Source of the DNA: a virus
Taxonomy: Duplodnaviria > Heunggongvirae > Uroviricota > Caudoviricetes
Virus record (IMG/VR): IMGVR_UViG_642973540_000001
Strand: one strand, 5' to 3'
Length of the DNA: 64,000 nucleotides
This document shows, piece after piece, positions 1-64,000 of this stretch. Each line of letters begins with the position of its first letter. Position 1 is the stretch's first letter. Position numbers and translations under genes: made by a program. Under the pieces are notes generated by a model. The model was given only the letters and a program-made list of their open reading frames with translations. It was not told where the DNA came from and did not search any database.

Positions 1-5
1 AACAG

Positions 6-224
6 TCATTTCAAATTCCTTCTGTTAAGTAAATAGAGAATCTTGAGAAAAACTCTGTTTTCGTAAGCGGATAATACCACCTCTTCAGAATTCTTAGAGC
101 GACTGTAAAGGTCAATCATTATTCCACTGTACTCAGAGCACATGCGCCCAAAGGCCATGCGATAGATTTCATAATCTTCGTAGACCTCTTGGATGTCTGA
201 ACTTTTTAATGGGATATTCGACAT
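6..224 (-). CDS. hypothetical small protein (73 aa from ATG; track ORF extends to GTG at 233)
   Basis: ORF track 6..233; AGGTGA SD 5 nt before internal ATG (MSNIPLK...). Confidence 0.4.
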   Translation of the reverse strand: MSNIPLKSSDIQEVYEDYEIYRMAFGRMCSEYSGIMIDLYSRSKNSEEVVLSAYENRVFLKILYLLNRRNLK

Positions 225-233
225 TACAGTCAC

Positions 234-395
234 CTAAATAATCTTACCATAACCTTGAAAGAAACGGTATAGTGCCAGTTCGTCATCAGAATAATGCTCA
301 GAAAGGTAGCTACCGGACTTTTGGGGAGTCTGCTTAGGTACTCTGGCTTTCTTCTTGACGGGTTTGTTTAAAATTGGTTGAGTCATTAGTTAAAT
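234..395 (-). CDS. small Lys/Arg-rich protein (51 aa, below ORF-track cutoff)
   Basis: ATG at 393-395 (minus) preceded by AGGA SD; stop abuts next minus gene. Confidence 0.3.
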
Positions 396-740
396 CCTAA
401 TAATGCCTCGCCCTACAGCTATGGAGTATATTCTCATAGTATGGGGTCAAAGTCAAGCAATTTCTTAACAAATTTCATCGAAAATGACTGAAAATTCATG
501 GTTTTATGGCGTTTTTACCCAATTTTGGACGAAAAAGCTCAAATATATGGTGATTCCCTACTTTACAGGTCTCTTTTTGTGTGCTACACTCCGTTCTGTC
601 ATCTGAACAGGTTCTTTTTAAAGATTTCTTCTTATATTCTATTTGTTATCTATCTATGTCTAATTATCTCTTAAAAGCCTTTAAAGATAACTGTAAAGAC
701 GCACTCACGCCCACAAGCACACGCGAAGGGCAATAACTTC

Positions 741-768
741 TTGACAAAAACCCTATTCAGGTTAGAAT
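741..768 (+). promoter_or_regulatory. sigma70-like promoter TTGACA-N16-TAGAAT
   Basis: consensus -35/-10 read directly, upstream of gene at 805. Confidence 0.5.
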
Positions 769-804
769 TAATACTTGACAGAAGAATTAATTGAGGATTT
801 AATA

Positions 805-1170
805 ATGGCTAGAAAACATGCTGGTCAGTTCAGAAAGGGTCAATCTGGTAACCCTGCTGGAAGACCGCGAGGTAGCAGAAATAAATCTTCCCTTGTCAAA
901 GCGCAATTATTGCTTGACGACTCAAGTGAGATGTCTGTAAAGTTGTTCCGTGCTCTCGTCACAAGAGATGTAGCGCAACTTGCAGAGTTCGGTCTTTCAC
1001 CATCAGACGTAAACGTCAAAGCGATGATGGAAGCTGCAAAAATCATCCTTACGCAGTCGTCTTCAGAGATGAAAGCCCTTGCATCTGACAAGAAAAAGGA
1101 AGATGATGTACCGGAACAAAAAGATGATGCTCCAACTTTCCAGAATGTCGCAAGAATTGGTTCAAAATAA
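805..1170 (+). CDS. hypothetical protein with GNPAGRPRG motif (DUF5681-like)
   Basis: ORF 775..1170 (TTG); ATG at 805 with GAGGA SD; GNPxGRP motif typical of a phage family of unknown function. Confidence 0.55.
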   Translation: MARKHAGQFRKGQSGNPAGRPRGSRNKSSLVKAQLLLDDSSEMSVKLFRALVTRDVAQLAEFGLSPSDVNVKAMMEAAKIILTQSSSEMKALASDKKKEDDVPEQKDDAPTFQNVARIGSK

Positions 1171-1173
1171 TTG

Positions 1174-1202
1174 TTGACAGGTCTGAAACAAGCTGGTAAA
1201 TT
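1174..1202 (+). promoter_or_regulatory. sigma70-like promoter TTGACAGG-N17-TAAATT
   Basis: one of five near-identical TTGACAG(G) promoters in the tRNA array. Confidence 0.45.
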
Positions 1203-1246
1203 GGTATCTGTTCTGAGAGAGCTTCAGAGGTTTCACAGAAATCTGT

Positions 1247-1319
1247 GCGGGTGTGGTGTAAACGGGGAACATACATGGTTTTGCCCATGTGGATGAGGGT
1301 TCGAGTCCCTTCACCTGCT
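1247..1319 (+). tRNA. tRNA-like gene with non-canonical anticodon arm (6-bp stem ACATGG/CCATGT, 6-nt loop TTTTGC; TTG triplet)
   Basis: acceptor GCGGGTG/CACCTGC, T-arm GAGGG-TTCGAGT-CCCTT, CCA encoded; anticodon loop not 7 nt. Confidence 0.5.
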
Positions 1320-1408
1320 GCTCTGAAGGTAGCCTGATGAAAATCAGGAGCAAATAACACGAGGCGACAGAACGCGCCTACTCTCAGAAAAATAAGTTGA
1401 AAAACTTG

Positions 1409-1437
1409 TTGACAGATAGAAAGAAGCGAGTTATGAT
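1409..1437 (+). promoter_or_regulatory. sigma70-like promoter TTGACA-N17-TATGAT
   Basis: consensus hexamers. Confidence 0.5.
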
Positions 1438-1460
1438 AGCTTCATAGTTTTAGAAAACAT

Positions 1461-1535
1461 CTCCGTTTAGCTCAGTATGGATAGAGTAGGCCGTTTGGGG
1501 CGGTCGGGTCGAAGGTTCGAATCCTTCAACGGAGA
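1461..1535 (+). tRNA. tRNA-Pro (TGG)
   Basis: acceptor CTCCGTT/AACGGAG, anticodon loop TTTGGGG, T-loop TTCGAAT, CCA encoded. Confidence 0.8.
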
Positions 1536-1545
1536 CCAAATTTAT

Positions 1546-1617
1546 GTCGTAGAAGGCAAATGGTTAGCCACCTGACCTTCAATCAGTTGCTCGCGGGTTC
1601 GAATCCCGTCTACGACT
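1546..1617 (+). tRNA. tRNA-Glu (TTC) probable; C at position 33
   Basis: acceptor GTCGTAG/CTACGAC, loop CCTTCAA, T-arm GCGGG-TTCGAAT-CCCGT, CCA encoded. Confidence 0.6.
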
Positions 1618-1629
1618 CCAAAATAAAGT

Positions 1630-1658
1630 TTGACAGGTACTTTGAATTCTGTCAGTAT
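1630..1658 (+). promoter_or_regulatory. sigma70-like promoter TTGACAGG-N17-CAGTAT
   Basis: -35 consensus, weaker -10. Confidence 0.4.
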
Positions 1659-1732
1659 GGGTCAGTAGCTTAATTGGGAAAGCATCTCACTTGCAATGAG
1701 AAGGATGAGGGTTCAAGTCCCTCCTGTATCCA
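1659..1732 (+). tRNA. tRNA-Ala (TGC) with imperfect acceptor/T-arm junction
   Basis: anticodon arm TCTCA-CTTGCAA-TGAGA, D-stem GCTT/AAGC, T-arm GAGGG-TTCAAGT-CCCTC, G3-U70 possible, ACCA 3' end; two acceptor mismatches. Confidence 0.55.
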
Positions 1733-1913
1733 CCAAAACTTTAATGGTCTGGTCAAATTCTCCCTTAGAATCTTGACTGATAAACTCTCTGTAAGGATTC
1801 GCGGTTGCTTGCAGAGCTTTGGGATAGCATCTTCTAAGTCACGTGCTGAAGAATGCGAAATTGGAATGACCTTGCCGAAACGGTTAGTTTGTCCAGAGCC
1901 ATTAAAGTTTTAT

Positions 1914-1985
1914 AGCGGGATGGAGCAGTGGTAGCTTGCCAGTTTCATTATCTGGAGGTCGTAGGTTCGAATCCTACTCCCGCTT
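1914..1985 (+). tRNA. tRNA with CAT anticodon (Met or Ile-lysidine)
   Basis: acceptor AGCGGGA/TCCCGCT, loop TTCATTA, T-T at 31-39, T-arm GTAGG-TTCGAAT-CCTAC. Confidence 0.7.
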
Positions 1986-1996
1986 CCAAATTTAAA

Positions 1997-2069
1997 GGGT
2001 TTGAAGCACATATGGATGTGCGGCTGGCTGTTAACCAGATGGTAGTGGGTTCGAGTCCCACCTTTCCCG
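1997..2069 (+). tRNA. tRNA-Asn (GTT) with three T-T mismatches in acceptor stem
   Basis: acceptor GGGTTTG/CTTTCCC, D-stem GCAC/GTGC, loop CTGTTAA, T-arm GTGGG-TTCGAGT-CCCAC, CCA encoded. Confidence 0.6.
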
Positions 2070-2078
2070 CCAATTTAT

Positions 2079-2158
2079 GCGTCTATGGCAGAGATGGTCA
2101 ATGCAGCGGTCTGTAAAACCGCCCCGAAAGGTTACTGGTTCGAGTCCAGTTAGGCGCA
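2079..2158 (+). tRNA. tRNA-Tyr (GTA), type II
   Basis: acceptor GCGTCTA/TAGGCGC, anticodon arm GCGGT-CTGTAAA-ACCGC, long variable arm, CCA encoded. Confidence 0.85.
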
Positions 2159-2167
2159 CCAAACAAT

Positions 2168-2238
2168 TGCGAAGTAGTGAAATGGCATCATACTGGTTTC
2201 ATTATCCGGTGTAGGTAGTTCGAATCTACCCTTCGCAT
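2168..2238 (+). tRNA. tRNA with CAT anticodon (Met or Ile-lysidine)
   Basis: perfect acceptor TGCGAAG/CTTCGCA, loop TTCATTA, T-arm GGTAG-TTCGAAT-CTACC. Confidence 0.75.
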
Positions 2239-2320
2239 CCAAATTACTCAGTTTGGGTTGTTCTGAGTGACGTGTAGGGTATTACCCTTTAGAGCGTCGA
2301 ATCAAAGACTCCTTAAAGTT

Positions 2321-2394
2321 GGGGATGTGGCAGACTTGGTAATTGTACCGCACTGTCTATGCGGAATATGAGGGTTCAAATCCCTTCATCCTCG
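2321..2394 (+). tRNA. tRNA-Asp (GTC)
   Basis: acceptor GGGGATG/CATCCTC, anticodon arm CCGCA-CTGTCTA-TGCGG, T-loop TTCAAAT. Confidence 0.75.
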
Positions 2395-2624
2395 CCAATT
2401 TCACCGGAAAGACTTAAAGTCCAACTGGTAACTGCCGTCTGGTATATGCGGTGATTCTACTTTGTAGCGTTCCTCTTATGAGGTGAATGGATGTCTCCTT
2501 TCCAAAGCACATTTAGATGAAATATACAGGTCTACAGCTTTTACTTAAACGTTTCACCTCCTTGCGTTTAAGGTTTGGGCTACATAACTGAGTAGTCTCG
2601 CTCAGGGCGACAGAGAGACAAAAT

Positions 2625-2712
2625 GGAAGGGCAAATCGACTGGCGACGAAAACGGTCTTGAAAACCGCCGAGCGTTAATAGCGCCTTGAGGGTTCGACTC
2701 CCTCTCCTTCCG
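2625..2712 (+). tRNA. tRNA-Ser (TGA), type II
   Basis: acceptor GGAAGGG/TCCTTCC, loop CTTGAAA, long variable arm, T-arm GAGGG-TTCGACT-CCCTC, GCCA end. Confidence 0.75.
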
Positions 2713-2716
2713 CCAC

Positions 2717-2788
2717 GGTCTAATTAGCTTATATGGTAAAGCAACGGTCTGAAAAGCCGTGGAACAGGGTTCGAATCCCGATAGACCG
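2717..2788 (+). tRNA. tRNA-Phe (GAA)
   Basis: anticodon arm ACGGT-CTGAAAA-GCCGT, acceptor GGTCTAA/ATAGACC, CCA encoded. Confidence 0.75.
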
Positions 2789-2798
2789 CCAAATTCAA

Positions 2799-2871
2799 CG
2801 GTGTGTAACTCAATTGGCAGAGTGGGTGGCTTTTAACCACAGGGTTGCAGGTTCGATGCCTGTCACACCGA
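2799..2871 (+). tRNA. tRNA-Lys (TTT)
   Basis: acceptor CGGTGTG/CACACCG, D-stem ACTC/GAGT, loop CTTTTAA, T-arm GCAGG-TTCGATG-CCTGT. Confidence 0.8.
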
Positions 2872-2881
2872 CCAAACAAAT

Positions 2882-2955
2882 GGACTATTAACTCAACTGG
2901 TCAGAGTACCCGACTCTTAATCGGGAGGTTCAGGGTTCGACTCCCTGATAGTCTA
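2882..2955 (+). tRNA. tRNA-Lys (CTT)
   Basis: acceptor GGACTAT/ATAGTCT, anticodon arm CCCGA-CTCTTAA-TCGGG, T-arm CAGGG-TTCGACT-CCCTG. Confidence 0.75.
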
Positions 2956-2969
2956 CCAAATTTCTTAGT

Positions 2970-3042
2970 AGTGGTATGGCAGAGATGGTCATGCACTTCC
3001 TTCATACGGAAGATTACATCGGTTCAAGTCCGATTACCACTT
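2970..3042 (+). tRNA. tRNA with CAT anticodon (Met or Ile-lysidine); CCA not encoded
   Basis: perfect acceptor AGTGGTA/TACCACT, arm CTTCC-TTCATAC-GGAAG, T-arm ATCGG-TTCAAGT-CCGAT, 3' end followed by TCTA. Confidence 0.75.
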
Positions 3043-3056
3043 CTAAGAGATTTAAT

Positions 3057-3128
3057 TGTGGGTTAGCATAAATGGTAATGCAGACGGCTGATAACCGTCA
3101 GAAGAGGGTTCGATACCCTCACCTACGA
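3057..3128 (+). tRNA. tRNA-Ile (GAT)
   Basis: anticodon arm GACGG-CTGATAA-CCGTC, T-arm GAGGG-TTCGATA-CCCTC, CCA encoded. Confidence 0.8.
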
Positions 3129-3138
3129 CCAAACAATC

Positions 3139-3210
3139 GGGGTATGGAGTAATTGGCAACTCTACGGTTTTTGAGGCCGTCAGTTTTCGGTTCGAATCCG
3201 AATGCCCCCG
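3139..3210 (+). tRNA. tRNA-Gln (TTG)
   Basis: acceptor GGGGTAT vs ATGCCCC(C), loop TTTTGAG, T-loop TTCGAAT; one-nt irregularity at 3' acceptor. Confidence 0.7.
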
Positions 3211-3219
3211 CCAAAAAAT

Positions 3220-3293
3220 GCACCCTTAGAACAACTGGACAGTTCCGCTGTCTTCTAAACAGCTAGTTACAGGTTCGAGTCCTGTAGGGTGTG
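3220..3293 (+). tRNA. tRNA-Arg (TCT)
   Basis: acceptor GCACCCT/AGGGTGT, arm GCTGT-CTTCTAA-ACAGC, T-arm ACAGG-TTCGAGT-CCTGT. Confidence 0.8.
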
Positions 3294-3380
3294 CCAAAAA
3301 TGGGTGATTCTGCAACGGTGGAGCTAGGCCAGCTTTGAAGCCGTAAAATGGGAATGTGGTATCGACTTACGATAGTTGTT

Positions 3381-3465
3381 GAAAGTGATTTGTGAAGCCG
3401 GACTAACAGATTATGAGTAAATGGCGACAATACGTTGTAGAGAGGTTCGAATCCTTAATCACTCG
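3381..3465 (+). tRNA. tRNA-like element: canonical T-arm + acceptor 3' strand + CCA, but no recognisable anticodon arm; matching 5' acceptor strand GGGTGAT lies about 160 nt upstream (3302)
   Basis: AGAGG-TTCGAAT-CCTTA-ATCACTC-G-CCA at 3441-3468; 5' partner GGGTGAT at 3302-3308. Confidence 0.35.
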
Positions 3466-3476
3466 CCAAATTTAGG

Positions 3477-3505
3477 TTGACAGGTGAAACAAACTCCTGT
3501 AATCT
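3477..3505 (+). promoter_or_regulatory. sigma70-like promoter TTGACAGG-N17-TAATCT
   Basis: consensus hexamers. Confidence 0.5.
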
Positions 3506-3713
3506 TTACCGTAGTTTTCGTTGAGTATGCTTCTATTTTTATCATTTAAAATAAATGCAAATGATGCTCAATTTCTGGCAGTGGCGTAATAGCTAAACAC
3601 CAGTAGGGTCTTCCGACTCCCTATCACCGAATTCGGCGTAGAGTTGTCCCGTCTATGATTGCCAAACGGGGCTTCAACCTAAAAGGTTCTTACGAGAGTC
3701 TTTCAGATTGAAT

Positions 3714-3787
3714 GGCGTAATATCCCAATTGGCAGAGGAAGCAGGTTCAAACCCTGTTCAGTGTGGGTTCGACTCCCACTTACGCTA
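3714..3787 (+). tRNA. tRNA with CAA (Leu) anticodon but type-I (short variable loop) architecture
   Basis: acceptor GGCGTAA/TTACGCT, arm GCAGG-TTCAAAC-CCTGT, 5-nt variable loop, T-arm GTGGG-TTCGACT-CCCAC. Confidence 0.6.
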
Positions 3788-3919
3788 CCAGATTCAGATG
3801 TCTTTGTAATCGTCCCTGAAATGACGGGGCAATTAAGGAGGTGGTCTGTATCTCCTGACTGTCAGGATAACCAGTAGAGCGTTAACAACACTGAGAAGTG
3901 TGGTAACTCGCTTGATAAT

Positions 3920-3992
3920 GCAAGTATGATGTCAACTGGTAACATGGCGTCCTTCCAAGTCGCTCTTACGGGTTCGAATCCCGTTACTTGCT
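3920..3992 (+). tRNA. tRNA-Gly (TCC)
   Basis: perfect acceptor GCAAGTA/TACTTGC, D-stem ATGT/ACAT, loop CTTCCAA, T-arm ACGGG-TTCGAAT-CCCGT. Confidence 0.8.
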
Positions 3993-4001
3993 CCAAACAA
4001 T

Positions 4002-4074
4002 AGGGGATTAGTTTAACTGGCAAAATGTCGGCCTCCAAAACCGCACGTTGAGGGTTCGAATCCCTCATCCCCTG
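4002..4074 (+). tRNA. tRNA-Trp (CCA); weak anticodon stem; CCA not encoded
   Basis: perfect acceptor AGGGGAT/ATCCCCT, loop CTCCAAA as in E. coli tRNA-Trp, T-arm GAGGG-TTCGAAT-CCCTC. Confidence 0.7.
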
Positions 4075-4086
4075 TCAATTCAGAAT

Positions 4087-4158
4087 GCCTCCATCATATA
4101 AGGGCTATTATGCCTGTTTTGTAATCAGGTCATCGCGGTTCGAATCCGTGTGGGGGCA
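4087..4158 (+). tRNA. tRNA-Thr (TGT)
   Basis: acceptor GCCTCCA/TGGGGGC, loop TTTGTAA with T-T at 31-39, T-arm CGCGG-TTCGAAT-CCGTG. Confidence 0.75.
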
Positions 4159-4168
4159 CCAAAACTAT

Positions 4169-4241
4169 ACTCGTATAGCTCAGATGGTAGAGCGGCATCT
4201 TTACACGTTGCTGGTCAGGCGTTCGAGTCGCCTTGCGAGTA
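4169..4241 (+). tRNA. tRNA-Val (TAC)
   Basis: acceptor ACTCGTA/TGCGAGT, D-arm GCTC-AGATGGTAGA-GCGG, loop TTTACAC, T-arm AGGCG-TTCGAGT-CGCCT. Confidence 0.8.
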
Positions 4242-4250
4242 CCAAACAAT

Positions 4251-4325
4251 GGCTGTGTAGCCCAACTTGGCAGAGGCACTACGCTAAGAACGTATACAGT
4301 GAGAGTTCGAATCTCTCCACAGCTA
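4251..4325 (+). tRNA. tRNA, anticodon ambiguous (loop CTAAGAA reads AAG; Leu-like, type-I)
   Basis: acceptor GGCTGTG/CACAGCT, T-arm GAGAG-TTCGAAT-CTCTC, CCA encoded. Confidence 0.55.
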
Positions 4326-4334
4326 CCAAACAAT

Positions 4335-4408
4335 AGCCCTTTATCTTAAATGGATAGAGACTCAAGCTACGAACTTGAGAGGTTTGGGTTCGAATCCCAA
4401 AAGGGCTT
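4335..4408 (+). tRNA. tRNA-Arg (ACG)
   Basis: perfect acceptor AGCCCTT/AAGGGCT, arm TCAAG-CTACGAA-CTTGA, T-arm TTGGG-TTCGAAT-CCCAA. Confidence 0.85.
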
Positions 4409-4413
4409 CCAAT

Positions 4414-4487
4414 AGGATGTTCGTATAGTTGGCCTATTACACCGGACTCTGAATCCGGTTACGATGGTTCGAATCCATCACGTCCTG
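4414..4487 (+). tRNA. tRNA-Gln (CTG)
   Basis: acceptor AGGATGT/ACGTCCT, arm CCGGA-CTCTGAA-TCCGG, T-arm GATGG-TTCGAAT-CCATC. Confidence 0.8.
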
Positions 4488-4496
4488 CCAAACAAT

Positions 4497-4570
4497 AGGT
4501 GATTACCCCAATTGGCAGAGGGTAGGAGCTTAAACCTCCGATGTTGAGAGTTCGAATCTCTCATCACCTA
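4497..4570 (+). tRNA. tRNA with TAA (Leu) anticodon but type-I architecture
   Basis: perfect acceptor AGGTGAT/ATCACCT, arm AGGAG-CTTAAAC-CTCCG, 5-nt variable loop, T-arm GAGAG-TTCGAAT-CTCTC. Confidence 0.65.
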
Positions 4571-4575
4571 CCAAT

Positions 4576-4650
4576 GGAGTTGGTATCATAAATGGATAAT
4601 GACCCTGACTGTGAATCAGGTCTATGCGGGTTCGAATCCCGTCCTTCTCC
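4576..4650 (+). tRNA. tRNA-His (GTG) with G-1 and two T-T mismatches in acceptor stem
   Basis: G-1 + GAGTTGG/CCTTCTC + C73, D-stem TCAT/ATGA, arm CCTGA-CTGTGAA-TCAGG, T-arm GCGGG-TTCGAAT-CCCGT. Confidence 0.8.
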
Positions 4651-4659
4651 CCAAATTCT

Positions 4660-4749
4660 GGAAGATTAACCCTAAAAGGTAAGGGAAGTGTTTGCTAAAC
4701 ACTCAGTAACCGAGAAATCGGCGTACCAGTTCAAGTCTGGTATCTTCCT
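4660..4749 (+). tRNA. tRNA-Ser (GCT), type II
   Basis: perfect acceptor GGAAGAT/ATCTTCC, arm AGTGT-TTGCTAA-ACACT, long variable arm, T-arm ACCAG-TTCAAGT-CTGGT. Confidence 0.85.
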
Positions 4750-4769
4750 CCAATTCGTAAAGGTGTGAA

Positions 4770-5504
4770 ATGGCTGTAACAGACCAAACTAAGCAAATCT
4801 TCAGTTTAATGCAGTCTGGTAAGGCGTTCAAGAATCCTCTGGCAAGTGCTTCATCAGCCCTCTCATCAAATATCAGTTCCGGTACATCTGGAATGAACAC
4901 TTTGAAGAGCAACCTGACGAATCCAAATGCTCAGACAGCTTTACAGAATGCTGGCATTAACACAACGTTACTGACAAGTGGTGCAGGGGCTTTAACCTCA
5001 TCAGCTTCGACTGTTACAAGTCTGGTCAGTTACGGTCAAACCTCAGTCAATGAGTTCTCTCAGAGAATGCAGTTGGCAGAAGGTTACAAGAGTTCTTATG
5101 AATCTCTTACTGGTACTTCCGCAGGTTGTTCACCTTTCAACTCCGTAATGGGCGTTGTTCAGGGGATTGGACAGTCAGCGATGAATGCTTACAACACGGT
5201 GATGTCAAGTGTCAACTCTGCAATCTCCGCACTTAACGATGCTATTGCAAAAGGTCTTTCGACTATTCAGAACTTGGCAGCAGCAGCTTACGCGAAGATT
5301 AACGAGCTTATCACAAAAGCCAAAGAGTTTGCACAGAAGGTTGTCGATATGATTGCTGAAGAAGCAAGTCTGATTTCAGATTACCTGAAGACGCAAGCAA
5401 GTGCTTTTATGGCAAAGTACATGCCTGATTGGTTTAAAGACTCTTGTAAGAGTTCGGTCACAAATAATGTGGCAACTGATGAGTTGAAAGCAGCAGCGAA
5501 ATAA
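4770..5504 (+). CDS. hypothetical Ser/Thr/Ala-rich protein (244 aa)
   Basis: ORF track; AAAGGTG SD; first gene of structural operon. Confidence 0.6.
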   Translation: MAVTDQTKQIFSLMQSGKAFKNPLASASSALSSNISSGTSGMNTLKSNLTNPNAQTALQNAGINTTLLTSGAGALTSSASTVTSLVSYGQTSVNEFSQRMQLAEGYKSSYESLTGTSAGCSPFNSVMGVVQGIGQSAMNAYNTVMSSVNSAISALNDAIAKGLSTIQNLAAAAYAKINELITKAKEFAQKVVDMIAEEASLISDYLKTQASAFMAKYMPDWFKDSCKSSVTNNVATDELKAAAK

Positions 5505-5713
5505 TGGTGCGATGACTGAAACACAAATGGTGACCGTCTGCAAAACGGTAAAATGAGGGTGGGATTCCCTCTCGCATCTCCAATAAGTCCTCTTGAGAGT
5601 CAGGGTATCGCTACCTCTTGGCTCTTGGGAGGCAGCTTTCGAGTCATACTTAAAGTGTCTTTCCGAAGAGTTTTTGAGTATGTTTCGGCATACAGGCAGT
5701 TGCGGTTTCCTTT

Positions 5714-5738
5714 GTGGCGCTGGTCGCCACCTTTTTCC
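5714..5738 (+). terminator. rho-independent terminator-like hairpin GTGGCG-ctggt-CGCCAC + CTTTTTCC
   Basis: 6-bp GC stem followed by T-rich run. Confidence 0.5.
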
Positions 5739-5774
5739 TGACTGTCGGTAGTATGTACATTTCTCAACTATTTC

Positions 5775-5798
5775 GGAGGCTTTTAGCCTCCTTTTTTG
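5775..5798 (+). terminator. rho-independent terminator GGAGGC-tttta-GCCTCC-TTTTTT
   Basis: perfect stem + T6. Confidence 0.7.
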
Positions 5799-5814
5799 TT
5801 TCTGGAGTTTACCA

Positions 5815-5997
5815 ATGAACGAACAACAACTTAAAGAACTGCAACTGAAAGCTGAACTGTATGACCTGACTAAGGCTAATCAGGAGATGAGCGGAGTTAT
5901 TCGCAACGTCATTATCAGCCTTGCAACATCCCTGAAAGTGGATGCCAACGAATTCAACCTGCAACAACTGTTGGATAAGGTCTCAGAGGCTGTGTAA
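5815..5997 (+). CDS. small coiled-coil protein (60 aa) immediately upstream of terminase; possible small terminase-associated protein
   Basis: ORF track; GGAG SD; position. Confidence 0.5.
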   Translation: MNEQQLKELQLKAELYDLTKANQEMSGVIRNVIISLATSLKVDANEFNLQQLLDKVSEAV

Positions 5998-6029
5998 GCG
6001 TCTGTGAGCGATTATTTGGAGTAACCCTA

Positions 6030-7634
6030 ATGAACCTTACCGAAGTTAAACAGCAGCGTCTGAGGGACGTACAGGACGTTTTAGCGGGTAACCTGAGACT
6101 TGAACCAAGTGTTATCAAGATGCTTGCCAAGTACGGTAAACCTGTTGAAAAGCTATTGCCGTCACAAATTCTGACGCTGAGAAAATATACAGTCGAAGAA
6201 GTCGAACTTCTGATGAAGTTGCTGACGAACAAGAAGTTTATCGCTCCACAGCCCGGCTCTCAGGAAACCTTGCTGAACACCACAACAGACATTACACTGT
6301 ATGGTGGTGCTGCTGGTTCCGGTAAGACTGTGGCTATTCTGATGGATGCTCTTCAGCACAAAGACGACCCCAACTACTATGCAGTCTTCTTCCGAAAGAA
6401 CACAACGCAGCTTTCTGGTGGCTTGTGGCCTGCTGCGAAGAAACTTTACGGCATGTTTGGTGGTGTTCCTCATGAACAGAAAATGATTATCCAGTTCCCT
6501 TCTGGAGCGACTATCAAGTTCTCGTACATGGAGTTGGAAAAACACGCAGAAGCCCATCAGGGTATCGAATACTCAGCTATCTATTGGGATGAGTTCACAC
6601 ACTTCTCTCAGAGTCAGGTTGACTATCTGATGACCCGTATGCGTTCTGGTGCAGATGGTGACTCGTACATGAAATGTTCGATGAACCCCGAAAGAGACCA
6701 CTTTGTGTACTCATGGGTTGAGCCATTCCTTGATGAAGAGGGCTATCCAGATAATGAGAAGTGTGGTAGAACACGCTGGTTCGTTATTCAGGAAGGTGTC
6801 ATGTATTCAGATTGGGAAAGAGATGAGATTCTCAAACAGTTCCCTCTGGAGATTCCTCAAACCTACACATTTGTTTCTGGTACAATTGATGATAATCCAA
6901 TTCTGGACTTTATCGAACCGAAATATCGTGGTAGACTTGAAAACAATACACCTATCAACGTAGCTCGTCTGCGTTATGGTAACTGGAAAGCACGTGCTGA
7001 AGGTTCAAGTTATTTTGACAGAAGATGGTGTGAGATTGTAGAATCTGTTGACGAACCAGCCACACGTGTGAGAGCATGGGACTTGGCTGCTACATTACCA
7101 TCTGAACTTAACCCTGACCCTGACTGGACAGCAGGTGTTAAAATGGCTAAAGGGCAGAAGACTGGAACATTCTACGTTGAACACGTAAAACGATTCAGAG
7201 ACCGTCCAGCAGGAGTTGAAGAAGGAATTCTTGACACTGCACGGTTTGATACTGCTAAGGTTGAAATCTTCATCCCACAAGACCCAGGCGCAGCAGGTAA
7301 ATCATACGCTTCCGGTTTAATCCGCAAACTTGCATTAGCTGGTTTCAGAGCAAGAGCAAGAACGACTAACAAGGACAAGGTTACACGCTTTGCCCCGTTC
7401 TCTGCTATGGCTGAATCAGGACACGTCAAGGTTGTGAGAGGTGATTGGAACGATGCCTATTTCACAGAGCTTGAGGGCTTCACAGGCGATGGTAAACGCA
7501 AGGATGACCAAGTGGATGCCACCAGTGATGCTTTCCAAAGCCTCAACAGTAAAAGTGTATTGAAAGTCCCTTCAATGGATAACTCTCTGAACATGATGAG
7601 AGATAACCCGTTCGCTGGTATTAAAACCGTGTAG
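6030..7634 (+). CDS. terL: terminase large subunit
   Basis: Walker A YGGAAGSGKT, Walker B IYWDEF, C-terminal nuclease region; 534 aa. Confidence 0.9.
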   Translation: MNLTEVKQQRLRDVQDVLAGNLRLEPSVIKMLAKYGKPVEKLLPSQILTLRKYTVEEVELLMKLLTNKKFIAPQPGSQETLLNTTTDITLYGGAAGSGKTVAILMDALQHKDDPNYYAVFFRKNTTQLSGGLWPAAKKLYGMFGGVPHEQKMIIQFPSGATIKFSYMELEKHAEAHQGIEYSAIYWDEFTHFSQSQVDYLMTRMRSGADGDSYMKCSMNPERDHFVYSWVEPFLDEEGYPDNEKCGRTRWFVIQEGVMYSDWERDEILKQFPLEIPQTYTFVSGTIDDNPILDFIEPKYRGRLENNTPINVARLRYGNWKARAEGSSYFDRRWCEIVESVDEPATRVRAWDLAATLPSELNPDPDWTAGVKMAKGQKTGTFYVEHVKRFRDRPAGVEEGILDTARFDTAKVEIFIPQDPGAAGKSYASGLIRKLALAGFRARARTTNKDKVTRFAPFSAMAESGHVKVVRGDWNDAYFTELEGFTGDGKRKDDQVDATSDAFQSLNSKSVLKVPSMDNSLNMMRDNPFAGIKTV

Positions 7635-7639
7635 GAATA

Positions 7640-9088
7640 ATGACAATGGCTCAGAATGAAATTAATCCACCTCTGCCAGCCTTTCAAAAAGACGAGATGG
7701 GGTCTCTTGGACTCAAGGTAATCTCAGGTCGTCTGTTTGAAGAGCCACGTAGAAATCTCAGATTCCCTGAGAGTATCAAGACATTCCAGATTATGATGCG
7801 TGACCCTGCAATTGCAGCTTCAATTAACATTTTGAAGACTTTGGTCAGAAGAGTCAACTGGCGTTTCGATGCTCCAGAGGGATTTGATGCAAAGGACTAT
7901 GAGGAACGTATCAAGTTCTTTGAAACGCTGAAAGGCGATATGGACGTTGAGTGGGGTGACTTCATCAACTCAATTATGTCTATGTGCGTTTACGGATTCA
8001 GCCTCCATGAGAAGGTTTACAAGGTTCGTAAAGGCAAAAAGGGTAAGTACCCATCACGTTACAATGACAAACTGATTGGTTGGGCTAAACTCCCTATCCG
8101 TAGTCAGACAACTATCGACAAGTGGATTTTCGATGATGAAAACCGTGAGTTGATTGGTGCTCGTCAGAACTTGGGTCTTATTCCACACCTTGCAGGTTCA
8201 ACTGTCAAGAACTTCATTGAACTGCCACGCTCCAAATTCATGCTTTTCCGCTATGATGATGAGATTGGTAACCCTGAAGGTCGCTCACCGTTGCTGAACG
8301 CTTATGTGCCGTGGAAATACAAGGTGCAGATTGAAGAGTTCGAGGCAATGGGCGTGAGTCGAGATTTGGTTGGTATGCCTATGATTGGTCTTCCACCTGA
8401 ATATCTGGACAGAGATGCAGACCCTGAAAAGAAAGCCTTTGCAGCTTACTGTCAGAATATCATCAACGACATTAACGCCAACAACCGTGCTGGACTTCTG
8501 TTCCCACGTATGATTGACCCTGAATCGAAGATGGATATGTTCGAGTTCAAGCTGGTCAGTAAACAAGGTGCTAAGTCGTACAACACTGATGAAATCATTG
8601 ACAGATATTCAAAACAGATTATGATGTCATTCATGTCAGACGTTCTGGCAATGGGACAGAGTAAGTATGGTTCATACAGCTTGGCAGACTCGAAGACAAG
8701 TCTTCTTGCAATGTCAGTTGAAACCATTCTGCGTCAGATTCAAAACGTAATCAACAAAGATTTGATTCCTCAGACTTACTCACTCAACCAGTGGGATGAT
8801 GAAGAGCATGTACGAATCGTCTTTGAAGACATCGAGAAACCTGACCTTGAAAACATCGCTGCTTTCATCCAACGTTGTATCTCTGTAGGTGCAATGGAAG
8901 TTGATAAGAGCATGTCAACATATCTGCGTGGTCTTCTTGGTCTTCCTGAAGCTGATGAATCGGCTCCGGTATCTGAAAAGCTGTCTCCTAACAGCCAATC
9001 AAAAGCTGGTGAAGGTTACAAAACATCAGGTGAAGGGACAGCAAAGAGTCCATCAGGTCGTGATGAATCCGTTGCACGAAAAGGGTAA
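7640..9088 (+). CDS. portal protein
   Basis: 482 aa immediately after terL; synteny. Confidence 0.75.
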   Translation: MTMAQNEINPPLPAFQKDEMGSLGLKVISGRLFEEPRRNLRFPESIKTFQIMMRDPAIAASINILKTLVRRVNWRFDAPEGFDAKDYEERIKFFETLKGDMDVEWGDFINSIMSMCVYGFSLHEKVYKVRKGKKGKYPSRYNDKLIGWAKLPIRSQTTIDKWIFDDENRELIGARQNLGLIPHLAGSTVKNFIELPRSKFMLFRYDDEIGNPEGRSPLLNAYVPWKYKVQIEEFEAMGVSRDLVGMPMIGLPPEYLDRDADPEKKAFAAYCQNIINDINANNRAGLLFPRMIDPESKMDMFEFKLVSKQGAKSYNTDEIIDRYSKQIMMSFMSDVLAMGQSKYGSYSLADSKTSLLAMSVETILRQIQNVINKDLIPQTYSLNQWDDEEHVRIVFEDIEKPDLENIAAFIQRCISVGAMEVDKSMSTYLRGLLGLPEADESAPVSEKLSPNSQSKAGEGYKTSGEGTAKSPSGRDESVARKG

Positions 9089-9094
9089 TCGCTA

Positions 9095-9589
9095 ATGGCA
9101 GAAGATACCTTGACACTCAGCTTTAAAGTTCGTGTGTCAGACTATCGCCAAGAGCAATCATCAGAATCTGGTCAGTTGACTGTGAGTCAAGGAGTAAATA
9201 TCTTTGGCTCCGGTCAGACTGATGGGAAGAGTGGACAGATTACTTTATGCAGACATACTGACGTTTCATTGGCTGGTGAGGACTTTATCAGAGGTTCTTA
9301 TCATCCAGTGGTCAGTTTCCCATTTGGGAGTGCTATGAAGTTATCTTTCCAACTGTATGATTGTAAAGGTAAAAAGCTGGATGCACAGACCTTATCTGCT
9401 GCATACATCGCAATTGGTGAGTTGTCACACCCCGCTACTCTCAACTCAGATGGGACTATTTCATACTTATTTTTGAAAAGTGATTATAAAGTGCTTGTCA
9501 AAGGTCAGATTTATGATACAGTGTTATCTGTAGTGGATAGTCAAGGGAACAACTCAATCGTTTCCAAACAACTTATAAGGTTGGATTAA
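9095..9589 (+). CDS. hypothetical head-module protein
   Basis: ORF track, coupled to portal stop. Confidence 0.55.
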   Translation: MAEDTLTLSFKVRVSDYRQEQSSESGQLTVSQGVNIFGSGQTDGKSGQITLCRHTDVSLAGEDFIRGSYHPVVSFPFGSAMKLSFQLYDCKGKKLDAQTLSAAYIAIGELSHPATLNSDGTISYLFLKSDYKVLVKGQIYDTVLSVVDSQGNNSIVSKQLIRLD

Positions 9590-9921
9590 TGGCGCTAACC
9601 ACTTTCGCTAAAAATCTCATGTTGAGTGCTTTACCATCTCAGATGAAAGTCGCTCTTCATTCCTCAGACCCTTCGCCTGACCCTACAGCAAATATGGTCA
9701 CTTCGAAAATGGCAATCGTCTTTGGAACTGCACAAAACGGTCTGATTGCATCACAGGATTCAGTTATTTTTCAAATTCCTGCAAATTCTACGATTTCCCA
9801 CTTTACAATCTGGGATTCAAGTGATAGACTTGTTTTAAATGGTGAGTTAAACACTCCTGAGTTCTACGTTCAGGCTGGTGTGTACACTCTAAACGCTATC
9901 TCAATTGATTTGAACACATGA
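9589..9921 (+). CDS. hypothetical head-module protein
   Basis: ORF track, ATGA-type overlap with previous gene. Confidence 0.5.
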   Translation: MALTTFAKNLMLSALPSQMKVALHSSDPSPDPTANMVTSKMAIVFGTAQNGLIASQDSVIFQIPANSTISHFTIWDSSDRLVLNGELNTPEFYVQAGVYTLNAISIDLNT

Positions 9922-9928
9922 GGTCTGA

Positions 9929-11299
9929 ATGTCACATCAACTGTTCAGACTGGCGGCTCAAATTCAAAATAAACCCCTGTTAGCCACTGAGGATTTGGCT
10001 GCATCTGTAATGCTGTATATTAATCAGCGTATCTCAGGTGCTGTTGACCCAATGGCTGCTGTCAATGTCAAACCTGTCACAGGTCAAGCAGAACAATACG
10101 CATCTACCGTTCAAGACGGTGTAGCATTCCTGAACGTGTTCGGGGCGCTTTCACATCGTATGTCCGGTATTGAAGCTATGTGTACTGGTGGTCTGTCTTC
10201 TTATCAGGGATTGACAAGAGCATTCGATGAAGCTGTTGCTGACGCATCAGTTGACAAGATTGTTCTGATGATTGATTCAGGTGGTGGTGAAGCTGCTGGT
10301 TGTTTCGAACTTGCAAGACACATTAAAGAACACTCTAACGGTAAACCCGTTATCGCTTATGTCGATGAAAGAGCATGTTCAGCCGCGTATGCGCTGGCTT
10401 GTGCAGCAAGTGAAATTTACGCATCTCCTAATGCTGACGTTGGTTCAATTGGTGTAATCGTTATTCACCAAGAGTTCTCAAAAGCAATGGAGAAAGCAGG
10501 TGTCCAAACCAACATCATCAAAGCTGGTGAAGTTAAAGGTATGGGTAACCCATTCGAACCATTGTCTGACCAAGCTAAAGACTTGATTCAGAAATCGGTC
10601 GATAACTCTTACACTTCTTTTGTCAACCTCGTATCAAGTTCTCGCGGTATCTCTGCGGAAGCTGTTAAAGATACTGGTGCAAGAGTTTATGGAGCACAAG
10701 AGGCTCTTTCACTCAAGCTGATTGACGGCATCAAGACAACCGACGAATTCAAAGATTACCTCTTTGGTGGAAACGGTGCAAGTCTTAATGTTCCAAATCA
10801 ACCAGCGATTCAACAGGCTAACTCCGAGGAATTAGAAATGGATGCCGAAAAAGAAAAGGCTTATCAGGAACAGATTGCGGCTCTTCAGGCTCAGATTAAT
10901 CAGGGAGCAGACGCAAAGCTGCTTGATACCATGAAGCCACATGCAGACTCAATCGGTTTCGATGCTCAAATGGCTGTAGACACTATCAAGGCTCTTGGGT
11001 CTGAAAGTGATGCTGCTAAGTTTATGACTTCTGTTATCCATGCAGCGTCTGCCAAGATTGAAAGCGTTCAGGCTGAAGCCTCAGAGCGTATTGCAACCCT
11101 TGAAGCAGAAGTTGAGCAGACTCATGCTAAAGCTCTTGAAGCTCTTGAATCAAGTGCAGCAATGAATGAATCTGGTAAGGGTGGAGAAGCTCCAGTTCAG
11201 GAACCTGAACAGAACGCTGAACAGGCTGATGCTGATAAGAAAGCTGAAGCTCGCTCACAGGCTCTCGCAGCAGCGATTGCACAACTTAACAAAAACTGA
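9929..11299 (+). CDS. prohead protease (S49/SppA-ClpP fold) fused to C-terminal scaffold-like coiled coil
   Basis: MIDSGGGEAAG...ERACSAAYALACAASEIYASPNADVGSIGV motifs; Ala/Glu-rich helical C-terminus. Confidence 0.8.
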   Translation: MSHQLFRLAAQIQNKPLLATEDLAASVMLYINQRISGAVDPMAAVNVKPVTGQAEQYASTVQDGVAFLNVFGALSHRMSGIEAMCTGGLSSYQGLTRAFDEAVADASVDKIVLMIDSGGGEAAGCFELARHIKEHSNGKPVIAYVDERACSAAYALACAASEIYASPNADVGSIGVIVIHQEFSKAMEKAGVQTNIIKAGEVKGMGNPFEPLSDQAKDLIQKSVDNSYTSFVNLVSSSRGISAEAVKDTGARVYGAQEALSLKLIDGIKTTDEFKDYLFGGNGASLNVPNQPAIQQANSEELEMDAEKEKAYQEQIAALQAQINQGADAKLLDTMKPHADSIGFDAQMAVDTIKALGSESDAAKFMTSVIHAASAKIESVQAEASERIATLEAEVEQTHAKALEALESSAAMNESGKGGEAPVQEPEQNAEQADADKKAEARSQALAAAIAQLNKN

Positions 11300-11310
11300 G
11301 GAATACAATA

Positions 11311-11682
11311 ATGGCTTACGCTGGCTACATTAAAACTGGTACACGCGAAAAGTTGATGGACATCGTACTGTGGGAACAGATTTCTTCAAATGGCTTTAGC
11401 CGTGAATCTGTCGCACCTGCTGATGGTGTTGATTACGAAATCGGTGACCTTCTGAAGAGTGACGGTACTAAAGCTACCGCTGCTGGTGACATCTACGGTG
11501 TCTGCCTGAACAACTTCAAAGCTGCTGTTGGTCTGACTACTTCTGGTCAGGTGAACATCACCATGATTGTTCGTGAAGCAGAACTGAAATCAGGTGGAAT
11601 CAATCTGAATGGTATGACTGAAGCTGCTGTGGCAACCGCCCTGAAAGCTAAGGGTATCATCCTTGTTCCAACTGGTAAATAA
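11311..11682 (+). CDS. putative head decoration protein
   Basis: 123 aa between protease and capsid gene. Confidence 0.5.
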   Translation: MAYAGYIKTGTREKLMDIVLWEQISSNGFSRESVAPADGVDYEIGDLLKSDGTKATAAGDIYGVCLNNFKAAVGLTTSGQVNITMIVREAELKSGGINLNGMTEAAVATALKAKGIILVPTGK

Positions 11683-11704
11683 TTCTTTTTGAGAGGAAAT
11701 CAAA

Positions 11705-12811
11705 ATGTCTTTAACTCTTGCAAATGGCTCTCGCTTTCTGTTGGCTGACCTGACAGGCGATATTGCTAACATCCCTAACACTTACGGTTATGTCAACCAG
11801 CTTGACCTGTTCCGCTCAGTACCAACTTCTCAGACTTCTGTTCTGTTGGACATCACTGACTACGGTATCAGTCTGCTTGACCCTGTTGACCGTGATACTC
11901 GTAACGCTGAATCAAGTGCTCCAGAGTCACTTCGTCAGGTTGCGTTCCCACTGATTTACTTCAAGCACATTGAGTCAATCACACCTGAACAGGTGCAGGG
12001 AATCCGTCAGGCAGGTACTGCTGCTGAACTGACTACTGAAGCTATGGTTCGTGCTCGTAAGCTCCAGAAAATCCGTATGACTCACGACATTACTAAAGAG
12101 TTCTTGCTGATGCAAGCACTGAAAGGTAAAGTTGTCGATTCTAAAGGTTTCCTTTGGGCTGACATGTACCAGACCTTCGGCGTTGAGAAGAAGACTGTGT
12201 ACTTCGACCTTGAAAACCCTGATGCAGACATCGACGGTGCTATCGACGAACTGGTTGAGCACATGGAAGACACCGCTAACACTGGTGGTCTGACTAACGG
12301 CGAACAGATTATCGTTCTGGTTGACCGTGCGTTCTTCCGTAAGTTGACTGGTCATGCTAAAGTACGTGAAGCGTACATGGCGCAACAGGCAGTCTCTTCA
12401 TACGGTCTGATTACTGGTTCTCTGAAGACTGGTCGTTCAGATGGTGTTGCTACAGCGACTAACGAGTTCCCGTACCGTGGCGTTGTTTTCCGTCAGTACA
12501 ACGGTAAGTTCACTGACAAGCGTAACACTGTTCACAAGCTGGTTGGTATCAACGGCGTTGAAGATTCTGTTGGTGTTGGTCATGCGTTCCCTAACACTGC
12601 GATGTTGGGTGAAGCGAACGACCTGTACCAGATTTCATACGGCCCTGCTAACAAGATGGGTTACGTGAATACTCTTGGTCAGGACTTGTACGTGTTCGAA
12701 TACGCTAAAGACCGTGACGAAGGTACTGATTTCGAGGCTCATTCTTACATGATGCCAATCTGTACTCGTCCACAGTTGCTGGTCGATGTTCGCGCTGACA
12801 AGGCAAGCTAA
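11705..12811 (+). CDS. major capsid protein
   Basis: 368 aa after protease/scaffold; strong SD; synteny. Confidence 0.7.
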   Translation: MSLTLANGSRFLLADLTGDIANIPNTYGYVNQLDLFRSVPTSQTSVLLDITDYGISLLDPVDRDTRNAESSAPESLRQVAFPLIYFKHIESITPEQVQGIRQAGTAAELTTEAMVRARKLQKIRMTHDITKEFLLMQALKGKVVDSKGFLWADMYQTFGVEKKTVYFDLENPDADIDGAIDELVEHMEDTANTGGLTNGEQIIVLVDRAFFRKLTGHAKVREAYMAQQAVSSYGLITGSLKTGRSDGVATATNEFPYRGVVFRQYNGKFTDKRNTVHKLVGINGVEDSVGVGHAFPNTAMLGEANDLYQISYGPANKMGYVNTLGQDLYVFEYAKDRDEGTDFEAHSYMMPICTRPQLLVDVRADKAS

Positions 12812-12830
12812 GACTCTTCAGGAGGGTTAA

Positions 12831-13298
12831 ATGTATACGGGTAACCCAAGCACTAACCCTCTTGACAGAATCAGAATTCTTTGCACAGACACCGATAATG
12901 ATGACCTCATGATTGATGATTCTGTGCTGGAATTCTTCTATGTATCGAACGATAAGAACGAACGTAGAGCGGCTATTCAAGCACTTCGCTACATCTTAAT
13001 GCAGTTTGCTAAAATGGCTGACGAGAAAGTTGGTGGTGTCTATGAGCGAAACTCAGACCGCTTCGCCAACTTTAAATCGGCTCTTGACGACTTAGTTAAG
13101 AATGGCATTGTTGGGACACCTTATGCAGGTGGTATCAGCAAATGTGACATTGAATTGAGAAAATGTAATCCCGATTCTGTGAACAAGAGTGTTGAATACG
13201 GTGATGCTTTCAGCTATGGTGACAACCGTTGTGACGATAGGTTCTTTAACGGGAGTCCTAACCGAATGGTTATTGCTTTCGTAGACAAGGAATCATAA
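12831..13298 (+). CDS. head completion/connector protein
   Basis: ORF track; position. Confidence 0.5.
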   Translation: MYTGNPSTNPLDRIRILCTDTDNDDLMIDDSVLEFFYVSNDKNERRAAIQALRYILMQFAKMADEKVGGVYERNSDRFANFKSALDDLVKNGIVGTPYAGGISKCDIELRKCNPDSVNKSVEYGDAFSYGDNRCDDRFFNGSPNRMVIAFVDKES

Positions 13299-13784
13299 AT
13301 GGTAAAACGTGTCATCGGTGAGGGTAGAAATATCCTTATGAAAGCCGTCAAGAACATTGCAAAGTCAACTGTAAAGGTTGGCTTTTTTGCTGAACAAGGC
13401 AAGCACTACTCAGGTTTCTCTTATCCTGCGTTAATGTACCTTCATGAAGTTCATGGTATTCCAGCGTCTAACGGTAAAGTTTATCGTAGAGCGTTTGAAA
13501 CTGCTATGCAGATTGACAGGAAATTACTGATAGCGCAAGCTCAGAAGAATCTAAAACGTATGCTCTCAACAGGGCAGACTAACCCTGACCTCGTACTTTC
13601 TCAATTCGGGAAAGACTCTATCAAGTCTCTTAAAAAGGTCTTTGGTAATCCAAGTCTCCTGCCTCCGAACACACCTTCAACTATTAAATCGAAGGGTGGT
13701 AGAAATACGCCTCTGGTCGATACATCTGACCTTGTTGATAATCTGGCGTATAAGACTTCTAACCGTGGAGGATTGAGGAAATGA
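13299..13784 (+). CDS. head-tail connector protein
   Basis: ORF track; tightly coupled. Confidence 0.5.
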   Translation: MVKRVIGEGRNILMKAVKNIAKSTVKVGFFAEQGKHYSGFSYPALMYLHEVHGIPASNGKVYRRAFETAMQIDRKLLIAQAQKNLKRMLSTGQTNPDLVLSQFGKDSIKSLKKVFGNPSLLPPNTPSTIKSKGGRNTPLVDTSDLVDNLAYKTSNRGGLRK

Positions 13785-14167
13785 GACTACTAAGAAGACA
13801 CACTCTTCAAATTGTGAGAAAGACCTCAGAAGGTTACTACAACGAAAACGGACGTTGGGTTTCTGGTGAGGCATCTGTAACCGTTCCTATCCGAGGCAAT
13901 TTACAGCCTTACAATAACAGCCTTACTCAGAAAGTTCTACCAAAAGGTGTTGTTGCAACTGACGTGAGAATCCTCTATACAGTGGCACAACTCAGAACAT
14001 CTGATGAGGTTGCTTGGACGGAGGCTGACGTTCTCTTGTTGAATGACATTGAGTACGAATGCTTCAGTGTGATGGATTGGTCACAGCAGCTTGCACGAAC
14101 TTCTCACTATGAATATCTTTTCATCCGAAGAGATAAGATTAACCAAGTCCGTAATGCGAGTGAATAA
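13781..14167 (+). CDS. head-tail joining protein
   Basis: ORF track; ATGA overlap. Confidence 0.5.
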   Translation: MRLLRRHTLQIVRKTSEGYYNENGRWVSGEASVTVPIRGNLQPYNNSLTQKVLPKGVVATDVRILYTVAQLRTSDEVAWTEADVLLLNDIEYECFSVMDWSQQLARTSHYEYLFIRRDKINQVRNASE

Positions 14168-14775
14168 TGTCTTTGCTTAATCTCGAACAAATTGAAGACG
14201 GTGTTGTAAAATATGCTGTTGAGACAATTGGACAGTTGCTTGCAAAAGACAAAAACAAAAGACCCTTTGTCATTATTGAGAATCCATCGGACAACTCGAA
14301 TGATAAGGGTTTGAAGCCAGATATGCCATTTGTTTCTGTACGCTCAATCGGCGTCACAACACCTTATGGATTCTTGCTTGATGTTTTTGTTGACGAACAG
14401 GGAAGGACATGCTATCGTATTCCTTTCAAAGTGCAAATAAGAGTTACAGCTACTGGCAAGAACTCTTTTAGCATCATTTCAGACTTCAAGCAACGTCTTG
14501 AAATCTCATCACTTCGCGCACGTCTTACAGAATATACTGGTGGAGCAATCCTTGTTGACTCTGGTCAGATGCCGCAAAACTTTGACATGCTTCAAACAGA
14601 CTATGAGCCGTCTACTCCGCTTATTCTTGAATTAGCTGTGGATTCGATTCTGGTTGACTATGATTCAGGTGTCATTGAAAGAGTTATTGCAGACGGTGTT
14701 CTTCATTACGGTGAAGGTGATACCCAAGCTGTAGCTATCCATTTAGACGAACATACCCAAGATTATCGGGAGTAA
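14167..14775 (+). CDS. tail completion protein
   Basis: ORF track; precedes sheath gene. Confidence 0.5.
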   Translation: MSLLNLEQIEDGVVKYAVETIGQLLAKDKNKRPFVIIENPSDNSNDKGLKPDMPFVSVRSIGVTTPYGFLLDVFVDEQGRTCYRIPFKVQIRVTATGKNSFSIISDFKQRLEISSLRARLTEYTGGAILVDSGQMPQNFDMLQTDYEPSTPLILELAVDSILVDYDSGVIERVIADGVLHYGEGDTQAVAIHLDEHTQDYRE

Positions 14776-14779
14776 TAAA

Positions 14780-16138
14780 ATGGCTTACACTCCAATTGTA
14801 AACGTGGACATTACACTGAACACAACTGGCTCTACACGTGAAGGTTTCGGTCTTCCATTGTTCCTTGCGGGGCATGATGCGTTTGAAGAGCGTGTTCGTG
14901 GTTACACATCTCTGAGTGAACTCGGTGAAGACTTCACCTCAGACTCCGCAGTGTATGCGGCTGCACAGGCTCTTTGGGCGCAAACTCCAAAGGTAACTCA
15001 ACTGTACATCGGTCGTCGTAACTTGCAGTATTCTCTGGCAATCCCAACTATCGGTTCTGCTGGTGACAACTACACGTTAACTGTGACAACCAATAACGGT
15101 GTGGTTGGTTCATACTCTGCTACTGGCGCAACAAACAGTACGGCTCAGACTATTCTTCAGTCTCTGAAGACAAGTATTGATACCGATACCACTGTTTCAC
15201 CAACTGTGTCAACAACTCTGTCAGGTACTGGTGCTAACGCCGTGTTGCTTATCACTGCTAAGGATGCTGATGTAGACTTTGCACGTGTGACAACTTCAGG
15301 TACTAACATCGTTATCTCTTCAACTGCTTCTGATTCTGCTGAACAGGCTGTTAAGCGTGTTGAAGATTATACTAACGATTGGTACTTCATTGCAACTGAT
15401 GAACGTAACGAAACGTTTGTTAAGGCAATGGCAGCGGCTATTCAGTCTCGTACCAAGTTGTTCTTCACAGCAACCGACTCTACAGCGGCACTGAGTGGTA
15501 CAAACATCAGTTCTGCAACAGACATCGGGGCTTATCTGGCAACTAACAAGATGACTCGTACAGTTCTTGTATGGCATGATGACGCTGAAAGCCAATACCC
15601 TGAAATGGCTTACATCGCTTACGGTGCTCCGTATGATGCAGGTTCTATCGCGTGGGGTAACGCAGTTCTGACAGGTATTGACTACTCTCGTCAGCCTACT
15701 AACAACCGTCCTCTGAACTCTACTCAGAAAGCTGCACTGGAAGCACGTAACACAAACTACGTGGACTATGAAGGTGGTAATAGCGTTATGCGTAGCGGTA
15801 AGACTGTTGGTGGTGAGTGGATTGACATCATGCGTGGTCGTGATTGGTTGGAATCTGACTTGAAATCTTCACTGAGAGACTTGCTTATCAATCAGAAGGG
15901 TGGTAAGATTACTTATGATGACCGTGGTATCACACGTGTTCGTCAGGTGATTGAATCCTCTCTTCAGAGAGCCGTTAACCGTGAGTTCTTGTCTAGCTTC
16001 ACTGTCACAATGCCAAAAGCTGCTGACATTGATGTTGCTGATAAACGTGCTCGTTTACTTCAAGGTGTTAAGTTCAGTGGTATCATCGCTGGCGCAATCT
16101 TGACTGTAAACTTGCAGGGTACTCTTTCTTATGAATAA
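14780..16138 (+). CDS. contractile tail sheath protein (P2 FI-like)
   Basis: 452 aa followed by tube, chaperone, TMP. Confidence 0.7.
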   Translation: MAYTPIVNVDITLNTTGSTREGFGLPLFLAGHDAFEERVRGYTSLSELGEDFTSDSAVYAAAQALWAQTPKVTQLYIGRRNLQYSLAIPTIGSAGDNYTLTVTTNNGVVGSYSATGATNSTAQTILQSLKTSIDTDTTVSPTVSTTLSGTGANAVLLITAKDADVDFARVTTSGTNIVISSTASDSAEQAVKRVEDYTNDWYFIATDERNETFVKAMAAAIQSRTKLFFTATDSTAALSGTNISSATDIGAYLATNKMTRTVLVWHDDAESQYPEMAYIAYGAPYDAGSIAWGNAVLTGIDYSRQPTNNRPLNSTQKAALEARNTNYVDYEGGNSVMRSGKTVGGEWIDIMRGRDWLESDLKSSLRDLLINQKGGKITYDDRGITRVRQVIESSLQRAVNREFLSSFTVTMPKAADIDVADKRARLLQGVKFSGIIAGAILTVNLQGTLSYE

Positions 16139-16153
16139 CGGTGGTAATAAATA

Positions 16154-16609
16154 ATGTCTCTTTTTCAACAGTATTCTCCAAAGGACGTTGTTTGTAGCTG
16201 GAACGGGATTGCAATCACTGGTTTCGCACCTGATTCATTCCTGCGACTGCAAAGAACGTCTGCACTGGTAACTCCAGTGGTCGGAGCGGGTGGGGATGTT
16301 GCCCTGACAAGAAACGCTGATAAGACAGGTACAATCGAAATCGAGTTGATGCAGACTGCGACTTCGAACTTGCGACTTGCGGCTATCTATGCAGAGCAGC
16401 AGTTGATGGAACTGGAAGAGAATATCTCTTCAAACTTCGTAATCTACGACCCATCAGGTTCTGTACTCGCTACAGGGCGTAACGCATGGCTTCAGGAACT
16501 TCCACAGGTTGAGCTTGGTGCTGACCAGAACTCCAAAACTTGGACGTTTGGTTGTGAACACCTTGACTACACTGTGACGATTCCAGCTTCAGGCATTACG
16601 TCTGTTTAA
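16154..16609 (+). CDS. tail tube protein (P2 FII-like)
   Basis: 151 aa after sheath. Confidence 0.65.
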   Translation: MSLFQQYSPKDVVCSWNGIAITGFAPDSFLRLQRTSALVTPVVGAGGDVALTRNADKTGTIEIELMQTATSNLRLAAIYAEQQLMELEENISSNFVIYDPSGSVLATGRNAWLQELPQVELGADQNSKTWTFGCEHLDYTVTIPASGITSV

Positions 16610-16625
16610 CCTTCAAGGGGTCTCT

Positions 16626-16643
16626 AAGGAGGCTCCTTTTTTG
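16626..16643 (+). terminator. weak terminator hairpin AAGG-aggct-CCTT + T6 after tube gene
   Basis: short stem, T-run; likely attenuator. Confidence 0.4.
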
Positions 16644-16666
16644 TTTCTATCTAAGGAAATTTGCAA

Positions 16667-17077
16667 ATGAAAACCGTAAAGAAATCTATCAATGACCGTG
16701 AAGTAAGCATTACCTTACTTGGCCTGAAAGATGGTGTCAATATCTCTCTGAAAATTGCGCGTGTAGCTGCACCTGCTTATGGACAGCTTATTGAAGCGTT
16801 CAGTAAAATCAAAGATGGTAAGAAAGACATCCCGATTAAAGACATCGTTCTGAACTGTCTGGACGCTATGGATGAGATGGACGTGAACTCTGTTCTTGAA
16901 AAACTCTTCGATGGTATGTTGGTCGATGACCGCCCAATGACCCTTGACCAAGCGTTTGCTGGTAACTATGGATTCATGTTGGATTGTGTAATCTTCGCAG
17001 TTGAAAAGAACTTCTCAAGTTTTTTCGAAGCAAGCATTTTCAAAAACCTGTTTTCAGAGTCGGAGATGGAGCAGTAA
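16667..17077 (+). CDS. tail assembly chaperone (gpE/gpG analogue), zero-frame product
   Basis: ATG 16667 with AAGGAAAT SD (track used TTG 16661); between tube and TMP. Confidence 0.6.
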   Translation: MKTVKKSINDREVSITLLGLKDGVNISLKIARVAAPAYGQLIEAFSKIKDGKKDIPIKDIVLNCLDAMDEMDVNSVLEKLFDGMLVDDRPMTLDQAFAGNYGFMLDCVIFAVEKNFSSFFEASIFKNLFSESEMEQ

Positions 17078-17310
17078 AATGCCCCCGAACTGAAGCGGCT
17101 GTAGATGAAGGTTATAAACCTGATGAGGCGACTAAGTTCGCCTTATATCTTTATGGCAATGAAGACTGTAAAGAGACCTACAGCCAAATCTTGGAAATGG
17201 CGTTTGTTGATGCGTGTGACCTGAGAGAATTCCTCGAAGTGAAGTCTTCATATAAAGAAGAGCAAGCCTATTATGAATACGTCAGGAACAAAGGTAAAGT
17301 ACAGAGGTAA
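16667..17310 (+). CDS. tail assembly chaperone -1 frameshift fusion product (gpE'/gpGT analogue); slippery site T TTT TTC at 17020-17026
   Basis: -1 frame open 17005-17310, ends 4 nt before TMP ATG; heptamer fits X XXY YYZ. Confidence 0.5.
17020..17026 (+). promoter_or_regulatory. programmed -1 ribosomal frameshift slippery heptamer TTTTTTC
   Basis: seen in sequence in zero frame of chaperone gene. Confidence 0.5.
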
Positions 17311-17313
17311 TTA

Positions 17314-19536
17314 ATGGCTAAGTACACAGTTGATGAATTCGTAATTGAGCTAGGCTTCAATGAAAAGGTCATCAAAGGTTTGCAAAGAGTTGAAAAAACA
17401 GCTATGGCTGCTGCAACTCGAATTGAAAACCGCCTCAATAAAGCTGTGACGATTGATGGGAACAAGTCTAAGGCTGGTTTCGATAAGATTGTCCGTAATG
17501 CTCAGACTGCCGCTAACAGTGTGAACAGAGCCTTTTCTAAGAGCATGGACTTTGGAAATGCTGGTAAGGCATCCGTTAAGGGCGTAGAAACGGCTGCTAG
17601 GGCTTCTGCAAAGCGTATTAAGAAAGAGATGCAGGATGCCTTTAACGTTCGTGGTAATGGGCGTGGAGGCGGTTCTGGAGGCTCTGGAGGGGGTAGACCT
17701 CCGAGAGGTGGTAACGGTGGTGGTGCAGGTGGTTCATCGAACTCCGCAGCACGCTCTATCGAGAGAACCTACTCAAACAACTACTACTCTGGTCTGACAC
17801 GTAAACTTGAAAGTATGGGTGTTCGTGGTCAAGGACTTGCTGGTAAATTCCGTTCTGACATTACAGGTCTTCGTGATGAAGCCTTGAAAAACCCTTCTGC
17901 TAACTTAGCAAACTACAACATGCAAATCAAGGCATCTATTGACTCGATGAAGCGTTGGATTTCTGCTGAGAATGCTGAAGCTAAAGCAAGACGTGAACAG
18001 ACATGGCTTCTTGACAGAGCTAACTCATCCCTTACACAATGGATTGGTGGCTTCGCTTCACTGTATACGGTGATTGAAGGAATCAAGAAAGTTGTTGATG
18101 CAGGTGTGGCACGTCAGGGTCAAATGCTCTCTGCACAGGCTGTCTTCAAAGGTCAGGCTGGCGATGCTAAAACGTTCGCTGCTGGATTCTCTCAGCAGAT
18201 TGGACAGGGCTTCACAGAGACTATGAAGCAGTATACCGGATTTGCTGCGGGTGCTCAAAACGCACTTGGTTATCAGGGTACACAGGACTTCTATAAGAAC
18301 GCTGCAACGTTTGGTCGTATTCGTGGTCTGGATGCTGAACAGTTGAAAGGTATCATGGTTGCGTTCACTCAAATGGCTTCTAAGGGTCGTGTACAAGCTG
18401 AAGAACTTCGTGGACAGTTGGGTGACCGTTTGCCCGGTGCTGAACAGATGTTCGCAGATGCTTTGGGTGTAAACACTCAGCAACTTGACGCACTGATGAA
18501 AAATGGTAAACTCCTTGCGAAAGACGTTCTTCCTCGCGTTTCTGAACAGATGAAGAAGATGTCTGATGAGGTTGGTGGTCTTGACCGTGTTTCTCAAATG
18601 GCTGTAACTGGTATCGGTCGTGTAAACGCTGCTATTGAGAACAACCTTGTAAAAGCCTTTGACGGTGCTGAAAGTGGGCTTGGGGTATTCACAAGTGCTC
18701 TGGCTAATATGCTTTCAGACTCAACAGCAATCAGTGAAGCTATGGGTGGTATCTTCGGGGAAATCCTGAAAGTCGCTGGTAGTGGTATTGACCATGTTGA
18801 TGAGTGGGTAAGACACATCTCTGCGGCTCTTCTGAGAATGTCTGCTTGGTATGATGAACTGGACGATGGACAGAAGAAACTTATCAAGTCTGCGGCTGAT
18901 TTCGCAATCGCTGTTGGTGAAGTTCTTGTTGTTGTTAAGGCTCTTCGCGGTGTCACTGGTATTATCTCTGCGGTTCTTGGACTCAAGCAACTTGCAACAG
19001 GTGGTGCAGGGGCAGCAGGTGCAGGAGCGGGAGCAGCGGGGGCTGGTGCAGCAGGTGGTGGTATCATGGCAAGAATCTTAGGATTCGCTAAAGGTGCTCC
19101 AAAGGCAGCGGGGCCGATTGGTTGGGCGTTAATGGCTAAGGCTGGTGTAGACGCTTCAGGTGTTGAACAGAATTACCCAACGCTGTTTGGTAAGGATAAC
19201 CCTATTGCCAAAGGTCTTAACTGGTTGACCGACCCTAAAACGTTAGGTTATCAGCAAGGAGACTCCCTGACAAACAGTCCATTCACAAGGATGATGGGTT
19301 CACTTGGTGATTGGTTGTCAGGTAACAACGCACTTTCTCCACAGAACGGGTATAGCCCACAGAACATGTTTGCTGTTCCAAGTATGTACAACCCTGCACA
19401 GCAGACTGTACAGAACAATCAGCGAATGACGTTCAACATCAACCTTGACAGTCGTAAGATTGGTGAATATCAGACAGAAGTTGTAACTCACAACAACGAA
19501 GATGTCAACATTAACACAGAGCACATGGGGGATTAA
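17314..19536 (+). CDS. tail tape measure protein
   Basis: 740 aa, Gly-rich and (GA)n low-complexity segments, position after chaperones. Confidence 0.8.
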   Translation: MAKYTVDEFVIELGFNEKVIKGLQRVEKTAMAAATRIENRLNKAVTIDGNKSKAGFDKIVRNAQTAANSVNRAFSKSMDFGNAGKASVKGVETAARASAKRIKKEMQDAFNVRGNGRGGGSGGSGGGRPPRGGNGGGAGGSSNSAARSIERTYSNNYYSGLTRKLESMGVRGQGLAGKFRSDITGLRDEALKNPSANLANYNMQIKASIDSMKRWISAENAEAKARREQTWLLDRANSSLTQWIGGFASLYTVIEGIKKVVDAGVARQGQMLSAQAVFKGQAGDAKTFAAGFSQQIGQGFTETMKQYTGFAAGAQNALGYQGTQDFYKNAATFGRIRGLDAEQLKGIMVAFTQMASKGRVQAEELRGQLGDRLPGAEQMFADALGVNTQQLDALMKNGKLLAKDVLPRVSEQMKKMSDEVGGLDRVSQMAVTGIGRVNAAIENNLVKAFDGAESGLGVFTSALANMLSDSTAISEAMGGIFGEILKVAGSGIDHVDEWVRHISAALLRMSAWYDELDDGQKKLIKSAADFAIAVGEVLVVVKALRGVTGIISAVLGLKQLATGGAGAAGAGAGAAGAGAAGGGIMARILGFAKGAPKAAGPIGWALMAKAGVDASGVEQNYPTLFGKDNPIAKGLNWLTDPKTLGYQQGDSLTNSPFTRMMGSLGDWLSGNNALSPQNGYSPQNMFAVPSMYNPAQQTVQNNQRMTFNINLDSRKIGEYQTEVVTHNNEDVNINTEHMGD

Positions 19537-19539
19537 TCA

Positions 19540-20367
19540 ATGGCTGGTGCTATCACTACAGATAATTCGGCAACGTCTTATAAGGAAGATGGTACACCAA
19601 TCTATGATAACGCTACAGGTAAATCGGCTCATTATGCGAAGAAGGATGGGGTCTACTTTCACATTAAAGATGACCTCAGACTTCTGCTTTACCTTACCGC
19701 TAACACAGATATTGATATTGACAGTTCGATGAGCGTAACAGTTCAGCCTATGCAGTCAGGTGAGACAATCACAGATAACTATCTGAGAAGTCCTCGAATT
19801 GCAACTATCACTGGTGTAGTTGTCTCAACGGTTGAAGGAACAATCCTCACGCAGACCTATAACAAGAACGCAGAAGCCTTTACAGCAATTGCAGAACGCT
19901 GGAGAGACCAGAAGCGAATCTTAACATTAGTCTGTCCACACAAGCAAAGACTACAGAGCTGTGTCATCACCAAACTCAGTATGAAGAAGGATTCATCTAT
20001 TGAGAACGGTTTGAAAATCGTAGCAACTTTCCAAGAAGTAATCTTAAAGACGAACATTGGTAAGACTTCTATTAGTGCCTCTGGAAAGAGAGCGTCTAAG
20101 GCTGGTACAGCCACTAAGAAGCAGGTTGGTAACACTGCGACTACAACAGGTTCAAGTCCAAGTGCTTGTCAGGGTCTGAAGACTGCTTATGATAATGGTC
20201 TTGAAAAACTCAACTCAACACAGAAAAGGCTTCTTGCTAACTGTCTTGATAATAAGAGTTTCGGTACAAAGGGTACTTACTCTGCAACCGATGACAAGGC
20301 TGTGTCAGATTACTACAAGCGTCATGCAGGTAATCCAAATTCTGAAAAGGGTATTGGTACACGCTAA
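19540..20367 (+). CDS. tail protein (P2 gpU-like position)
   Basis: ORF track; synteny. Confidence 0.5.
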   Translation: MAGAITTDNSATSYKEDGTPIYDNATGKSAHYAKKDGVYFHIKDDLRLLLYLTANTDIDIDSSMSVTVQPMQSGETITDNYLRSPRIATITGVVVSTVEGTILTQTYNKNAEAFTAIAERWRDQKRILTLVCPHKQRLQSCVITKLSMKKDSSIENGLKIVATFQEVILKTNIGKTSISASGKRASKAGTATKKQVGNTATTTGSSPSACQGLKTAYDNGLEKLNSTQKRLLANCLDNKSFGTKGTYSATDDKAVSDYYKRHAGNPNSEKGIGTR

Positions 20368-20690
20368 TGTCAAACTATATTCCTGTCCCTGATAGTGAAT
20401 GGTCAACACAGACTGTGACCCTTGATAAAATCCCGTTCCTGCTTGAGCTAAGATTTAAGAGCCGTCAGGAGCGTTGGTATTTGACAATCAAGGACACTGA
20501 TGGTAACATTTTAATCAGTGAAGTTAAATGTGTTCCAAACACAACCTTAACAGGTCGATACGGTCTCCCTGAGATTTATGGAGACATCTTTGTAGAGCGA
20601 TTCTACGGAAGTTCCGAATATCCGACAAGAAATAACTTCGGTATCGGAAAAGAGTTCGGCCTCGTCTACCAACCCCTTGAAGAACAATAA
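20367..20690 (+). CDS. small tail/baseplate protein
   Basis: ORF track; ATGA overlap. Confidence 0.5.
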   Translation: MSNYIPVPDSEWSTQTVTLDKIPFLLELRFKSRQERWYLTIKDTDGNILISEVKCVPNTTLTGRYGLPEIYGDIFVERFYGSSEYPTRNNFGIGKEFGLVYQPLEEQ

Positions 20691-20699
20691 GGCTCTGAA

Positions 20700-21785
20700 A
20701 TGGCTGAGAAAAATACTTCAGCCTTTCGTGTCTACCAGTTGGCTGTAGGTGCTGAATCAATCGGCTTCGATAATCAGCCAACCGGACACGCGAAAGACAC
20801 AGAAAACCTTGTCTTCTTTACAGAGTTGCAATTCACAGCAAATATCTCGTATACTGACCAGAAGTCAAAAACTGGTACAGACGATACGACGATTGAAATG
20901 TACAACCTTGCTCCAGAGATGAGGGCGAGGTTTAAAGCTGTTGGTGCTACTGTAATGATTCGTGCAGGGTACGACGACATTTTCCCACGTAATGAAGACA
21001 CAGGTTATGTTGAGGTCGATTATGACGCTCTGCCTATTGTTTATCTTGGGACTGTGTTGTACAGTTACACGTATAAGAAAGGTGCAGATTTAATCACAAA
21101 ATTAATCTGTTCCAATGACAAACTCGAAAGGGCAACGACAAAGACCAGTATCGCATTCCCTGCTGGAGTGGCTAAGAAGACTGTTATTTCTAACCTGATG
21201 AAGACTCTTGACCTTGCGGTTATTGAATCTGACTTAGCTAACGTGACAGGAATCTACCACAATGGTTTTACAGTTTACGGTTCAGTATCTGATGCTTTGA
21301 CCAGAGTTTGTGAAGAAAATGGTCTCAAGTGGTTTACATTCAACAAACAGATTCGCGTAATCCCCGCTGAACCTACGGGCAGTGGTGAGGGTTGGGCTAT
21401 CGGAGCAAGCAACATCATCGGCTCTGTTGAGGGTTACTACAGACGAACCAGAAAGGCTTTAAAGACAACGACTACACCGACAAGCATTGGTGCAGCTTCA
21501 GAAGATACACAGACAACTGAATCATCAGGTTCTGTAGACTTCGCAGCTATGGCATCGGCTTCCGCATCAGGTGGTTCGGGTGGTAAAAGACCAAAAGTTA
21601 TCGTTGTTAAGACGGGTGTCCGAATCACTGTTCACCTTGACGGTCGTATTCGCTTAGGCGATACTGTTCAGCTTTCTGACTCAATTGACTTTGACGGTAC
21701 TTATCGTGTTAAAGGGATTGCTCACAATCTCGATTACACTGGTGACCGTTGGACAACAGAGTTGGATTTAGAGAAGGTTACTTAA
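20700..21785 (+). CDS. tail/baseplate hub protein (P2 gpD-like)
   Basis: 361 aa; position before spike. Confidence 0.55.
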   Translation: MAEKNTSAFRVYQLAVGAESIGFDNQPTGHAKDTENLVFFTELQFTANISYTDQKSKTGTDDTTIEMYNLAPEMRARFKAVGATVMIRAGYDDIFPRNEDTGYVEVDYDALPIVYLGTVLYSYTYKKGADLITKLICSNDKLERATTKTSIAFPAGVAKKTVISNLMKTLDLAVIESDLANVTGIYHNGFTVYGSVSDALTRVCEENGLKWFTFNKQIRVIPAEPTGSGEGWAIGASNIIGSVEGYYRRTRKALKTTTTPTSIGAASEDTQTTESSGSVDFAAMASASASGGSGGKRPKVIVVKTGVRITVHLDGRIRLGDTVQLSDSIDFDGTYRVKGIAHNLDYTGDRWTTELDLEKVT

Positions 21786-22429
21786 TGGCTTATGCAAGTC
21801 CCACTTCAAGGCTTGCGAACGTAATCTCTGGTTATCTTGACGAGTTTAAAAAGGAACTCTACACGGCACTTCCTGCTGTTGTGGAGTCCTATAACCCCAA
21901 GACACAATCAGCATCTGTTAGACCTCTCATTCAGGTTGACGAACTTCCTAACCCGCTCATTCATGGTGTACCTATCCAGTTCCCTTCTGGTGGTGGTGCA
22001 TCCTTGACATTCCCTGTGAAAGCTGGTGACCAGTGCTTGCTCATCTTCTCAATGCTTCCGATGGATGCTTGGATGTCAGGTGATGGTTCTATGAAGAAGG
22101 TCAATAACAGACGTTCGCATGACATCACAGATGCCTTTGCAATTGTCGGTGTCGGTACAAACAACAAGAACTTCAATCCAGACCCTGATAAGGTTCGTCT
22201 TCAGTATGGTGAATTAGTTTTCACTTTTGCAGAAGACGGTTCAGCAGTTTTAGAAGGTAGTCTGCATGTTACCAAAGACATCACCTCTGATGCAAACATT
22301 AGAGCAGAGAAAGAGATGTTCGCAAGTAATATCACAATGCACGACTCTGGCGTAGACTTCAACAGTCACGTCCACCACTATTACTGGACAGATGGTTCTG
22401 GTGAAGCTAACTCTCAAAAGGCACAGTAA
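21785..22429 (+). CDS. baseplate spike/hub protein (P2 gpV-like)
   Basis: ATG 21785 overlapping upstream stop (TAATG) with GAGAAGG SD; about 214 aa. Confidence 0.6.
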   Translation: MAYASPTSRLANVISGYLDEFKKELYTALPAVVESYNPKTQSASVRPLIQVDELPNPLIHGVPIQFPSGGGASLTFPVKAGDQCLLIFSMLPMDAWMSGDGSMKKVNNRRSHDITDAFAIVGVGTNNKNFNPDPDKVRLQYGELVFTFAEDGSAVLEGSLHVTKDITSDANIRAEKEMFASNITMHDSGVDFNSHVHHYYWTDGSGEANSQKAQ

Positions 22430-22845
22430 TGTCTACAGATTTCAAATTAAATCTCGGTGCTGGCTACATGAGAAAACTCGGTAACGATGTCATTTACATT
22501 GACCACGGAGACCTTGACATTGACGCAAACGGAAATATCAAGATTATTCCAGAGGATGACATTGTTACTCAGGTTGCTCAAAAGATTCACATCAGATGCT
22601 ATCTGAAACGTGGGGAACTCTTCTTCAACCTTGATGCAGGTTTCCCGTACATCCAAATCTCCAAGTATAAAAACTCGAAGTCAATCTTCGATAACTACAT
22701 GGAAGAATATCTTCTTGAAACTGAAGGTGTCGCAAGCATGACATCGTACAGTTCAACCCTTGACAACTTTACCAGACAGATTTCTGTGCAGTTTTCTGCA
22801 ACAACTCTTTCTGGTGAAACAGCAGAAGGTGAGGTTAACATTTAA
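22429..22845 (+). CDS. baseplate wedge protein gpW/gp25-like
   Basis: 138 aa; conserved position and gp25-like sequence character. Confidence 0.6.
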   Translation: MSTDFKLNLGAGYMRKLGNDVIYIDHGDLDIDANGNIKIIPEDDIVTQVAQKIHIRCYLKRGELFFNLDAGFPYIQISKYKNSKSIFDNYMEEYLLETEGVASMTSYSSTLDNFTRQISVQFSATTLSGETAEGEVNI

Positions 22846-24329
22846 TGGCTGGATTAACAAGCAGAGGATTGGTTACGCTGAGATACAGTGAGGTGGTGGA
22901 TAACATCAGCCAATACCTGTTTCAGAACCTCTCACAGAAACTCAACATTTCTGAAGATAGTGACTTGGGTATTTTACTTGCTGCAATCTGTACAGAAATT
23001 GCCGACCTTTGGGAAGCAACCAGTGCTGTTAACGACTCTACACGAATTGATAAAGCTGAAGGATTCAGCCTTGATGATTTGGTTGGCTTGAACGGTATTT
23101 ACCGTTATATTGCTATGCCAACTTCAGGTGTTGCAGAGTTTACTGGTGATGTTGGTACTGAGGTTCCTTCAACGACTACGTTGAGAACCACAACAGGTGC
23201 TATCTATTACCCGAAAGCGACTTTCACCATTTCTACAACATCTTGTGTTGAGACTAACGTTTCAATCAACAACCTGAGAGCAGGTGAATCGTATATTATC
23301 ATCATTGATAACGTTGAGTACAGCTACACAGCATTGACAGGTGATACCAAGTTGACTGTTCTTCAGAACTTGACAAAACTGATTAACAGTGGTCTAATTG
23401 CTGTTGCTACTTTGGATTCTTCCAACTTGAGTATGAATATTGCCAAAGATAAAGGCGACATCAACAAACGTACTCAGTCAATGGTTGTCACAACAACAAC
23501 GTACATGTCATTTGGTAAGACGACTGTACTTCAGTCTGTGGAGTCAGAAGACAATGGGTCTATTGCTGGATTTGCTGAAACTCTTCTTTACATTGACTCT
23601 CCTGTATCAGGTTTGGACTCTGTTTATAACAGATATGATTTCACCCTCGGAAGGGGTCGTGAAACTGATGAAGAGTTGCGAGAAAGATACTACGGGTCAT
23701 TGACTGTTACAGGTATCGGTACGCTTGATGCTATCGTGGCTGCTGTCAAGAAACTTAGTGGTGTGTCTGCCTGTCAAGGTGTCGAAAACGACACTGAGGT
23801 AATGGATAACACAACAGGTCTTCCAGCTAAATCTTTCCAGATTGTCGTAGTTGGTGGTAACAATAACGAGGTTGCTCAAGCCATTTGGGACACAAAACCT
23901 GCTGGTATTCGTGCATTCGGTACAGTTGTTGGTACAGCTTACGATGACAACGGTTATGACCACAAGGTTTACTTCTCTCGTCCAGACCCACGTTACGTGT
24001 TCGTCAAGGTTCGTTACTATATCGACTCGGAAGAAACCCTGTCTGTACAGGAAACAGCCCTTCCCGATGCTATCAAGAGTGCTATCCTGAAATACGGTGC
24101 AACTCTTTCAGTTGGTGGTGACGTTGTTCCTAACCGTATCTTACGCTACATCTACGAGAACGTTACAGGTATCGTTGTTGACTCTATCACAGTAGCACTT
24201 GCAGTGAACCAGCAGACACCTCCAGCAGCAGGGGATTACACTTCTGACCGTCTGAAGATTAGCTCTACTCAGTACACTGTTTGGGAAACTAACCAGTTCA
24301 CAACGACTGCGATTGATGAACCTGATTAA
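22845..24329 (+). CDS. baseplate J-like protein
   Basis: 494 aa after gpW-like gene. Confidence 0.65.
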   Translation: MAGLTSRGLVTLRYSEVVDNISQYLFQNLSQKLNISEDSDLGILLAAICTEIADLWEATSAVNDSTRIDKAEGFSLDDLVGLNGIYRYIAMPTSGVAEFTGDVGTEVPSTTTLRTTTGAIYYPKATFTISTTSCVETNVSINNLRAGESYIIIIDNVEYSYTALTGDTKLTVLQNLTKLINSGLIAVATLDSSNLSMNIAKDKGDINKRTQSMVVTTTTYMSFGKTTVLQSVESEDNGSIAGFAETLLYIDSPVSGLDSVYNRYDFTLGRGRETDEELRERYYGSLTVTGIGTLDAIVAAVKKLSGVSACQGVENDTEVMDNTTGLPAKSFQIVVVGGNNNEVAQAIWDTKPAGIRAFGTVVGTAYDDNGYDHKVYFSRPDPRYVFVKVRYYIDSEETLSVQETALPDAIKSAILKYGATLSVGGDVVPNRILRYIYENVTGIVVDSITVALAVNQQTPPAAGDYTSDRLKISSTQYTVWETNQFTTTAIDEPD

Positions 24330-24338
24330 GGTATATAA

Positions 24339-25187
24339 ATGGCTTACGAGAAAATTGAAAGCCTGACTACCCAAGCCCTCGACGACTATACACCCTCTCA
24401 ATTTAAAGAGAAGAACGTGTATAGTCAACTCCTTTCAGCAATTACCTCAGAACTTCAGAAGGTTGAAGACACCCTGTGGGACATGTATAAAAAGAAGGGG
24501 TTGAACACTGCCGAGGGTATTCAGCTTGACTATATCGGGGCATTACTTAATGTCCCTCGTCAAGTGGGATTGTCAGATGATGCTTACCGTCTGGAAATCT
24601 ACGCTCAGATTCTTATTCGTCGTGCTGATACAACAGCAGACAGTATCATGAAAGCTATGCAAGCCGTCCACTCAGTAGACACTTCACAGTTATGGGAACA
24701 TTACTCAGGTGTTATGACAGGTGGGGTTGTTGTTAAGGTTGTTACAAACGATTCTGTAGATGACGCTGCACGAATCCTGAATAACATCTCAGCAGCCACT
24801 ATCGGTTCAGCAGTAATCCTCAGAGATGAGAATAATGGCCTTGCATGGACTCCTGTTGAGATTCAGTCAGATGAACTTTACCTGACAGATGAAGACGAAA
24901 ACCGATTCATTACTAACGGTGCTCAGAACATTACTGTGACAACAAAATCCGGTACGACTGAAGAGAACCTTATTGGCTCTTTGGCTGACGAAGGTATGAA
25001 ACAGTACAACCTTGCAGTCGAAGTCGAAAAAGATGAGAAGATTGTAACAGGTGATTTTATTGTTCGCAAGAACAGCACTGATGGTACTTTAAAAATTGAG
25101 CAACCTGCCGCTCTTGGTGGTGTGTATGGTTACTTTGCAGAAGTCAGCCAGCTTCGTAGCGGTCAGACTAAAATTGAAGGAACTTGA
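24339..25187 (+). CDS. baseplate protein (P2 gpI-like position)
   Basis: ORF track; synteny. Confidence 0.55.
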
Positions 25188-25543
25188 TAATGGCAAGACC
25201 TAATGACCCTGTAGTATCGTGGGCTACAGCAGACGTTGATAATGAGGGTTCACAGCTTAAAGTTGCACCACCATCTGAGATTCAGGCAAGTGGACTTTTA
25301 AGGGGTGAGCCGATGGGTAGACAGTGGTTTAACTACACACTGAACAACCTGTCTCAGTATATTAAATATCTGGACTCTGTTGTCAACCCCACGAAAGGTA
25401 CTTCTACCGCAACTCACGAAATTCGTATGAGTGCTGTGCAGCGTTCTGATTGGGCTGCAAGTGGTTGGAAGCTGATTAAAACAGTAACTGATTCAGCAAC
25501 CTCAACAGGTTCTATCTATTACTATGAACACACTGGAGCGTAA
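25184..25543 (+). CDS. small tail fibre-associated protein
   Basis: ORF track; overlap coupling. Confidence 0.5.
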
Positions 25544-25546
25544 TGA

Positions 25547-26620
25547 ATGGCTGAAAGTAACATTCAGATTAACGCCTTGCCACAGGCAACGACACCGCTC
25601 TCTGATGCTGACATTTTCCACTGTAAGCAAGGTATCGTAGATAAGCGCGTAACTCTCGCTGACTTACTCTTCCCTCACTCAAGCCTGACCAACAACCCAC
25701 ATAATGTGACAAAGGCTCAGGTAGGTTTGGGTAATGTAACTAACGATGAACAGCTTGTCAAGGCTCAGAACTTAGGTGACCTCCCTAACGTGGAAATGGC
25801 ACAGCAGAACCTTAACGTTTATTCCAAAGAGGCTGTAGATAGTGTTGTACAAGCCCACATCAATGACAAGAACAACCCACACAATACGACCAAAAGTCAA
25901 GTTGGATTGGGAAACGTTGAGAACTACACCGTTGCCTTGTCTTATACGGACGCATCAGCGAACAAGTATGTTACAGCGAAAGTTGTAAACGACCTGTACA
26001 AGATGATTCAGGGGATGTACCCTATTGGTCACAGAATCTATACGGATAACTCTGCAAACCCTTCGACTTACATTCCAGTAGGTACTTGGGCGTTAACTGG
26101 TCAGGGTCGTGTCTCAGTTGGTTATGATGCTGGTAACAGTTCAAGACCTGCGGGTACAAAGTTTGGTTCATCAACTGTCACAATCGACGTTGCAAACCTT
26201 CCTGCGCACACTCACGGTGTCACTGTAACAGGTGGTAACCACAGCCACGGTGCTTCTGGTTCAACTACTGGTGCAGGTGCTCACAACCACGTAGCTTCAG
26301 GTAACACTGGATATGCTGGTGACCACAACCACACATACACGACAACTCGTCAGGGTGGGGGAAATCCGGGGAACCACGTTGGTCACGGTTCTAACGAGAT
26401 TCACTACACAAACGAAGCTACAGGCGTTGCAGGTGGACACACCCACTACGTTTCACTGGCTACGAACACTGTTGGTGACCATGCTCACGGACTGAACATC
26501 AACATCAACGCTTCAGGTAACTTGTCAATGTCTGGTACATCAAACCCTACAGGGTCTGGTCAGGCTCTGACTATCGAACAGCCGTCAGAAGTTGTTTATA
26601 TCTGGAAACGTGTATCTTAA
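25547..26620 (+). CDS. tail fibre protein with QVGLGNV phage-fibre repeats and His-rich HxH metal-binding-like repeats
   Basis: TKAQVGLGNVTN/TKSQVGLGNVEN repeats; HTHGVTVTGGNHSHG...HNHVA...DHNHTYTT. Confidence 0.7.
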   Translation: MAESNIQINALPQATTPLSDADIFHCKQGIVDKRVTLADLLFPHSSLTNNPHNVTKAQVGLGNVTNDEQLVKAQNLGDLPNVEMAQQNLNVYSKEAVDSVVQAHINDKNNPHNTTKSQVGLGNVENYTVALSYTDASANKYVTAKVVNDLYKMIQGMYPIGHRIYTDNSANPSTYIPVGTWALTGQGRVSVGYDAGNSSRPAGTKFGSSTVTIDVANLPAHTHGVTVTGGNHSHGASGSTTGAGAHNHVASGNTGYAGDHNHTYTTTRQGGGNPGNHVGHGSNEIHYTNEATGVAGGHTHYVSLATNTVGDHAHGLNININASGNLSMSGTSNPTGSGQALTIEQPSEVVYIWKRVS

Positions 26621-26623
26621 CAA

Positions 26624-26648
26624 GGGGACTCTTCGGAGTCCTTTTTAT
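26624..26648 (+). terminator. rho-independent terminator GGGGACTC-TTCG-GAGTCC-TTTTT (family copy 1)
   Basis: perfect stem with UUCG tetraloop and T-run. Confidence 0.75.
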
Positions 26649-26707
26649 TATTGCTTTTTACAGATTGCATGAGATAATGAAATATTGACCATGCAGAGGA
26701 ATTTTAA

Positions 26708-28216
26708 ATGGCAACTTATAGACTCCAAGACTTGCCAGAATTCACAGGAACTATTTTAGGCACTGACCTTGTTCTTGTAAAGATTCTGGCAAGAGATAGC
26801 ACAGGGACAGATACTGATGCTAAGATGACGGTCACAAACTTCCTGAAAGGTGTCAGCTTCGATACTTCGAAATTCGTTTTGAAGGGTGGAGACATCTTTG
26901 CAGGTGATATGACCATGAATAACACAGTCACCCTGAAAGGTCTTATGACAGGCTCGAAAGGTGCTGTAGGAATCGCTGTAATCAACGCTAACGACCAGTT
27001 GGTATTAGGTGATGATAAGGTTCCACTTGTACTGAAGTCTCTTGAGAACCCCGCATATTTGCGCTCAGACGGTACTCAGTTTTACCTGTACCACACAGGG
27101 AATAAACCTAACGCTACAGATGTTGGTGCAGTACCGACAACAAGAACAATTAACGGTCATGCCATGAATGCAAACGTTACATTGTCTGCATCTGATTTGG
27201 AAGGTATCGACCTGTATGTTCTCAAGTCTGCTGGATATACCAGAGTTAGCGGTGTTATGCAAGAAACTCTGACAATGAAAAACAACAGCTACTTAGCTGC
27301 TAAAAAGGCAGATGGAAGTGCTTCTGTTAATATCGTCAAAGTCAATGCTAACGATAACTTGGAAATCGGACAGTCAGATGCTTTCATGCTTCTGTACAGC
27401 AACGCTGATATTCAGGCTCAAATCAAAGGTTATAACCAGACTCTGCTTCACGATGGTAACTTCAGAACTTACATTAACCCTAATGAAAAACTGAAAGCGT
27501 ATATCCAGATGCAAGTGTTCGACACCGCAGGGACTTATACCATCACACCGGACTCACTGTCAACAGTGTTGAAGTTCCGTGTTGAGGGTGCTAATAAGTA
27601 CGACTTTGACGTTTCTCTGTCAAACATTACTGGTCACTACCAGACTGCTTCGATTGCGAACACCTCAAGTTATGGTAGCATTACTGTGACGGAAGGGGAA
27701 GAGTCAAACATCCTTGATGACAGAACAGGTAACGTTGTTAAAGCGGTTATTGCAAATGACGATGCAGGTTTCATCATCGGATTCTGGAACGAAACTTCTA
27801 AGAAGTCTCAATTCAAATCTATTGCTTACCGTGCAGATGGTGACTTTAACGCACGTGTGGAAGATAACGATGGTTGGTTGTGGTGGTGGATGCTGGACAA
27901 CACAAGCGGTGCATGGGTCAATAAGACCATCAATGCAAGTGATGCCACACTTTCAGGTTACCAACCTAATCATGGTGATACAGAGACCAGACCAACTGCA
28001 CCAAACTTCACAGATGGTGTCTCACAGATTAACATTCTGTTTGACAATAGCTCTGACACCAACTTAACCTTCTCTTACTACTGTGTCAACACATTGCCAC
28101 CAAAAGACGCTACAAAAATTGAAGTGGTTATTGGTGAGAACGGGTCAGTCTCTGCTAACTCTGACGTTACAGGCCGTATTGACCGTATCGTTGTTGAAGA
28201 ATTTGGAAGAATCTAA
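26708..28216 (+). CDS. tail fibre protein
   Basis: 502 aa; N-terminus ATYRLQDL similar to next gene; C-terminal domain shared with the gene at 28960. Confidence 0.65.
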   Translation: MATYRLQDLPEFTGTILGTDLVLVKILARDSTGTDTDAKMTVTNFLKGVSFDTSKFVLKGGDIFAGDMTMNNTVTLKGLMTGSKGAVGIAVINANDQLVLGDDKVPLVLKSLENPAYLRSDGTQFYLYHTGNKPNATDVGAVPTTRTINGHAMNANVTLSASDLEGIDLYVLKSAGYTRVSGVMQETLTMKNNSYLAAKKADGSASVNIVKVNANDNLEIGQSDAFMLLYSNADIQAQIKGYNQTLLHDGNFRTYINPNEKLKAYIQMQVFDTAGTYTITPDSLSTVLKFRVEGANKYDFDVSLSNITGHYQTASIANTSSYGSITVTEGEESNILDDRTGNVVKAVIANDDAGFIIGFWNETSKKSQFKSIAYRADGDFNARVEDNDGWLWWWMLDNTSGAWVNKTINASDATLSGYQPNHGDTETRPTAPNFTDGVSQINILFDNSSDTNLTFSYYCVNTLPPKDATKIEVVIGENGSVSANSDVTGRIDRIVVEEFGRI

Positions 28217-28225
28217 GGAATATCA

Positions 28226-28960
28226 ATGGCTACAACAAGTTACAGAATTCAAGACTTGAAGCAGTACACTGGTTCATTGTCTACCTCTGACTTCTTGTTA
28301 GTCAAGATTAAGAAGCGTACAGGTATGATTGGAGATGAGGATATGAAAATCTCCATGAACCTGTTCCTTGACCAACTCGCACAGGGATTCTTCCCTATTA
28401 CTGGTGGGGTTCTGAAAGGGAACCTCACTATTGCGAATGGCTATCTTCTTTCTCTTGCTGACAAGAATGACGTTGCAGTTTCTATCGGTAGCTTCACATC
28501 CGACAACAGGCTTCAGCTTGGTAACATCAACCGTGGTCTGACTCTGGTAACAATCTCAGATGTCCAGATTAAACGTGGTGCAAACAGCTATGAAGTTTAC
28601 CATGCAGGTAACCTGCCAAACGTCACAAAGATTGACAGCTACTACAACGCTGGATTTGTAGGGACGAGCCACTCAATCAACATGGGTCAGTACACAGATT
28701 ACCAGATGACTTTACAGAATCCAACAACTGCGTTAGACTTCTCTTCAGGCTTTGTTAAAAGGGCTGTTGAGACAATCACAATGTTGATTACTCAGGGTTC
28801 TGGTTCAAACAAAGTCACGTGGCCTGACAACATCAAATGGGCTAACGGTTATCCACCAACTCTTTCTTATAAAGCTGGTAAGACCGACATTATCACATTC
28901 ATCTCCTATGATTTGGGTGCGACTTGGTTAGGTCTTATGACAGCCGCTGGAGTAAGTTAA
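28226..28960 (+). CDS. tail fibre/adaptor protein
   Basis: 244 aa; N-terminus ATTSYRIQDL paralogous to 26708 gene. Confidence 0.6.
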   Translation: MATTSYRIQDLKQYTGSLSTSDFLLVKIKKRTGMIGDEDMKISMNLFLDQLAQGFFPITGGVLKGNLTIANGYLLSLADKNDVAVSIGSFTSDNRLQLGNINRGLTLVTISDVQIKRGANSYEVYHAGNLPNVTKIDSYYNAGFVGTSHSINMGQYTDYQMTLQNPTTALDFSSGFVKRAVETITMLITQGSGSNKVTWPDNIKWANGYPPTLSYKAGKTDIITFISYDLGATWLGLMTAAGVS

Positions 28961-31900
28961 TGACGCAAGTTAAGCAGACATCGGCACAGAGTGCCGTTAA
29001 TCAAGCTGTGAATTTGCTGAACGGTCATGAAGATTTTGTAGAGCGTAGTACGGGTCTCACTGTAGACCCACACGTTGACCACTACCTGCAAAACCCTGAT
29101 TACGTTCTGTCAAACAACAGACATTTCATTGCTGACACTATGGCAGAATATCAGCCAAATGGTGACGCAACAACAGAGGGACAGGCTTTACACGTCCTCG
29201 GATATTGCCATGCCTACATCGCTACAAAGAATCCAGTATTCCTTGACAAAGCGAAAAAGGCTTGGGATGCCTATATCAACTATTTCTACAAAGGTCAGGA
29301 AATCCCTTCCACACCATCTCGTTACATCTGTAACTGGATTATCAACGGGAAACAACCTACCCTTGCAGACTATCCAGTAAACCCCGAAGAGCCTACTCAG
29401 GGTGGATTCAAATGCGTCCCTATCGAGTTCACTAACGGTGTTGGTCGAATTCCTCATGGTGCTCCTTTTTGGGGTGAATACCTTGACTCTTGCACGTTTG
29501 CTCATCGTGGTCACATGACATGGGATGCTATCAACGGTTCTGTTCAGAAGATTCAAGAGAACGTGGACGGGAAGATTGATTGGCAGACTGTTTATGACCA
29601 GTACAGAATCTTAGGAACTCCAACCTATGATGACTTCTTTATGGACACCTTCACCAATGGAAGAGACACTTGGACAGGGTTCACAAGTACATCTGTCATT
29701 CCTACTGTAACAGGTGGCTGGATTAAACCTCCACGTGTTGATGATACAAACCCTGTCGGTATTCGTAAAGACAATATCACCTTTAATGGTGGCTCTTACG
29801 AGACTGTCAGACTGCGTATTAAGAAGACCGGAGACCCTGTTTGGGCTGGTGCTATCTGGTGGGTTAACGTTGGCGGTCGTGGTTGGGATGAGACACGTAA
29901 ATTCTCTATTCCAGAGCCTAAATTCGACGCTTCAGGTGTTGCAGAGATTGCAGTAAATCCCGGATGGAATGTGGATATTCGAACAATCCGTGTTGATGTC
30001 GGGGCAGCACTAACAGCAGATGAGTACGCAAAGAACTTCTTCGAGATTGACTACATCGGTGTCAGTCACAAAACTGGTGAAGGTATTGCAGAGCCGTGGT
30101 CATCACTTGCATGGATTGATTGGAAAGCCTATCTTGGCGATACTTACACAGTAAAATGGGGTGAGTCTAACCATGAAGAAACATTCCCTGTCCAGTGGCT
30201 TGTAGTGTGGACAAACAACAAAATTGGTATGGGTAAAGGCCCGAATGACCAGTTGTGGGATGGTGACATTATCGAAGAAAATCTTCCAGACTCTGATAAA
30301 GGCATGATTAAACTCCACGATGAGACCATTAATGGTGTATATCTGGTTAACTATGCTTCTAAAGTTCCTGTTGATTTTGGTGGTTACGAGTTTGCAAGAA
30401 ATGAGCCGTGGCACAACCGACCTGTTCATACACCCTTCTTAGGTGGTATCAACCAGCTTGGTAACGCAGCCGATGCTGAAGTTTGGTTCACAGATGCTTG
30501 TTATCTCCTGTACCGTATCACTGGTGAAGAGAAGTACAAAACTGCACTGGAAAGTGTATTCTTCACAGCGAACGAATATACAGAGATTGACTCAACTGAC
30601 AAGTTTTTCCGTCAAAGTCTTTCTGCTGAGACACCTTTTACGGATGCTATCAGTTATGGGTTCTCATACCCTGCCAGTACGACCGTGACTTATGACCGTG
30701 ATTCAGATGGTTATATCGTTGTCAACACAGACCAATCTTGCCAGACGTTCTTAGAACAGCAAGCAGTTGTTTTCCGTATCACTGATAAGTCGAAGCTGAG
30801 GCTCACTTATGGTGGTCAGACAGAAACTGGAAAAGCAATCGGTATGTCTGCTACATTGACTATCGGTTCAACAAAGGGTGACGATGACTCAGAGAACCGC
30901 TACAAGGTTACTCTCCCGAAGACTAATGACCCTGTGCCAAAAGTCTATGACATCGCACTTAGTCAACTTGCAAAGGCAACTGATGATACAACTGGTGAAG
31001 ACTACCTGATTGCTGACTCAAGGGCGGTTACCGATTACGGGAACTGTACATGGGAAGAAAGTTATGAAGATAATGTCTACGATGGTCGTACAGCGAACGT
31101 CATCAAGGCCAAGCTACCAACATCTGACGATGGTTTCATTATCGGTTTCTGGTTGACAGAGGAAGGTAAGGTTGATACCAAGTCAATTGTGTATCGTGCA
31201 GATTCCCCTGTGGTTGTTCGCATCACAGATGACAATGATTGGTACTGGTACTGGATTATTGGTGAGACATACGGTAAGTGGGTGAAAAGAACACTTGACC
31301 CGAAGAACTTGACACTGTATGCAACTCAGCCGAACCATAGTCCTGATGAGCCTTTACCAACAGAGGTTAAGTACACCAAGATTGAACAGATGAACATCTT
31401 CTTAGAGGATGACACAGCGACTGACAAAGAGTTCTCATACTACTGTGTCAACGATGTACCACCACTGTTCAAAGGTGATGACGGCTGGACTGTACTGTTC
31501 CGTGCTGCGTTGGCAGGAGATGAAGCATTCACCGCTGTAGTTGGTGACTGTACGATTCTTGACTACCGACACGATTCATTGGCATATTCGCCCGGAGTCA
31601 TTCCATTCTCGAATATTTACGGTGAAGGTACAAATCAGATTGGTGCATGGCACGGTATGCCTTACCCAGGCTATCAATACCCATTTATGTACACAATCCA
31701 TGTTACAGAAAAATATGCTGAAGAGCTTGCAAACCAGATTCAATTCTTGTACGATAGCCAAGAGGCTTACTATAAGCAAGTTGGAATTTTGGGGCCAGGA
31801 TGTGCAGCCTATATCTGGAACCGTTGGGATAACTATAAATATGGTACTCCTGACACATGGACAACGTATCATTGGGGTGATGGTAAGCCGTGGTCTGGTT

Positions 31901-32433
31901 ATCAGCCAAGAGCCTACAACGCTGCTGCAAGGGCTTGGTACGAACTCTCAGTGAGAGGTAAAACTGTTCCAAGAATCCTGAAAGAGTATGTCGAACGCTG
32001 GTCAACATGGTTGGTTTCTTTTGCAGAAAGATTTGGTGGTCACTCTCCAAATGATTTCCCAATTGCACCTGAACAGCCTGTCTGGATTGAGAACGACTTC
32101 ACCGCACACATGTGTGGACTCTGGTTAGCAGGGGCTTGCTACTCTCGTCTTGCTGGTTCTAAAGTTGAAGGATTAGATTACTTCATTGATAGCTGTGCAG
32201 GTGAGTTAGCAGAAGGGTTTACTATTGTGGCAGACCCAACAAAAGCCATTAACGGTGCTTGGTCTCCTGACCCACGTGTCTCTGGCGACAATGGAATGTC
32301 TTTTGGATTTTATACAGGTGAATGCTTCCGTGGATTGTCCCTGTACATTATCTATAAAAATCATGGAATTGGGTACGATTTCTACCAAGATTTAGCCGTG
32401 CCAGACCACTTCAAGGCGTCTATTAATGTTTAG
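28960..32433 (+). CDS. large tail fibre/tailspike protein (about 1157 aa)
   Basis: ATG 28960 (TAATG overlap, GGAG SD; track used TTG 28924); internal domain homologous to 26708 gene C-terminus. Confidence 0.65.
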   Translation: MTQVKQTSAQSAVNQAVNLLNGHEDFVERSTGLTVDPHVDHYLQNPDYVLSNNRHFIADTMAEYQPNGDATTEGQALHVLGYCHAYIATKNPVFLDKAKKAWDAYINYFYKGQEIPSTPSRYICNWIINGKQPTLADYPVNPEEPTQGGFKCVPIEFTNGVGRIPHGAPFWGEYLDSCTFAHRGHMTWDAINGSVQKIQENVDGKIDWQTVYDQYRILGTPTYDDFFMDTFTNGRDTWTGFTSTSVIPTVTGGWIKPPRVDDTNPVGIRKDNITFNGGSYETVRLRIKKTGDPVWAGAIWWVNVGGRGWDETRKFSIPEPKFDASGVAEIAVNPGWNVDIRTIRVDVGAALTADEYAKNFFEIDYIGVSHKTGEGIAEPWSSLAWIDWKAYLGDTYTVKWGESNHEETFPVQWLVVWTNNKIGMGKGPNDQLWDGDIIEENLPDSDKGMIKLHDETINGVYLVNYASKVPVDFGGYEFARNEPWHNRPVHTPFLGGINQLGNAADAEVWFTDACYLLYRITGEEKYKTALESVFFTANEYTEIDSTDKFFRQSLSAETPFTDAISYGFSYPASTTVTYDRDSDGYIVVNTDQSCQTFLEQQAVVFRITDKSKLRLTYGGQTETGKAIGMSATLTIGSTKGDDDSENRYKVTLPKTNDPVPKVYDIALSQLAKATDDTTGEDYLIADSRAVTDYGNCTWEESYEDNVYDGRTANVIKAKLPTSDDGFIIGFWLTEEGKVDTKSIVYRADSPVVVRITDDNDWYWYWIIGETYGKWVKRTLDPKNLTLYATQPNHSPDEPLPTEVKYTKIEQMNIFLEDDTATDKEFSYYCVNDVPPLFKGDDGWTVLFRAALAGDEAFTAVVGDCTILDYRHDSLAYSPGVIPFSNIYGEGTNQIGAWHGMPYPGYQYPFMYTIHVTEKYAEELANQIQFLYDSQEAYYKQVGILGPGCAAYIWNRWDNYKYGTPDTWTTYHWGDGKPWSGYQPRAYNAAARAWYELSVRGKTVPRILKEYVERWSTWLVSFAERFGGHSPNDFPIAPEQPVWIENDFTAHMCGLWLAGACYSRLAGSKVEGLDYFIDSCAGELAEGFTIVADPTKAINGAWSPDPRVSGDNGMSFGFYTGECFRGLSLYIIYKNHGIGYDFYQDLAVPDHFKASINV

Positions 32434-32484
32434 TGGTGGTTGACATATCGTTAATCTAGTGCTACCTTGTTAAATGACGGAACA

Positions 32485-32516
32485 GCCCACTGAGAGTTTT
32501 CTTAGTGGGCTTTTTA
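32485..32516 (+). terminator. rho-independent terminator GCCCACT-loop-AGTGGGC-TTTTT
   Basis: 7-bp stem + T5 right after tail gene stop. Confidence 0.75.
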
Positions 32517-32543
32517 TTATTGGTCAACAAAGAGGTAACGGTA

Positions 32544-32753
32544 ATGCCCTTCATCTTCGCGTTGCTTGGAAAGGGACTTGCCAGTTTCGGAGCAAAACTT
32601 CTTATTGCACTTTTCACAGAGCGCATGATTAAGCACGTTTTCTTCACACTAGCAAAGTACATCGCCAAGCGCACTCAGACTACTAAGGATGATGAGTTCT
32701 TGGATAAGTTAGAAAACATCTATGACAACCCTGACAATGGGGGAGCGCCGTAA
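32544..32753 (+). CDS. small membrane protein (holin-like), 69 aa
   Basis: ATG 32544 with AGAGG SD; N-terminal TM helix MPFIFALLGKGLASFGAKLLIALF. Confidence 0.5.
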   Translation: MPFIFALLGKGLASFGAKLLIALFTERMIKHVFFTLAKYIAKRTQTTKDDEFLDKLENIYDNPDNGGAP

Positions 32754-33088
32754 TGGAGATTAAGAGATTAATCGAAAACAACATCGCTGCAATCATCGTG
32801 GGGTGTTCATCAGTCTTCGCATCTTACTTGGCTGTGAATGTCAGACTTACTCAGATTGAAACGGTTCAGGTAGCTGACCATCAGAGAGTAAGTCAACTGG
32901 AAACGAAAGTCAACCAGTTAGAGATTAATCAGGAGAGTATGAAGGCTTATGCAGACGCATCTCAGAAGAACATTGATAAAATGGCTAACTCAGTTGACAA
33001 ACTTACAGAATCTGTTAATAACCTGTTCGGTATCGTATCAAGGTGGCAGGGGAAGTTTGAAGACACTAATCATGTCAATGGCAGGTAA
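32753..33088 (+). CDS. TM + coiled-coil protein (i-spanin/Rz-like or holin partner)
   Basis: N-terminal TM IAAIIVGCSSVFASYLAV then coiled coil; TAATG coupling. Confidence 0.5.
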   Translation: MEIKRLIENNIAAIIVGCSSVFASYLAVNVRLTQIETVQVADHQRVSQLETKVNQLEINQESMKAYADASQKNIDKMANSVDKLTESVNNLFGIVSRWQGKFEDTNHVNGR

Positions 33089-33094
33089 ATAAAT

Positions 33095-33122
33095 AGGCTC
33101 CTTTTTACGGGAGCCTTTTTTG
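33095..33122. terminator. bidirectional terminator AGGCTCC-tttttac-GGGAGCCT-TTTTTT between convergent operons
   Basis: 7-bp stem, T-run on plus and A-run before. Confidence 0.75.
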
Positions 33123-33128
33123 TATCTG

Positions 33129-34064
33129 TTAACCTACAGAGAGAGGGGCTTTTACAACTCCAGCATTCTGATAATCCTGAAGAGCATTTTTGAAGACTAG
33201 CCCATTCAGTTTAAGAACACTGTCCAGACTACTCAGGTCAAGATTGTCCAGTTTCAGTGTTGGTGCATCAAACTCTGGATTGTCCATCATCTGCATAACA
33301 GCAGGTACATGGTTCTCATAAATATGAGCATCACCAAATGAACCGATAACGTAACGAGCAGTGTAACCAGTCATCTGTGCCAGAATACGAAGCAGGAGCG
33401 CGTATGAGGCGATGTTGAACGGTAAGCCTAAGAATGTATCAACTGAACGCTGATACCAGCGCAAGTCCATATAGCCACCCTCAGACGCATACACTTGGAA
33501 GAACATGTGACAAGGTGGTAATGCACCGAGATTATTCGCAACCGCAACAGGGTTCCATGCAGAAACGATGTGATAGCGGCTTGCAGGGTTCTCTTTGATA
33601 CCTTCAATCAGACGTGTAATCTGGTCACAGGTTGTATCGCAGGACTCAAACTCACGCCACTGAGAACCGTAAATCATCCCCAAGTCTTCCTGAGCATCAA
33701 TCTTACGCAGTGTCTTTTCCTGCGACTCACCAGTTTGAACCTTACGAATAAGACTCTTAACAGCTTTGCTGTAACGCTCATAATCTGCTGTCCAGATGGT
33801 GTTCTGACCTTCATCAGAACCGAACTGATACATACGCAGGGAATGTAAGTCAGTCTTACCAGCCAAGAACCAGAGTAGTTCACCTGCAACCAGTGACATT
33901 GGTACAGACTTGCAGGTCAGTAACGGAAACTCTTTTCGCACATCAATACGCAGGTCTTCTGGAAAAGGAACACTGATAGTATTTCCAGAACGAGAGTGGC
34001 GAAGTTCCCCGTTAGACAGGATGTTTGCGGTAAACGCTTTGTATTGTTGGTCAATAGTGCTCAT
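33129..34064 (-). CDS. td: thymidylate synthase
   Basis: ThyA motifs LPPCH, NPASRYHIVSAWNP, GLPFNIASYALL, DLGMIYGSQWR. Confidence 0.92.
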   Translation of the reverse strand: MSTIDQQYKAFTANILSNGELRHSRSGNTISVPFPEDLRIDVRKEFPLLTCKSVPMSLVAGELLWFLAGKTDLHSLRMYQFGSDEGQNTIWTADYERYSKAVKSLIRKVQTGESQEKTLRKIDAQEDLGMIYGSQWREFESCDTTCDQITRLIEGIKENPASRYHIVSAWNPVAVANNLGALPPCHMFFQVYASEGGYMDLRWYQRSVDTFLGLPFNIASYALLLRILAQMTGYTARYVIGSFGDAHIYENHVPAVMQMMDNPEFDAPTLKLDNLDLSSLDSVLKLNGLVFKNALQDYQNAGVVKAPLSVG

Positions 34065-34621
34065 GATAATCCCTCAATGTAGTGATAGGTTGCTCCAGTT
34101 CCGTTTCTCAGCTTTTCAAAGTAAGCCAGATTCAGACAGAGCGGCATTTCGAAGTCGGTCATTATATCAGCTTGCTCATCACTGTCAAGGACTGTTACAT
34201 AGACCTCATTAGAGATTGCCAAAGACTCTCCGATAATACCTGCACCGCCAATTACAGCAACGCTGTTGTAGAAGCGTTCAGCCAGCTTGACAGCCATGTG
34301 AGTTTCATGGTGGAGGAAGTGAACATCCTTCCCATCAACCTTATAAGACACCATCTCACCAAACTCAATAGGCTGACCACAAGGAAGTTTTGTCGTCAAG
34401 ACTATAGCGTTTCTTTCCTTCAACGGAAGATGAATATCCAGTTGGTTAGGATGACGAGCCGCCAGAGAGTTGTAAGTAGACTTACCCATCAGCACTGTCC
34501 CGATGTTTTTTGTCAGGAAAGCGAAACGTTGTAAGTCTTCAGAATTTTTAGGCCACGGAAGGGAACCATCACGATTCCCGAACGCACCTACACTGTTCAC
34601 AGCATAGATTGTAGTTATCAT
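34061..34621 (-). CDS. frd: dihydrofolate reductase
   Basis: DHFR N-terminal IYAVN..GAFG..LPW, GKSTYNSL; ATGA overlap with td. Confidence 0.85.
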   Translation of the reverse strand: MITTIYAVNSVGAFGNRDGSLPWPKNSEDLQRFAFLTKNIGTVLMGKSTYNSLAARHPNQLDIHLPLKERNAIVLTTKLPCGQPIEFGEMVSYKVDGKDVHFLHHETHMAVKLAERFYNSVAVIGGAGIIGESLAISNEVYVTVLDSDEQADIMTDFEMPLCLNLAYFEKLRNGTGATYHYIEGLS

Positions 34622-35175
34622 TAAAACTCTAACCCCTTCACTTCAAGAATTTCGATAGACTTCAGCTTTTCCCATTTGTAAGCCTTTTTCGGGATTGGCT
34701 GTACTTCAACGAGAACTTTACATGCTTCTCGGAAAGCAGTCAAATCATTCAGCACGTCAATAACCAGTTGCTGATTGGTCAACTTCTTATTCTCACGCAG
34801 TTCACGTTCAAAACGTTCGATGATTTGGAGAAGACCGTAGACCACACCAACATTCAGACGTTTACGAAGACCTTTGTCCAGCTTCTGCCATTCATGCTCA
34901 TAACGCTGGTTGATGACATCAACTGCACGGTCATAGCCGATACCCACAGCATCCAGCCTTGCAATGAACATGTCGAACTCTTTACGGTCTTCAAGAGTCT
35001 GGTAAAGGTTCTCATTAGACCAAACCTCATTACGGTGATAAGAAGTGATGTTCTTCTTCGTAGTGGTCAGGTCAGATGTCAGGCTGCTGTGAAGGTATGG
35101 ACGACCAGAAAACTTGTCCACAATCACATAGTGTGGGTGAATCCCCAAATCTTTCAATGACTTATTCATAATCAC
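34621..35175 (-). CDS. hypothetical protein (184 aa)
   Basis: ORF track; coupled between ligase and frd. Confidence 0.55.
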   Translation of the reverse strand: MIMNKSLKDLGIHPHYVIVDKFSGRPYLHSSLTSDLTTTKKNITSYHRNEVWSNENLYQTLEDRKEFDMFIARLDAVGIGYDRAVDVINQRYEHEWQKLDKGLRKRLNVGVVYGLLQIIERFERELRENKKLTNQQLVIDVLNDLTAFREACKVLVEVQPIPKKAYKWEKLKSIEILEVKGLEF

Positions 35176-36265
35176 GCACCGTTAATCCTACAGGGAATTG
35201 AACACGACCCTTACGAGTCTCTTTCTGGTACTGAACAGTCAGGGGTTTACCAATGAACTCTTCAGGGTTGTCAGCCAGATACTGACGCTTCTCATGAGTT
35301 GTCTTCCAAGCACAACTGAAGCGTTTACCTTTAGATGATAAACAAACGAACTTACCGTGTCCACGTTTATCTTTCTCAACGTCAACAATGATGAATTCAC
35401 TGGTCAGCATCTTTTTGTGCTTAATCAGGAAGTACGAACGCTCGTTACAACCGTAGAATGAATCTGCTGCGATTGAACGGTACATTGCACCTTCGTATTT
35501 CTCAAGCACCCACTTGTCGTGCATCGCATCGAACTCTTCAAAGCTGTTAACGCGAGTTGACTCTACTACAACGATACGGAGATTGAAATCACACTCAAGC
35601 AGTGGGCTGGAGTTGATGATAGCACTACGCTCAGGCCAGTTCAGCGATGAGTCAATAATGTCATACCAGTAGAACATGAGAGTATCGCGTTCAGGGTTTT
35701 CTGCATCCTTAATCATGCTCACGATGTCTTCAAGGTCATAACCGTGTGCGTAGATTTCACCATCAAACTGTTCAACAGTCGGGTGTGACTTCAGCATAAA
35801 CTGGATTGACGGGATAAGCATGTTAGGCATCACATACTCTGTATTCTCACGTGAGTAAGCAGTGAAACCATTTTCAACAGAACTGTCACGCTTAATCCGG
35901 CAGCGTACACCGTCCAGCTTAGGCTGTGCATCAGCAGGGAAGATGAGATATTTCTTGTGAGAAATCTTCACAGCATCGTGTGCAAGCATCACACCATCTT
36001 TGACGACTGTTTCAGCTTCATCAAGATTCTCTGCGTAGCCTTTACGGTCAATCTGGTGGCGATACTTTGATTCCACTTCGAGAATGGCTTGCTGTTCAGG
36101 TGTTGTCTCGTTCTTCTTACCAGCGTTCTTACCTTCAGCCGTATAGCGTTCAGTCATCAGCTTACCACCGACCTTACCATATACGGTGACGACATCAGCA
36201 CCTTCTGCAAAGCACTGCCACTGGTTTACTGACTTGTTCTTGTTGCGTTTGAAGAGAGTTTTCAT
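35162..36265 (-). CDS. ATP-dependent DNA ligase
   Basis: adenylation motif I KLDGVR, 367 aa. Confidence 0.85.
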   Translation of the reverse strand: MKTLFKRNKNKSVNQWQCFAEGADVVTVYGKVGGKLMTERYTAEGKNAGKKNETTPEQQAILEVESKYRHQIDRKGYAENLDEAETVVKDGVMLAHDAVKISHKKYLIFPADAQPKLDGVRCRIKRDSSVENGFTAYSRENTEYVMPNMLIPSIQFMLKSHPTVEQFDGEIYAHGYDLEDIVSMIKDAENPERDTLMFYWYDIIDSSLNWPERSAIINSSPLLECDFNLRIVVVESTRVNSFEEFDAMHDKWVLEKYEGAMYRSIAADSFYGCNERSYFLIKHKKMLTSEFIIVDVEKDKRGHGKFVCLSSKGKRFSCAWKTTHEKRQYLADNPEEFIGKPLTVQYQKETRKGRVQFPVGLTVRDYE

Positions 36266-36282
36266 CGTGTGTCCTCAAGAGA

Positions 36283-36305
36283 AATAAAAGGACTCCGAAG
36301 AGTCC
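36283..36305 (-). terminator. minus-strand terminator GGACTC-TTCG-GAGTCC-TTTTATTT (family copy 2)
   Basis: reverse-complement of the conserved terminator, 7 nt downstream of 36312 gene. Confidence 0.7.
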
Positions 36306-36311
36306 ATTGGT

Positions 36312-36521
36312 TTATTTTAAGAATGCTTTAATCAGTTGGTAGAGAAAGACTACCATGAAACCTGATGCAAGACCCTCAATGATACCGAAGAAGATAATAA
36401 TGGTATCTGAAGCGAAACGCAACGGTCTTTTTGCAGCAAACTGTAAAAGTTTAAAACTATCGACTGCCAACCAGATAATACCGATTGCGATAGTTAGGCA
36501 GACCAAAATAGAACTAAGCAT
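36312..36521 (-). CDS. small membrane protein (69 aa)
   Basis: two hydrophobic helices; ORF track. Confidence 0.45.
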   Translation of the reverse strand: MLSSILVCLTIAIGIIWLAVDSFKLLQFAAKRPLRFASDTIIIFFGIIEGLASGFMVVFLYQLIKAFLK

Positions 36522-37782
36522 TTGAATCCTTTTGAATTTGTAAGTAACGAGTCAGTATTTTACCGACCTTTTCAACGTTTGATTTGTGAATCAACTGCTT
36601 CTTAGTCTGAATATTGTCAGTTTCTTTGATAGCCTCAACCACCTCTGGAGAGAGCTTTCTTGTTTGACTGACAGCTTCAGCAAGCATGTTCATCTGAAGA
36701 TACGGGACTTTCTGTAGTCTCGCGTTGGCATCAGAAACACACGTCATACAAAGCGCATTCACGATAGCTTGGTTATTGAACTGGTTATGTTCCTCTAACC
36801 ATAGCGCAAGTCGATTAGCGCGACGTACAAACATACCATGAACACGATGATGTTGCTCTGCACAGAACTGAGTAGCGACCCTGACAGACTTTGGAGCACC
36901 GATTCTCTCAACGAATGACAGTAGGTCTCTAACATCAGATTCGTGTCCATGAAGATTTCCACGCTCCGATAGAGTAAGTCTTTTACCCATGTCGTGACAT
37001 AAGATGCACAGGGACTGAGTGACCCTATCACCACTATTCCATCCATATTGCGGTAACTCCACTTCTTCGTAATGTTTCAATGCGAGAACGGTATGGTTCA
37101 GCACATCACCTTCAGGGTGGTATTTCTTAGGCTGTCTTACACCCTTCATTCCTGAGATTTCAGGGAACAAATTGAACTTACCACAAAGGCTAACAAACTT
37201 CCAGAAGTTTTCAGCAGATGCTGCTTTCTCAATCTCTTTCCAGATACGCTCTTTCGGGAGATGAGCAAGACAGTTAGCCTCAATCATTTGACGGAACAGT
37301 GCTTTCGTTTCAGGCTCAATGAACAGGTTATGACGTGCAGCGAATCTTAAACCTCTTAGAATTCGGAGAGGGTCTTCTTTAAAGCGGTCTGCATCAACCA
37401 CACGAAGGATTCTGTGTGCCAAGTCGTAACGGCTCATTGGATGAGCACAAATCAACTCATCAGTGTTTGCACCACCATTCACCACAGCAGATGCACAAGC
37501 ATTGATAGTGAAGTCACGACGAAGTAAATCCTCATCAAGTGTGACACCATCAGTCTCAACTTCGAAGTCGTTGTAACCTTCACCTGTTGAGTTCTCACGA
37601 CGAGCCATAGCAATCTCTGTACCGTCATCGGTGATGAATACAGGGAAAGCCTTTCCAACCTTTTTCAGTCCCAAATCAAGAAGCTGTTCTTCAGTGGCAT
37701 TAACGACCACAAAATCGTGGTCTGATGACGCTTTACCGAAGACTGCATCCCTGATTGAACCACCAACCAAGAAGAAGTCCAT
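36514..37782 (-). CDS. cca: tRNA nucleotidyltransferase (CCA-adding enzyme) with HD domain
   Basis: GGSIRD...DHDF head-domain motifs, HDMGK HD motif; start at MDFF (37782) 5 nt after upstream stop with GAGG SD. Confidence 0.8.
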   Translation of the reverse strand: MDFFLVGGSIRDAVFGKASSDHDFVVVNATEEQLLDLGLKKVGKAFPVFITDDGTEIAMARRENSTGEGYNDFEVETDGVTLDEDLLRRDFTINACASAVVNGGANTDELICAHPMSRYDLAHRILRVVDADRFKEDPLRILRGLRFAARHNLFIEPETKALFRQMIEANCLAHLPKERIWKEIEKAASAENFWKFVSLCGKFNLFPEISGMKGVRQPKKYHPEGDVLNHTVLALKHYEEVELPQYGWNSGDRVTQSLCILCHDMGKRLTLSERGNLHGHESDVRDLLSFVERIGAPKSVRVATQFCAEQHHRVHGMFVRRANRLALWLEEHNQFNNQAIVNALCMTCVSDANARLQKVPYLQMNMLAEAVSQTRKLSPEVVEAIKETDNIQTKKQLIHKSNVEKVGKILTRYLQIQKDSNA

Positions 37783-37789
37783 ATCAACC

Positions 37790-38140
37790 TCACTCAAACA
37801 GAATGCGCATGTCGTCTTTAGAGATTGCGAAGGTTGGGTAGATAGTCCCATCAACCTCAATTTCAATCTCGATGAAGGTTAAGCCGTGACGCTCACGGAA
37901 CAGAGTGTTAGCAATCTCATCACGTGCTTCTTGTGATTTCTTTCCAGATGCCAGTTTGAAGTTGGAGTAAGCCGAACCAACCTGCATAAAGCCGTTCTTA
38001 CGAGTGGCCTGATAGATTGGGTGTTTCTTACCTTCAAAGAACTTCAACAGGTTCTCACCCATCTTCTTTTCATTTGCGGTAGGCTTACCATAAAAGCACA
38101 TGGCATAGTTGTTGTGGAAAATCACATTTTCTTTCTTCAT
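37790..38140 (-). CDS. hypothetical protein (116 aa)
   Basis: ORF track; upstream of cca. Confidence 0.55.
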   Translation of the reverse strand: MKKENVIFHNNYAMCFYGKPTANEKKMGENLLKFFEGKKHPIYQATRKNGFMQVGSAYSNFKLASGKKSQEARDEIANTLFRERHGLTFIEIEIEVDGTIYPTFAISKDDMRILFE

Positions 38141-38213
38141 CTTAAAACCCTCTTTGTTGTTAATGTGTGTGTAATGTAACAGGAGTGGATTCTCAGGTCA
38201 AGAAAAATATGCA

Positions 38214-38239
38214 ATAAAAAAGGACTCCGAAGAGTCCCT
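38214..38239 (-). terminator. minus-strand terminator AAGGGACTC-TTCG-GAGTCCTT-TTTTTTATT (family copy 3)
   Basis: perfect stem, UUCG loop, T7 on minus. Confidence 0.7.
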
Positions 38240-38246
38240 TTATAAA

Positions 38247-39125
38247 TTACTGATTCTGTTGGGCTTTAATCAAGGCTGACATGTCGATAATCTGACCTTG
38301 CTGTTGACCCTGAACAAGGGGAAGATTGCCGCTCCACTTCTCTACCAGACGCAGTTGAATAACTGTCGGGTTCTGACGGAGAGCTTCACCCTGAATACGG
38401 ATTGCTTCAGCTTCACCTTGTGCTTTCAGGATTGCAGCGTCTTTTTCACCCTGTGCAGCATTCTTACGAGCATCGGCAGTTTGAACCGCAGTCAGTGCAG
38501 CTTGCTTCTGACGCTCTGTATGCTGCTGTTCAGAAATCTTCTGGTTCATCGACTCAACAACAGCTTTTGGTGGTAATGGGCTGCTTGTGAAGTAAATGTT
38601 CTCGATGATGATACCATACGGTGCAACCTGATTTGCAACGTCTGCTTTCACATCAATCAGAAGCTGAGTCTTACCAGAGCCGTACAACTCTTCAACGCTC
38701 AACTTAGAAGCATGACGGATAAATGCGTCACGAATCATGTTGTGCAGGTAGTTGTCCGTAATCTCATCAATACCCTGACGGTATTTCTGGAACAGGTCAA
38801 CAGCCTTGTTCGGGTCTACATGGTAAGCCAGACCAACGTTCACAGTCCACTCATCACCACCCTCTGAAGGTTGGATTTTGAAAGCCTGTGCGCCAGACCA
38901 TTCTTTGTTCTGAGTCGTTGTTGGGAACAGATACAGGTCATGACCCCAAGCAGTGAATTTCCAACCAAGACCGACACGCTGGATAGAATCCTTATCAGTG
39001 TCAGAGCCAGTTGTTTTCACGTACACACCGACATTGCCGGGAGTGACTTTGTTACAAGCGGTCAGTGACGTTGCACCGATAACCATTGCAGCAGCGATTA
39101 CGATATTCTTGAGCAGCTTTTTCAT
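38247..39125 (-). CDS. SPFH/band-7 (HflK/C-like) domain lipoprotein
   Basis: lipoprotein signal MKKLLKNIVIAAAMVIGATSLTAC; SPFH core and Ala/Gln-rich coiled coil KAQGEAEAIRIQGEAL. Confidence 0.75.
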   Translation of the reverse strand: MKKLLKNIVIAAAMVIGATSLTACNKVTPGNVGVYVKTTGSDTDKDSIQRVGLGWKFTAWGHDLYLFPTTTQNKEWSGAQAFKIQPSEGGDEWTVNVGLAYHVDPNKAVDLFQKYRQGIDEITDNYLHNMIRDAFIRHASKLSVEELYGSGKTQLLIDVKADVANQVAPYGIIIENIYFTSSPLPPKAVVESMNQKISEQQHTERQKQAALTAVQTADARKNAAQGEKDAAILKAQGEAEAIRIQGEALRQNPTVIQLRLVEKWSGNLPLVQGQQQGQIIDMSALIKAQQNQ

Positions 39126-39127
39126 TT

Positions 39128-39349
39128 TTACAGTTTCCTTTTAGAGGCGATTTCGCCAAGTCTTGCCATATTCTCTTCCATCTTAACAATGGCGGGTTCA
39201 ATGGCAACCATTAAAGAGTGCAACTCTACGAGAGTCTTCAAACCATCTGACACTTTACCAGTGTTGATGTCCTGTATCGCGTCGAGTAGGTGTATCTTAA
39301 TGTTGTCGGTCAGGGATGTCAATGCTTTTTCTTTCATTTCTTGACTCAT
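39128..39349 (-). CDS. small helical protein (start uncertain)
   Basis: ORF 39128..39445 overlaps next gene out of frame; candidate ATGs at 39349/39337. Confidence 0.3.
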   Translation of the reverse strand: MSQEMKEKALTSLTDNIKIHLLDAIQDINTGKVSDGLKTLVELHSLMVAIEPAIVKMEENMARLGEIASKRKL

Positions 39350-39548
39350 TTTTATAGAACTCAATATCCAGTAGTTCGTGAATGACACCTTTGATGCCCT
39401 GTTTAAGGAACACTTTCTCAGATGTCGGTAAAGTTGCGTTATCAATCAACGAGTTAAGACGAGAGTAGAGTTTCTTTCTGCGATTCTTAATCGTTGACTC
39501 ACTCGCGCCTCGTTGTGTTGCTAAGTGGTTTCTTCCACGATGTGTCAT
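39297..39548 (-). CDS. small DNA-binding protein with sigma-region-4/LuxR-like HTH
   Basis: HLATQRGASESTIKNRRKKL HTH; ATG 39548 overlapping upstream stop (ATGA); track used TTG 39563. Confidence 0.4.
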   Translation of the reverse strand: MTHRGRNHLATQRGASESTIKNRRKKLYSRLNSLIDNATLPTSEKVFLKQGIKGVIHELLDIEFYKNESRNERKSIDIPDRQH

Positions 39549-39754
39549 GCTTTCTTCTTCCAAACGTCTTTTGAGACTTTGAACAGGTTGTAAGAAAATA
39601 GCCCTAGTAAGGCAATCAGGAAGAGTCCCATGAAGAACTCAGTTGTGTAGACCTTAGACATGAAGTCTGGTAACTCGGTCACAACAAGAGTCCATAGCCA
39701 TAGCACAAATAGCCAGATTGCGGCAAGGATAAACTTAAACGTAGTCCGAATCAT
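39545..39754 (-). CDS. small two-TM membrane protein
   Basis: hydrophobic helices; ORF track. Confidence 0.5.
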   Translation of the reverse strand: MIRTTFKFILAAIWLFVLWLWTLVVTELPDFMSKVYTTEFFMGLFLIALLGLFSYNLFKVSKDVWKKKA

Positions 39755-40052
39755 TATCTGTTTCCTCTAAAAGGTGTAGTGGGTGATAACCTCGAATATC
39801 ATCACCAATGTTGTGATTCATCTCTGCGATACTCTTCTCAGAGAATCCTTCAAATACATGGAAGTCCTGACGACGAAGCACTTTGGATTTGCCAGCGTCA
39901 AAATAGACCCGCTTACCCATCATGCGACGAAACAGTTCTTCGTTGATAATAAAGATAGAATCATGACCGAAGCAATCCCATGAAACGACAATATCACGTG
40001 CCATTTCAACGTCACTCGGTACATCATCAGGGTCAATTACACTGTTCATCAT
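39735..40052 (-). CDS. hypothetical protein
   Basis: ORF track. Confidence 0.5.
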   Translation of the reverse strand: MMNSVIDPDDVPSDVEMARDIVVSWDCFGHDSIFIINEELFRRMMGKRVYFDAGKSKVLRRQDFHVFEGFSEKSIAEMNHNIGDDIRGYHPLHLLEETDNDSDYV

Positions 40053-40357
40053 TTTCCCATGAGTTGTGCTCTGAAACAGCGATTCTCATCAGCAAAGTTC
40101 CAGAATCTGTCTTTACAGTTAACCTTACCATGAGTCTTCGCATTAGAGCAAAAGATTTTATGGTAAGTCCTTTTCACAATCAGTTTACCACAGAAAGGGC
40201 AAGCGATGGTAGCACCAGTTTCAGCCGTCTTAGCACGGTTGTAGCGCACCTTCATCTTGTTTCTGGTTCGTTCGGTATCTTCCCAACGTTCTTGCCTTTC
40301 TTCTTCGGCAATCTCATCAGCGTAATCCCAAACTTCATCATCCATCCCGTAACCCAT
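40049..40357 (-). CDS. zinc-ribbon protein
   Basis: CPFCGK...C..A...C..K Cys cluster. Confidence 0.5.
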   Translation of the reverse strand: MGYGMDDEVWDYADEIAEEERQERWEDTERTRNKMKVRYNRAKTAETGATIACPFCGKLIVKRTYHKIFCSNAKTHGKVNCKDRFWNFADENRCFRAQLMGK

Positions 40358-40358
40358 A

Positions 40359-40616
40359 CTACAACTCTCCCACTTTCATCTTGGTAAGTGCAAGCCTTCC
40401 CTGTGGAGTTTCAAGAAGTTCAGCCTCAAGACATTCATCAATCCCTTGACTTCGCATGAACTCTTCATATTCAGAGTCAGAGATGAGAATCCAGCGGTAA
40501 TCATCACTCTTCCAAGTGTACTCTTCCAGTTCTGACCGGAAGCACCATGAGTCATCAGGCCAGACTACAATGTCATCTGGACTCAAGGGTTGAAACATAG
40601 CATTTTTCCGTTCCAT
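40359..40616 (-). CDS. hypothetical acidic protein
   Basis: ORF track. Confidence 0.5.
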   Translation of the reverse strand: MERKNAMFQPLSPDDIVVWPDDSWCFRSELEEYTWKSDDYRWILISDSEYEEFMRSQGIDECLEAELLETPQGRLALTKMKVGEL

Positions 40617-40849
40617 TGAACTACCTCCACAAATTGCATTTCATCCATAGCCAGAGCGATAGTACCTTCAAGGGTCTCAACACTCGTTCTGACCATATTC
40701 ACATCACCATGCTTCTCAAGGCCAAGTAGCTTGAAAGATGGTTTTGCACAGAGAATTGCTGCCATACGGATTGCCATACGACCAGCGTTTTTATTGTGAC
40801 GGATAAATCCTTCACGGTCTTTTACCCGAACTTCAAAAATCTTTTCCAT
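40583..40849 (-). CDS. hypothetical protein
   Basis: ORF track. Confidence 0.5.
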   Translation of the reverse strand: MEKIFEVRVKDREGFIRHNKNAGRMAIRMAAILCAKPSFKLLGLEKHGDVNMVRTSVETLEGTIALAMDEMQFVEVVQWNGKMLCFNP

Positions 40850-40901
40850 CGTCTACCTCGTTGTGTGTGAAGATACACATCCTTGTGCATCATGTCAACT
40901 G

Positions 40902-43592
40902 TTAGTGAACATCCAGCCAGTTCTTACCAACTTTACCAGTACCCGTTACCAAAGTCTCAGGCAGCAATCCAAGAGCTTTAGAGGCTGTACCGTACATCTC
41001 ATCAATAACTGCTTTAGCATCATGAACCATCTCGTTAGGGACTTCCCATGAGTTTTCATCGTGGTACGCACAAAGCAGTCTTGCACCGATAGCTGGTTTA
41101 CGACCGTTCAGTTTCATCAGACCTTTGTCAAGCATTTGACGGCAAGCCCAATTCACCGCTTCGTTCTGTACCTGAGCCTCGGAACCCATCAGAAGATAGT
41201 TCAGAATCTTATGAGGGCTGTTACACCACAGATAAGCCCCTGCAACGGTAATGAAGCCACCTTTACAGATTGGGTGAGTCTTACCAAAGACCTGACCAAG
41301 TGCTTTCTTAGTTGCCTTGAACTCATCTTCCAGACGGTCAAGCAGAGCCTTAATCTTAGGAAGACGTGTGAAGTATGTCTGTTTGATTCGAGCACCTTCC
41401 TCTGTAGTCTTCACTTTGATGGTCTTAGCAAACTTCTCATCACCACCACCGAACAGCAGACAGTAAATACCGTTCTTCGCTTTCTTACGACCGTTGCTAA
41501 TCTTGTGAATCAGGTCTTCATCCTGCGTTGCACGTGCAGTGATAATATCTGACTCTTCGTTCAGCGTAAACTGAATCGAGTTAAACGAGTGAGCATCAGT
41601 ACCAGTGTAGACAACGTACAAGTCGTTCTCTTCATCGTAGTTCAGGTACTTGTCAATCATCGGGTCAAGATACTTGTCCAGCTTAGAGCAGTAGTAGCGA
41701 CCGTCTTCTGTACGCTTAAACTCTACATCCTCTTTACCTTTCGTTACAGCGTAGGTGAAGTCAGGGTCACCCATGAAGTTACAAAGTAGCACAAGCTGTG
41801 CTGAGTTCATATCTACAGAGATAACGCTTGTACCTTCTTCACAGCCCCACACCTCACGCATCTGAGCACCATAGACAGCAGCAGATGAAGGGGTGTTTAC
41901 GATGCCCCACTGAGTCATACGACCAGTTGATGTACCGAACACTGTAGCACCTGCACTCATACGACCATCAGCACGAACCATGTTCAGCCAACCTTTCTCG
42001 TCGTGTTTAGGGTTTTCCAGTGTACGACGACGATGTTGTAAAGTGTTGTACTTCGCAATGTTCTGTCCAAGAGAACCGTTGATGGTCTCATAGGAACTTT
42101 CAGTCAGCTTTGGTGAAGTGCGTAAACGTGCGCTGTCCCATTCTGGCATAGAGCGGCGAAGTGTGTAATTGTACATCAGGTACTTGATACCGTCATGCTC
42201 AATCACTTCCAAGCCAAATTCATCTTTCCACTTGCGAGTGAACTTATTCAGACGAATCAGACGACCAGATTGTTTGTCACGACAAATCTTAGCATCTTTA
42301 CCATCTTTATCTTTCTTGTAGTTGTAGTCATCAGGAATCCAACCACACTTGTTCAGAAGGTAACCTTTCACCACGTCATGTTGTGACATAGTTGACTTTT
42401 CAAACGTGATACGTGTATGCGGTGCAGCAATGACACCATCGTAGCGGTTCGATTCCAGACCAAAGTGATTAACGGTGTGAGTATCGTACTCAAGACCTTC
42501 CGACTCACGCTTCAGAGCTTTCCACTGACAGTCTTTAGGTTTAGCTGTACCGTTCAACTCTTTACAAGCATCACGTGCTTCTTTCAAACTGCCAAAGATA
42601 GTCTTGACCACTTCACCTGTTACAACGTTCTCAACAGAGTAGGTCTTGATAATCTTCTTGTTAGTGGAACTGAATGTTGGTTTAGCCAGAGGCTTAATCT
42701 CAACACGCTTAGTCTCACCCTTACGCTTCATCATGCGATACTTAGTCGGTGGGTATTGAGTAATCTTGCGAACAGATTCATCGCCCAACTCATCAGCATA
42801 CGCAGACCAACCTTTAGCAAATTCTTCATAAGTGACTTTGCCTTTGTTCTTGATGGTCGGTGGCAGGTTCGGTTCAATCGCTTCAGCCAGCTTGACAATC
42901 TCTACATCGAGTTCATCAGCATACTTACGCATCAGTTCAACGTTAGCTTTCCAGCCATTGATGCCCTGCTGACCCATCCAGAAAGAGGTTTGTTTAGCAC
43001 GTTCATAGGTCTCTGTAGTGTCTACACCACATTCCTTGAGCATACGTTTCTCTTTGTCCAGCATACGCTTTGTACGGGCGTTGATTCGAATATCTTCAAC
43101 GACACGTGTAAGCATCTTACCGTCCCAAGTTGTCCAATCCTCAATCTCTGGCTTATGAACGCCACAACGAGCACCCCATGCAGCCAGACCATGAGCACCT
43201 TTATATCCACGTGGAGTAGGACGGTCATGCCACTGGACGCGCGACTGTACAAGTGAGTCTTGCCATTTGGCATCCCACGGCTTAACCGTGTGAATGTTGA
43301 ACAGGTCAGGTGCGATGTGGTTGAACACCCAATAGTCGTACTGGAAGAAGTTATGGATAACAACCTCTGCACAACGGTTCATCATGAACTCAATACCTTC
43401 ACGAAGACCACCTTTGATGTACTTAGTGTACGGGTGACCCATCGGTACAGGTTTATCAGTGAATACAAAGATTTGGTCATCTGTCTTAGACTTGTACTCA
43501 CAGAACGCCATAACGTGAACGTCATCAAACTCCATTAACAGGCCGTTTGTTTCCGAGTCACCTACAACGTGTAACAATTCTTGCTCAGGCAT
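40902..43592 (-). CDS. DNA polymerase, family A with 3'-5' exonuclease
   Basis: Exo I VVGDSETNGL; motif B RKKAKNGIYCLLFGG; motif C YHDE; 896 aa. Confidence 0.9.
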   Translation of the reverse strand: MPEQELLHVVGDSETNGLLMEFDDVHVMAFCEYKSKTDDQIFVFTDKPVPMGHPYTKYIKGGLREGIEFMMNRCAEVVIHNFFQYDYWVFNHIAPDLFNIHTVKPWDAKWQDSLVQSRVQWHDRPTPRGYKGAHGLAAWGARCGVHKPEIEDWTTWDGKMLTRVVEDIRINARTKRMLDKEKRMLKECGVDTTETYERAKQTSFWMGQQGINGWKANVELMRKYADELDVEIVKLAEAIEPNLPPTIKNKGKVTYEEFAKGWSAYADELGDESVRKITQYPPTKYRMMKRKGETKRVEIKPLAKPTFSSTNKKIIKTYSVENVVTGEVVKTIFGSLKEARDACKELNGTAKPKDCQWKALKRESEGLEYDTHTVNHFGLESNRYDGVIAAPHTRITFEKSTMSQHDVVKGYLLNKCGWIPDDYNYKKDKDGKDAKICRDKQSGRLIRLNKFTRKWKDEFGLEVIEHDGIKYLMYNYTLRRSMPEWDSARLRTSPKLTESSYETINGSLGQNIAKYNTLQHRRRTLENPKHDEKGWLNMVRADGRMSAGATVFGTSTGRMTQWGIVNTPSSAAVYGAQMREVWGCEEGTSVISVDMNSAQLVLLCNFMGDPDFTYAVTKGKEDVEFKRTEDGRYYCSKLDKYLDPMIDKYLNYDEENDLYVVYTGTDAHSFNSIQFTLNEESDIITARATQDEDLIHKISNGRKKAKNGIYCLLFGGGDEKFAKTIKVKTTEEGARIKQTYFTRLPKIKALLDRLEDEFKATKKALGQVFGKTHPICKGGFITVAGAYLWCNSPHKILNYLLMGSEAQVQNEAVNWACRQMLDKGLMKLNGRKPAIGARLLCAYHDENSWEVPNEMVHDAKAVIDEMYGTASKALGLLPETLVTGTGKVGKNWLDVH

Positions 43593-43630
43593 TTTCCGCT
43601 CCTTATTTAGTTATGAGCATGATACATGGT

Positions 43631-44107
43631 TTACCCATGACAAGCAAACTCACCGTGCAACTCTACACGACGAGTTCTAACAGCCGCTTCAGCAGCCTTT
43701 TTAGAGGTGTGATAACCACAGCCATACGTTTTACCAAACACCGTAACTCTGGCTCTCCAGCGTCCGGTTGACTCATCGTAAGAGACACCCTTGACACCTG
43801 ACTTGCTATCTGACCGAAGGGATGTGTTCCAACTGTTCATTGCACAGGTGGCCTCTCTAAGATTTCTCCAGCGGTTGTCATGCCTCTTGTGATTTTTATG
43901 GTCAATTATCTTTATCGGGTAATTTCCAGTGACGTAGTACCATGCCAGCAAGTGAGCACGATAAGTCTTACTGTTCACCTTGATTTGGATATATCCCGTT
44001 TTAGATAAATGTCCAGCAACCTCACCAGTTGACTTCCAAATGAATTCACCAGTTGATTTACGATATTTTAATAAACTCTTTAGTTCTGAATGAGTTAATT
44101 CACACAT
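43631..44107 (-). CDS. HNH homing endonuclease with AP2 DNA-binding domain
   Basis: HNH core ...AHLLAWYY...IDHKNHKRHDNRWRNL; AP2-like GVSYDESTGRWRARV..YGCGYHTSKKAAEAA. Confidence 0.8.
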   Translation of the reverse strand: MCELTHSELKSLLKYRKSTGEFIWKSTGEVAGHLSKTGYIQIKVNSKTYRAHLLAWYYVTGNYPIKIIDHKNHKRHDNRWRNLREATCAMNSWNTSLRSDSKSGVKGVSYDESTGRWRARVTVFGKTYGCGYHTSKKAAEAAVRTRRVELHGEFACHG

Positions 44108-44167
44108 GCTCCTATCCTCTTAATATTAACCTGTACATAGTATCACAGTCATCTATGAAAATAAACC

Positions 44168-44196
44168 TTGACACGCAATAAATATGGATGTACATT
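44168..44196 (+). promoter_or_regulatory. sigma70-like promoter TTGACA-N17-TACATT in AT-rich divergent region
   Basis: consensus hexamers. Confidence 0.4.
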
Positions 44197-44285
44197 CTTT
44201 TCGCCGTTCCTCTTAACAGATTCTTTAAAGAAAACTTCTATAGAAAACAATAAGTAACAATTAGATATAATAAGAGTCTTTACAG

Positions 44286-44315
44286 TTGACTTTAAAGAAC
44301 TGGATATGGTATGAT
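44286..44315 (+). promoter_or_regulatory. sigma70-like promoter TTGACT-N18-TATGAT upstream of 44345 operon
   Basis: consensus hexamers 30 nt before first gene. Confidence 0.45.
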
Positions 44316-44344
44316 TTTCCATCAGTTGATTATGGTGCAGATTC

Positions 44345-44752
44345 ATGAATAAATTAAATATACATCCGGTCTATCAAGATTTTATTAAATCTCTTGAAGC
44401 CGTATTAGCTTTGGAAAAGCAAGCACAGAAAGAGTATTCACATTGCCACGCTCAAATGGTTGATGTTCAGCATGAGATTGAATTGTCAGAGGGCTATGAA
44501 GACCTCTTGAAAGTGATTGTATTCGACCACTTGAAAGAAATCTCTCAAGAGCGCCGTAAGCACAAAGACACCTTGCTAATCTCTGACATGCTCCGTAAGA
44601 TGTTACGGGGTGGTATTGAGTTAGAAGACCTGTTAAGGCTCTTGGAAGACTCTGGTAAAGAGTGGAGTCGTCACTATACCCCACGTGCTGAGAAATCTCT
44701 GGATTTCCAGTCTCCTGAAAAACTTAGAGAAAGTAGGATTAATCGTGAGTAA
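44345..44752 (+). CDS. hypothetical early protein (135 aa)
   Basis: ORF track. Confidence 0.55.
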   Translation: MNKLNIHPVYQDFIKSLEAVLALEKQAQKEYSHCHAQMVDVQHEIELSEGYEDLLKVIVFDHLKEISQERRKHKDTLLISDMLRKMLRGGIELEDLLRLLEDSGKEWSRHYTPRAEKSLDFQSPEKLRESRINRE

Positions 44753-45359
44753 ATTCAAAAACCCTTTACTGATTCCCTGTCTCATCCTGAGTCAGATGGA
44801 TGTCATGCAGGAAGCGAATGAAATCATGGAGTTGCCTAAACTGTCTGAACAGAATGACTATTTAGACTACTTCATAGACCCTTCTAAGGGCATCCGTTAC
44901 TTCATGGCCTGTATGTATGGCATGACCGAATCCATCTTGAAAGATGATAAAGAGTGCTTCTGGAAAGAGTTTGCAAAAGTGATGAAGTCACCTGCAACCT
45001 TTGACGTTCCAGACTCTAAAACTCTGAACGGTCTGATTGATGAAGCGATGAAAGATTTCTTTGACGTTGCACCTCAAATTATTGGTGATTCCCCTGCAAA
45101 GGCTTTCACTGAAACGTGGTTTGATTCGGATTCTCAACCGGACTCTTACATCACTAAAGCGTATGCTATTGAGAGAATTACACCTTTCTTATTTGCTGCG
45201 ATTTATTGGTTGACAGACACTTCAGAGTCGCGTAGTCTTAGTACCTATCAGGAAGCAGTCGGACAATCTGACCTACTTGATAAGATTTACTCAATTATGG
45301 AGACTTCGAAAGTTTCCTCTTTAAAATACATCCAAAAGAAGGATAAGAACCATGACTAA
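44745..45359 (+). CDS. hypothetical protein (GTG start; track ORF extends to 44685)
   Basis: AGGA SD 8 nt before GTG overlapping upstream stop. Confidence 0.45.
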   Translation: MSKFKNPLLIPCLILSQMDVMQEANEIMELPKLSEQNDYLDYFIDPSKGIRYFMACMYGMTESILKDDKECFWKEFAKVMKSPATFDVPDSKTLNGLIDEAMKDFFDVAPQIIGDSPAKAFTETWFDSDSQPDSYITKAYAIERITPFLFAAIYWLTDTSESRSLSTYQEAVGQSDLLDKIYSIMETSKVSSLKYIQKKDKNHD

Positions 45360-46203
45360 CGAACAGCGCCTTGACCAGACTATGCAGCAGCTTCAGACCG
45401 AATTCAAAGGTGAGCTTCAAACGCTGACTGAGAAGTACGGTATCAAACCTTCTGGTAATCCAGAAGTCCCGTTCATGGTCACACTGGCTGCAACTGGTCT
45501 GCTGGAAGTTATCAGCAAAGGGACTGACACTCGCATCAAGTCTGACACCGACACTGAAACTGCTATGCAGACAGCATACGCAGAGATTGAAGAGTTGGGT
45601 GCTCGTAAAGGCATGATTGCCACTTGTCAGACGCTCTTTGCAGCATGGGGTCTGTGGGTTGCAGGTCAACCGTTCAACTACCCTGCACTCTTCGCAAAAT
45701 ACAGCGAAGCCCTGAAGAGCCTTGAAGAATCTGATGAGGTTCAGTATCAGACTCTGGTTCGTGAAACTCTGGCAAAAGCCAATGAAGCGACCGCAGCGTT
45801 TGTTGAACGCACCGATGCAGGTGACTATGATGAAACTCTGGCTGAACTGAATCAGTCTATGCAGGAGTTCTTCAAGCAAACTGAGAACTCTGACAAGTAT
45901 ACTGTCAGCCTGTCAGCAGCTTTGGTTCAGGTCTCTACAGAAGTGCTGGTACACAGTCACTATCTGATGAAAGAAGGTGTTGCACCAGACTTTGATACCT
46001 TCTGTGAGCAAGTTGCTCCAATGACAGCATTCCTGTTCGGGCAGACTCTGGAAATGGTCATGGACTACTGCATCAAGCGTGATATGCTTGCCAGCATTGG
46101 CGCTGAAGCCACTGACAAGTTCAACGCAGAGTTGGATGAGCTTTCTAAGCGTTACAGCGAAAAGGCTCGCTTCGAAGTTCAGAACGCTGGCCTGAGTCAG
46201 TAA
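45352..46203 (+). CDS. hypothetical acidic protein (283 aa)
   Basis: ORF track. Confidence 0.55.
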   Translation: MTNEQRLDQTMQQLQTEFKGELQTLTEKYGIKPSGNPEVPFMVTLAATGLLEVISKGTDTRIKSDTDTETAMQTAYAEIEELGARKGMIATCQTLFAAWGLWVAGQPFNYPALFAKYSEALKSLEESDEVQYQTLVRETLAKANEATAAFVERTDAGDYDETLAELNQSMQEFFKQTENSDKYTVSLSAALVQVSTEVLVHSHYLMKEGVAPDFDTFCEQVAPMTAFLFGQTLEMVMDYCIKRDMLASIGAEATDKFNAELDELSKRYSEKARFEVQNAGLSQ

Positions 46204-46220
46204 TCTGACTTAATCTTAAT

Positions 46221-46243
46221 AGCCCCTTAATTGGGGCTTTTTA
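46221..46243 (+). terminator. terminator AGCCCC-ttaatt-GGGGCT-TTTTT
   Basis: perfect 6-bp stem + T5. Confidence 0.65.
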
Positions 46244-46262
46244 GCCTACAAGGAAAATAACA

Positions 46263-47249
46263 ATGGTTAATCTGATTTTACTCAACGGTGCTGCTCGTTC
46301 CGGTAAAGATACCTGTGCAGCCCTCATGAAGAACATCTTCAAAGCAAATGGCCGTGAGGCTCAAATCATCCACTTCTATGACCCACTCAAAGATGCAGTT
46401 GACAATATGTTCGGCTTTGACCAGCGTCACAGAGATGGTGAGCTTAAAGAAACCCCTGTCATGATTCGTATGAATCCTCAACTGATGACTTTAGCAATCT
46501 ATGATACACTCGCCGCTCCAGATTCCCCATACAAAGATATGGATGAGCTTGAGATGAAAGCCCGTTGCTTGGCCTGTGACTTCATGGACTTGATTAAGTC
46601 TGATGAACACGCAAGCGAAGTTGAAAGTAGCTCTGCCCTGATTTCACCTCGCCGTCTGTACCAGTTGTACGGAACCGAAGTCATGCGTCACAGCTTCGAT
46701 AACAACATCTGGATTAACTTTGCTCACAATAAGTACAAGGTTGGTTTAGAAAGCAACAAAGTCACCATCATCAGTGATTTACGCTTTGACAACGAAGCAG
46801 AGTTCGGTAAGAATACACACGGCTTAATCCTGAAGGTGGTTAACCCTGATGTGATGACTTCACAAGTGACTCAGCATGTCTCTGAAGCTGGAATCTCAAA
46901 AGATTATCTGGATGGGACTATCTTCAACCGTCACGCAGATGGGCTTAAAGAGCTTGAGAAGAAACTTGTAGAAGTTCTTGATATGCACGGTGCAATCTCA
47001 CACGTAACACGTGTTGTTGATTTCCGTAAAGTTGACATCAGCTTACTCCCTTTGTCTGTGATTGCGGGTCGTCTGAATATTGCAAGACAGTGCCGTAGCT
47101 CGATTGAAGATGAGATGGAAAAGTCCATCCGTGAAGGTTGTCATGCTGCGTACTATCAGCAGTTGCATGATGATTGGAAAGAAGCTGATAAGATTGTGAA
47201 CGGTCTTCGTGACGAATACCTGAAAAGAACGAAGAGGATTAATGACTAA
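46263..47249 (+). CDS. deoxynucleoside monophosphate kinase (T4 gp1-like) with long C-terminal extension
   Basis: N-terminus LILLNGAARSGKDT matches T4 dNMP kinase P-loop LIFLSGVKRSGKDT. Confidence 0.7.
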   Translation: MVNLILLNGAARSGKDTCAALMKNIFKANGREAQIIHFYDPLKDAVDNMFGFDQRHRDGELKETPVMIRMNPQLMTLAIYDTLAAPDSPYKDMDELEMKARCLACDFMDLIKSDEHASEVESSSALISPRRLYQLYGTEVMRHSFDNNIWINFAHNKYKVGLESNKVTIISDLRFDNEAEFGKNTHGLILKVVNPDVMTSQVTQHVSEAGISKDYLDGTIFNRHADGLKELEKKLVEVLDMHGAISHVTRVVDFRKVDISLLPLSVIAGRLNIARQCRSSIEDEMEKSIREGCHAAYYQQLHDDWKEADKIVNGLRDEYLKRTKRIND

Positions 47250-49155
47250 TAAACGCTTTAAAGAGAAAGAAAAGGGTACATTCATCGGGCATACCGCTTG
47301 CCCGAAGTGTGGCTCTTCTGATGCAGGTTCGGTCTATCGTCACGATGACGGTAGCCATTCAATGACTTGTTTTGCTTGTGAAAAAGGTTTTCCCGAATGG
47401 GATGTGGAGAAAAATCAGATGTCCGAAAGAACTTACGATAAAGTAGAAAACACCAAACGTACCTTTGAAGGTTACGATATGGCAGCAGTCAAGGAAGACT
47501 TGGTAGCAATGGACTTACCAGACCGTGTTCTTCCTGAAGCACTACTTGAATCGTTTGGTGTCAAGGTTGATACAGATGGTAATGGTGAGATTTGCGCACA
47601 CTTCTACCCGACTTATAAGTTGGATAACGCAGGTGTCCCGTATCATGCTGGTTACCGTGTCCGTCACCGTTTCCCTGATGACTACAAGAAACCTGAGCTT
47701 CGTGGTAAGCTGAAGGACTTCTCCGGTGGTGTGGGTGATATTAGCGGTGAGCTTCAACTGTTCGGTTCACAGCGTCATCCAAAAGGCGGTAAGCGTCTGT
47801 TCATTTGGGAAGGTGAGATTGAAAGCATGACTGCTGATTTACTGACCAGCATGATTGTTGAGAAGAATCGCCGTAAGCACTATGCACACACCTCATTACC
47901 TTCTGGTGCAAACATCAAGGGTATTAAGGACAACTATCAGTACATCACATCGTTTGAAGAGATTTATATCTGTGCAGACAATGATGAAGCTGGTGCTAAG
48001 TTCATGCGTGAGGCTGCTCGTATTCTTCCGATTGAAAAGGTTCGTATCTTCCAATATCCAGAGAATGTCAAAGACCTCAGCGATTGGTGGAAAGGTAGCC
48101 AGAAGAAGCGTAAAGCTATGCTGGAAGAGTTTAAACATCGCCTTTACAATGCTGAACGTTACTGCCCTGCTGGTATCAAAAACTTTGCAGACGGCTTTGA
48201 CGCGATGAAGAATCGTGGTAAGGTTCCGCTTATCCCATTCCCTGAATCATTCGGTGACTTGAACGCACTGACTTTCGGTGGTTACGGTAAAGGTGAGATT
48301 ACAACGATTGCTGCTCCGTCATCTGTTGGTAAGTCTGCATTTACACGTGAAATGATTTATACAGCATTCACGCAGACCGATGAAAAGATTGGTGTCATTC
48401 CTTGTGAAGATACCTATGAAGAACTCATGGAAATGCTTTGCTCCGTTCACCTTAGCAAGCAGATTTCTGAGATTCCATACGATGAGCGTAATTGGGACGA
48501 AATCAAGGAAGCACACAAACAGCTTTCAGAAGGTCGTCGTATTAACATCGTTGACCATCAGGGTGCAATCGACCAAGATAACCTTCTTGAGTTTATTGAT
48601 TATCTGGTTGGTGCAATGGGCTGTGGCGTAATCATCCTTGACCCTGTTACACTGGCACTGTCAAAAGCAGAGACAGATGAAGAGGAAGTTCTCTCTGAGA
48701 TTCTTCGTCGTTGTAAGCGTCTTGGCTATGCTCATGTTAACGTCTGTCACGTTCGTAAGAACAGTGGTGGTCAAAAGGCTAACTCAGAAGGTGGTGACGT
48801 TGCAGAAGAGGATATTAAGGGTTCTGGTGCTTACTTCCAGATTTCTATGAATAACCTCATCCTGACTCGTAACAAGGTTGACTCTGACCGTGTTCGTAAG
48901 AACATCACTAAGATTAAGTTGACCAAATGTCGTCGTCATGGTAAAAGTACAGGCATTGCAGGTTACGCTTATTACGATGGTGAAACTGGTCGTCTTGTTC
49001 GTGCAGCAGGTGCTGGAGAAGAGCTTGACACGGCGATGGAAAACATTAAAATGCAATACGGTATCGAGGATGAAGAGGACGTATCAAGTTCTGACGCATC
49101 TCAGTTAGGTTTCGATGCACCTGACGATGATGACATTCCTTTCCGTACTGAGTAA
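47242..49155 (+). CDS. bifunctional DNA primase/helicase (T7 gp4-like)
   Basis: zinc ribbon CPKCGS..CFAC, TOPRIM ICADNDEAG, DnaB-like Walker A SSVGKSAF, acidic C-tail ending DDDIPFRTE. Confidence 0.85.
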   Translation: MTNKRFKEKEKGTFIGHTACPKCGSSDAGSVYRHDDGSHSMTCFACEKGFPEWDVEKNQMSERTYDKVENTKRTFEGYDMAAVKEDLVAMDLPDRVLPEALLESFGVKVDTDGNGEICAHFYPTYKLDNAGVPYHAGYRVRHRFPDDYKKPELRGKLKDFSGGVGDISGELQLFGSQRHPKGGKRLFIWEGEIESMTADLLTSMIVEKNRRKHYAHTSLPSGANIKGIKDNYQYITSFEEIYICADNDEAGAKFMREAARILPIEKVRIFQYPENVKDLSDWWKGSQKKRKAMLEEFKHRLYNAERYCPAGIKNFADGFDAMKNRGKVPLIPFPESFGDLNALTFGGYGKGEITTIAAPSSVGKSAFTREMIYTAFTQTDEKIGVIPCEDTYEELMEMLCSVHLSKQISEIPYDERNWDEIKEAHKQLSEGRRINIVDHQGAIDQDNLLEFIDYLVGAMGCGVIILDPVTLALSKAETDEEEVLSEILRRCKRLGYAHVNVCHVRKNSGGQKANSEGGDVAEEDIKGSGAYFQISMNNLILTRNKVDSDRVRKNITKIKLTKCRRHGKSTGIAGYAYYDGETGRLVRAAGAGEELDTAMENIKMQYGIEDEEDVSSSDASQLGFDAPDDDDIPFRTE

Positions 49156-49173
49156 AATGTTTTAAAAAAGTTG

Positions 49174-49202
49174 TTGCAATGGGTGGGTAGGCTTGATAAG
49201 AT
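49174..49202 (+). promoter_or_regulatory. sigma70-like promoter TTGCAA-N17-TAAGAT
   Basis: near-consensus hexamers upstream of 49258 gene. Confidence 0.45.
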
Positions 49203-49257
49203 ACTCACCTCTTTTAAGAAGTACAAAATTGAATAACCCATAGAAGGAAACTGACAA

Positions 49258-50121
49258 ATGTCTAAAGCTGAATCTCAACTGGTAGTTCTGAAACCTCTGT
49301 CTGTTAAAGGCAAAGAAGTTCCACGTTATGCACTGAAAGACGTGTGGTTCTACTTCCTGAACACCATGCCTCAACTGAACAAGGGTAAACGCGAAGACGC
49401 CAGTTTCCCAATGAAGAACCGTACCTTCAGCGTTTCTGTTCTGGCTGACCGTAAGACTGCGGTTGCGTTCAAGAAGAAGTTCACCGATTGCAAAATCGAA
49501 ACTGTTGACGCAGAAGAGTTCGAAGAGAAGTTCAAGTGTGAGCCACCATTTGAAGCTGAAACTTACAGCATCATCAAACTGGCGCGTCACGCATCTTATC
49601 CAGATGGTTCATTCTTCCTCGGTGCTCACGGTCTTGATGTGTTCGTACTGGAAGGTCGTAAGCCTGTTGGCGTAGCGATGAAGAAAATCAAAGCTAAACC
49701 ACACGCTGACCACGAAGAACGCAAAGATTATGACGGTATCGTTCCTAATCTGGCTATCGGTAACGGCTCGTTCGGTACTATCATCTGTGAAGAGTATACC
49801 TATACCTTCGAAGGTGCTCAGAAAACCAAACCGATTCACCAGCAGGTTTACATCTCTGACTTGGTGGCATACGAAGGCGGTTCTTCTGTTGACCGTGGCC
49901 TTGAAGCTGATGAACTGTCAGAACTCGGATTCGATGAGCCTGTACAGAGTGGTGAAATCATCGAAGAAGAAGCGAAAGGTGCTTCTACTGATAAGTCTTC
50001 AAACAAATCAGCAAATGATGCTGGTAATGATGATGACGGCGACGATGACAACGACATCCCACAGTACGGTGATGACGATGACGGCGACGACGATGACGAT
50101 GTACCGTTCAAAACCGAATAA
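49258..50121 (+). CDS. putative ssDNA-binding protein with acidic C-terminal tail (DDDDDVPFKTE)
   Basis: position between helicase and FEN; poly-Asp tail ending VPF like SSB/gp2.5 tails. Confidence 0.5.
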   Translation: MSKAESQLVVLKPLSVKGKEVPRYALKDVWFYFLNTMPQLNKGKREDASFPMKNRTFSVSVLADRKTAVAFKKKFTDCKIETVDAEEFEEKFKCEPPFEAETYSIIKLARHASYPDGSFFLGAHGLDVFVLEGRKPVGVAMKKIKAKPHADHEERKDYDGIVPNLAIGNGSFGTIICEEYTYTFEGAQKTKPIHQQVYISDLVAYEGGSSVDRGLEADELSELGFDEPVQSGEIIEEEAKGASTDKSSNKSANDAGNDDDGDDDNDIPQYGDDDDGDDDDDVPFKTE

Positions 50122-50140
50122 TAACGGTTAACTAATCAAG

Positions 50141-50169
50141 GGGTATGGGGTTTTCCCTGTACCCTTTTT
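50141..50169 (+). terminator. terminator hairpin GGGTATGGGG-tttt-CCCTGTACCC-TTTTT
   Basis: 10-bp stem with wobble pairs + T5. Confidence 0.6.
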
Positions 50170-50189
50170 CATTTCAAGAGGAATCTAAA

Positions 50190-51263
50190 ATGGCTTTAAC
50201 CGATGCTGAGAAGCATAATAAATTCACCCTTTCAAAAATTCCTGCTACTGTAAAGCTGGCCTACTTTGACTCTGACCCAATCGCCTATCGTGGTGCATTT
50301 GCTGTAGAGAAGACTAAGTATCGCTTTACCAACTCAGAGACCTTTGAAGAGTCTCCCCCATTCCTGAGTGCCAAAGATGCTAAGTCTTGGCTTGATGGTC
50401 AGCAAGACATCGCAGAGTCAATCGGTATCGAGTTCCGCAAACAAGATTGGGTTCGCTATGACTGGAAAGAACCTCTCTCAGTCGAAGAGGCAATCAAGGC
50501 TACACAGGACGTTCTTCAGGCTTATATCAAGGCTTCTGGTGTCCATGAAGATGACTGGATGGGCTTCTTGACCCAACGTGGTGTTGAGAAAACGAAAGAC
50601 TTGCCGGGACTTGAACACCAATATCAAGGTAACCGCTCAGGGTTTACACCAACCCATCTTGACGCAACTCGTCAGCATCTTATTGACAAGTCACAGATGC
50701 ACTTACTGTCTGATGGATTTGAGGCTGATGCCGCTGTAATCGCAATGGGTGAACGTAAAGGTAAACGTGCAGTTATCCTGTCACTTGATAAAGATTTACG
50801 TCAGTTGATGGGTGGTTACATGCTTGACATGTCCTATGACAAAGCCCCTCTCATCTTCAACACAGTTGATAACCCTCTTGGTGATGTCTGGCGATGTCCT
50901 ATCAAGTCAAAGCCTAAGCAGCCCCCTAAGTATGTTGGTTGTGGCTTCAAATGGCTTTGCTATCAGGCATTAGCTGGTGACCCTTCAGATGGTTACTACG
51001 GTATCTCTGGAGTTGGTGGTGCAGCGATTATCAAACTTCTTGATGAGTGTGAAACAATTCACCAGTGCTTAGACGCAATCTATGCCCTCTACAAGAAGAA
51101 GTTCCCTGAAGGGTACACTTACACCTCTTGGGACGGTACAGAGCAGCACAGGACTCCTGAAGAGCTTATGACGCAGCATTTCATGTTACCTTATCAGGAA
51201 CGCAGCATGGATGATGTATTCTCCTTTGAAAAATATGGTTGGAGTTTTAATATGAATGGATAA
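50190..51263 (+). CDS. flap endonuclease / 5'-3' exonuclease (T5 D15 / T4 RNase H family)
   Basis: GFEADAAVIA and ILSLDKDLRQL motifs, H3TH GISGVGGAAI; ATG 50190 with AAGAGGAA SD (track start 50145 lies inside terminator). Confidence 0.8.
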   Translation: MALTDAEKHNKFTLSKIPATVKLAYFDSDPIAYRGAFAVEKTKYRFTNSETFEESPPFLSAKDAKSWLDGQQDIAESIGIEFRKQDWVRYDWKEPLSVEEAIKATQDVLQAYIKASGVHEDDWMGFLTQRGVEKTKDLPGLEHQYQGNRSGFTPTHLDATRQHLIDKSQMHLLSDGFEADAAVIAMGERKGKRAVILSLDKDLRQLMGGYMLDMSYDKAPLIFNTVDNPLGDVWRCPIKSKPKQPPKYVGCGFKWLCYQALAGDPSDGYYGISGVGGAAIIKLLDECETIHQCLDAIYALYKKKFPEGYTYTSWDGTEQHRTPEELMTQHFMLPYQERSMDDVFSFEKYGWSFNMNG

Positions 51264-51771
51264 GCTACCCCGTTACGGTCATTGGGTGTCTCTCTGCGGA
51301 GAGATTAACCCTGAGAAACTTTTCGGTTTCGTCTATGTCGTCTACAACAAGGCGCATAACAGATTTTACATCGGAAAGAAACAATTCTTTTCAGTTACTA
51401 AGAAAAAAATTGTTGGAAAAGTCAGAAGAAAGACTTGCATCAAGGATTCAGATTGGCTAAGATACTTAACATCTTCTGAGTACGTTAAGAAGGATATTGA
51501 AGAGCTTGGAAAAGATAACTTCGAGTTCTTTATCATCGAAACGTATGAAACGAAGTCAGGGTTAGTATACGCTGAAGCGAACCTTCAACATAAGTTTGAT
51601 GTGATGCAAAAAGCTGTTGACTCTGATGTTCGAAAGTTTTACAATGCAAATGTTGCTGCTATCAAGTTCCTCGTAAAAGAGATTAAACCTGTAGCAGCTA
51701 AAAGAATCAAACAACTCATTGAATATAAAGAGGCTCAACATGTTCGCAATTCTGAAAAAACTGTTCTCTGA
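51256..51771 (+). CDS. GIY-YIG homing endonuclease
   Basis: FVYVVYNKAHNRFYIGKK GIY-YIG core; basic C-terminal DNA-binding region. Confidence 0.7.
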   Translation: MDKLPRYGHWVSLCGEINPEKLFGFVYVVYNKAHNRFYIGKKQFFSVTKKKIVGKVRRKTCIKDSDWLRYLTSSEYVKKDIEELGKDNFEFFIIETYETKSGLVYAEANLQHKFDVMQKAVDSDVRKFYNANVAAIKFLVKEIKPVAAKRIKQLIEYKEAQHVRNSEKTVL

Positions 51772-52006
51772 CGTAAAGAAAGTGGAACAGCCAATCCATA
51801 CCCGTATCGACAATGCAGTATCAAAGCTGATTGACACCGTAGGTGAGGAACTGTCCCACGCCAAGCAGGAACTGTCTCAGGTTGACGATGCAATTGCCGC
51901 TCTCATGTCCCGCCGTGCAACTCTGGCATTCAACCTTGAAGCCGCTAAAGAGAAACACGCAGCCCTGCATCTGGTTACTGGCAAACAGTACGAAGATGTA
52001 GAATAA
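51740..52006 (+). CDS. small coiled-coil protein (88 aa)
   Basis: ATG 51740 with GAGG SD; track ORF from 51719. Confidence 0.45.
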   Translation: MFAILKKLFSDVKKVEQPIHTRIDNAVSKLIDTVGEELSHAKQELSQVDDAIAALMSRRATLAFNLEAAKEKHAALHLVTGKQYEDVE

Positions 52007-52018
52007 TAATTAAAAGTT

Positions 52019-52045
52019 TGGGGAGTAACCCTCCCCTTCTTTCTT
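52019..52045 (+). terminator. terminator GGGGAG-taac-CCTCCCC-TTCTTTCTTT
   Basis: GC stem + T-rich tail. Confidence 0.55.
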
Positions 52046-52066
52046 TGAAGAAATGTTGAGGTGTTA

Positions 52067-52813
52067 ATGTATGTAACTACTAAAAATCCTGTCCATCTTT
52101 GGAACATCCGTGCTGGTCTGAATGCTGCAAAGCGTTACTCACCTGAATACTGGAAAGCATTAGAGAATCAGGCTGAACGAATGATGGAAGAGTTGAAAGA
52201 GACTATCCAAGCTATTCGTGAGCGTGATGCGTTGGGTCTGATTGACGGTCAGGTTGACATGGACTTCGTTCTGCAAGGTTTCACTTACCTTTCGCAGTTT
52301 GACCATGAAGCAGCACTGAACCGTGTATGTGACAATAACGATTTGAAAATCACGACTGATGCTGGTACAGCACTTCGTTGGTTGGATGAGCATTCTGAAA
52401 AAGACCCTCAGACTGCATACGAAATTGTCTCAACAGAAGTTAATGGTGTTACTCATTACAGCGTTCACCGCTTGAGTGACAACAAGGTGATTAAGCCTCT
52501 TAACCATCCTACAGTAACACTGTACGACTTGGTAGCAGGTAACACCGAAATCTTTGTAGCGTCTAAAGAGTCATGCACTCAGTGCAAGTCTATCATCAAG
52601 ACACTGGAAGACCTCGGTTATGTATTCACCGTTCTTGACCTTGACAACTCAGAAGCAGATAAAGAGTTTGCTGATGAAGTTGGTATTGACATCGGCTGTG
52701 TAGCGTTCTTTAACGGCGAGTCTGTCTCAAAGATTTCAGTTGGTTCAGGTCATGATAAAGAGTTTGTAAGTAACTGGTTGAAAGGGGTAGGTGCTAATGG
52801 AAAAGCTGATTGA
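52067..52813 (+). CDS. putative MazG-like NTP pyrophosphohydrolase fused to glutaredoxin-like C-terminal domain (CTQC)
   Basis: N-terminal EE-rich helices; C-terminus IFVASKESCTQCKSIIKTLEDLGY thioredoxin-fold motif. Confidence 0.4.
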   Translation: MYVTTKNPVHLWNIRAGLNAAKRYSPEYWKALENQAERMMEELKETIQAIRERDALGLIDGQVDMDFVLQGFTYLSQFDHEAALNRVCDNNDLKITTDAGTALRWLDEHSEKDPQTAYEIVSTEVNGVTHYSVHRLSDNKVIKPLNHPTVTLYDLVAGNTEIFVASKESCTQCKSIIKTLEDLGYVFTVLDLDNSEADKEFADEVGIDIGCVAFFNGESVSKISVGSGHDKEFVSNWLKGVGANGKAD

Positions 52814-53132
52814 TGGATTGAAAAATCCTAACCACTGCACCTACAGTGTGTCACTCTCTGTGCTGATGCGTGACCCTCTGGTAAAAGATGTACCAGACCT
52901 TCTGGCAAGTTACCAAACTGATTTGCTGAAAGCTGTTCTGTACAAGTACGGATTCAACCTTGACAAGGGCATTGTCTTTGAAGAGTGTGAACACCGTAAC
53001 TGTTTCGGTGAGCGCGTAACCTGTGCTCTGTTTAAAGGTCAAGAAAGGGTAGATACACGATGGGTAACACTGAAAAGACACTGGTTGACTCGGAAGTCGT
53101 CGTTGGCACTGATAAATTCGGTCGAGAGTTAA
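52791..53132 (+). CDS. hypothetical protein
   Basis: ORF track. Confidence 0.45.
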   Translation: MLMEKLIDGLKNPNHCTYSVSLSVLMRDPLVKDVPDLLASYQTDLLKAVLYKYGFNLDKGIVFEECEHRNCFGERVTCALFKGQERVDTRWVTLKRHWLTRKSSLALINSVES

Positions 53133-53335
53133 AGGTTGGAGATTTAGTCTTCTACCCTCGCGTCATCGAATCGAAAGGTGCTCGTTCAGAAATGGGCTTC
53201 AGCACTGTAAAAGGTAAGAATCGTGGTTATATTCAATTGACTTCATCTTACCGTGGAATCAGCCCTTCATCGCTGGTTAAGGTCACGGAGAGCTTCCGTC
53301 GAGCCTACGAAGATGGTACAATCTTCACCTACTAA
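53060..53335 (+). CDS. hypothetical protein
   Basis: ORF track. Confidence 0.45.
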   Translation: MGNTEKTLVDSEVVVGTDKFGRELKVGDLVFYPRVIESKGARSEMGFSTVKGKNRGYIQLTSSYRGISPSSLVKVTESFRRAYEDGTIFTY

Positions 53336-53341
53336 TCTCAA

Positions 53342-53364
53342 GGGACTCTTCGGAGTCCTTTTTA
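53342..53364 (+). terminator. terminator GGGACTC-TTCG-GAGTCC-TTTTT (family copy 4)
   Basis: exact repeat. Confidence 0.8.
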
Positions 53365-53379
53365 ATCTGGAATGAAATA

Positions 53380-53472
53380 ATGAATAAAACAATCCTCGCT
53401 GTAATGGTTCCCCTCCTGATTCAATATCAGATTCTTAGCAACAAATTCAAAGCACAACTTGAGGCAAAATAA
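53380..53472 (+). CDS. 30-aa hydrophobic leader-type mini-ORF overlapping nrdA start (TAATG)
   Basis: ATG 53380 ... TAA 53470-72; no clear SD. Confidence 0.25.
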   Translation: MNKTILAVMVPLLIQYQILSNKFKAQLEAK

Positions 53473-55706
53473 TGATTCGTAATGTAAAGAAATCCGATGG
53501 TACTGTACAACCTTTTGACCCGTCACGTCTGAACCGTTGGGCTGAGTGGGCTGCTAACTATGGTGTTGATTGGTCTGAAATTGCTGTAGATGCTGTTAAG
53601 CGTTGTCATGACGGCTGTACAACCTCTGACCTTCAGTGGGCTATGATTGAAGCGTGTATCGACCGTCAGACTCAGGCTCATGCGAACATGGCTGGTCGTC
53701 TTCTGATTGGTAACGTCTACAAAGAAGCCTTTGGTGGTTTCCGTAAGATTCCAACTCTCACAGACTTCTACGACAAAATGCGTACTCTGAACCTGTGGGA
53801 AGACATGGGCTACTCAGATTCTGAGTTGGACTATCTCGGACTTCAAATCAACCACTACAAAGACCTGAATTACGGTTATGCAGTTGTTAAACAGTTCCGT
53901 GACAAATACGCTATCAAGGATGCCTTGACCAAACGTGTTTATGAATCACCACAGTTTATGTTCATGGGTATGGCTCTGGCAGTGATGCAGAATCAGCCAA
54001 AGGACAGACGTATTCAGGATGTTATCAAGCTGTATGAATATCTGTCTGACCTGAAGATTAACGCACCGACTCCTTACCTGAACGGCCTCCGTTCTAAGAA
54101 GAGTGGCTATGCCTCATGCTGTGTGATTAAGGGTGACGACACCGCAGAGTCAATCGGTATTGCTGAACACATTGCCTACACCATGACTTGTAAGCAAGCT
54201 GGTATCGGTATTCTGTTGCAGACTCGCTCTAAAGGTGATGGTGTCCGTAACAAGACGATTGTTCATCAGGGTAAGACTCCTTACTTTGCTTGCATTAACA
54301 CGGCTGTCAAGGCTAACAAGCAACAGACACGTGGTGGTTCTGCAACAGTTGGCTACACCATTCTTGACCCTGAGATTGATGACCTGCTGCGACTCAACAA
54401 CCCTGTGACACCTCCACAGAAACAGTTGAAGTTCATGGACTATCAGGTTGGTATCAATGAGTCATTCCTTCGTCGCGTTGATAAAGATGATGAATGGATG
54501 CTGGTATCATTCAAAGATGCACCTGAACTGCACAAGCGTATGTACGGCTCTTATGAGTTGTTCGAGGTTGAGTATGACCGTGTGATGCGCAATCCAGACA
54601 TCAAGAAGAAGATGGTCAGTGCTCGTAAGCTGAGTAAAGTCTTCCTGAAAAACCGTTATGAAACTGGTCGTGTCTATCCGTTCTTCACCGATAACATGAA
54701 CACTCATACACCGTTTGAAGATACTATCTGGAACTCAAACCTGTGCATGGAAATCTGTCTGCCTACAAAGGCGTTTAAGAGCATGGCAGAACTTTATAAC
54801 CCATCGGTCAAGGCTGAAGGTGAAATCGCTCTGTGCTTCCTCTCAAGCATCGTAGCGGGGCGTGTCAAACCGGAAGAGTATGAAGAAGTTGCTTACTACA
54901 CACTTCTGATGATTGACAACGTAATGGACATCATGGAATATCCTTATGAAGCACTGAAGAAGTCGGCTCAGTATCGTCGTTCAGTCGGTGTCGGTATCAC
55001 CAACCTTGCTCACTATCTGGCAAGTAACTTTACCAACTACTCTTCTCCGAAGGGTAAGCGTATGATGCACAACTTAGCAGAGCTTCACAGCTATTCGCTT
55101 CACCGTGCAAGTCTGCGTCTGGCTAAAGAACGTGGTGTTTGTGAAGGTATGGAAGTGTCGAAGTATCGCAATGGCTGGACTCCACTTGAAGATTACTCTC
55201 AAGAGGTTGACAACATTGTTGACTCAACTCTTCAGTTTGATTGGCTCCAGCTTCACAAGGACATCAAAGCTAACGGTGGTATTCGTCACAGTGTGCTTGA
55301 AGCGTTCATGCCTAATGAGAGTTCTTCTCTGGCAACGAACACGACGAACGGTCTGTACCCTGTACGTGAACTGAAGATGTTCAAGAAGTCTCCACAAGGC
55401 TCTGTCTTCTTCCTTGCACCAGACTCTGAAGTGATTGGTGATGTCTATCAGTCAGCTTGGGATGTACCAGAGAAGGATATGATTGAGTGTTACGCAATCT
55501 TCCAGAAGTTCACTGGTCAGGCAATCTCTGCTGATTTCTATATGGACTATCACAAAACTGGTAATAAGGTTTCTGCCAAGACTGCACTGAAGAGCTTGAT
55601 TTACGCTCACAGGCTTGGTATGAAGACCCAATACTACATGAACAGTCGTGTTGGTGTTGGTGAATCTTCACTGAAAGAAATGGCTTGCGAAGGCTGTTCA
55701 CTTTAA
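53472..55706 (+). CDS. nrdA: ribonucleotide reductase class Ia alpha subunit
   Basis: N-terminal ATP-cone, 744 aa, RNR catalytic core. Confidence 0.92.
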   Translation: MIRNVKKSDGTVQPFDPSRLNRWAEWAANYGVDWSEIAVDAVKRCHDGCTTSDLQWAMIEACIDRQTQAHANMAGRLLIGNVYKEAFGGFRKIPTLTDFYDKMRTLNLWEDMGYSDSELDYLGLQINHYKDLNYGYAVVKQFRDKYAIKDALTKRVYESPQFMFMGMALAVMQNQPKDRRIQDVIKLYEYLSDLKINAPTPYLNGLRSKKSGYASCCVIKGDDTAESIGIAEHIAYTMTCKQAGIGILLQTRSKGDGVRNKTIVHQGKTPYFACINTAVKANKQQTRGGSATVGYTILDPEIDDLLRLNNPVTPPQKQLKFMDYQVGINESFLRRVDKDDEWMLVSFKDAPELHKRMYGSYELFEVEYDRVMRNPDIKKKMVSARKLSKVFLKNRYETGRVYPFFTDNMNTHTPFEDTIWNSNLCMEICLPTKAFKSMAELYNPSVKAEGEIALCFLSSIVAGRVKPEEYEEVAYYTLLMIDNVMDIMEYPYEALKKSAQYRRSVGVGITNLAHYLASNFTNYSSPKGKRMMHNLAELHSYSLHRASLRLAKERGVCEGMEVSKYRNGWTPLEDYSQEVDNIVDSTLQFDWLQLHKDIKANGGIRHSVLEAFMPNESSSLATNTTNGLYPVRELKMFKKSPQGSVFFLAPDSEVIGDVYQSAWDVPEKDMIECYAIFQKFTGQAISADFYMDYHKTGNKVSAKTALKSLIYAHRLGMKTQYYMNSRVGVGESSLKEMACEGCSL

Positions 55707-55760
55707 GTATACTTCAAGGGTCGGTTAAGTCCGACCCAACTTTTTTAAGAGGAAACTAAG

Positions 55761-56858
55761 ATGTCTTCAACCGTATTCAACCATAAGAATGACGCATACC
55801 TTACCGCTTCATACCCTCTTTTCATGGGTCAGCCTCTGGCTATGTATGACTCAATGAACAAGATTTACCCTGAACTCTTTGACCTGTACAAACAGCAGAA
55901 AGCACAAGACTGGTCAGAGGATGAAGTGAACCTTGAGAACTCACGTATTGATTTCCAGACTGCTGCTAAGTCTGAGATTGAAGTGTGCATTGAGAACCTT
56001 CTGTGGCAGTGGGAAGCAGACTCCCGTGTTTCACGTAACATCATCACACTGCTTGCACCATTCATCAGTAACAATGAGTTTGCTGCTATGGTGACCAAAC
56101 AGACAGAGATTGAAAACCTCCATGCTCTGACCTATTCAGAGATTGTCCGTCAGTGTATCAGTGACCCTACTGAGATGATTAAACGTGTCATGGACAATCA
56201 GGCCGTTCTTGACCGCTCATCAACCATTGATGATGTTATGGCAGAGCTTGAGATTCTTGGTGCTAAGAAGCGTCTTGGCTATGAACTGGATGATGAACAT
56301 ATTCGTCAGACACTGATTAAGTTCATGGTGAGCATTCTGGCTCTGGAAGGTCTGGAGTTTATTGCAAGTTTCGCATGTACCTTTGCTCTGGCTCAACGTG
56401 GCTTGTTCATGGGTGTTGCACAGCTTGTTCAGAAAATCATGCTTGACGAAATCCTTCACTCTAAGATGGACTTCGCAGCACTTGACATTCTGCTGAAAGA
56501 CCCTGTTTGGTTCCAATCCTATCAGAACTGTAAAGGTGACGTTCAACGCATCCTTGATGAGGTGATGGAGAACGAATCCAATTGGGCTGATTATATTTTC
56601 AGCGAAGGTCGTTCAGTTGTTGGTCTGAACCCAACATTACTGAAAGAATGGGTTTACTATTCTGCTAAACCATTGTATGATTTCTTAAATCTGGATTACA
56701 ACTATCCAGTTGTTGTGAAGAACCCACTGCCGTACATGGACAAGTGGATGAACATTGATTCACAGCAGAATGCTAACCAAGAGCAGGATAACAGTCAGTA
56801 CCTGCTGAACACTATGGTTAACGATGACGAAGACGGAAAAGGCTTAGGAGCTTACTAA
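55761..56858 (+). CDS. nrdB: ribonucleotide reductase beta subunit
   Basis: 365 aa ferritin-like di-iron protein directly after nrdA. Confidence 0.9.
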   Translation: MSSTVFNHKNDAYLTASYPLFMGQPLAMYDSMNKIYPELFDLYKQQKAQDWSEDEVNLENSRIDFQTAAKSEIEVCIENLLWQWEADSRVSRNIITLLAPFISNNEFAAMVTKQTEIENLHALTYSEIVRQCISDPTEMIKRVMDNQAVLDRSSTIDDVMAELEILGAKKRLGYELDDEHIRQTLIKFMVSILALEGLEFIASFACTFALAQRGLFMGVAQLVQKIMLDEILHSKMDFAALDILLKDPVWFQSYQNCKGDVQRILDEVMENESNWADYIFSEGRSVVGLNPTLLKEWVYYSAKPLYDFLNLDYNYPVVVKNPLPYMDKWMNIDSQQNANQEQDNSQYLLNTMVNDDEDGKGLGAY

Positions 56859-57106
56859 TGAGTTTTATTGTTTATGGCAAAGATGCTTGCCCTAATTGTG
56901 ACAAGGCTGTTGCGATGCTGAATATGCGTGGTCAGCAGTTTGTAATGAAGAAACTTGATAAGGACTATCAGGTGCAGGAGCTGTGGGACGTAGCGGGTGA
57001 ACCTGTTCGTATGCTTCCATACATTGTGGAAGTTGATGAAGGTTCTGGTAATTTAATCAACAAGATTGGCTCTGTGGACAACCTGACCAAACGTCTGATG
57101 GAGTAA
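56858..57106 (+). CDS. glutaredoxin/NrdH-like redoxin (CPNC)
   Basis: MSFIVYGKDACPNCDKAV thioredoxin-fold N-terminus; coupled to nrdB. Confidence 0.75.
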   Translation: MSFIVYGKDACPNCDKAVAMLNMRGQQFVMKKLDKDYQVQELWDVAGEPVRMLPYIVEVDEGSGNLINKIGSVDNLTKRLME

Positions 57107-57124
57107 TCTTTCTCAGAGGTGTGA

Positions 57125-57343
57125 ATGGAAATTGCTTTCTTTCTGTGGCTTGTTGGTGTGGTTGTTTTGTCAGTGGTTGCTGGCATCTCAACCTTCTATA
57201 GCAATGTCAAGTATGGGTTGAAGAAGACCCATGTTGATTCCTCAGATGTAGTCTGCATTGCATTCTGGTACATTGTAGTTGTCATCTATGTGGTGAAGCT
57301 GGTCGCAAGCTGGCTTTACTTGCTAAGACGAAAAGGAAATTGA
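57125..57343 (+). CDS. small two-TM membrane protein
   Basis: hydrophobic helices. Confidence 0.45.
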   Translation: MEIAFFLWLVGVVVLSVVAGISTFYSNVKYGLKKTHVDSSDVVCIAFWYIVVVIYVVKLVASWLYLLRRKGN

Positions 57344-57621
57344 TAATGGGTAAGACGATTCGCCGTAAGAACTTGAAAGGTAAGGAAGACTGGTTCCAGC
57401 ATCCAGACCGTAAAGAAGGTCATGGTCATGCTGTGTATCATGGTGATAAACTGAAACGCATGAGTGGCATCTCTTCAGGTGTCAAAGAACGTCAGCATGA
57501 GATTCAACGCCAGACGAATCGTCAGCTATCCGCTAAGGCCATGATTGGTGAAGATGTCATTCCAGACAACACTGACCGTCATAGCAAGCGTTTATCAAAC
57601 CAGTGCTACACGTACTCGTAA
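57340..57621 (+). CDS. hypothetical basic protein
   Basis: ORF track. Confidence 0.45.
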   Translation: MIMGKTIRRKNLKGKEDWFQHPDRKEGHGHAVYHGDKLKRMSGISSGVKERQHEIQRQTNRQLSAKAMIGEDVIPDNTDRHSKRLSNQCYTYS

Positions 57622-57629
57622 CAACTCAA

Positions 57630-57652
57630 GGGACTCTTCGGAGTCCTTTTTT
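57630..57652 (+). terminator. terminator GGGACTC-TTCG-GAGTCC-TTTTTT (family copy 5)
   Basis: exact repeat. Confidence 0.8.
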
Positions 57653-57704
57653 ATTATATAAAACAGTAACTTAGAAATTAATTCAAAAACTTTTAAAATA
57701 GTTG

Positions 57705-57733
57705 TTGACCACCATAACCGATTTCTATACTAT
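57705..57733 (+). promoter_or_regulatory. sigma70-like promoter TTGACC-N17-TACTAT
   Basis: hexamers 50 nt upstream of 57785 gene. Confidence 0.45.
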
Positions 57734-57784
57734 TACTCACGTCAACAAGACATACGAAAATATAAACATTAAGGAAACCGAGAA

Positions 57785-58894
57785 ATGACTACTGAAAACG
57801 TTAACGCCGAAACCGAAGTTAAAGATGCAGCTACCACTCAGACTGATGCAAAAGCTGAAGCACTGCTGAAAGCTGAAGCCCTGAAAACTGCAATCACTGA
57901 TGCTGTAACCGCTCCTAACGGTGCAACCATTGACGAAATCGTTGCATCTGCACAGGCAACTCAGAAAGCAATCAAACCTGTTCTGGCTGGTCTGGTTGAA
58001 GATGGTGTTATTGGTATCGCCAAAGGTGTTACCCGCGCTGCTGATAAGGGTGACGGTAAAGTCGGTAAAGCACAGCCTGTCTACATCGACATCGCACGTG
58101 TCAATACCTTCCTGACCTTCCCTGAACTGCCGCAGGTTGTTACTCAGAAACTTGGTAGCATCCTGAAACTGCGTCCAGCAGTAAACCAGCGTGAGACTGA
58201 ATCACGTCTGAAGAAAGAGCACTTGAACGGTGTTGCATCTGCTACTCAGCACGTCTTCCGTATCGGTGTATACGATGACAAGACCGCTGTAATTCTGGAT
58301 GGTAACAGCCGTATTGCAGCTTACAAAGCTGGCAACCTGTTCTTCGAGAACGATGATGAGACTCCAGTAATTCTGGAAATCTACAAACTTCGTGACGTTG
58401 AACACGAAAAAGAACTTTACCATGAGTTTGACTCCACCTTCTCTGTGATGTCTTCTCGTGACTTGGACTTCCAAGCGAAAGCTGAACTGGACACCTCAGC
58501 AGCGCCAATCAGTAAGACTATGACGAAATCTATCAAGTCTGCTGTGTCTTACGCAACTGGTAAGGCTGTGAAGGTCGGTGTAGGTATCTACGATGATGTC
58601 AAAGATGAGATTTTCTTCCTTGACGGCATCCTGAAAAACTACGAGCCAGAGAAAGCAATTGACGGTGCAATCCTGAGCGCGATGCTGAAGCTGACCAAAG
58701 AGAAGGGTATCGAAGACCCAATGGAAGACTTTATCGGTGATGTTCTGCTGTCACTGACTGAAGGTCAGGGTGTTCTGGTCAAACCTGAAGCAACACTGGC
58801 TGCTGTACTGCGTGTTAACACTAACCGCACTTACGGTTCAGCACGTGCAACCACCATCTTTGATGCAATGGTTGAAGATTTCGAAGCACGTTAA
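57785..58894 (+). CDS. hypothetical protein with Ala/Thr/Lys-rich N-terminus and ParB/Srx-like motif (VILDGNSRIAAY)
   Basis: own promoter and flanking terminators (monocistronic); DGxxR motif. Confidence 0.55.
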   Translation: MTTENVNAETEVKDAATTQTDAKAEALLKAEALKTAITDAVTAPNGATIDEIVASAQATQKAIKPVLAGLVEDGVIGIAKGVTRAADKGDGKVGKAQPVYIDIARVNTFLTFPELPQVVTQKLGSILKLRPAVNQRETESRLKKEHLNGVASATQHVFRIGVYDDKTAVILDGNSRIAAYKAGNLFFENDDETPVILEIYKLRDVEHEKELYHEFDSTFSVMSSRDLDFQAKAELDTSAAPISKTMTKSIKSAVSYATGKAVKVGVGIYDDVKDEIFFLDGILKNYEPEKAIDGAILSAMLKLTKEKGIEDPMEDFIGDVLLSLTEGQGVLVKPEATLAAVLRVNTNRTYGSARATTIFDAMVEDFEAR

Positions 58895-58912
58895 TCTGTA
58901 ACTAATCCAATC

Positions 58913-58935
58913 GGGACTCTTCGGAGTCCCTTTTT
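58913..58935 (+). terminator. terminator GGGACTC-TTCG-GAGTCCC-TTTTT (family copy 6)
   Basis: exact repeat. Confidence 0.8.
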
Positions 58936-58942
58936 ATTTGAG

Positions 58943-59209
58943 GTGTCTATGTCTCGTCAGTATCTGTTTTACAAACCACGTCAAAGTCTGTACTATGTAA
59001 TGTCAGGTGACGCCAAAATCAAAGGTGATGATGGTGAATGGCACAACGGTAAAGTCTATGTTGCAATTGATGGTTGCCAGTGCTATTGTCGTCCTGACAG
59101 TATGTTCGAAGAAGACAAATGGGAGTTTCTGACACATGAACAAGCAAGAGATTACTACCGTCGATATTACGGAGACCTCAACACCCCACGTGGTTCAAAT
59201 ATCATTTAA
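58943..59209 (+). CDS. hypothetical Cys-containing protein (88 aa)
   Basis: ORF track; overlapping alternative ORF 59136..59327 not resolved. Confidence 0.45.
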   Translation: MSMSRQYLFYKPRQSLYYVMSGDAKIKGDDGEWHNGKVYVAIDGCQCYCRPDSMFEEDKWEFLTHEQARDYYRRYYGDLNTPRGSNII

Positions 59210-59336
59210 GGGTGAAACGTGGTTTGAATATCTGGATGAGATGCGGGAAAGAACCTACATCAAGTTTGATTCAGAGAGTTCAGCACGAAGAGGTTTAAGA
59301 ATCTATTGCAATTCTCTCGCAGGTTAGTTAGTATGA

Positions 59337-59359
59337 GGACTCTTAATTGAGTCCTTTTT
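59337..59359 (+). terminator. terminator variant GGACTC-TTAATT-GAGTCC-TTTTT
   Basis: same stem as family, different loop. Confidence 0.7.
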
Positions 59360-59375
59360 CATTTCTGGAGATTGT

Positions 59376-59888
59376 ATGTACTCAGAAGCTGTAGCAGTAA
59401 TCATGACAGTTGTCAACCTTGACTTTCAAGACCGTGAAGACTTTCTGTTCAGTCATAAGTATGACCGTCAGAACTCTAACTGGATGAAACTGAACCACGA
59501 AGGGTTGACACGCAAAAAGATTATTGCACGTTACTTCCCACACTACACAGTTGACAATCTCTACGAACACTGCTTCTTCAAAAACTTCATCACAGTCATC
59601 AATGAAGAGTTTGGTTTAGAGAAGAATCACCAGTTCACTTTAGGTCATCACATCCCATTGAACAAGGGTGGTGCTCACCATGTAAGCAACTGGTTTATCC
59701 AGACGAAGAAGGATAACCAGATTCAGGGTGATAACTTACCAGACTGTCCACTGATGAGCTATGACGAACAAATTGATTACCTGTTCAATCATCTGTTGAA
59801 TCACTCAACAATCAACGGTATGCACAGTGAGAGGTTCATCAAGTACGCTTTAAAATACTCAGGAGTTTACAATGAAAGCAGTCTATAA
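59376..59888 (+). CDS. HNH endonuclease
   Basis: HHIPLNKGGAHHVSNWFIQTKKDN HNH motif. Confidence 0.7.
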   Translation: MYSEAVAVIMTVVNLDFQDREDFLFSHKYDRQNSNWMKLNHEGLTRKKIIARYFPHYTVDNLYEHCFFKNFITVINEEFGLEKNHQFTLGHHIPLNKGGAHHVSNWFIQTKKDNQIQGDNLPDCPLMSYDEQIDYLFNHLLNHSTINGMHSERFIKYALKYSGVYNESSL

Positions 59889-60168
59889 CTTTGTCTGTAA
59901 AGTCAATCCGTGGTGGTTCTTCAACAAAGAAGACCTGTCACCGAAACGCTGTCCAGATTGTCTGTCCAAAAGTTTTTACAGTGTTGCAAAAGACGTGTCA
60001 GATTATCTTCTTTTAGAAGCAGAATACCGTTGCAACTGTTGTGATAGTGTCGTACAGTATTGGTCATACGGGAACTTTGACCCCGCTTACCTTCCTCCGA
60101 AAGGACGTGAAGAACATCGTCAAAGACAAAATGAAATGATAACATTTGGAGAAGTCCCACATGATTAG
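59872..60168 (+). CDS. zinc-ribbon protein (CPDC...CNCC)
   Basis: two Cys pairs. Confidence 0.5.
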   Translation: MKAVYNFVCKVNPWWFFNKEDLSPKRCPDCLSKSFYSVAKDVSDYLLLEAEYRCNCCDSVVQYWSYGNFDPAYLPPKGREEHRQRQNEMITFGEVPHD

Positions 60169-61006
60169 TTTAGCTGTGAACCATCAGAACGTAGCTGTAT
60201 CACGAACCGTCTTCCCTGCTGGAGAGGTTGGAGTCAGCCTTGATGTTATGGGTCTGAAGAAAGCCTTGAACGGTAGCAATACGATTGAGGTTGCAATCCA
60301 CACTCAGGGTTATGAGCCGAACATGCTTATCACCATCATGCAGATTAAAGAGGCACTGAATCAGTTCTTCTTACCTTACATGGTGAAGCCTCGTTACATC
60401 CTCATGCTGGCCTACATGCCGTTCTCTCGCTATGACCGTCACATGTATCGCGGTGATGCTTTCGGTCTGAAGGTCTTTGCTCAGGTTATCAACAGCATGA
60501 ACTTTGACATGGTTGTTACTCTGGATGCACACAGTGACGTGACAGCCGCTGTAATCAACAACCTGTACAACATCCCTCAAGTGGATGCACTGATGACTCA
60601 CCGTTTCTTACGCGACTATGATGTAGTTGTCGCACCAGATGCAGGTGCAGAGAAGAAAGCAACCGCTGCTGCAAAAGCTATGCAGTGTGAGTTAGCGACT
60701 CTGGTCAAACATCGTAACGTGATGACTGGCGAAATCACTGGTATGGGTCTGTCAACTGGTATTGTCAAGAATCAGAATTGCCTGATTGTAGATGATTTGT
60801 GTGATGGTGGTGCTACGTTTGTACACGCTGCTGCAAAACTTTTCACTCTCGGTGCAAAATCTGTTGACTTGTATGTGACTCACGGAGTATTCTCTAAGGG
60901 TACTGAAGTTCTGCGAAATGCAGGGATTGAGAACATTTACACCACGAACTCCTTCGAACAGGAAGGTAACGGTGTCAACTTTGTCGGCTACGGCTCACTT
61001 ATTTAA
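60161..61006 (+). CDS. prs: ribose-phosphate pyrophosphokinase-like enzyme (Prs/ADPR-PP synthetase family)
   Basis: DAHSD and PRPP-binding LIVDDLCDGGATF motifs; ATG 60161 with GGAGAAG SD. Confidence 0.85.
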   Translation: MISLAVNHQNVAVSRTVFPAGEVGVSLDVMGLKKALNGSNTIEVAIHTQGYEPNMLITIMQIKEALNQFFLPYMVKPRYILMLAYMPFSRYDRHMYRGDAFGLKVFAQVINSMNFDMVVTLDAHSDVTAAVINNLYNIPQVDALMTHRFLRDYDVVVAPDAGAEKKATAAAKAMQCELATLVKHRNVMTGEITGMGLSTGIVKNQNCLIVDDLCDGGATFVHAAAKLFTLGAKSVDLYVTHGVFSKGTEVLRNAGIENIYTTNSFEQEGNGVNFVGYGSLI

Positions 61007-61019
61007 TAGGAAACTGAAC

Positions 61020-62849
61020 ATGAACAATACACTGATTGCCACCCTGATTTGCGATGCGTACAAGTCCGGTCATAAATTCCAATACCCTGCGGGGCTGGAT
61101 TCACTGTTCCTGAACATTACTCCACGTAATGCTAAGTATTTCCCAGGCGGCACAGACGTTGTTGCGAACTTCGGTTCAACTGCTTTCCGTGACACTTGGC
61201 TGGTCAAGTTCTGGAACGAGCATTTCTTTGACCTTCCAAAAGATGTTGTCATGGAAATTCATGAGATGTACATGGACGGTGTACTTGGTAAAGGTACTCT
61301 GACACATGACCACATCGCAGCACTGCATGACTTAGGCTACCTGCCAATCATTGTTCGTGCTTTACCGGAAGGGACTGTATCACCTGTCAAGGTTCCTGTG
61401 ATGACCATTGAAACGACTCACAAAGACTTTGCATGGGTTGGTGGTTACCTTGAAGACCTGTTCAGTTCTAACCTGTGGAAGGTTATGACCATTGCAACCA
61501 TCGCAATGAAGTATCGTGTTCTTCTGGAGCGTTTCGCTGAAGAAACTGGTGTTGATAAAGGCTTCGTTGATTATCAGGCTCATGACTTTGCCCTTCGTGG
61601 TATGTCAGGTGTTCATGATGACATTCAGCACAACATCGGTCATCTGGCATTCTTCAAAGGGACTGACTCATTCCCTGCGACTTGGGCTATCAAGCAGTTT
61701 TATGGTGATGTCAAGGTTAGTGACATTGCAGGTTCTGTTCCAGCAACTGAACACAGCGTTACCTGTGCAAACATTGCTGTTGAAGCAAGTCAAATGGTTC
61801 TGGCATCTGGTGAGTTAGGTGATGGTAATCCACAGTCGAAAGCAGCACTGCTGGCTAAAGCGGAACAGAATTTCTTCCACCGTCTGCTGACTGAGGTCTA
61901 TCCAACTGGTATTCTGTCAGTAGTTGGTGACACTAACAACTGGTATGATACAGTGACTACCAAAGTACGTGAATTGAAAGATGTCATCATGAAGCGTGAA
62001 GGTAAACTGGTTCTCCGTCCTGACTCTGGTATTCCAGAGCATATCGTGGCAGGTTACCGCTGCATCGAGATTGAGAACGCTAAGGCTGTCATTGCTGAAG
62101 AGTACAAGTCAGGCCGTCTTGGTTGGGCTTCAGTTCTGGAAAGCAACCTTGCTGACATCAAAGAGTTGACCATTGATAAGTTGACTGCAAATGATTGTCA
62201 GATTATCAAAAACGCTGGCTTTGAAGTGGTGGTCGATGCTGAAGACTTTGACGGTGCATACTGTGTCTTCCTTGATGAGAAGATTGCAAAACCATCTGTC
62301 AAGGTTGGTCGCTACGTTCAGATTGAGGTTCTGGAAGGTGCTGTAGAATCTCTGTGGAAAATCTTTGGTGGTGATGTCACAACTAAAGGCTACAAGGTTC
62401 TGGATGAGCATATCGGCCTGATTTACGGTGACTCAATCACTCTGGAACGTGCAGGGAACATCTTGCAACGACTGAAAGAGCGTGGATTCGCAAGCTGTAA
62501 CGTTGTGTTCGGTGTAGGTTCATTCACTTACCAGATGATTACACGTGACTCTCTCAGCTTTGCTATCAAGGCGACTGTGGCGACTGTGGACGGTATCAAC
62601 TACCCACTGTCAAAAGACCCAATCACCGATGACGGCACTAAGAAGTCTGCAACTGGTTACATCATCGTTCGTGATACCGGAACAGGTGAACCGCTGCACA
62701 TGGTTGATGGTCTGAGTCGTCAAGCATACGACAACCTGAACCAGCAAGGTTTGAATGAACTCCGTGTGATTTTTGCAGACGGTGAGTCAATCAACTACGA
62801 TGAGAACATTCTCACAATCCGTGACAAGTTCTTGAAAAACATGAAGTAA
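61020..62849 (+). CDS. nadV: nicotinamide phosphoribosyltransferase-like enzyme (NAMPT/NadV family)
   Basis: 609 aa, NAMPT-family sequence from MNNTLIATLICDAYKSGH; 14 nt after prs-like stop. Confidence 0.85.
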   Translation: MNNTLIATLICDAYKSGHKFQYPAGLDSLFLNITPRNAKYFPGGTDVVANFGSTAFRDTWLVKFWNEHFFDLPKDVVMEIHEMYMDGVLGKGTLTHDHIAALHDLGYLPIIVRALPEGTVSPVKVPVMTIETTHKDFAWVGGYLEDLFSSNLWKVMTIATIAMKYRVLLERFAEETGVDKGFVDYQAHDFALRGMSGVHDDIQHNIGHLAFFKGTDSFPATWAIKQFYGDVKVSDIAGSVPATEHSVTCANIAVEASQMVLASGELGDGNPQSKAALLAKAEQNFFHRLLTEVYPTGILSVVGDTNNWYDTVTTKVRELKDVIMKREGKLVLRPDSGIPEHIVAGYRCIEIENAKAVIAEEYKSGRLGWASVLESNLADIKELTIDKLTANDCQIIKNAGFEVVVDAEDFDGAYCVFLDEKIAKPSVKVGRYVQIEVLEGAVESLWKIFGGDVTTKGYKVLDEHIGLIYGDSITLERAGNILQRLKERGFASCNVVFGVGSFTYQMITRDSLSFAIKATVATVDGINYPLSKDPITDDGTKKSATGYIIVRDTGTGEPLHMVDGLSRQAYDNLNQQGLNELRVIFADGESINYDENILTIRDKFLKNMK

Positions 62850-62857
62850 TTTACAAA

Positions 62858-62880
62858 GGGACTCTTCGGAGTCCTTTTTT
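62858..62880 (+). terminator. terminator GGGACTC-TTCG-GAGTCC-TTTTTT (family copy 7)
   Basis: exact repeat. Confidence 0.8.
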
Positions 62881-62890
62881 ATTTTATGTG

Positions 62891-62920
62891 TTGACAACGC
62901 TATACCGAATCGCTTAAAGT
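62891..62920 (+). promoter_or_regulatory. promoter-like TTGACA-N17/18-TTAAAGT
   Basis: perfect -35, weak -10. Confidence 0.35.
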
Positions 62921-62960
62921 AATCACATCGAAACGAAACAACAACCACTGAGGAAATATC

Positions 62961-63422
62961 ATGAATCGTCGTATCACTGCTGTATCGAAAGACTTCTACA
63001 ATCGTCGTATGGGTGAACTGGTAAAGCAATTCCCTAACGTGTTCAACAAGTCTCTCCCTATGCCGCTGGCGATTGGTGTTCACAAAGTTCTTGCAGAGCA
63101 GACTGACTTCACTCGTAAAGAAATCAATGCGCTGCTTTCAGTATGGACTCGTCGTCATGAGTATGTCTGTGCAGCCGTCACTCACGGTTTCCGTGTAGAC
63201 CTTAACGGTGAGTTCGTTGAAGAAATCTCAGAAGAGCATCTGTATGGCTTCAGCCGTGCGTTTGACAATCTGACCAAAAAGCAGAAAGCTGGATTCACTC
63301 GTCGCTGGAACCGTGCTGATACCACTGACCAGTTTGTCTGTGAACCGTTTGAATGCTACGTTGAAGCAAAGGTTGAAGAGCCTGTGCAAACCGAAGAGGT
63401 ATGTCAAGAATGCCTGATTTAA
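62961..63422 (+). CDS. ProQ/FinO-domain RNA-binding protein homologue (153 aa) with C-terminal Cys-rich tail
   Basis: aligns with E. coli ProQ N-terminal domain: FPNVF..PLAIGV..L..W..YV..GFRVDLNGE; GAGGAAA SD. Confidence 0.75.
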   Translation: MNRRITAVSKDFYNRRMGELVKQFPNVFNKSLPMPLAIGVHKVLAEQTDFTRKEINALLSVWTRRHEYVCAAVTHGFRVDLNGEFVEEISEEHLYGFSRAFDNLTKKQKAGFTRRWNRADTTDQFVCEPFECYVEAKVEEPVQTEEVCQECLI

Positions 63423-63751
63423 AGATGCAGTCGTTCAATATCAATGCTCACTTCGTGATTGAAGAAGCGGAGATTGATAAGGCTATCGAAGCACTGGAAT
63501 TACTTGCAGAGCATCATAGCAACCGTTCAAGTTGGGAACCTTTATCTGAAGAATCAACGGTGACAATTGTCATCACGGTTAAGGGTTGTGAAGATACAAT
63601 GGCTTGGTCTCAGAAGCTGCAAAAGCAGTCAAGAGGAACCTTGAAAGCGTATCTGAAAGATGCCCGACAAAGAGATGGTATCAAGTTCGCAAGCACTTCA
63701 CGAATCCGTGGTCAGGTTGTGTTTGAACCATCAATAATTTTCTACTCATAA
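63401..63751 (+). CDS. hypothetical protein (start ambiguous: 63401/63410/63425)
   Basis: ORF track; overlaps ProQ-like stop. Confidence 0.4.
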   Translation: MSRMPDLKMQSFNINAHFVIEEAEIDKAIEALELLAEHHSNRSSWEPLSEESTVTIVITVKGCEDTMAWSQKLQKQSRGTLKAYLKDARQRDGIKFASTSRIRGQVVFEPSIIFYS

Positions 63752-63761
63752 GGTAAGGCGA

Positions 63762-63926
63762 ATGGACGTTCACACTGGTCTTAACATCTTACTGGTTCTG
63801 GTTATTGTGGGCGGTCTATTAGCTGCCAAGTACCGTGTAGACTCATGCTGTAAGCATTGTGATGGTACAGGCGTTAAAGATGGTTGTGTATGTCCATTCT
63901 GTCAAGGAACCGGAGAAGATGATTGA
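63762..63926 (+). CDS. 54-aa membrane-anchored DnaJ-type zinc-finger mini-protein (CxxCxGxG x2)
   Basis: AAGG SD; TM helix then CKHCDGTG...CPFCQGTG. Confidence 0.4.
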   Translation: MDVHTGLNILLVLVIVGGLLAAKYRVDSCCKHCDGTGVKDGCVCPFCQGTGEDD

Positions 63927-63959
63927 CAGTTAGCTGTCAACTATTTTAGAATACGTTTC

Positions 63960-63978
63960 GGGGAGGGCTTCTCCCCTT
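63960..63978 (+). terminator. hairpin GGGGAG-ggctt-CTCCCC (weak terminator, short T tail)
   Basis: GC stem, only TT after. Confidence 0.3.
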
Positions 63979-64000
63979 AACCTTAAAGGATAAATCCGAC

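What the first reader, a model, noticed from the sequence alone, without database searches (positions are those of the whole stretch)
38247..39125. Phage lipoprotein with SPFH (band-7/HflK-like) domain
The product has a lipobox signal peptide (LTAC) followed by an SPFH/prohibitin-like core and a long Ala/Gln/Glu coiled coil (KAQGEAEAIRIQGEAL...). SPFH proteins scaffold membrane microdomains and regulate FtsH. A phage-encoded, envelope-anchored copy in the early/replication block could modulate FtsH. FtsH turns over lambda-CII-like regulators and membrane proteins. It could also act as a superinfection-exclusion lipoprotein, analogous in role (not sequence) to T5 Llp. The gene has its own UUCG terminator (38214) immediately downstream.
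Basis: partly seen in the sequence, partly recalled or inferred. Interest (0 to 1): 0.55.

Follow-up and report, generated by a model that had tools for sequence, protein, structure and literature searches.

The report
Phage SPFH lipoprotein with membrane partner
The gene is a real, already-annotated phage copy of a membrane-scaffold (SPFH/band-7) protein carried on a lipid anchor outside the cytoplasm; across phages it travels with a tiny two-helix membrane protein, and nobody has tested what the pair does.

Summary
The window is Erwinia phage phiEa21-4 (Kolesnikvirus, Felix O1-like, strictly lytic). ORF 38247-39125(-) is gp81.

- Pfam Band_7, E=3e-20.
- A canonical lipobox (LTAC, Cys24).
- A 65-residue helix after the SPFH core.
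- A GGACTC-TTCG-GAGTCC terminator at 38222-38237.
- A position inside the DNA-polymerase-to-thymidylate-synthase block.

The identity is not new. GenBank and RefSeq already call it 'band 7 protein' or 'lipoprotein', it is phrog_200, and 768 phage records carry a homologue.

The AlphaFold model matches full-length cage-forming SPFH proteins (prohibitin, HflK/C, erlin). It is not an HflK or HflC orthologue and has no NfeD neighbour.

New here: the gene belongs to a two-gene module.
- In almost all related phage and prophage loci, a 55-100 aa two-TM protein (phrog_1130, loop motif P-x-L-x-S) sits directly upstream.
- On independent loci, 49 of 49 significant profile hits were adjacent to or fused with the SPFH gene.
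- 18 of 148 family representatives are natural fusions.
- In phiEa21-4 the positional counterpart is gp84 (39545-39754). Both genes are absent from Felix O1.

The FtsH and exclusion ideas remain untested guesses. Interest is moderate.

The parts
38247..39125 (-). gp81: SPFH/band-7 lipoprotein precursor, 292 aa. Signal peptide 1-23, lipobox LTAC, Cys24 with +2 Asn. SPFH core about 24-180, long helix 187-251, short helix 254-262, conserved W264-x-G266-x-x-P269, low-confidence C-tail.
38214..38237 (-). Intrinsic terminator: GGACTC-TTCG-GAGTCC hairpin (38222-38237) followed by a T-run. It starts 10 nt after the gp81 stop codon.
   Evidence: Read directly in the sequence. It is one of 7 identical 16-mers in the window, with 0 expected by chance. 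RefSeq carries a terminator feature here.
39545..39754 (-). gp84: 69-aa protein with two TM helices, basic N- and C-termini and an acidic loop (ELPDFMSK). It is the candidate partner of gp81.
   Evidence: In locus L167, where the SPFH is 83% identical, the gp84 homologue (39% identity, E=1e-10) lies directly upstream of the SPFH gene. gp84 is the top window ORF against the partner profile only when bias correction is switched off: E=0.0012 without it, 3.2 with it. phrog_1130 gives E=0.087. Like gp81, it is absent from the Felix O1 syntenic block.
39128..39388 (-). gp82 (phrog_27922, no TM helix). Its stop codon lies 2-3 nt before the gp81 start codon. It intervenes between gp84 and gp81, and there is no evidence that it belongs to the module.
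   Evidence: no Felix O1 homologue
39297..39548 (-). gp83 (phrog_5180), a Felix O1 core small protein (homologue of NP_944953) that lies between gp84 and gp81.

Best explanation
gp81 is a lipid-anchored SPFH scaffold that faces the periplasm.

Proposed steps:
1. After Sec export, Cys24 is lipidated and the signal peptide is removed. This is inferred from the lipobox.
2. The SPFH core then sits on a membrane surface, and the long helix bundles with neighbouring subunits into a ring or dome. This is how every solved full-length SPFH protein behaves, and it is inferred here from the fold match.
3. gp81 works as one half of a two-gene module. The other half is a small inner-membrane hairpin protein with both termini in the cytoplasm and a short conserved periplasmic loop. 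In phiEa21-4 this is gp84.
4. The cage most likely assembles on the outer face of the cytoplasmic membrane over the partner. That would create a fenced membrane patch early in infection.

The physiological output is unknown. My ranking is (a) conditioning or protecting the host membrane, including blocking entry of a second phage's DNA or premature permeabilisation, ahead of (b) interference with FtsH-type membrane proteolysis.

Shown here: domain, lipobox, fold, gene linkage, fusions and phyletic co-occurrence. Inferred: oligomerisation, location, physical contact with the partner and the phenotype.
For: Domain and fold:
- Band_7 E=3e-20.
- The AlphaFold2 model has pLDDT 88.9.
- Foldseek aligns about 265-300 columns to PHB2 8rrh_B, HflK 7vhq_E, erlin 9vvj, HflC, stomatin, flotillin and QmcA, with E from 5e-13 to 6e-8.
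- The best sequence match in the PDB is prohibitin-2, E=1.7e-5.

Anchor:
- The lipobox is conserved. 93 of 148 family representatives have a lipobox-like motif, and others carry an uncleaved TM anchor at the same place.
- Enterobacterial prophage copies read LVGC-D-R. Asp at +2 is the classical inner-membrane retention signal.

Partner:
- All 25 sequence groups from IMG/VR have a small TM protein on the same strand upstream. In 22-23 of them it ends at or overlaps the SPFH start codon.
- These proteins align with invariant P, L, S and G and match phrog_1130.
- A profile built from them was run on 80 independent genome loci holding 6,518 ORFs. It gave 49 hits at E<=0.01: 46 directly upstream and 3 fused in frame, with none elsewhere.
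- 18 of 148 representatives are partner-SPFH fusions that keep the lipobox.
- In the reverse test, partner homologues were followed by a Band_7 gene with a 4-8 nt overlap in 6 of 7 places.

phiEa21-4 specifically:
- The gp84 homologue is adjacent to the SPFH gene in L167.
- gp81 and gp84 are both missing from the Felix O1 syntenic block, whereas gp80 and gp83 are present there.
Against: - gp84 is not significantly similar to the phrog_1130 partner family: E=3.2 with bias correction and 0.087 against the PHROG profile. In phiEa21-4 it is separated from gp81 by two genes. The link therefore rests on position in one relative and on shared architecture.
- The phiEa21-4 lipobox is C-N-K. By the enterobacterial +2 rule this predicts sorting to the outer membrane, where a two-TM inner-membrane protein with an 8-residue loop could not reach it.
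- A prophage HflK/C-like SPFH protein of Pasteurella was reported in outer-membrane vesicles (PMC9872710). I could not check whether it belongs to this family.
- More distant chromosomal homologues (Bacteroidota, Oxalobacteraceae) lack the partner.
- Oligomerisation was not modelled.
- No experiment on any member addresses a phage phenotype. Papers up to 2026 call the role unclear (PMC13239085, PMC7150955).
Confidence: 0.5

Rival explanations
1. FtsH modulator. gp81 would mimic or invade the host HflK/C cage, or build its own cage around FtsH. That would change the turnover of membrane or regulatory substrates during infection.
For: - The top structural relatives are the extracytoplasmic SPFH proteins linked to AAA-protease or ERAD control: PHB, HflK/C and erlin.
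- gp81 has the same topology as HflK/C, with the SPFH domain outside the cytoplasm.
- The only NCBIfam hit is a weak one to HflK, E=2.6e-5.
- In lambdoid prophages the module sits between the cI-like repressor and xis/int. In lambda that operon holds cIII, an FtsH inhibitor (established knowledge).
Against: - It scores 23.8 bits against a 159.4 cut-off for HflK, and 12.6 against 134.4 for HflC.
- It is a single gene, not a heteropair.
- A lipid anchor replaces the TM helix that HflK/C uses.
- phiEa21-4 is virulent and has no CII-type switch.
- The conserved neighbour is a small hairpin protein, not a protease.
- Related SPFH genes occur in haloarchaeal viruses. Their hosts lack FtsH (from my own knowledge).
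Confidence: 0.15
2. Superinfection exclusion, or protection from lysis from without. Made early, the pair would alter the periplasmic face of the inner membrane so that DNA of a second phage cannot enter. This would be functionally like T4 Imm/Sp, HK97 gp15, or the Ltp and Sie2009 proteins of Gram-positive phages.
For: - Both proteins are envelope-located, small-partner membrane proteins.
- The module lies in an early/replication block in lytic phages.
- In temperate phages it lies in the repressor-to-integrase region, often near the prophage end.
- PHROGs files the partner under 'moron, auxiliary metabolic gene and host takeover'.
Against: - There is no sequence or profile similarity to any known exclusion protein, and no PADLOC match.
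- Exclusion proteins are usually narrow in specificity. This module spans phages of many phyla and is a conserved chromosomal locus in Dyella.
- The 'superinfection exclusion protein' annotated next to the PhiSH19 copy is a soluble acidic protein and an unverified label.
Confidence: 0.2
3. Membrane stabiliser or lysis-timing accessory. The cage would preserve membrane integrity and proton-motive force until programmed lysis, or sequester a holin-like hairpin partner.
For: - The partners are holin-like in format: small, two TM helices and a charged C-tail.
- In Kayvirus the pair mbpV-mbpS overlaps by one base and lies inside the holA-lysK-tgl lysis region (PMC7150955).
- Bacterial SPFH proteins work with small membrane proteins in envelope-stress responses (PMC8581546).
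- Chromosomal conservation in Dyella argues for a general membrane role.
- The Pokken copy lies within a few kb of rIIA.
Against: - In phiEa21-4, and in the Stx and other enterobacterial lambdoid prophage loci examined, the module is not in a lysis cassette.
- The partners have no match to holin families.
- There is no phenotype data.
Confidence: 0.2
4. Outer-membrane or vesicle-borne lipoprotein that acts as a lysogenic-conversion or host-interaction factor, with no role in the phage cycle itself.
For: - The C-N-K lipobox predicts Lol export in Enterobacterales.
- A prophage HflK/C-like protein of Pasteurella multocida is secreted in OMVs, signals through TLR1/2 and contributes to virulence (PMC9872710).
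Against: - phiEa21-4 is a virulent phage of a plant pathogen.
- The gene is kept at 97-100% identity across 36 Kolesnikvirus genomes.
- Enterobacterial prophage copies carry Asp at +2.
- Other members are TM-anchored.
Confidence: 0.05

Closest known systems
Prohibitin complex (PHB1/PHB2; PDB 8rrh, 9o9z)
   Same: It is the best PDB match both by sequence (E=1.7e-5) and by fold (E=4.5e-13). It has the same order of parts: SPFH core, one long wall helix, a short helix, then a C-terminal segment. Its SPFH domain is also on the non-cytoplasmic side, the intermembrane space, which is topologically the periplasm.
   Different: Prohibitin is a eukaryotic heteromer anchored by an N-terminal TM helix and works with the m-AAA protease. 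gp81 is a single gene, is lipid-anchored and shares only 16-18% identity.
E. coli HflK/HflC-FtsH (PDB 7vhp/7vhq, 7wi3, 9cz2)
   Same: It is a periplasm-facing SPFH cage on the inner membrane of the same kind of host. The fold match is E about 5e-13 to 1e-9.
   Different: gp81 falls far below the TIGR01933 and TIGR01932 cut-offs. It has no TM helix, no paralogous partner and no evidence of FtsH contact.
SPFH-NfeD operons (QmcA-YbbJ, PDB 8z5g; YqiK-YqiJ; archaeal PH1511-PH1510)
   Same: It is a two-gene module: an SPFH scaffold translationally coupled to a membrane-protein gene.
   Different: The phage partner is a 55-100 aa hairpin with no NfeD/OB domain and no Pfam hit. QmcA faces the cytoplasm, whereas gp81 faces the periplasm.
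B. subtilis YdjI/SamI with YdjG-YdjH (PspA-linked SPFH)
   Same: An SPFH protein depends on small membrane proteins encoded beside it, and it has an envelope-stress role (PMC8581546; bioRxiv 10.64898/2026.02.06.704340).
   Different: It is cytoplasmic-facing, sits in a PspA operon and has unrelated partner sequences.
Phage exclusion lipoproteins (T5 Llp, phi80/N15 Cor, TP-J34 Ltp)
   Same: They are phage-encoded lipoproteins exposed in the envelope.
   Different: They are small, non-SPFH proteins that bind a receptor or a tape-measure protein. No similarity to them was detected. The resemblance is one of role only, and it is hypothetical.
Kayvirus MbpV-MbpS
   Same: MbpS is a homologue of gp81 (27-28% identity, E=1e-19). 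The preceding gene encodes a small TM protein and overlaps mbpS by one base.
   Different: The host is Gram-positive. MbpV has one TM helix and does not match the phrog_1130-type profile. The pair lies in the lysis region.

Membership tests
SPFH / Band_7 superfamily (PF01145) | Profile match above Pfam's gathering score | tested here: met
   73.5 bits against a 23.6 cut-off, E=3e-20, residues 26-210
SPFH / Band_7 superfamily (PF01145) | Full-length cage-type architecture: SPFH1/2 core, long coiled-coil helix, short helix, C-terminal segment | tested here: met
   AlphaFold2 pLDDT 88.9 with helix 187-251. Foldseek aligns 265-300 columns to PHB, HflK/C, erlin, stomatin, flotillin and QmcA. This rests on a predicted structure, not a solved one.
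SPFH / Band_7 superfamily (PF01145) | Assembly into a ring or cage oligomer on a membrane | not testable with these tools
   No multimer prediction is available, and there are no experimental data.
HflK (TIGR01933) / HflC (TIGR01932) FtsH modulators | Equivalog profile score above the curated cut-off | tested here: not met
   HflK 23.8 against 159.4 bits; HflC 12.6 against 134.4 bits
HflK (TIGR01933) / HflC (TIGR01932) FtsH modulators | Paired hflK-hflC genes and an N-terminal TM anchor | tested here: not met
   There is a single SPFH gene in the locus, with a lipobox instead of a TM anchor.
HflK (TIGR01933) / HflC (TIGR01932) FtsH modulators | Physical or functional interaction with FtsH | not testable with these tools
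   Needs pull-down or substrate-stability assays.
SPFH-NfeD operon | Adjacent gene encoding an NfeD (PF01957) membrane protein | tested here: not met
   gp80, gp82, gp83, gp84 and five partner proteins from other phages gave no NfeD hit in Pfam at E<=0.1.
Bacterial lipoprotein (signal peptidase II substrate) | n-region, h-region and lipobox [LVI][ASTVI][GAS]C within the first ~40 residues | tested here: met
   MKKLLKNIVIAAAMVIGATSLTAC. The Cys is conserved in close homologues.
Bacterial lipoprotein (signal peptidase II substrate) | Actual lipidation, and sorting to the inner or outer membrane | not testable with these tools
   +2 Asn / +3 Lys predicts the outer membrane by the E. coli rule. 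Enterobacterial prophage copies have +2 Asp.
phrog_200 (phage 'lipoprotein') | Full-length profile match | tested here: met
   E=3.3e-78 over residues 1-291
phrog_1130-type partner + SPFH two-gene module (defined here) | A small two-TM protein on the same strand immediately upstream, with loop motif P-x-L-[IVF]-S | tested here: inconclusive
   In phiEa21-4 the immediately upstream gene (gp82) has no TM helix. gp84, 420 nt upstream, has the right architecture and is adjacent to the SPFH gene in relative L167. Its profile similarity is not significant: E=3.2, 0.087, or 0.0012 without bias correction.
Known anti-phage defence / exclusion proteins (PADLOC) | Match to any defence-system profile | tested here: not met
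   0 families at E<=1

The most novel reading that the evidence does not exclude
The phage-type SPFH lipoprotein and its small hairpin partner form a widespread, so far undescribed two-component membrane module. It is carried by lytic phages, temperate phages and some chromosomes. It would build a periplasm-side cage on the cytoplasmic membrane to take over or shield that membrane during infection. It is distinct from HflK/C-FtsH and from SPFH-NfeD systems. In this reading gp84-gp81 of phiEa21-4 is a rearranged copy.
Probability: 0.45. Interest if true: 0.6.

Novelty: new variant of a known kind. Interest (0 to 1): 0.4.

Why it matters
SPFH cages are now understood structurally in cells, but their purpose in viruses is not. 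Homologues of this gene occur in at least 768 sequenced phages. These include therapeutic Staphylococcus Kayviruses, Stx-converting phages, N4-like phages, phiKMV-like phages, jumbo phages, crAss-like phages and Lak phages. Papers as late as 2026 still say the reason is unclear.

Showing that the gene comes with a dedicated small membrane partner, sometimes fused to it, turns a vague annotation into a defined two-protein system. That system can be expressed, purified, imaged and deleted.

If it controls superinfection, membrane integrity or proteolysis, it would bear on phage-cocktail design. phiEa21-4 is itself used for fire-blight biocontrol. It would also bear on lysogenic conversion in pathogens.

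The identity of the gene itself is ordinary and already in the databases.

Tried and rejected
- The NfeD partner idea was rejected. No neighbour or partner protein hits NfeD.
- Orthology to HflK or HflC was rejected on the curated cut-offs.
- No PADLOC defence-system profile matched.
- The 'superinfection exclusion protein' annotated next to the PhiSH19 copy looked like a lead. It is a soluble acidic protein, and the real upstream neighbour is an unannotated two-TM ORF.
- My first naive greedy ORF picker failed in high-GC prophages, where spurious antisense ORFs displaced real genes. I replaced it with tblastn-anchored coordinates and an all-ORF clustering.
- The search for related loci with the full 48-sequence alignment, and later with the partner alignment, found no stretch conserved enough to search with.
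- Significant homology of gp84 to the phrog_1130-type partners could not be shown. It is reported as inconclusive.
- Kayvirus MbpV and the PhiSH19 upstream ORF do not match the partner profile either.
- The tool's terminator scan missed the hairpin at 38222. I confirmed it by direct pattern search.
- Eight literature searches found no functional study of a phage SPFH protein. They found only annotations and speculation.
Full report
**Identity of the window**

The 2-kb stretch around the finding is 100% identical to Erwinia phage phiEa21-4 (EU710883 / NC_011811; Kolesnikvirus, Ounavirinae). It is 97-99.7% identical to about 20 sister phages. Window coordinate equals record coordinate minus 20576. 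The ORF at 38247-39125(-) is Ea21-4_gp81. RefSeq labels it 'lipoprotein'. In phiEa104, Pistou, Tian and Panisse it is 'band 7 protein'. In SunLIRen, SPARTY and Roscha1 it is wrongly called 'putative transposase'. The object is therefore real, and its domain identity is already in the public record.

**Checking the observation**

The 292-aa product matches Pfam Band_7 at 73.5 bits, against a gathering score of 23.6 (E=3e-20). It matches phrog_200 'lipoprotein' end to end (E=3e-78).

The N-terminus is MKKLLKNIVIAAAMVIGATSLTAC/NK. It has the three parts of a signal peptidase II substrate, and the Cys column is nearly invariant among close homologues.

AlphaFold2 on a 48-sequence alignment gives mean pLDDT 88.9. 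The model has:
- a beta-rich SPFH core at about residues 24-180;
- a single 65-residue helix at 187-251, which contains the KAQGEAEAIRIQGEAL stretch;
- a short helix at 254-262;
- a low-confidence tail.

W264, G266 and P269 just after the helices are invariant in the family.

The hairpin GGACTC-TTCG-GAGTCC followed by a T-run lies at 38222-38237, ten bases after the stop codon. RefSeq marks it as a terminator.

The gene lies in the leftward block that runs from DNA polymerase (gp89) through ligase, CCA-adding enzyme and DHFR to thymidylate synthase. There is no room for a separate promoter, because the gp82 stop codon lies 2-3 nt before the gp81 ATG.

**What kind of SPFH protein it is**

Foldseek against the PDB returns only full-length, cage-forming SPFH proteins at the top:
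- prohibitin-2 and HflK (E=4.5e-13);
- PHB1, erlin1/2 and HflC;
- then stomatin, flotillin and QmcA.

By sequence the best solved relative is prohibitin-2 (E=1.7e-5), then QmcA (4e-4). HflC is not significant (0.23). The curated HflK and HflC equivalog models are missed by more than 100 bits. No PADLOC defence family matches.

gp81 is therefore a member of the SPFH superfamily. It has the prohibitin / HflK/C / erlin-like topology, with the SPFH domain outside the cytoplasm. It is not an HflK or HflC orthologue.

**Distribution**

tblastn finds a homologue in 768 phage records, 729 of them covering at least 80% of the protein. They include:
- Staphylococcus Kayvirus (MbpS);
- phiKMV-like Pseudomonas phages;
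- Stx2-converting and P1-like coliphages, often mislabelled 'serine protease';
- Burkholderia phi1026b gp48 and Caulobacter phiCbK;
- N4-like Pokken, jumbo phages, haloarchaeal viruses, crAss-like phages and Lak phages.

An exhaustive phmmer search over 1.84 billion cluster representatives gives 117 clusters at E<=1e-30 and 701 at E<=1e-10.

Only 36 phage records, all close relatives of phiEa21-4, carry a copy with at least 95% identity. The syntenic 18-kb block of Felix O1 has homologues of gp80 and gp83 but none of gp81. gp81 is therefore an accessory gene of the Kolesnikvirus lineage.

**The partner gene**

I fetched 80 IMG/VR loci encoding relatives. I located the SPFH gene by tblastn and grouped the loci at 80% identity into 25 groups.

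In all 25 groups, a 55-100 aa ORF with hydrophobic helices lies upstream on the same strand. In 22-23 of them it ends at or overlaps the SPFH start codon, and most have two predicted helices. Twenty-two of these proteins align with invariant Pro, Leu, Ser and Gly in a short loop between the helices. The motif is P-x-L-[IVF]-S ... [AG]G, and both termini are basic. They match phrog_1130 'membrane protein', with E down to 7e-23, and no Pfam family.

The loci used to build the profile cannot also test it. I therefore ran the profile on 80 further loci from the GTDB genome collection. Among 6,518 ORFs on both strands, 49 scored E<=0.01. Of these, 46 were the ORF directly upstream of the SPFH gene and 3 were fused in frame to it. 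None lay anywhere else.

Among 148 family representatives from the exhaustive search, 18 carry the partner domain fused to the N-terminus and still keep the signal-peptide/lipobox segment after it. That arrangement only works topologically if the partner's C-terminus is cytoplasmic. This places its conserved loop in the periplasm.

In the reverse direction, partner homologues found with a profile search were followed by a Band_7 gene, overlapping by 4-8 nt, in 6 of 7 places examined. The exception is a truncated partner in the same prophage slot.

Other lineages have a different small TM protein in the same position:
- Kayvirus MbpV, which overlaps mbpS by one base;
- an unannotated two-TM ORF in PhiSH19.

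Neither matches the profile.

**The partner in phiEa21-4**

The gene immediately upstream, gp82, has no TM segment. Two genes further upstream lies gp84 (39545-39754, 69 aa). It has two TM helices, basic termini and an acidic loop ELPDFMSK.

Its similarity to the phrog_1130-type family is not significant. It scores E=3.2 with HMMER's composition correction. Without that correction it is the top ORF among 396 window ORFs at E=0.0012, aligned in register on the Pro/Ser loop. Against the PHROG profile it scores E=0.087.

The stronger evidence is positional. A metagenomic Ounavirinae-like contig (L167) has an SPFH protein 83% identical to gp81. There the gp84 homologue (39% identity, E=1e-10) lies directly upstream of the SPFH gene, with a 67-nt gap and no gp82 or gp83 between them.

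gp84, like gp81, is absent from the Felix O1 block, whereas gp83 is a Felix O1 core gene. I read gp84-gp81 as a module that was gained together and later split in phiEa21-4 by a local rearrangement. I put this at about 0.65.

**Where the protein acts**

Three observations point to the outer face of the inner membrane:
- some close homologues replace the lipobox with an uncleaved TM anchor at the same position;
- the partner is an inner-membrane hairpin whose only conserved residues are in a roughly 8-residue periplasmic loop;
- the copies in E. coli, Enterobacter and Klebsiella lambdoid prophages read LVGC-D-R, and Asp at +2 is the classical Lol-avoidance signal (the rule is established E. coli knowledge).

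Against this, phiEa21-4 and L167 read C-N-K, which by the same rule predicts export to the outer membrane. A prophage HflK/C-like protein of Pasteurella was also found in outer-membrane vesicles (PMC9872710), although its family membership was not verified here. This point is open and is easy to settle at the bench.

**Genomic context and function**

In lytic phages the module sits among early or replication genes:
- phiEa21-4;
- Pokken, next to tRNAs and a few kb upstream of rIIA;
- a 155-kb phage contig, next to a ligase.

In enterobacterial lambdoid prophages it lies between the cI-type repressor and xis/int on the same strand, in the early-left operon position. In Kayvirus it is inside the holin-endolysin-Tgl region. 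In Dyella and related Rhodanobacteraceae it is a conserved chromosomal locus beside BlaI/BlaR1-like and ribonucleotide-reductase genes, so the module is not exclusive to phages.

No paper in the searchable library reports a phage phenotype. Authors variously guess at CII/FtsH control (PMC4936722), help with Sec-dependent secretion of Tgl (PMC7150955), or adsorption/DNA entry (PMC13239085). They state that the reason for its presence is unclear.

**Mechanism I commit to**

gp81 is exported and lipidated. It assembles through its long helix into a ring or dome on the periplasmic face of the cytoplasmic membrane. There it encloses or is positioned by the hairpin partner gp84, producing a fenced membrane patch early in infection.

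The steps from lipobox to lipidation, from fold to cage, and from linkage to contact are inferences. For the physiological output I rank:
- membrane conditioning or protection, including exclusion of incoming DNA or prevention of premature permeabilisation: about 0.4 combined;
- FtsH or proteolysis interference: about 0.15;
- a vesicle or host-interaction role: about 0.05;
- something else for the remainder.

**Verdict**

The structural interpretation is right but already annotated.

The added value is the conserved and sometimes fused small-partner gene. It defines a variant of the SPFH-plus-partner theme, distinct from HflK/C-FtsH and SPFH-NfeD, that has apparently not been described. Interest is moderate (0.4).

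Noticed in passing
window 26626, 36290, 38222, 53343, 57631, 58914, 62859: The 16-mer hairpin GGACTCTTCGGAGTCC (UUCG tetraloop) occurs seven times with no mismatch, against 0 expected in shuffles. Each copy is oriented with the local transcription direction. It looks like a reused terminator cassette spread through the genome.
   Followed up: partly
window 36312-36521 (-): A 69-aa ORF with two predicted TM helices lies between the terminator at 36290-36305 and the CCA-adding enzyme gene gp79. It is not annotated in NC_011811. Its start codon overlaps the end of the extended gp79 ORF.
   Followed up: no
window 36514-37866 (-): gp79 is a tRNA nucleotidyltransferase (CCA-adding enzyme) encoded by a phage that also carries about 26 tRNA genes (window about 1247-4653). 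The longest ORF starts at a TTG 84 nt upstream of the annotated start.
   Followed up: no
L002 3816-4004 (Stx2a phage Stx2_EH1910, LC567834) and L085 2432-2650(-) (Salmonella phage PhiSH19, JN126049): Small two-TM ORFs directly upstream of, and overlapping, the SPFH genes are missing from the deposited annotations. The Stx2 one is a strong phrog_1130 match (E=7e-23).
   Followed up: yes
database names of gp81 homologues: The same protein family is variously named 'putative transposase', 'serine protease', 'HflC protein', 'DNA polymerase I' (Bacillus phage Juglone, probably a feature-overlap artefact), 'lipoprotein' and 'band 7 protein'. The protease and transposase names appear to be propagated errors.
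   Followed up: partly
L169-L174, L002 versus window 39054-39056: Enterobacterial lambdoid prophage copies have Asp at +2 after the lipobox Cys (C-D-R). phiEa21-4 and its 83%-identical relative have C-N-K. Members of one family may therefore be sorted to different membranes.
   Followed up: partly
L087-L124 (Dyella, Rhodanobacteraceae genomes): The partner-SPFH pair is present in nearly every Dyella species sampled. It sits in a conserved chromosomal neighbourhood with a BlaI-like repressor, a BlaR1-like M56 sensor-protease and class I ribonucleotide reductase. This suggests a domesticated or ancestral cellular version of the module.
   Followed up: partly
L140-L155 (Bacteroidota genomes): More distant SPFH lipoprotein homologues lack the hairpin partner. 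Many are instead preceded by a secreted protein of about 100 aa that ends in the conserved C-terminal motif ...L/F-R-I. This may be a different partner type.
   Followed up: no
L175 3001-3162: A 53-aa truncated partner ORF sits in the usual cI-to-int slot of a lambdoid prophage with no SPFH gene after it. This looks like a deletion remnant.
   Followed up: no
window 39297-39548 and 39128-39388 (-): RefSeq gp83 and gp82 are annotated with a 92-nt overlap in different frames. One of the two start codons is probably mis-assigned.
   Followed up: no

Follow-up and report, generated by a model that had tools for sequence, protein, structure and literature searches.

Does an adjacent pair of prs-like and NAMPT-like genes in a phage genome serve classical pyridine salvage, or does it rebuild NAD+ from the products of its depletion by host defences? 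The locus lies in a 64,000-nt stretch of DNA (the window), which is 100% identical to Erwinia phage phiEa21-4 (Ounavirinae; genus Kolesnikvirus; EU710883/NC_011811), a phage of Erwinia amylovora with a genome of 84,576 bp, the first 20.6 kb of which fall outside the window. The adjacent pair described in an earlier sequence-only reading was borne out: ORFs of 281 aa (gp113) and 609 aa (gp114) are present, and their Pfam and PHROGs families agree with that description (PF00156 and PF14572 with PHROG 619 'ribose-phosphate pyrophosphokinase', E 8e-88, for gp113; PF04095 with PHROG 448 'nicotinamide phosphoribosyl transferase', E 2e-169, for gp114). The spacing of 14 nt given there is the stop-to-start distance and the intergenic stretch is 13 nt (61007-61019). 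The Prs-family and the NAMPT-family gene lie on the same strand, within the 10 genes used as the linkage limit for NAD+ reconstitution pathway 1 (NARP1).

NARP1 was defined by deletion of genes 79-80 of Escherichia phage Bas63 in the paper that discovered it (Osterman et al., bioRxiv 10.1101/2024.02.11.579819). Table S1 of that paper lists EU710883_00138, identical in sequence to gp113, with 'Namat within 10 genes: Yes' and as its own tree representative, and Table S2 lists EU710883_00139, the exact gp114 sequence, as 'Adps-associated'. Taking these listings together with the comparisons below, we put at about 0.9 the probability that gp113 and gp114 constitute a NARP1 counter-defence module, as predicted from their sequences. 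The pair is a typical copy of phage NARP1 that was already known, and its description here is a re-annotation rather than a discovery. The features of the locus are collected in Table 1.

Table 1. Features of the NARP1 locus of phiEa21-4, in window coordinates
Feature	Positions	Strand	Start codon or basis
Terminator-like hairpin, 20 nt upstream of ORF 59376	59335..59356	+	Sequence; without RefSeq annotation
Upstream co-oriented ORF gp111a, 170 aa	59376..59888	+	PHROG 3500; syntenic counterpart of bas63_0077
Upstream Cys-rich ORF gp112, 98 aa	59872..60168	+	PHROG 2993; syntenic counterpart of bas63_0078
adps, predicted ADPR-pyrophosphate synthetase (Prs-family), gp113, 281 aa	60161..61006	+	ATG; ORF, families, Osterman Table S1
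namat, predicted nicotinamide ADPR-transferase (NAMPT-family), gp114 ('nadV'), 609 aa	61020..62849	+	ATG; Osterman Table S2
Selectivity-clamp loop (SCL) PRNAKYF, gp114	61122..61142	+	Alignment; rule from PMC12774641
Insertion 1 of 'long-form' Namat, gp114 residues about 252-279	61773..61856	+	Alignment
Insertion 2 of 'long-form' Namat, gp114 residues about 346-434, after RPDSGIPEHIVAGY	62055..62321	+	Alignment, AF2
Selectivity-clamp helix (SCH) motif GSFTYQMITRD, gp114 residues 500-510	62517..62549	+	Alignment; motif defined in PMC12774641
Intrinsic terminator, GGGACTC-TTCG-GAGTCC and T-run, closing the cassette	62855..62878	+	Sequence, RefSeq regulatory feature

The substrates, products and anti-defence phenotype given here for gp113 and gp114 we infer by homology from proteins 36-46% identical to them. 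[quoted passage not shown] Such a route would need neither an NMN intermediate nor an NMN adenylyltransferase (NMNAT). Some NMN production by gp114 is possible as well, because in vitro Namat enzymes still act on PRPP as Nampts do (PMC12774641).

The DAHSD motif (residues 122-126, positions 60524-60538) and the PRPP loop LIVDDLCDGGATF (DDLCDGGATF, residues 211-220, positions 60791-60820), by which the gene had been recognised as a PRPP-synthetase family member, were both found in the gp113 ORF, while PF13793 (Pribosyltran_N) was not detected in it by the Pfam search. The catalytic Lys183 (codon 60707-60709; VKHRNVMTGEI) aligns with K162 of the SPbetaL1 Adps, to which gp113 is 36% identical. 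gp113 carries the Adps-type motifs K-x-R-x-x-x-TGEI, HSDV and DDxCDGGxTF, the counterparts of which in Prs are KRRPRANVSQ, HAEQIQGFF and DDMIDTGGT. An Adps profile made from 13 Namat-linked homologues outside the Ounavirinae scored gp113 at 241 bits versus 133 for E. coli Prs, the one cellular comparison. Against the NCBIfam Prs equivalog models gp113 reached 60-102 bits and missed all the cut-offs (296-536), the best scores being those for NF002095 (102 bits; cut-off 296) and NF002320 (102 bits; cut-off 297); the biochemically proven SPbetaL1 Adps likewise misses these cut-offs. With equivalog scores below the cut-offs and PF13793 without a match, gp113 was rejected as a class I PRPP synthetase (Prs). 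Its identity to E. coli Prs is 28% and covers the C-terminal two thirds only, the N- and C-terminal segments of Prs being absent from gp113. Overall, these comparisons place gp113 in the phage Adps group of the Prs family, apart from cellular Prs.

These data bear directly on classical pyridine salvage, in which gp113 would boost PRPP and gp114, as NadV, would make NMN for conversion to NAD+ by host NadR/NadD/PncC. Cellular Prs (E. coli Prs, human PRPS1/2) and Nampt/NadV (human NAMPT, Haemophilus ducreyi NadV (HdNadV), 9ke8) belong to the same superfamilies as the phage pair and share its chemistry, which is pyrophosphoryl transfer to ribose C1 followed by displacement by nicotinamide. The GenBank, RefSeq, PHROG and Pfam names agree with salvage, the cut-off of NCBIfam NF006629 is passed (425 versus 405), and gp113 marginally passes the broad subfamily model TIGR01251 (119 versus a cut-off of 113). 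Salvage annotations, however, carry no weight because proven NARP1 proteins bear the same ones. The production of NMN from PRPP by Namat-type enzymes in vitro is a further point for salvage, as is Met506, which weakens the fit of gp114 to the adenine clamp described below. But the SPbetaL1 Adps gave no product in a Prs activity test and converted ADPR to ADPR-PP, and the phiEa21-4 proteins group with Namat and Adps, not with Nampt and Prs. We consider salvage by this pair very improbable.

The phylogenetic comparison proposed in the sequence-only reading was run for gp114. In a small neighbour-joining (NJ) tree of 28 sequences, none of them a cellular Nampt, gp114 falls within a clade with 100% bootstrap support that includes the Namats of Bas63, SPbetaL1 and FADO, and with the Bas63 Namat it forms a 96% sub-clade; KVP40 NadV and five other phage Nampts fall outside. 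The best PDB sequence match of gp114 is the SPbetaL1 Namat (9w5x/9w5w, 394 bits), with human NAMPT at about 123 bits. Similarity scores alone are not decisive here, because the bona fide Nampt HdNadV reaches 332 bits. The AF2 model of gp114 (pLDDT 92.4) has as its best Foldseek match the same Namat, 9w5x (TMt 0.95). Residues D12, Y14, F190, R193, D216, H245, R333 and D335, which are catalytic or contact NAD, are conserved in gp114 and invariant across 56 homologues (His245 at 61752-54; Arg333 at 62016-18), and G470, D471, G500, S501, F502, T508, R509 and D510 are conserved as well. Clade, clamp motif, PDB sequence and fold matches thus support the assignment of gp114 as a predicted Namat rather than a Nampt.

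The published signature GS-X-phi-X-phi-X-phi-TRD separates Namat from Nampt (PMC12774641). The SCH of gp114 has the right length and register, with Phe502 at position 3, Tyr504 at position 5 and the TRD kept, and all 120 closest database homologues of gp114 carry the motif. KVP40 NadV has GGGLLQQLDRD at this place (Nampt-type GGGLLQ) and HdNadV has GAQTYQRNTRD; the adenine-clamp motif of gp114 is absent from HdNadV, and human NAMPT is reported to be without it (PMC12774641). The one deviation is at position 7, where gp114 has the non-aromatic Met506 and the published consensus is aromatic. Phe502 aligns with F392 of the SPbetaL1 Namat and Met506 stands for its Tyr396, which contacts adenine, although the single mutation Y396K costs only about 1.3- to 1.7-fold activity (PMC12774641). 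The Met variant recurs at position 7 in other Adps-linked Namats, and its occurrence at an adenine-contacting position of gp114 is a modest new point. The SCL, or beta1-beta2 loop, is expected to have Arg, Lys or Tyr at its third position together with a stacking residue, and in the Bas63-type loop the fourth residue stacks on adenine (PMC12774641). In gp114 the loop reads N37-A38-K39-Y40, its third residue being Lys and its fourth Tyr, an arrangement like that of Bas63 (Lys42-Trp43). This loop discriminates weakly because KVP40 NadV aligns K40-F41 at the same place. The earlier view that the chemistry of the pair cannot be told from motifs alone was too pessimistic, since the published Namat signature occurs in gp114 with a single deviation.

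Met506 also enters a dual-use explanation, in which the pair would rebuild NAD+ from ADPR under defence and would additionally make appreciable NMN and NAD+ from PRPP in undefended hosts, because Met506 would relax the clamp and the enzyme carries two insertions. The replacement of an aromatic residue at position 7 fits this, the clamp double mutants of the SPbetaL1 Namat keep NMN synthesis (PMC12774641), and the long-form insertions of gp114 are of uncharacterised function. Yet Phe502, Tyr504 and the K39-Y40 loop are intact, Met-variant Namats stay tightly linked to Adps genes, Bas63, also long-form, acts as NARP1 in vivo, and the SPbetaL1 Namat, when offered both substrates, made only NAD+. 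Dual use is, in our assessment, highly improbable.

NARP2, known from the Vibrio phage KVP40, pairs NadV (Nampt) with NatV (NMNAT/Nudix) and has the same purpose as NARP1, in that NAD+ is kept up during infection. KVP40 NadV has the NAMPT-family fold and catalytic residues of gp114 but is only 28-29% identical to it, prefers PRPP and has no Prs-like partner, and NARP2 needs an NMNAT. The phiEa21-4 pair could be of this type if an adenylyltransferase were encoded elsewhere in the genome or were too divergent. The first 20.6 kb are missing from the window, and RefSeq labels gp98 'NAD synthetase' and gp79 'tRNA nucleotidyltransferase'. However, tblastn of the whole 84,576-bp genome with KVP40 NatV, one query family, gave a best E of 1.4, and the GxFxPxHxGH motif was not found in any frame of phiEa21-4; the lack of an NMNAT noted earlier for the window thus extends to the whole genome. 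gp98 has a GIY-YIG SegE domain (PF19835, E 1.6e-28), gp114 lies outside the Nmnat-linked Nampt clade of KVP40, and Osterman et al. found no phage carrying both NARP1 and NARP2. With no NMNAT found in the genome by these searches and gp114 outside that clade, the pair was rejected as NARP2, which is very unlikely to be correct. The NAD+ reconstitution alternative raised by the sequence-only reading is instead favoured by the published listing, synteny, clade, SCH motif, PDB and fold matches and the lack of an NMNAT.

The closest characterised relative is Bas63 (Escherichia phage JohannRWettstein; Adps QXV81770, Namat QXV81771), which belongs to the Ounavirinae like phiEa21-4 but differs in genus and host. 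Its Adps (Bas63_0079) is 40% identical to gp113 and its Namat (Bas63_0080) 46% identical to gp114. The gene order in Bas63 (171-aa ORF, 92-aa ORF, adps, namat, then rIIA and rIIB) is common to phiEa21-4, although the immediate downstream genes differ, phiEa21-4 having a ProQ/FinO-domain gene, and the adps-namat gap is 45 nt in Bas63 versus 13 nt. The Bas63 Namat is likewise a long form that carries the two insertions and an SCL pairing Lys with an aromatic residue, but its SCH has Tyr494 at position 7 and Tyr at position 3, where gp114 has Met506 and Phe. The Bas63 operon is experimentally characterised. The NARP1 enzymes known from both biochemistry and structure are the SPbetaL1 Adps (WIT26982) and Namat (WIT26983; PDB 9w5x, 9w5w). 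F189, R192, D215, R306 and D308 of this Namat align with F190, R193, D216, R333 and D335 of gp114, its core residues D13 and Y15 correspond to D12 and Y14, and SCH length and register and the core fold (TM 0.95) are shared, but identity is only 39-49%, its SCL uses Arg40 in place of Lys39-Tyr40, and it is a short form (491 aa) that lacks the gp114 insertions, which measure about 28 and about 89 residues.

Insertion 1 is present in the Bas63 Namat and absent from the SPbetaL1 and FADO Namats and KVP40 NadV; the AF2 model has helices at 245-263 and 271-293 around it. Insertion 2, common to Bas63 and many phages with a 570-610-aa Namat, is predicted to form three helices and three short strands (pLDDT 73-91, dipping to 53 at 421-430) and gave no Pfam match. 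These uncharacterised insertions are a second modest new point, and together with Met506 they could form an uncharacterised module, one missing from the short-form enzyme that was crystallised.

A third is an Adpp-like Macro-domain protein, gp14, encoded in the same genome as the cassette about 9.6 kb away (record positions 8482-9264, outside the window). Vibrio phage Gary has an Adpp proven to be an ADPR-1''-phosphate phosphatase, and gp14 shares 33% identity with it across its full length. gp14 also has about 110 additional residues at the C-terminal end; its Bas63 counterpart is bas63_0095. The same core Adps-Namat pair occurs in NARP1-AP (Adps-Adpp-Namat, Gary) and in RyDEP-associated NARP1 (mycobacteriophage DyoEdafos). 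Among the four ORFs that the two terminators enclose and the two that follow downstream, none carried a Macro or RyR domain, and the phiEa21-4 cassette was rejected as an operon-type NARP1-AP or RyDEP-extended NARP1. gp14 could nevertheless, by homology, supply Adps with ADPR where defences of the aRES type yield ADPR-1''-P. Macro genes were counted in the published survey only if they were operon-linked, which is why phages of the phiEa21-4 type are not listed there. That Ounavirinae, including Bas63, have a NARP1-AP-like pathway 'in trans' via gp14, and that separately the insertions and Met506 form a regulatory or specificity module, is a speculative proposal which we hold to be rather unlikely.

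Salvage names ('ribose-phosphate pyrophosphokinase', 'nicotinamide phosphoribosyltransferase (NadV)') persist in public records, both for phiEa21-4 itself and for about 35 of its relatives among the Erwinia, Salmonella, Hafnia and Enterobacter phages; the genes so named are very likely an Adps/Namat counter-defence pair. Because Kolesnikvirus phages go into biocontrol cocktails against fire blight, this has some practical relevance: NARP1 should allow them to overcome abortive-infection systems that deplete NAD+ in Erwinia and Pantoea hosts.

A single transcription unit running from an HNH gene at 59376 to a UUCG terminator at 62858 had been proposed for the cassette. The terminator is real, with the stem AAAGGGACTC-TTCG-GAGTCCTTTT followed by a T-run and annotated in RefSeq (record positions 83435-83454). 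The start at 59376 did not hold up: no promoter was matched in the preceding 20 nt, which leave no room for one. Nor did the HNH label find support in Pfam, NCBIfam or PDB-sequence searches, the resemblance being at the motif level (GHHIPLNKGGAHHVSN). Homologues of this ORF (gp111a) in other phages are not adjacent to NARP1, and it is outside the core module. The hairpin upstream of gp111a is probably leaky, and the cassette is therefore likely read through from upstream promoters, which is the most likely way for transcription to enter it. The gp112 ORF overlaps adps by 8 nt.

The queried 3.7 kb of the window is 100% identical to Erwinia phage phiEa21-4 (Ounavirinae, Kolesnikvirus; EU710883 / NC_011811; 84,576 bp), and the window reaches the end of that record; subtracting 20,576 from a record position gives the window position. 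The sequence-only reading had described a Prs-like gene next to a NAMPT-like gene, and the ORF list, the raw sequence, Pfam and PHROGs all confirm this pair. The first protein, gp113, carries DAHSD (residues 122-126) and LIVDDLCDGGATF, matches PF00156 and PF14572 and falls in PHROG family 619 (E 8e-88); gp114 matches PF04095 and falls in family 448 (E 2e-169). The 13 intergenic nucleotides between the two genes contain an AGGAAA ribosome-binding site. RefSeq starts the second gene, which it names nadV, at GTG 60972, giving a product of 625 aa and an overlap with the 3' end of gp113. An alignment with homologues and the ribosome-binding site support the ATG at 61020 as the probable true start, which is also the one used by Osterman et al. 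(bioRxiv 10.1101/2024.02.11.579819).

Features in and around the adps-namat cassette (window positions)
Feature	Position	Strand	Description
Terminator-like hairpin	59335-59356	+	Variant of the GGGACTC-TTCG-GAGTCC hairpins
Small ORF	59376-59888	+	PHROG 3500; precedes adps in phiEa21-4 and Bas63
Small Cys-rich ORF	59872-60168	+	PHROG 2993; precedes adps in phiEa21-4 and Bas63
adps (gp113)	60161-61006	+	ATG-initiated ORF, 281 aa; ORF list and raw sequence
namat (gp114)	61020-62849	+	ATG-initiated ORF, 609 aa
Namat insertion 1	61773-61856		Residues ~252-279; missing from the crystallised SPbetaL1 enzyme and KVP40 NadV
Namat insertion 2	62055-62321		Residues ~346-434; missing from the crystallised SPbetaL1 enzyme and KVP40 NadV
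Strong intrinsic terminator	62855-62878	+	GGGACTC-TTCG-GAGTCC and T-run; directly 3' of namat
Promoter-like site	62891-62920	+	TTGACA-18-TAAAGT; 3' of the NARP1 terminator, for the next gene
ProQ/FinO-domain gene	62961-63422	+	153 aa; PF04352, E 3e-18; directly 3' of the NARP1 terminator

Such Prs-like/Nampt-like pairs in BASEL phages were the starting point from which Osterman et al. found NARP1 (NAD+ reconstitution pathway 1), the pathway formed by Adps and Namat. In that study, deletion of genes 79-80 from Bas63 (Escherichia phage JohannRWettstein, a Felixounavirus) made the phage sensitive to SIR2-HerA, independently of host pncC and nadR, and ADPR-pyrophosphate (ADPR-PP) built up in infected cells. 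SPbetaL1 Adps gave no product in a Prs-activity test and converted ADPR and ATP to ADPR-PP, from which SPbetaL1 Namat formed NAD+ with nicotinamide, preferring ADPR-PP over PRPP. Their Table S2 lists EU710883_00139, starting MNNTLIATLICDAYK, as 'Adps-associated'. The NARP1 system and this exact phiEa21-4 locus are already known in the literature, NARP1 in Kolesnikvirus is not discussed in the text of any paper found by our literature search, and what the present analysis still contributes is a corrected annotation, along with two leads of modest weight.

Local gene order around adps-namat is the same in phiEa21-4 and Bas63. The Bas63 series of bas63_0077 (171 aa), 0078 (92 aa), 0079 (adps), 0080 (namat), a few small ORFs, rIIA and rIIB corresponds to gp111a (170 aa), gp112 (98 aa), gp113, gp114, three small ORFs, rIIA and rIIB in phiEa21-4, in which the two rII genes sit at the start of the record. 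In BLASTP, the Adps proteins of the two phages are 40% identical and their Namats 46%.

As a Prs, gp113 scores poorly. The single cut-off that it clears, by a small margin (119 vs 113), is that of the broad TIGR01251 subfamily; the NCBIfam Prs equivalog models require 296-536 bits and give it 60-102, a pattern shared by the proven SPbetaL1 Adps. Pfam did not detect the N-terminal Prs domain PF13793 in gp113, and its top PDB match, human PRPS2, is confined to the C-terminal two thirds and reaches no more than 75 bits. Prs and Adps were compared by reciprocal profile scores with E. coli Prs as the sole cellular reference, and an Adps profile of 13 Namat-linked homologues outside the Ounavirinae, including SPbetaL1 and FADO, gave 241 bits for phiEa21-4 and 236 for Bas63 vs 133 for E. 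coli Prs. The catalytic lysine K162 of SPbetaL1 corresponds to K183 in gp113, and the motifs of gp113 are of the Adps type (K-x-R-x-x-x-TGEI, HSDV and DDxCDGGxTF; Prs equivalents KRRPRANVSQ, HAEQIQGFF and DDMIDTGGT).

For gp114, the alternative to be weighed is a Nampt. A PDB sequence search placed the SPbetaL1 Namat crystal structures 9w5x/9w5w first (394 bits), followed by 9ke8/9keo (332 bits) and mammalian NAMPT (~123 bits). The runner-up was considered as KVP40 NadV and rejected as such, with tblastn giving no phage match and Foldseek naming it as Haemophilus ducreyi NadV. Because this runner-up is a genuine Nampt, the PDB score alone cannot separate Namat from Nampt, and the similarity of gp114 to Namat on this measure is suggestive, not decisive. 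NCBIfam does not discriminate either: NF006629 accepts both enzymes, and release 20 holds no Adps- or Namat-specific model. We built a neighbor-joining tree (28 sequences, 488 trimmed columns, 200 bootstraps) from gp114, the experimentally supported Namats of Bas63, SPbetaL1 and FADO, 17 database homologues, a prs-adjacent Shewanella phage homologue and six phage Nampts (KVP40 NadV, those of a Slopekvirus, an Aeromonas straboviridae phage, CBB and XacN1, and a NadM-adjacent cyanophage gene). All Adps-linked proteins, including gp114, fell in one clade with 100% support and all six Nampts fell outside it, with gp114 and Bas63 together in a 'long-form' sub-clade (96%). The protein of Shewanella phage 1/40 (NC_025470 52658-55108) takes a basal position in the Namat clade; this strongly diverged homologue (~27% identical) is still encoded directly 3' of a Prs-like gene.

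Lan et al. (NAR 2026, PMC12774641) ascribed the ADPR-PP specificity of Namat to a selectivity-clamp helix (SCH) of consensus GS-X-phi-X-phi-X-phi-TRD and a variable selectivity-clamp loop (SCL) whose third residue is Arg, Lys or Tyr. The helix reads GSFTYQMITRD in gp114 (residues 500-510) vs GGGLLQQLDRD in KVP40 NadV, and a Namat-type helix is present in 120 of the 120 best homologues from a collection of 5.8 billion proteins. The loop, N-A-K39-Y40, is of the Bas63 type, where adenine stacking falls to the residue at position four. At SCH position 7, an adenine contact (Tyr396 in SPbetaL1; consensus Tyr or Phe), gp114 has Met506 (window 62535-62537). Methionine is also found there in other Namats (database homologues P0002, P0087 and P0105) that lie beside Adps-like genes, these neighbors scoring 237-267 bits on the Adps profile, and the Y396K single mutation of SPbetaL1 Namat costs only ~1.3- to 1.7-fold in activity (PMC12774641). 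Because methionine recurs in Adps-linked Namats and the cost of Y396K is small, Met506 was counted neither as a match nor as a failed match. gp114 keeps every catalytic and NMN-contact residue, and its AlphaFold2 model (pLDDT 92.4, pTM 0.92) matched Namat 9w5x best in Foldseek (TM 0.95 on the target, E 3e-53), then H. ducreyi NadV, then mammalian NAMPT.

Both insertions of gp114 recur in the Bas63 Namat and in many phage homologues that are 570-610 aa long. The second, for which Pfam gave no match, is predicted to fold as a small helical/beta module of three helices and three strands (pLDDT 73-91).

Plain salvage and NARP2 (Nampt with an NMN adenylyltransferase, NMNAT, as in the NadV and NatV of KVP40) were weighed as alternatives. 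The sequence-only reading had seen no NMNAT in the window. Its absence extends to the complete genome, in which tblastn with KVP40 NatV (NMNAT/Nudix) found nothing (best E 1.4) and a regular-expression search for GxFxPxHxGH gave no match in any frame; in the survey by Osterman et al., NARP1 and NARP2 never occurred together in one phage. The proposal of NAD+ reconstitution by Adps and Namat is supported by the published cataloguing, the Bas63 synteny, the clades, a specificity motif with one deviation and the lack of an NMNAT. We put at roughly 0.9 the probability that gp113-gp114 is a NARP1 pair regenerating NAD+ against NAD+-splitting defences; its chemistry is assigned by homology, and what was observed directly is how the genes are built, the families and clades to which their products belong, the conservation of catalytic and specificity residues, the shared gene order with an experimentally dissected operon and the lack of an NMNAT. 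Under attack by host SIR2, TIR or SEFIR effectors that split NAD+, gp113 would convert ADPR to ADPR-PP at the expense of ATP and gp114 would join nicotinamide to the latter, so that NAD+ would be regenerated and defences of the Thoeris I, DSR1/2, SIR2-HerA and SEFIR types would be neutralised.

Another gene with an NAD-related name is gp98 (window 51256-51771, +), 'NAD synthetase' in RefSeq and PHROG 447. The name is misleading: the protein has a SegE-type GIY-YIG domain (PF19835, E 1.6e-28) and no NAD role. Nearby, gp100 (52067-52813, +) joins a MazG-like pyrophosphohydrolase N-terminus (PF01503, weak) to a glutaredoxin-like C-terminus (PF00462, E 6e-5).

The accessory proteins known for NARP1, the Macro-domain Adpp and the RyR-domain RyDEP, were both absent from the phiEa21-4 cassette and its flanks in a Pfam-level search. 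Outside the window, ~9.6 kb from the operon, gp14 ('phosphatase', PHROG 335; NC_011811 8482-9264) opens with a Macro domain (residues 1-150), shares 33% identity with full-length Vibrio phage Gary Adpp, a proven ADPR-1''-phosphate phosphatase (pairwise E 1e-16), gives weak PDB matches to yeast Poa1p, and ends in an additional C-terminal region of ~110 aa. Its Bas63 orthologue, bas63_0095, is 45% identical. The aRES preprint tabulates Macro proteins from NARP1 operons, and neither the phiEa21-4 nor the Bas63 phage group is among them. Possibly, gp14 acts as a trans-encoded component of an Adps-Adpp-Namat (NARP1-AP) system.

The UUCG terminator proposed to close the cassette is indeed present and strong. 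Together with the hairpin at 59335-59356 it encloses four tightly packed, co-oriented ORFs ending with adps and namat. The transcription unit had been thought to begin with an HNH gene at 59376, and neither part of that claim found support. Searches of Pfam (with E values as high as 1 too), NCBIfam and PDB sequences returned no HNH match for the ORF, and the 20 nt between it and the upstream hairpin contain no promoter match. Transcription by read-through from promoter-like sites further upstream, such as 58968-58996, which follows the 58913 terminator, appears more likely. Homologues of the 59376 ORF in other phage groups, including Phapecoctavirus-like phages, sit away from NARP1.

Three near-identical plus-strand hairpins (GGGACTC-TTCG-GAGTCC with a T-run) lie at 57628-57649, 58913-58930 and 62855-62878, and RefSeq marks only the first and third. 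Beyond the last of these, the ProQ/FinO-domain gene apparently has its own TTGACA-18-TAAAGT promoter. At the other end of the window, positions 1247-4752 (+) hold a cluster of 27 tRNA genes, of which that at 1247-1319 received an odd two-base anticodon call.

Follow-up and report, generated by a model that had tools for sequence, protein, structure and literature searches.

Does a virulent phage carry its own RNA 3'-end-binding chaperone, and which RNAs would such a protein serve? The question is raised by gene 115 of the Erwinia phage phiEa21-4, which lies in the 64,000-nucleotide stretch of DNA analysed here (hereafter the window). Among the RNA-binding proteins that work with sRNAs in bacteria, FinO/ProQ proteins are the third major class, and to our knowledge they have been studied only from chromosomes and plasmids. 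Host RNA decay is a known target of manipulation by virulent phages, which have lately also been found to turn RNA-binding proteins against RNA-based immunity. The lytic phage genus to which gene 115 belongs is used in fire-blight biocontrol, and the gene offers a tractable way into the role of 3'-end-binding chaperones in lytic infection.

Gene 115 encodes a minimal FinO-type protein

A preliminary description, made from the letters of the DNA, had taken the product (gp115) for a homologue of the FinO domain of Escherichia coli ProQ. The open reading frame was present exactly as claimed there, and all of the quoted sequence blocks were found in the product (F24-P25..F28, P35-L-A-I-G39, L59..W62, and Y68-VCAAVTHGF-R78-VDLNGE). 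The gene and its parts are as follows.

62950–62954, plus strand: Shine-Dalgarno sequence GAGGA of gene 115, 6 nt 5' of the ATG, read from the sequence
62961–63422, plus strand: gene 115 coding sequence, ATG start, 153 aa, a stand-alone FinO-domain protein of virulent Erwinia phage phiEa21-4
62979–63326, plus strand: FinO-domain core and flanking helices, aa 7–122, pI 9.8, with DFYxRR at aa 11–16, N-cap T51, pocket residues G39/T63/Y68/R78, and N56
63327–63419, plus strand: acidic C-terminal tail, aa 123–153, with 9 acidic residues, 1 basic residue and 4 Cys, pI 4.05, predicted disordered and lineage-specific

The Shine-Dalgarno sequence is GAGGA in five of the six aligned genomes and AAGGA in phage Prophecy. 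The gp115 sequence matched Pfam PF04352 with 66.1 bits (E 3.3e-18; gathering cutoff 27 bits), with residues 17–109 covering profile positions 8–104 of 109, and this was its sole Pfam match at E <= 1. A phmmer search of the PDB retrieved RocC, FinO, and ProQ, with RocC the best match (E 2e-5). The AF2 model reached a pLDDT of approximately 95 across residues 11–110, with helix 1 preceded by only six residues. When this model was compared with the PDB using Foldseek, the best 26 matches were all FinO-domain structures, among them RocC (E 4e-5), and the next match had an E-value of 0.34; the predicted structure thus has the FinO-domain fold and matches structures of that fold only. By sequence and fold, gp115 is a member of the FinO/ProQ family, and gene 115 is the only FinO-like open reading frame in the window.

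The homology proposed in the preliminary description therefore stands for the family, the fold, and the Tyr/Arg pocket, but it does not extend to ProQ in the strict sense. Against the NCBIfam ProQ equivalog (NF003434), gp115 scored 20.7 bits, below the cutoff of 127, and against the FinO subfamily (NF010317) it scored 31.3 bits, below the cutoff of 136, with only profile positions 80–175 matched. The basic linker of ProQ and its Tudor-like C-terminal domain (Pfam ProQ_C) are both absent, and gp115 is therefore a minimal FinO-type protein and not ProQ proper. Judging from sequence and model, it appears nearer to RocC, NMB1681, and FinO than to ProQ. BLASTP aligned residues 20–94 with the N-terminal domain of E. 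coli ProQ at 26% identity. The FinO domain was thus matched as described, whereas the claimed alignment along the whole length does not hold for residues 123–153, which have no ProQ counterpart and are predicted to be disordered.

The pLDDT of this tail is below 50. A four-Cys zinc site formed by C127, C132, C147, and C150 was considered and found unsupported, given that low pLDDT and the Arg that replaces C127 in Prophecy; conservation is limited to the terminal CxEC, which Prophecy keeps. Likewise, an acidic tail is not a trait of the whole family: in relatives, the net charge of the tail runs from -5 to +6, and the -8 of gp115 is the extreme.

The 3'-nucleotide pocket is conserved while a helix arginine is lost

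Residue roles were mapped onto gp115 from published work on RocC and ProQ (PMC9674577, PMC10168233). Y68 and R78 align with ProQ Y70/R80 and RocC Y87/R97, which contact the 3'-terminal nucleotide and are essential for RNA binding (PMC10168233, PMC9674577). Both residues are invariant in a 47-sequence family alignment; among 191 relatives of gp115, Y68 is kept in 186 and R78 in 185. G39, kept in 175 of them, aligns with the conserved Gly turn (G37 in ProQ and G52 in RocC), and T51 aligns with the N-cap Ser/Thr of the hairpin-binding helix (RocC S70), a position held by Ser or Thr in 137 of the 191. As judged from these alignments, the 3'-nucleotide pocket of gp115 (G39, T63, Y68, and R78) is intact.

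The helix position of ProQ R58 and RocC R75 carries Asn (N56) in gp115 rather than Arg or Lys. This residue is Arg in approximately 80% of the family (PMC9674577); ProQ R58A abolished binding and RocC R75D lowered affinity more than 100-fold (PMC10168233, PMC9674577). Therefore, the affinity or specificity of gp115 could differ strongly from the ProQ and RocC models. Among the 191 relatives, the position is Arg or Lys in 89 and another residue (S, G, N, and others) in 100, and the alignment indicates that the missing helix Arg is a subfamily trait and not a defect peculiar to gp115. The subfamily is also marked by a conserved N-terminal DFYxRR motif, whose R15/R16 accompany the absence of the helix Arg by clade (28 of 28 versus 0 of 89), a co-occurrence that is not phylogenetically independent. 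With its pocket intact and its helix Arg gone, gp115 may serve as a natural variant for dissecting RNA recognition by FinO domains.

From the RocC–RocR structure and ProQ mutagenesis, we infer the following binding scheme. The Tyr68/Arg78 pocket would dock the 3'-terminal nucleotide of an RNA ending in a hairpin and a short U-tail, and the N-cap helix would read the phosphate backbone of the hairpin at its base. The backbone contact lost with Asn56 is probably replaced by R52/K53, R64/R65, and the subfamily-specific R15/R16 at the N-terminus. An RNA bound in this way would be protected at its 3' end from 3'-to-5' exonucleases and polyadenylation, or kept ready to base-pair; the disordered, acidic tail may tune either the binding of the RNA or its release. 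On this analysis, the most likely role of gp115 would be to cap RNA 3' ends that carry a hairpin and a U-tail.

Promoter, terminators, and candidate targets

The sequence around gene 115 contains the following features.

62855–62884, plus strand: intrinsic terminator ending the prs-nadV (NARP1-like) operon, a AAAGGGACUC-UUCG-GAGUCCUUU stem-loop followed by a U-run
62891–62920, plus strand: sigma70-type promoter of gene 115, TTGACA, 18-nt spacer, TAAAGT, matching 10 of 12 consensus positions
63410–63751, plus strand: gene 116, 113 aa, its first 13 nt shared with the end of gene 115 (ATGCCTGATTTAA), an ORFan found only in Kolesnikvirus
63762–63926, plus strand: gene 117, 54 aa, with a hydrophobic N-terminal segment and two CxxCxGxG (DnaJ-type zinc-finger signature)
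63923–63952, plus strand: rIIA promoter, TTGACA-18-TAGAAT, matching 11 of 12 consensus positions, the downstream limit of the 115–117 block

The terminator and the promoter-like element placed upstream of the gene in the preliminary description were both found. The terminator hairpin (62855–62878) has a 10-bp stem and a UUCG loop (-13.3 kcal/mol, z -4.1), is invariant across six Kolesnikvirus genomes, and is labelled 'terminator' in EU710883. The letters of the phage terminator RNA hairpin are AAAGGGACUCUUCGGAGUCC. Both promoter hexamers are invariant in the six genomes, and the spacer differs at 8 of 18 positions between two Kolesnikvirus species. Across the window, TTGACA-N16-19-TANNNT occurs 24 times versus 4.5 expected. 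With a promoter of this type, gene 115 is probably expressed early; a literature search for a phiEa21-4 transcriptome yielded nothing that bears on the gene.

The two small downstream open reading frames are present as described, one of them with the hydrophobic segment and the paired CxxCxGxG. The structure model of gp116 had a pLDDT of 55.8 and was built from an alignment of only three near-identical sequences, a quality too low for comparing folds. Matches of gene 117 to the DnaJ zinc-finger region were sub-threshold (E 3.8e-5), and its similarity to RB49p046 is noted in the EU710883 record. The claim that gene 115 sits in its own short unit holds for the promoter and the upstream terminator, but not for the distal end: between gene 117 and the rIIA promoter there is no terminator, and that promoter, which comes next, shares nucleotides with both the stop codon of gene 117 and a 7-bp palindrome.

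The family of UUCG terminators reported earlier was recovered as seven copies of GGGACTCTTCGGAGTCC in the window (six exact and one with one mismatch), each followed by T4–T6, where 0.01 would be expected by chance. The UUCG-loop terminators have A-rich 5' flanks and U4–6 tails, and we regard them as candidate ligands of gp115. The family does not, however, mark phage RNAs as the targets, because intrinsic terminators exist in every genome. Overall, we consider it reasonably probable that gene 115 specifies a minimal stand-alone FinO-domain RNA-binding protein, made from its own host-sigma70-type promoter, that binds hairpin-plus-U-tail RNA 3' ends. As to its targets, the phage's own transcripts ending in stereotyped strong terminators are a real possibility, short of an even chance; host ProQ-class sRNAs and 3'UTRs are distinctly less probable, something else is less probable again, and a counter-defence RNA is the least expected of the four.

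A host-directed action would have gp115 compete with or replace host ProQ, sequestering or stabilising ProQ-class sRNAs, 3'UTRs, and type I antitoxin RNAs, so that host post-transcriptional control is rewired during takeover. The 3'-end pocket, identical to that of the global binders ProQ and NMB1681, is compatible with this, as is the host-type promoter, which fits early expression. Global binding is possible for minimal FinO domains (PMC7272453). Furthermore, the recorded hosts of near-identical phages span Erwinia, Salmonella, Hafnia, and Cronobacter, a range that fits a structure-based, host-independent RNA target. Yet gene 115 does not derive from capture of a host proQ: identity to E. 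coli ProQ is 26%, and the best relatives are all phage or metagenome proteins. In addition, R58 and R62, the duplex-contact residues on which E. coli ProQ depends for each of the seven ligands tested, are missing from gp115. We hold such a hijacking of host RNAs to be rather unlikely.

A dedicated matchmaker serving a single phage antisense RNA–mRNA pair that times expression, in the manner of FinO, FopA, and RocC, which have only one or two RNA partners apiece, seems very improbable. Such a role would suit a protein that by sequence and structure falls outside the ProQ clade and with RocC, FinO, and NMB1681, the branch of specialist or 'eclectic' proteins (PMC9977716). But a consensus scan near gene 115 showed no outstanding antisense promoter–terminator unit, the window contains no Rfam families other than 26 tRNAs, and those who described the KASIA genome did not find a FinP-like partner either (PMC8541194).

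Conservation and linkage to a NARP1-like operon

Gene 115 was found in all 36 related genomes having this region, and with a dN/dS of 0.044–0.067 it is under strong purifying selection. Split copies occur in two records (SeKF_13 and phiEa116) and may reflect either a dispensable gene or sequencing errors. Gene 115 is flanked by the NARP1-like prs-nadV operon on one side and rIIA on the other, with rIIA/rIIB coming next after gene 117, as seen in circularly permuted records.

This location might point to a role in counter-defence, in which gp115 would bind a host immune RNA (a type I/III antitoxin whose decay triggers abortive infection, a retron, or another defence ncRNA) and so prevent activation. 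Gene 115 directly follows prs-nadV, which carries the NARP1 Pfam signature, and precedes rIIA/rIIB; NARP1 is an NAD+-reconstitution anti-defence operon first shown in the BASEL coliphage Bas63. The FinO–prs-nadV linkage recurs in Salmonella phage 7-11 and metagenomic relatives, and gene 115 behaves as an accessory gene, with no homologue detected in other Ounavirinae records (tblastn, E <= 1e-5). There is also a precedent in TifA, a T4 RNA-binding protein that neutralises ToxIN; the paper does not mention FinO or ProQ and is used as a precedent only (PMC10853763). Against this, the linkage is seen in only two independent lineages and is absent at the PKM-like, KASIA-like, ECBP2-like, and Aeromonas phage loci. 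A pattern-based scan of IMG/VR for FinO–NARP1 linkage, using a narrow alignment, returned only three genomes, all already known, in addition to which six contigs were inspected. A PADLOC scan of gp115–gp117 gave no match, nor did gp115 match an anti-defence family. Guilt by association is weak in what is no more than the early or accessory part of the genome, and we consider this role improbable.

A composite of these ideas can be offered tentatively and with little confidence. Here gp115 would represent a phage-specific FinO subfamily that has lost the helix Arg, gained DFYxRR, and in this lineage acquired an acidic tail, and that is linked to the NARP1 operon in two unrelated virulent lineages. 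Its function would be counter-defence or RNA-stabilising, either capping phage terminator 3' ends against exonucleases and polyadenylation or holding a host defence or antitoxin RNA so that abortive infection stays off.

A known family in large phages

A word-index homologue search returned two clusters with gp115 alone and 49 with an alignment of phage homologues, and an exhaustive phmmer search gave 283 matches. Two giant proteins that appeared to be multi-FinO (P0028 and P0107; '7 stretches' in phmmer) were rejected as false positives because the Pfam scan assigned them Ig-like (Big_13) and YDG repeats. At least six further groups of large phages also have FinO-domain proteins.

The same gene is annotated 'proQ: RNA chaperone' in Pistou, Panisse, Tian, and Rouille, 'ProQ/FINO family protein' in SPARTY, and 'sRNA-binding protein' in Omen, Harbringer, and Fifi106; the UniProt name of the phage 7-11 homologue is ProQ/FinO domain protein. 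Phage-borne FinO/ProQ proteins have also been mentioned in publications (PMC9977716, PMC8541194). Such proteins are already noted in UniProt, in a 2023 review, and in GenBank records of sister phages, and gp115 is therefore a new member of a known family and no new kind of molecule. The preliminary description was aware of no characterised phage ProQ, and our literature search likewise found no characterised phage FinO/ProQ protein, nor any report of RNA binding by lytic-phage members; the family label itself, however, was already public. As the family assignment is in public annotation, the value of gp115 lies in its biology in a lytic phage.

Comparison with known systems

The closest model for recognition of a hairpin and 3' tail is RocC of Legionella pneumophila, whose structure bound to the RocR terminator (PDB 7RGU) was the best match both by sequence and in Foldseek. 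The two proteins share T-R-R ahead of the pocket Tyr (T63-R64-R65 in gp115 and T82-R83-R84 in RocC), the N-cap Ser/Thr, and the pocket Tyr/Arg. They differ at R75 of RocC, which corresponds to N56 in gp115, and at the C-terminus, where RocC extends into a long region required for its function and gp115 ends in just a short acidic tail. RocC, moreover, is encoded on the chromosome, represses competence, and works mainly with a single sRNA.

The minimal FinO-domain proteins of Neisseria meningitidis (ProQ, NMB1681) and Legionella (Lpp1663) are approximately 21–25% identical to gp115, which is phage-encoded and differs from them in having Asn for the helix Arg, an N-terminal DFYxRR, and a 31-residue acidic, Cys-containing tail. 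ProQ of E. coli, Salmonella, and Erwinia belongs to the same Pfam family and has FP..F and PL.IG in common with gp115; Y70/R80, T65, and K54 of ProQ correspond to Y68/R78, T63, and R52. Compared with FinO of F-like plasmids and FopA of pCol1B9, gp115 falls far under the FinO cutoff (136 bits) and lacks the long N-terminal helix of FinO, and its carrier is a virulent phage instead of a conjugative plasmid.

Other phage FinO-domain proteins, namely those of Salmonella phage 7-11, Aeromonas LAh_6/8/9, E. coli Kuravirus/Suseptimavirus, Shewanella KASIA (p031), Sinorhizobium phiM9, and Sodalis phiSG1, are 31–44% identical to gp115 and are encoded in large virulent phages, surrounded by small genes of the early or accessory kind. 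The helix Arg is kept in only some of them (LAh and KASIA). They also vary in the C-terminal part, which is absent in LAh, forms a domain of approximately 110 aa in 7-11 and PKM, and is acidic in gp115.

Gene 115 in its phage genome

Over its last part (62400-64000) the window matches, at 100% identity, the end of the genome of Erwinia phage phiEa21-4 (EU710883 / NC_011811; 84,576 bp; Ounavirinae, Kolesnikvirus), namely its final 1601 bases, and it therefore corresponds to record positions 20577-84576. Gene 115 is the sole FinO-like ORF in the window.

Features of the gene 115 locus (window positions)
60161-61006, prs, annotated PRPP synthetase, in the block directly upstream of gene 115
about 60972-62849, nadV, upstream of gene 115, annotated nicotinamide phosphoribosyltransferase
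13 bases after the prs-nadV terminator, gene 115 promoter TTGACA-18-TAAAGT, a consensus match
6 nt before the gene 115 ATG, (+), Shine-Dalgarno GAGGA, read from the sequence
62961..63422, (+), gene 115, ATG start, annotated 'hypothetical phage protein' in EU710883
63410-63751, (+), gene 116, 113 aa, translationally coupled to gene 115, whose end its start overlaps by 13 nt
63762-63926, (+), gene 117, 54 aa, beginning 10 nt past gene 116
overlapping the gene 117 stop codon, rIIA promoter TTGACA-18-TAGAAT, followed by rIIA/rIIB

Orthologues of the product, gp115, with 95-100% protein identity were present in all 36 database phages containing the region, whose host labels are Erwinia, Salmonella, Hafnia and Enterobacter/Cronobacter. 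Phages with the latter three labels (records H3, H4, H6, H11, H14, H15) are 98-99% identical to phiEa21-4 here; either the phiEa21-4 species has a very broad host range, or the names reflect the isolation host only. Gene 115 is under strong purifying selection, with a dN/dS of 0.044-0.067 at a dS of 0.34-0.45 (Nei-Gojobori; phiEa21-4 versus the M7-type species). The copies in the SeKF_13 and phiEa116 records are split or truncated, which may reflect either sequencing error or decay.

The family assignment is already public. Sister-phage GenBank records label the gene 'proQ: RNA chaperone', 'ProQ/FINO family protein' or 'sRNA-binding protein', UniProt names the homologue of Salmonella phage 7-11 'ProQ/FinO domain-containing protein', and the precomputed Pfam label of the gp115 cluster is PF04352. 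Novelty is therefore lower than the preliminary description had judged, and gp115 is a new, uncharacterised member of a known family, possibly representing a distinct FinO-domain subfamily. An evolution review notes FinO/ProQ homologues on bacteriophages (PMC9977716), and our literature searches, several of them aimed at phage FinO/ProQ proteins, found no experiment on a phage FinO-domain protein.

gp115 has a FinO fold

The core of the preliminary description, a phage-encoded ProQ/FinO-domain homologue, is supported by both Pfam and Foldseek, and every sequence block that it quoted was found in gp115. Both the HMM search and the structure prediction that it proposed gave FinO-domain matches, so a lack of significant similarity at either level is clearly not what we observe. 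The only Pfam-A match is PF04352 (ProQ/FinO; E 3.3e-18, 66.1 bits, gathering score 27), spanning aa 17-109 and profile positions 8-104 of 109. Among PDB sequences, phmmer recovered RocC (2e-5), FinO (1e-4), Lpp1663 and E. coli ProQ (7e-3), and NMB1681 (0.08), and BLASTP gave 26% identity over aa 20-94 to the E. coli ProQ N-terminal domain (identical to PDB 5NB9). The homology is thus real, but limited to the first ~110-120 residues rather than extending along the whole length as had been claimed. The NCBIfam FinO and ProQ models gave weak, sub-threshold matches (31.3 bits, cutoff 136; 20.7 bits, cutoff 127), and PHROGs places gp115 in phrog_18901, 'unknown function'.

An AlphaFold2 model built from a 47-sequence alignment, obtained by profile search of a 5.8-billion-protein collection, had a mean pLDDT of 81, with values of ~95 at aa 11-110 and below 50 at aa 123-153. 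In a Foldseek search against the PDB, ranks 1-26 were all FinO-domain structures (RocC, NMB1681, Lpp1663, FinO; E 4e-5 to 2e-3), beyond which E leaps to 0.34. gp115 belongs to the RocC/NMB1681/FinO branch, described as 'eclectic' in PMC9977716, and is not a ProQ orthologue.

Residues 1-122 are basic (pI 9.8), and residues 123-153, predicted to be disordered, hold nine acidic residues, one basic residue and four cysteines (pI 4.05). The acidic tail was rejected as a family-wide feature after comparison of relatives' tails. Four cysteines acting together as a zinc site are probably not required, given that phage Prophecy has Arg in place of C127 and that an indel of three residues is tolerated. 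A metagenomic relative, P0009 (158 aa, ~37% identity), carries a Cys-rich C-terminal tail, EECSGACTECENCGGAGI; its resemblance to the CxEC terminus of gp115 hints at a C-terminal Cys motif recurring in the subfamily.

An intact 3' pocket and a missing helix arginine

The RocC-RocR terminator structure (PMC9674577) and ProQ mutagenesis (PMC10168233) define two RNA-contact regions. The 3'-terminal nucleotide pocket comprises a universally conserved Tyr/Arg pair (RocC Y87/R97, ProQ Y70/R80) and a Gly turn (RocC G52, ProQ G37), and contacts to the base of the hairpin come from an N-capped helix (RocC S70, K71, K73, R75; ProQ K54, R58, R62) (PMC9674577, PMC10168233). These residues were mapped onto gp115 by alignment with reference FinO-domain proteins.

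RNA-contact residues and their gp115 counterparts
Gly turn, ProQ G37 / RocC G52: G39, kept
N-cap Ser, RocC S70: T51, kept as Thr
ProQ K54 / RocC K71: R52, kept as basic
ProQ R58 / RocC R75: N56, lost
ProQ R62: S60, lost
ProQ T65 / RocC T82: T63, kept
RocC R83, R84: R64, R65, kept
ProQ Y70 / RocC Y87: Y68, kept
ProQ R80 / RocC R97: R78, kept

gp115 has the pocket: Y68 and R78 are invariant across the 47-sequence alignment and present in 186/191 and 185/191 relatives, respectively. As aligned, pocket and N-cap are intact and the helix arginine is missing. This arginine is essential in ProQ (PMC10168233), and the RocC mutant loses more than 100-fold affinity (PMC9674577). Of 191 relatives, 89 have R/K at position 56 and 100 have some other residue; judged from these sequences, absence of the arginine is a subfamily trait. 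The subfamily also has a conserved N-terminal DFYxRR motif with a basic pair at positions 15/16; all 28 relatives with this pair lack R/K at 56, and the RR pair is absent from all 89 that carry R/K at 56, a co-occurrence that is not independent evidence since the 28 sequences form one clade. It is possible that a backbone contact was relocated to the N-terminal helix.

Distribution and linkage to prs-nadV

A tblastn search with gp115 (E <= 1e-5) found homologues in 75 of 50,697 phage records. Of these, 36 are Kolesnikvirus-like and 39 belong to Salmonella 7-11/SE131 and PKM (Grimontviridae), Aeromonas Lahexavirus, E. coli Kuravirus/Suseptimavirus podophages and Shewanella KASIA. No other Ounavirinae record matched in this search, and gene 115 is therefore a genus-specific accessory gene. 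E. coli ProQ as query added Sodalis phiSG1, and a BFVD structure search added Cronobacter GAP52, Sinorhizobium phiM9, Rhizobium RHph_N34 and a second FinO-fold protein in phage 7-11. The two apparent FinO-fold proteins of 7-11 are G0X555 and G0X575, the latter (125 aa, 13% identity to gp115) detectable by structure only. The nearest plasmid relatives share ~30-35% identity. Exhaustive search of 1.84 billion cluster representatives gave 283 matches at E <= 1e-3 and 26 at E <= 1e-10; at least two of the weaker ones were ruled out as repeat-protein artefacts.

In their Pfam signature (PF14572; PF18127/PF04095) the prs and nadV genes match the two-gene NARP1 operon (Adps + Namat), which restores NAD+ from ADPR and nicotinamide, defeating NAD+-depleting defence, and was first demonstrated in the BASEL-collection coliphage Bas63 (bioRxiv 10.1101/2024.02.11.579819). 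The nadV product (~610-643 aa) exceeds the 500-position PHROG profile, and Pfam NAPRTase matched it in two stretches.

The FinO gene of phage 7-11 is located one gene upstream of prs-nadV; in metagenomic relatives it either adjoins prs or has one to three small genes between itself and prs. The metagenomic contigs share synteny with 7-11, and ATPase, prs and nadV show 50-57% protein identity; TerB, TerC and TerD genes lie nearby on these contigs.

FinO-prs-nadV loci in phage 7-11 and its metagenomic relatives
L001 (phage 7-11), 2998-6333
L016, 6001-9176
L017, 6001-9463
L022, 10001-14176

The linkage, which would fit the rival explanation that gp115 acts in counter-defence, occurs in two independent lineages (Kolesnikvirus and 7-11 type) with opposite gene order and was not seen in four others (PKM-like, KASIA-like, ECBP2-like and Aeromonas phage loci). 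We regard it as a lead, not a result.

Downstream, gp116 formed two clusters in 5.8 billion proteins, among which it had no homologue outside Kolesnikvirus and no family match; by this search it is a Kolesnikvirus ORFan. Its predicted structure, a low-confidence alpha/beta fold (pLDDT 55.8), is not usable. gp117 combines a hydrophobic segment at its N-terminus with a pair of CxxCxGxG motifs and resembles a very small, membrane-anchored zinc finger of the DnaJ type; similarity to the DnaJ zinc-finger region fell below threshold. It falls in phrog_3931, and EU710883 cites similarity to p046 of T4-like phage RB49.

Transcription and terminators

Gene 115 has its own promoter. The promoter-like element and upstream terminator reported in the preliminary description are both present and conserved: in six Kolesnikvirus genomes the terminator and both hexamers are invariant, and the spacer varies between the two species at 8 of its 18 positions, as would be expected if the sigma70-type promoter works. 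Matches to the hexamer pattern are enriched in the window (24 versus 4.5 expected). Use of the host RNA polymerase suggests early expression; a literature search found no phiEa21-4 transcriptome. No terminator was found after gene 117 at the locus, so transcription starting at the gene 115 promoter probably continues into rIIA-rIIB. The rIIA -35 hexamer and the gene 117 stop codon lie inside a perfect 7-bp palindrome (TTGACAG-TTAG-CTGTCAA, 63923-63940), and a GGGGAG/CTCCCC hairpin (63960-63976) stands at the predicted rIIA transcript 5' end; they may serve as operator and 5' stabiliser.

The prs-nadV operon closes with a strong intrinsic terminator (10-bp stem, UUCG loop, U6, -13.3 kcal/mol, z -4.1). 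The previously described family of identical UUCG terminators was recovered: the 17-nt core GGGACTCTTCGGAGTCC has seven copies in the 64-kb window, six exact and one with one mismatch, on both strands (26625, 36290(-), 38222(-), 53342, 57630, 58913, 62858), against 0.01 expected by chance. T4-T6 follows each, and in most copies an A-rich 5' flank extends the stem. It is unusual for a genome to repeat one hairpin sequence so exactly, which suggests either copying or strong selection for the precise sequence. As for the structured non-coding RNAs proposed in the tRNA region, Rfam identified 26 tRNA genes (1247-4650, gathering threshold) and, over the whole window, no non-tRNA family; the proposed RNAs therefore match no described family.

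Proposed function and comparison with known FinO-domain proteins

The analysis establishes the fold, the pocket, selection and the promoter; RNA binding by gp115 is inferred from family membership. The best-supported reading is that it would bind RNAs with a terminal hairpin and short U-tail, the 3' nucleotide sitting in the Y68/R78 pocket, and that the bound RNA would have its 3' end protected or be offered for pairing. With seven terminators in 64 kb, the phage's own transcripts provide many such ends. Alternatively, gp115 may hijack host sRNAs; the terminator family fails to discriminate phage from host RNAs as targets. Further rival readings are counter-defence and service to a dedicated antisense pair; the KASIA genome paper, which describes FinO-like proteins as 'rarely in phage genomes', found no FinP-like partner (PMC8541194). 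FinO-domain biology in lytic phages should be easy to address, and the contact-residue pattern of gp115 is unusual.

Compared with ProQ, gp115 is without the linker and Tudor-like C-terminal domain (PF04352 being the sole Pfam-A match), and compared with FinO it is without the long N-terminal helix (NCBIfam match, AlphaFold2 model); it is therefore a 'minimal' FinO-domain protein. Relative to RocC, it has N56 in place of R75 and retains R83/R84 as R64/R65.
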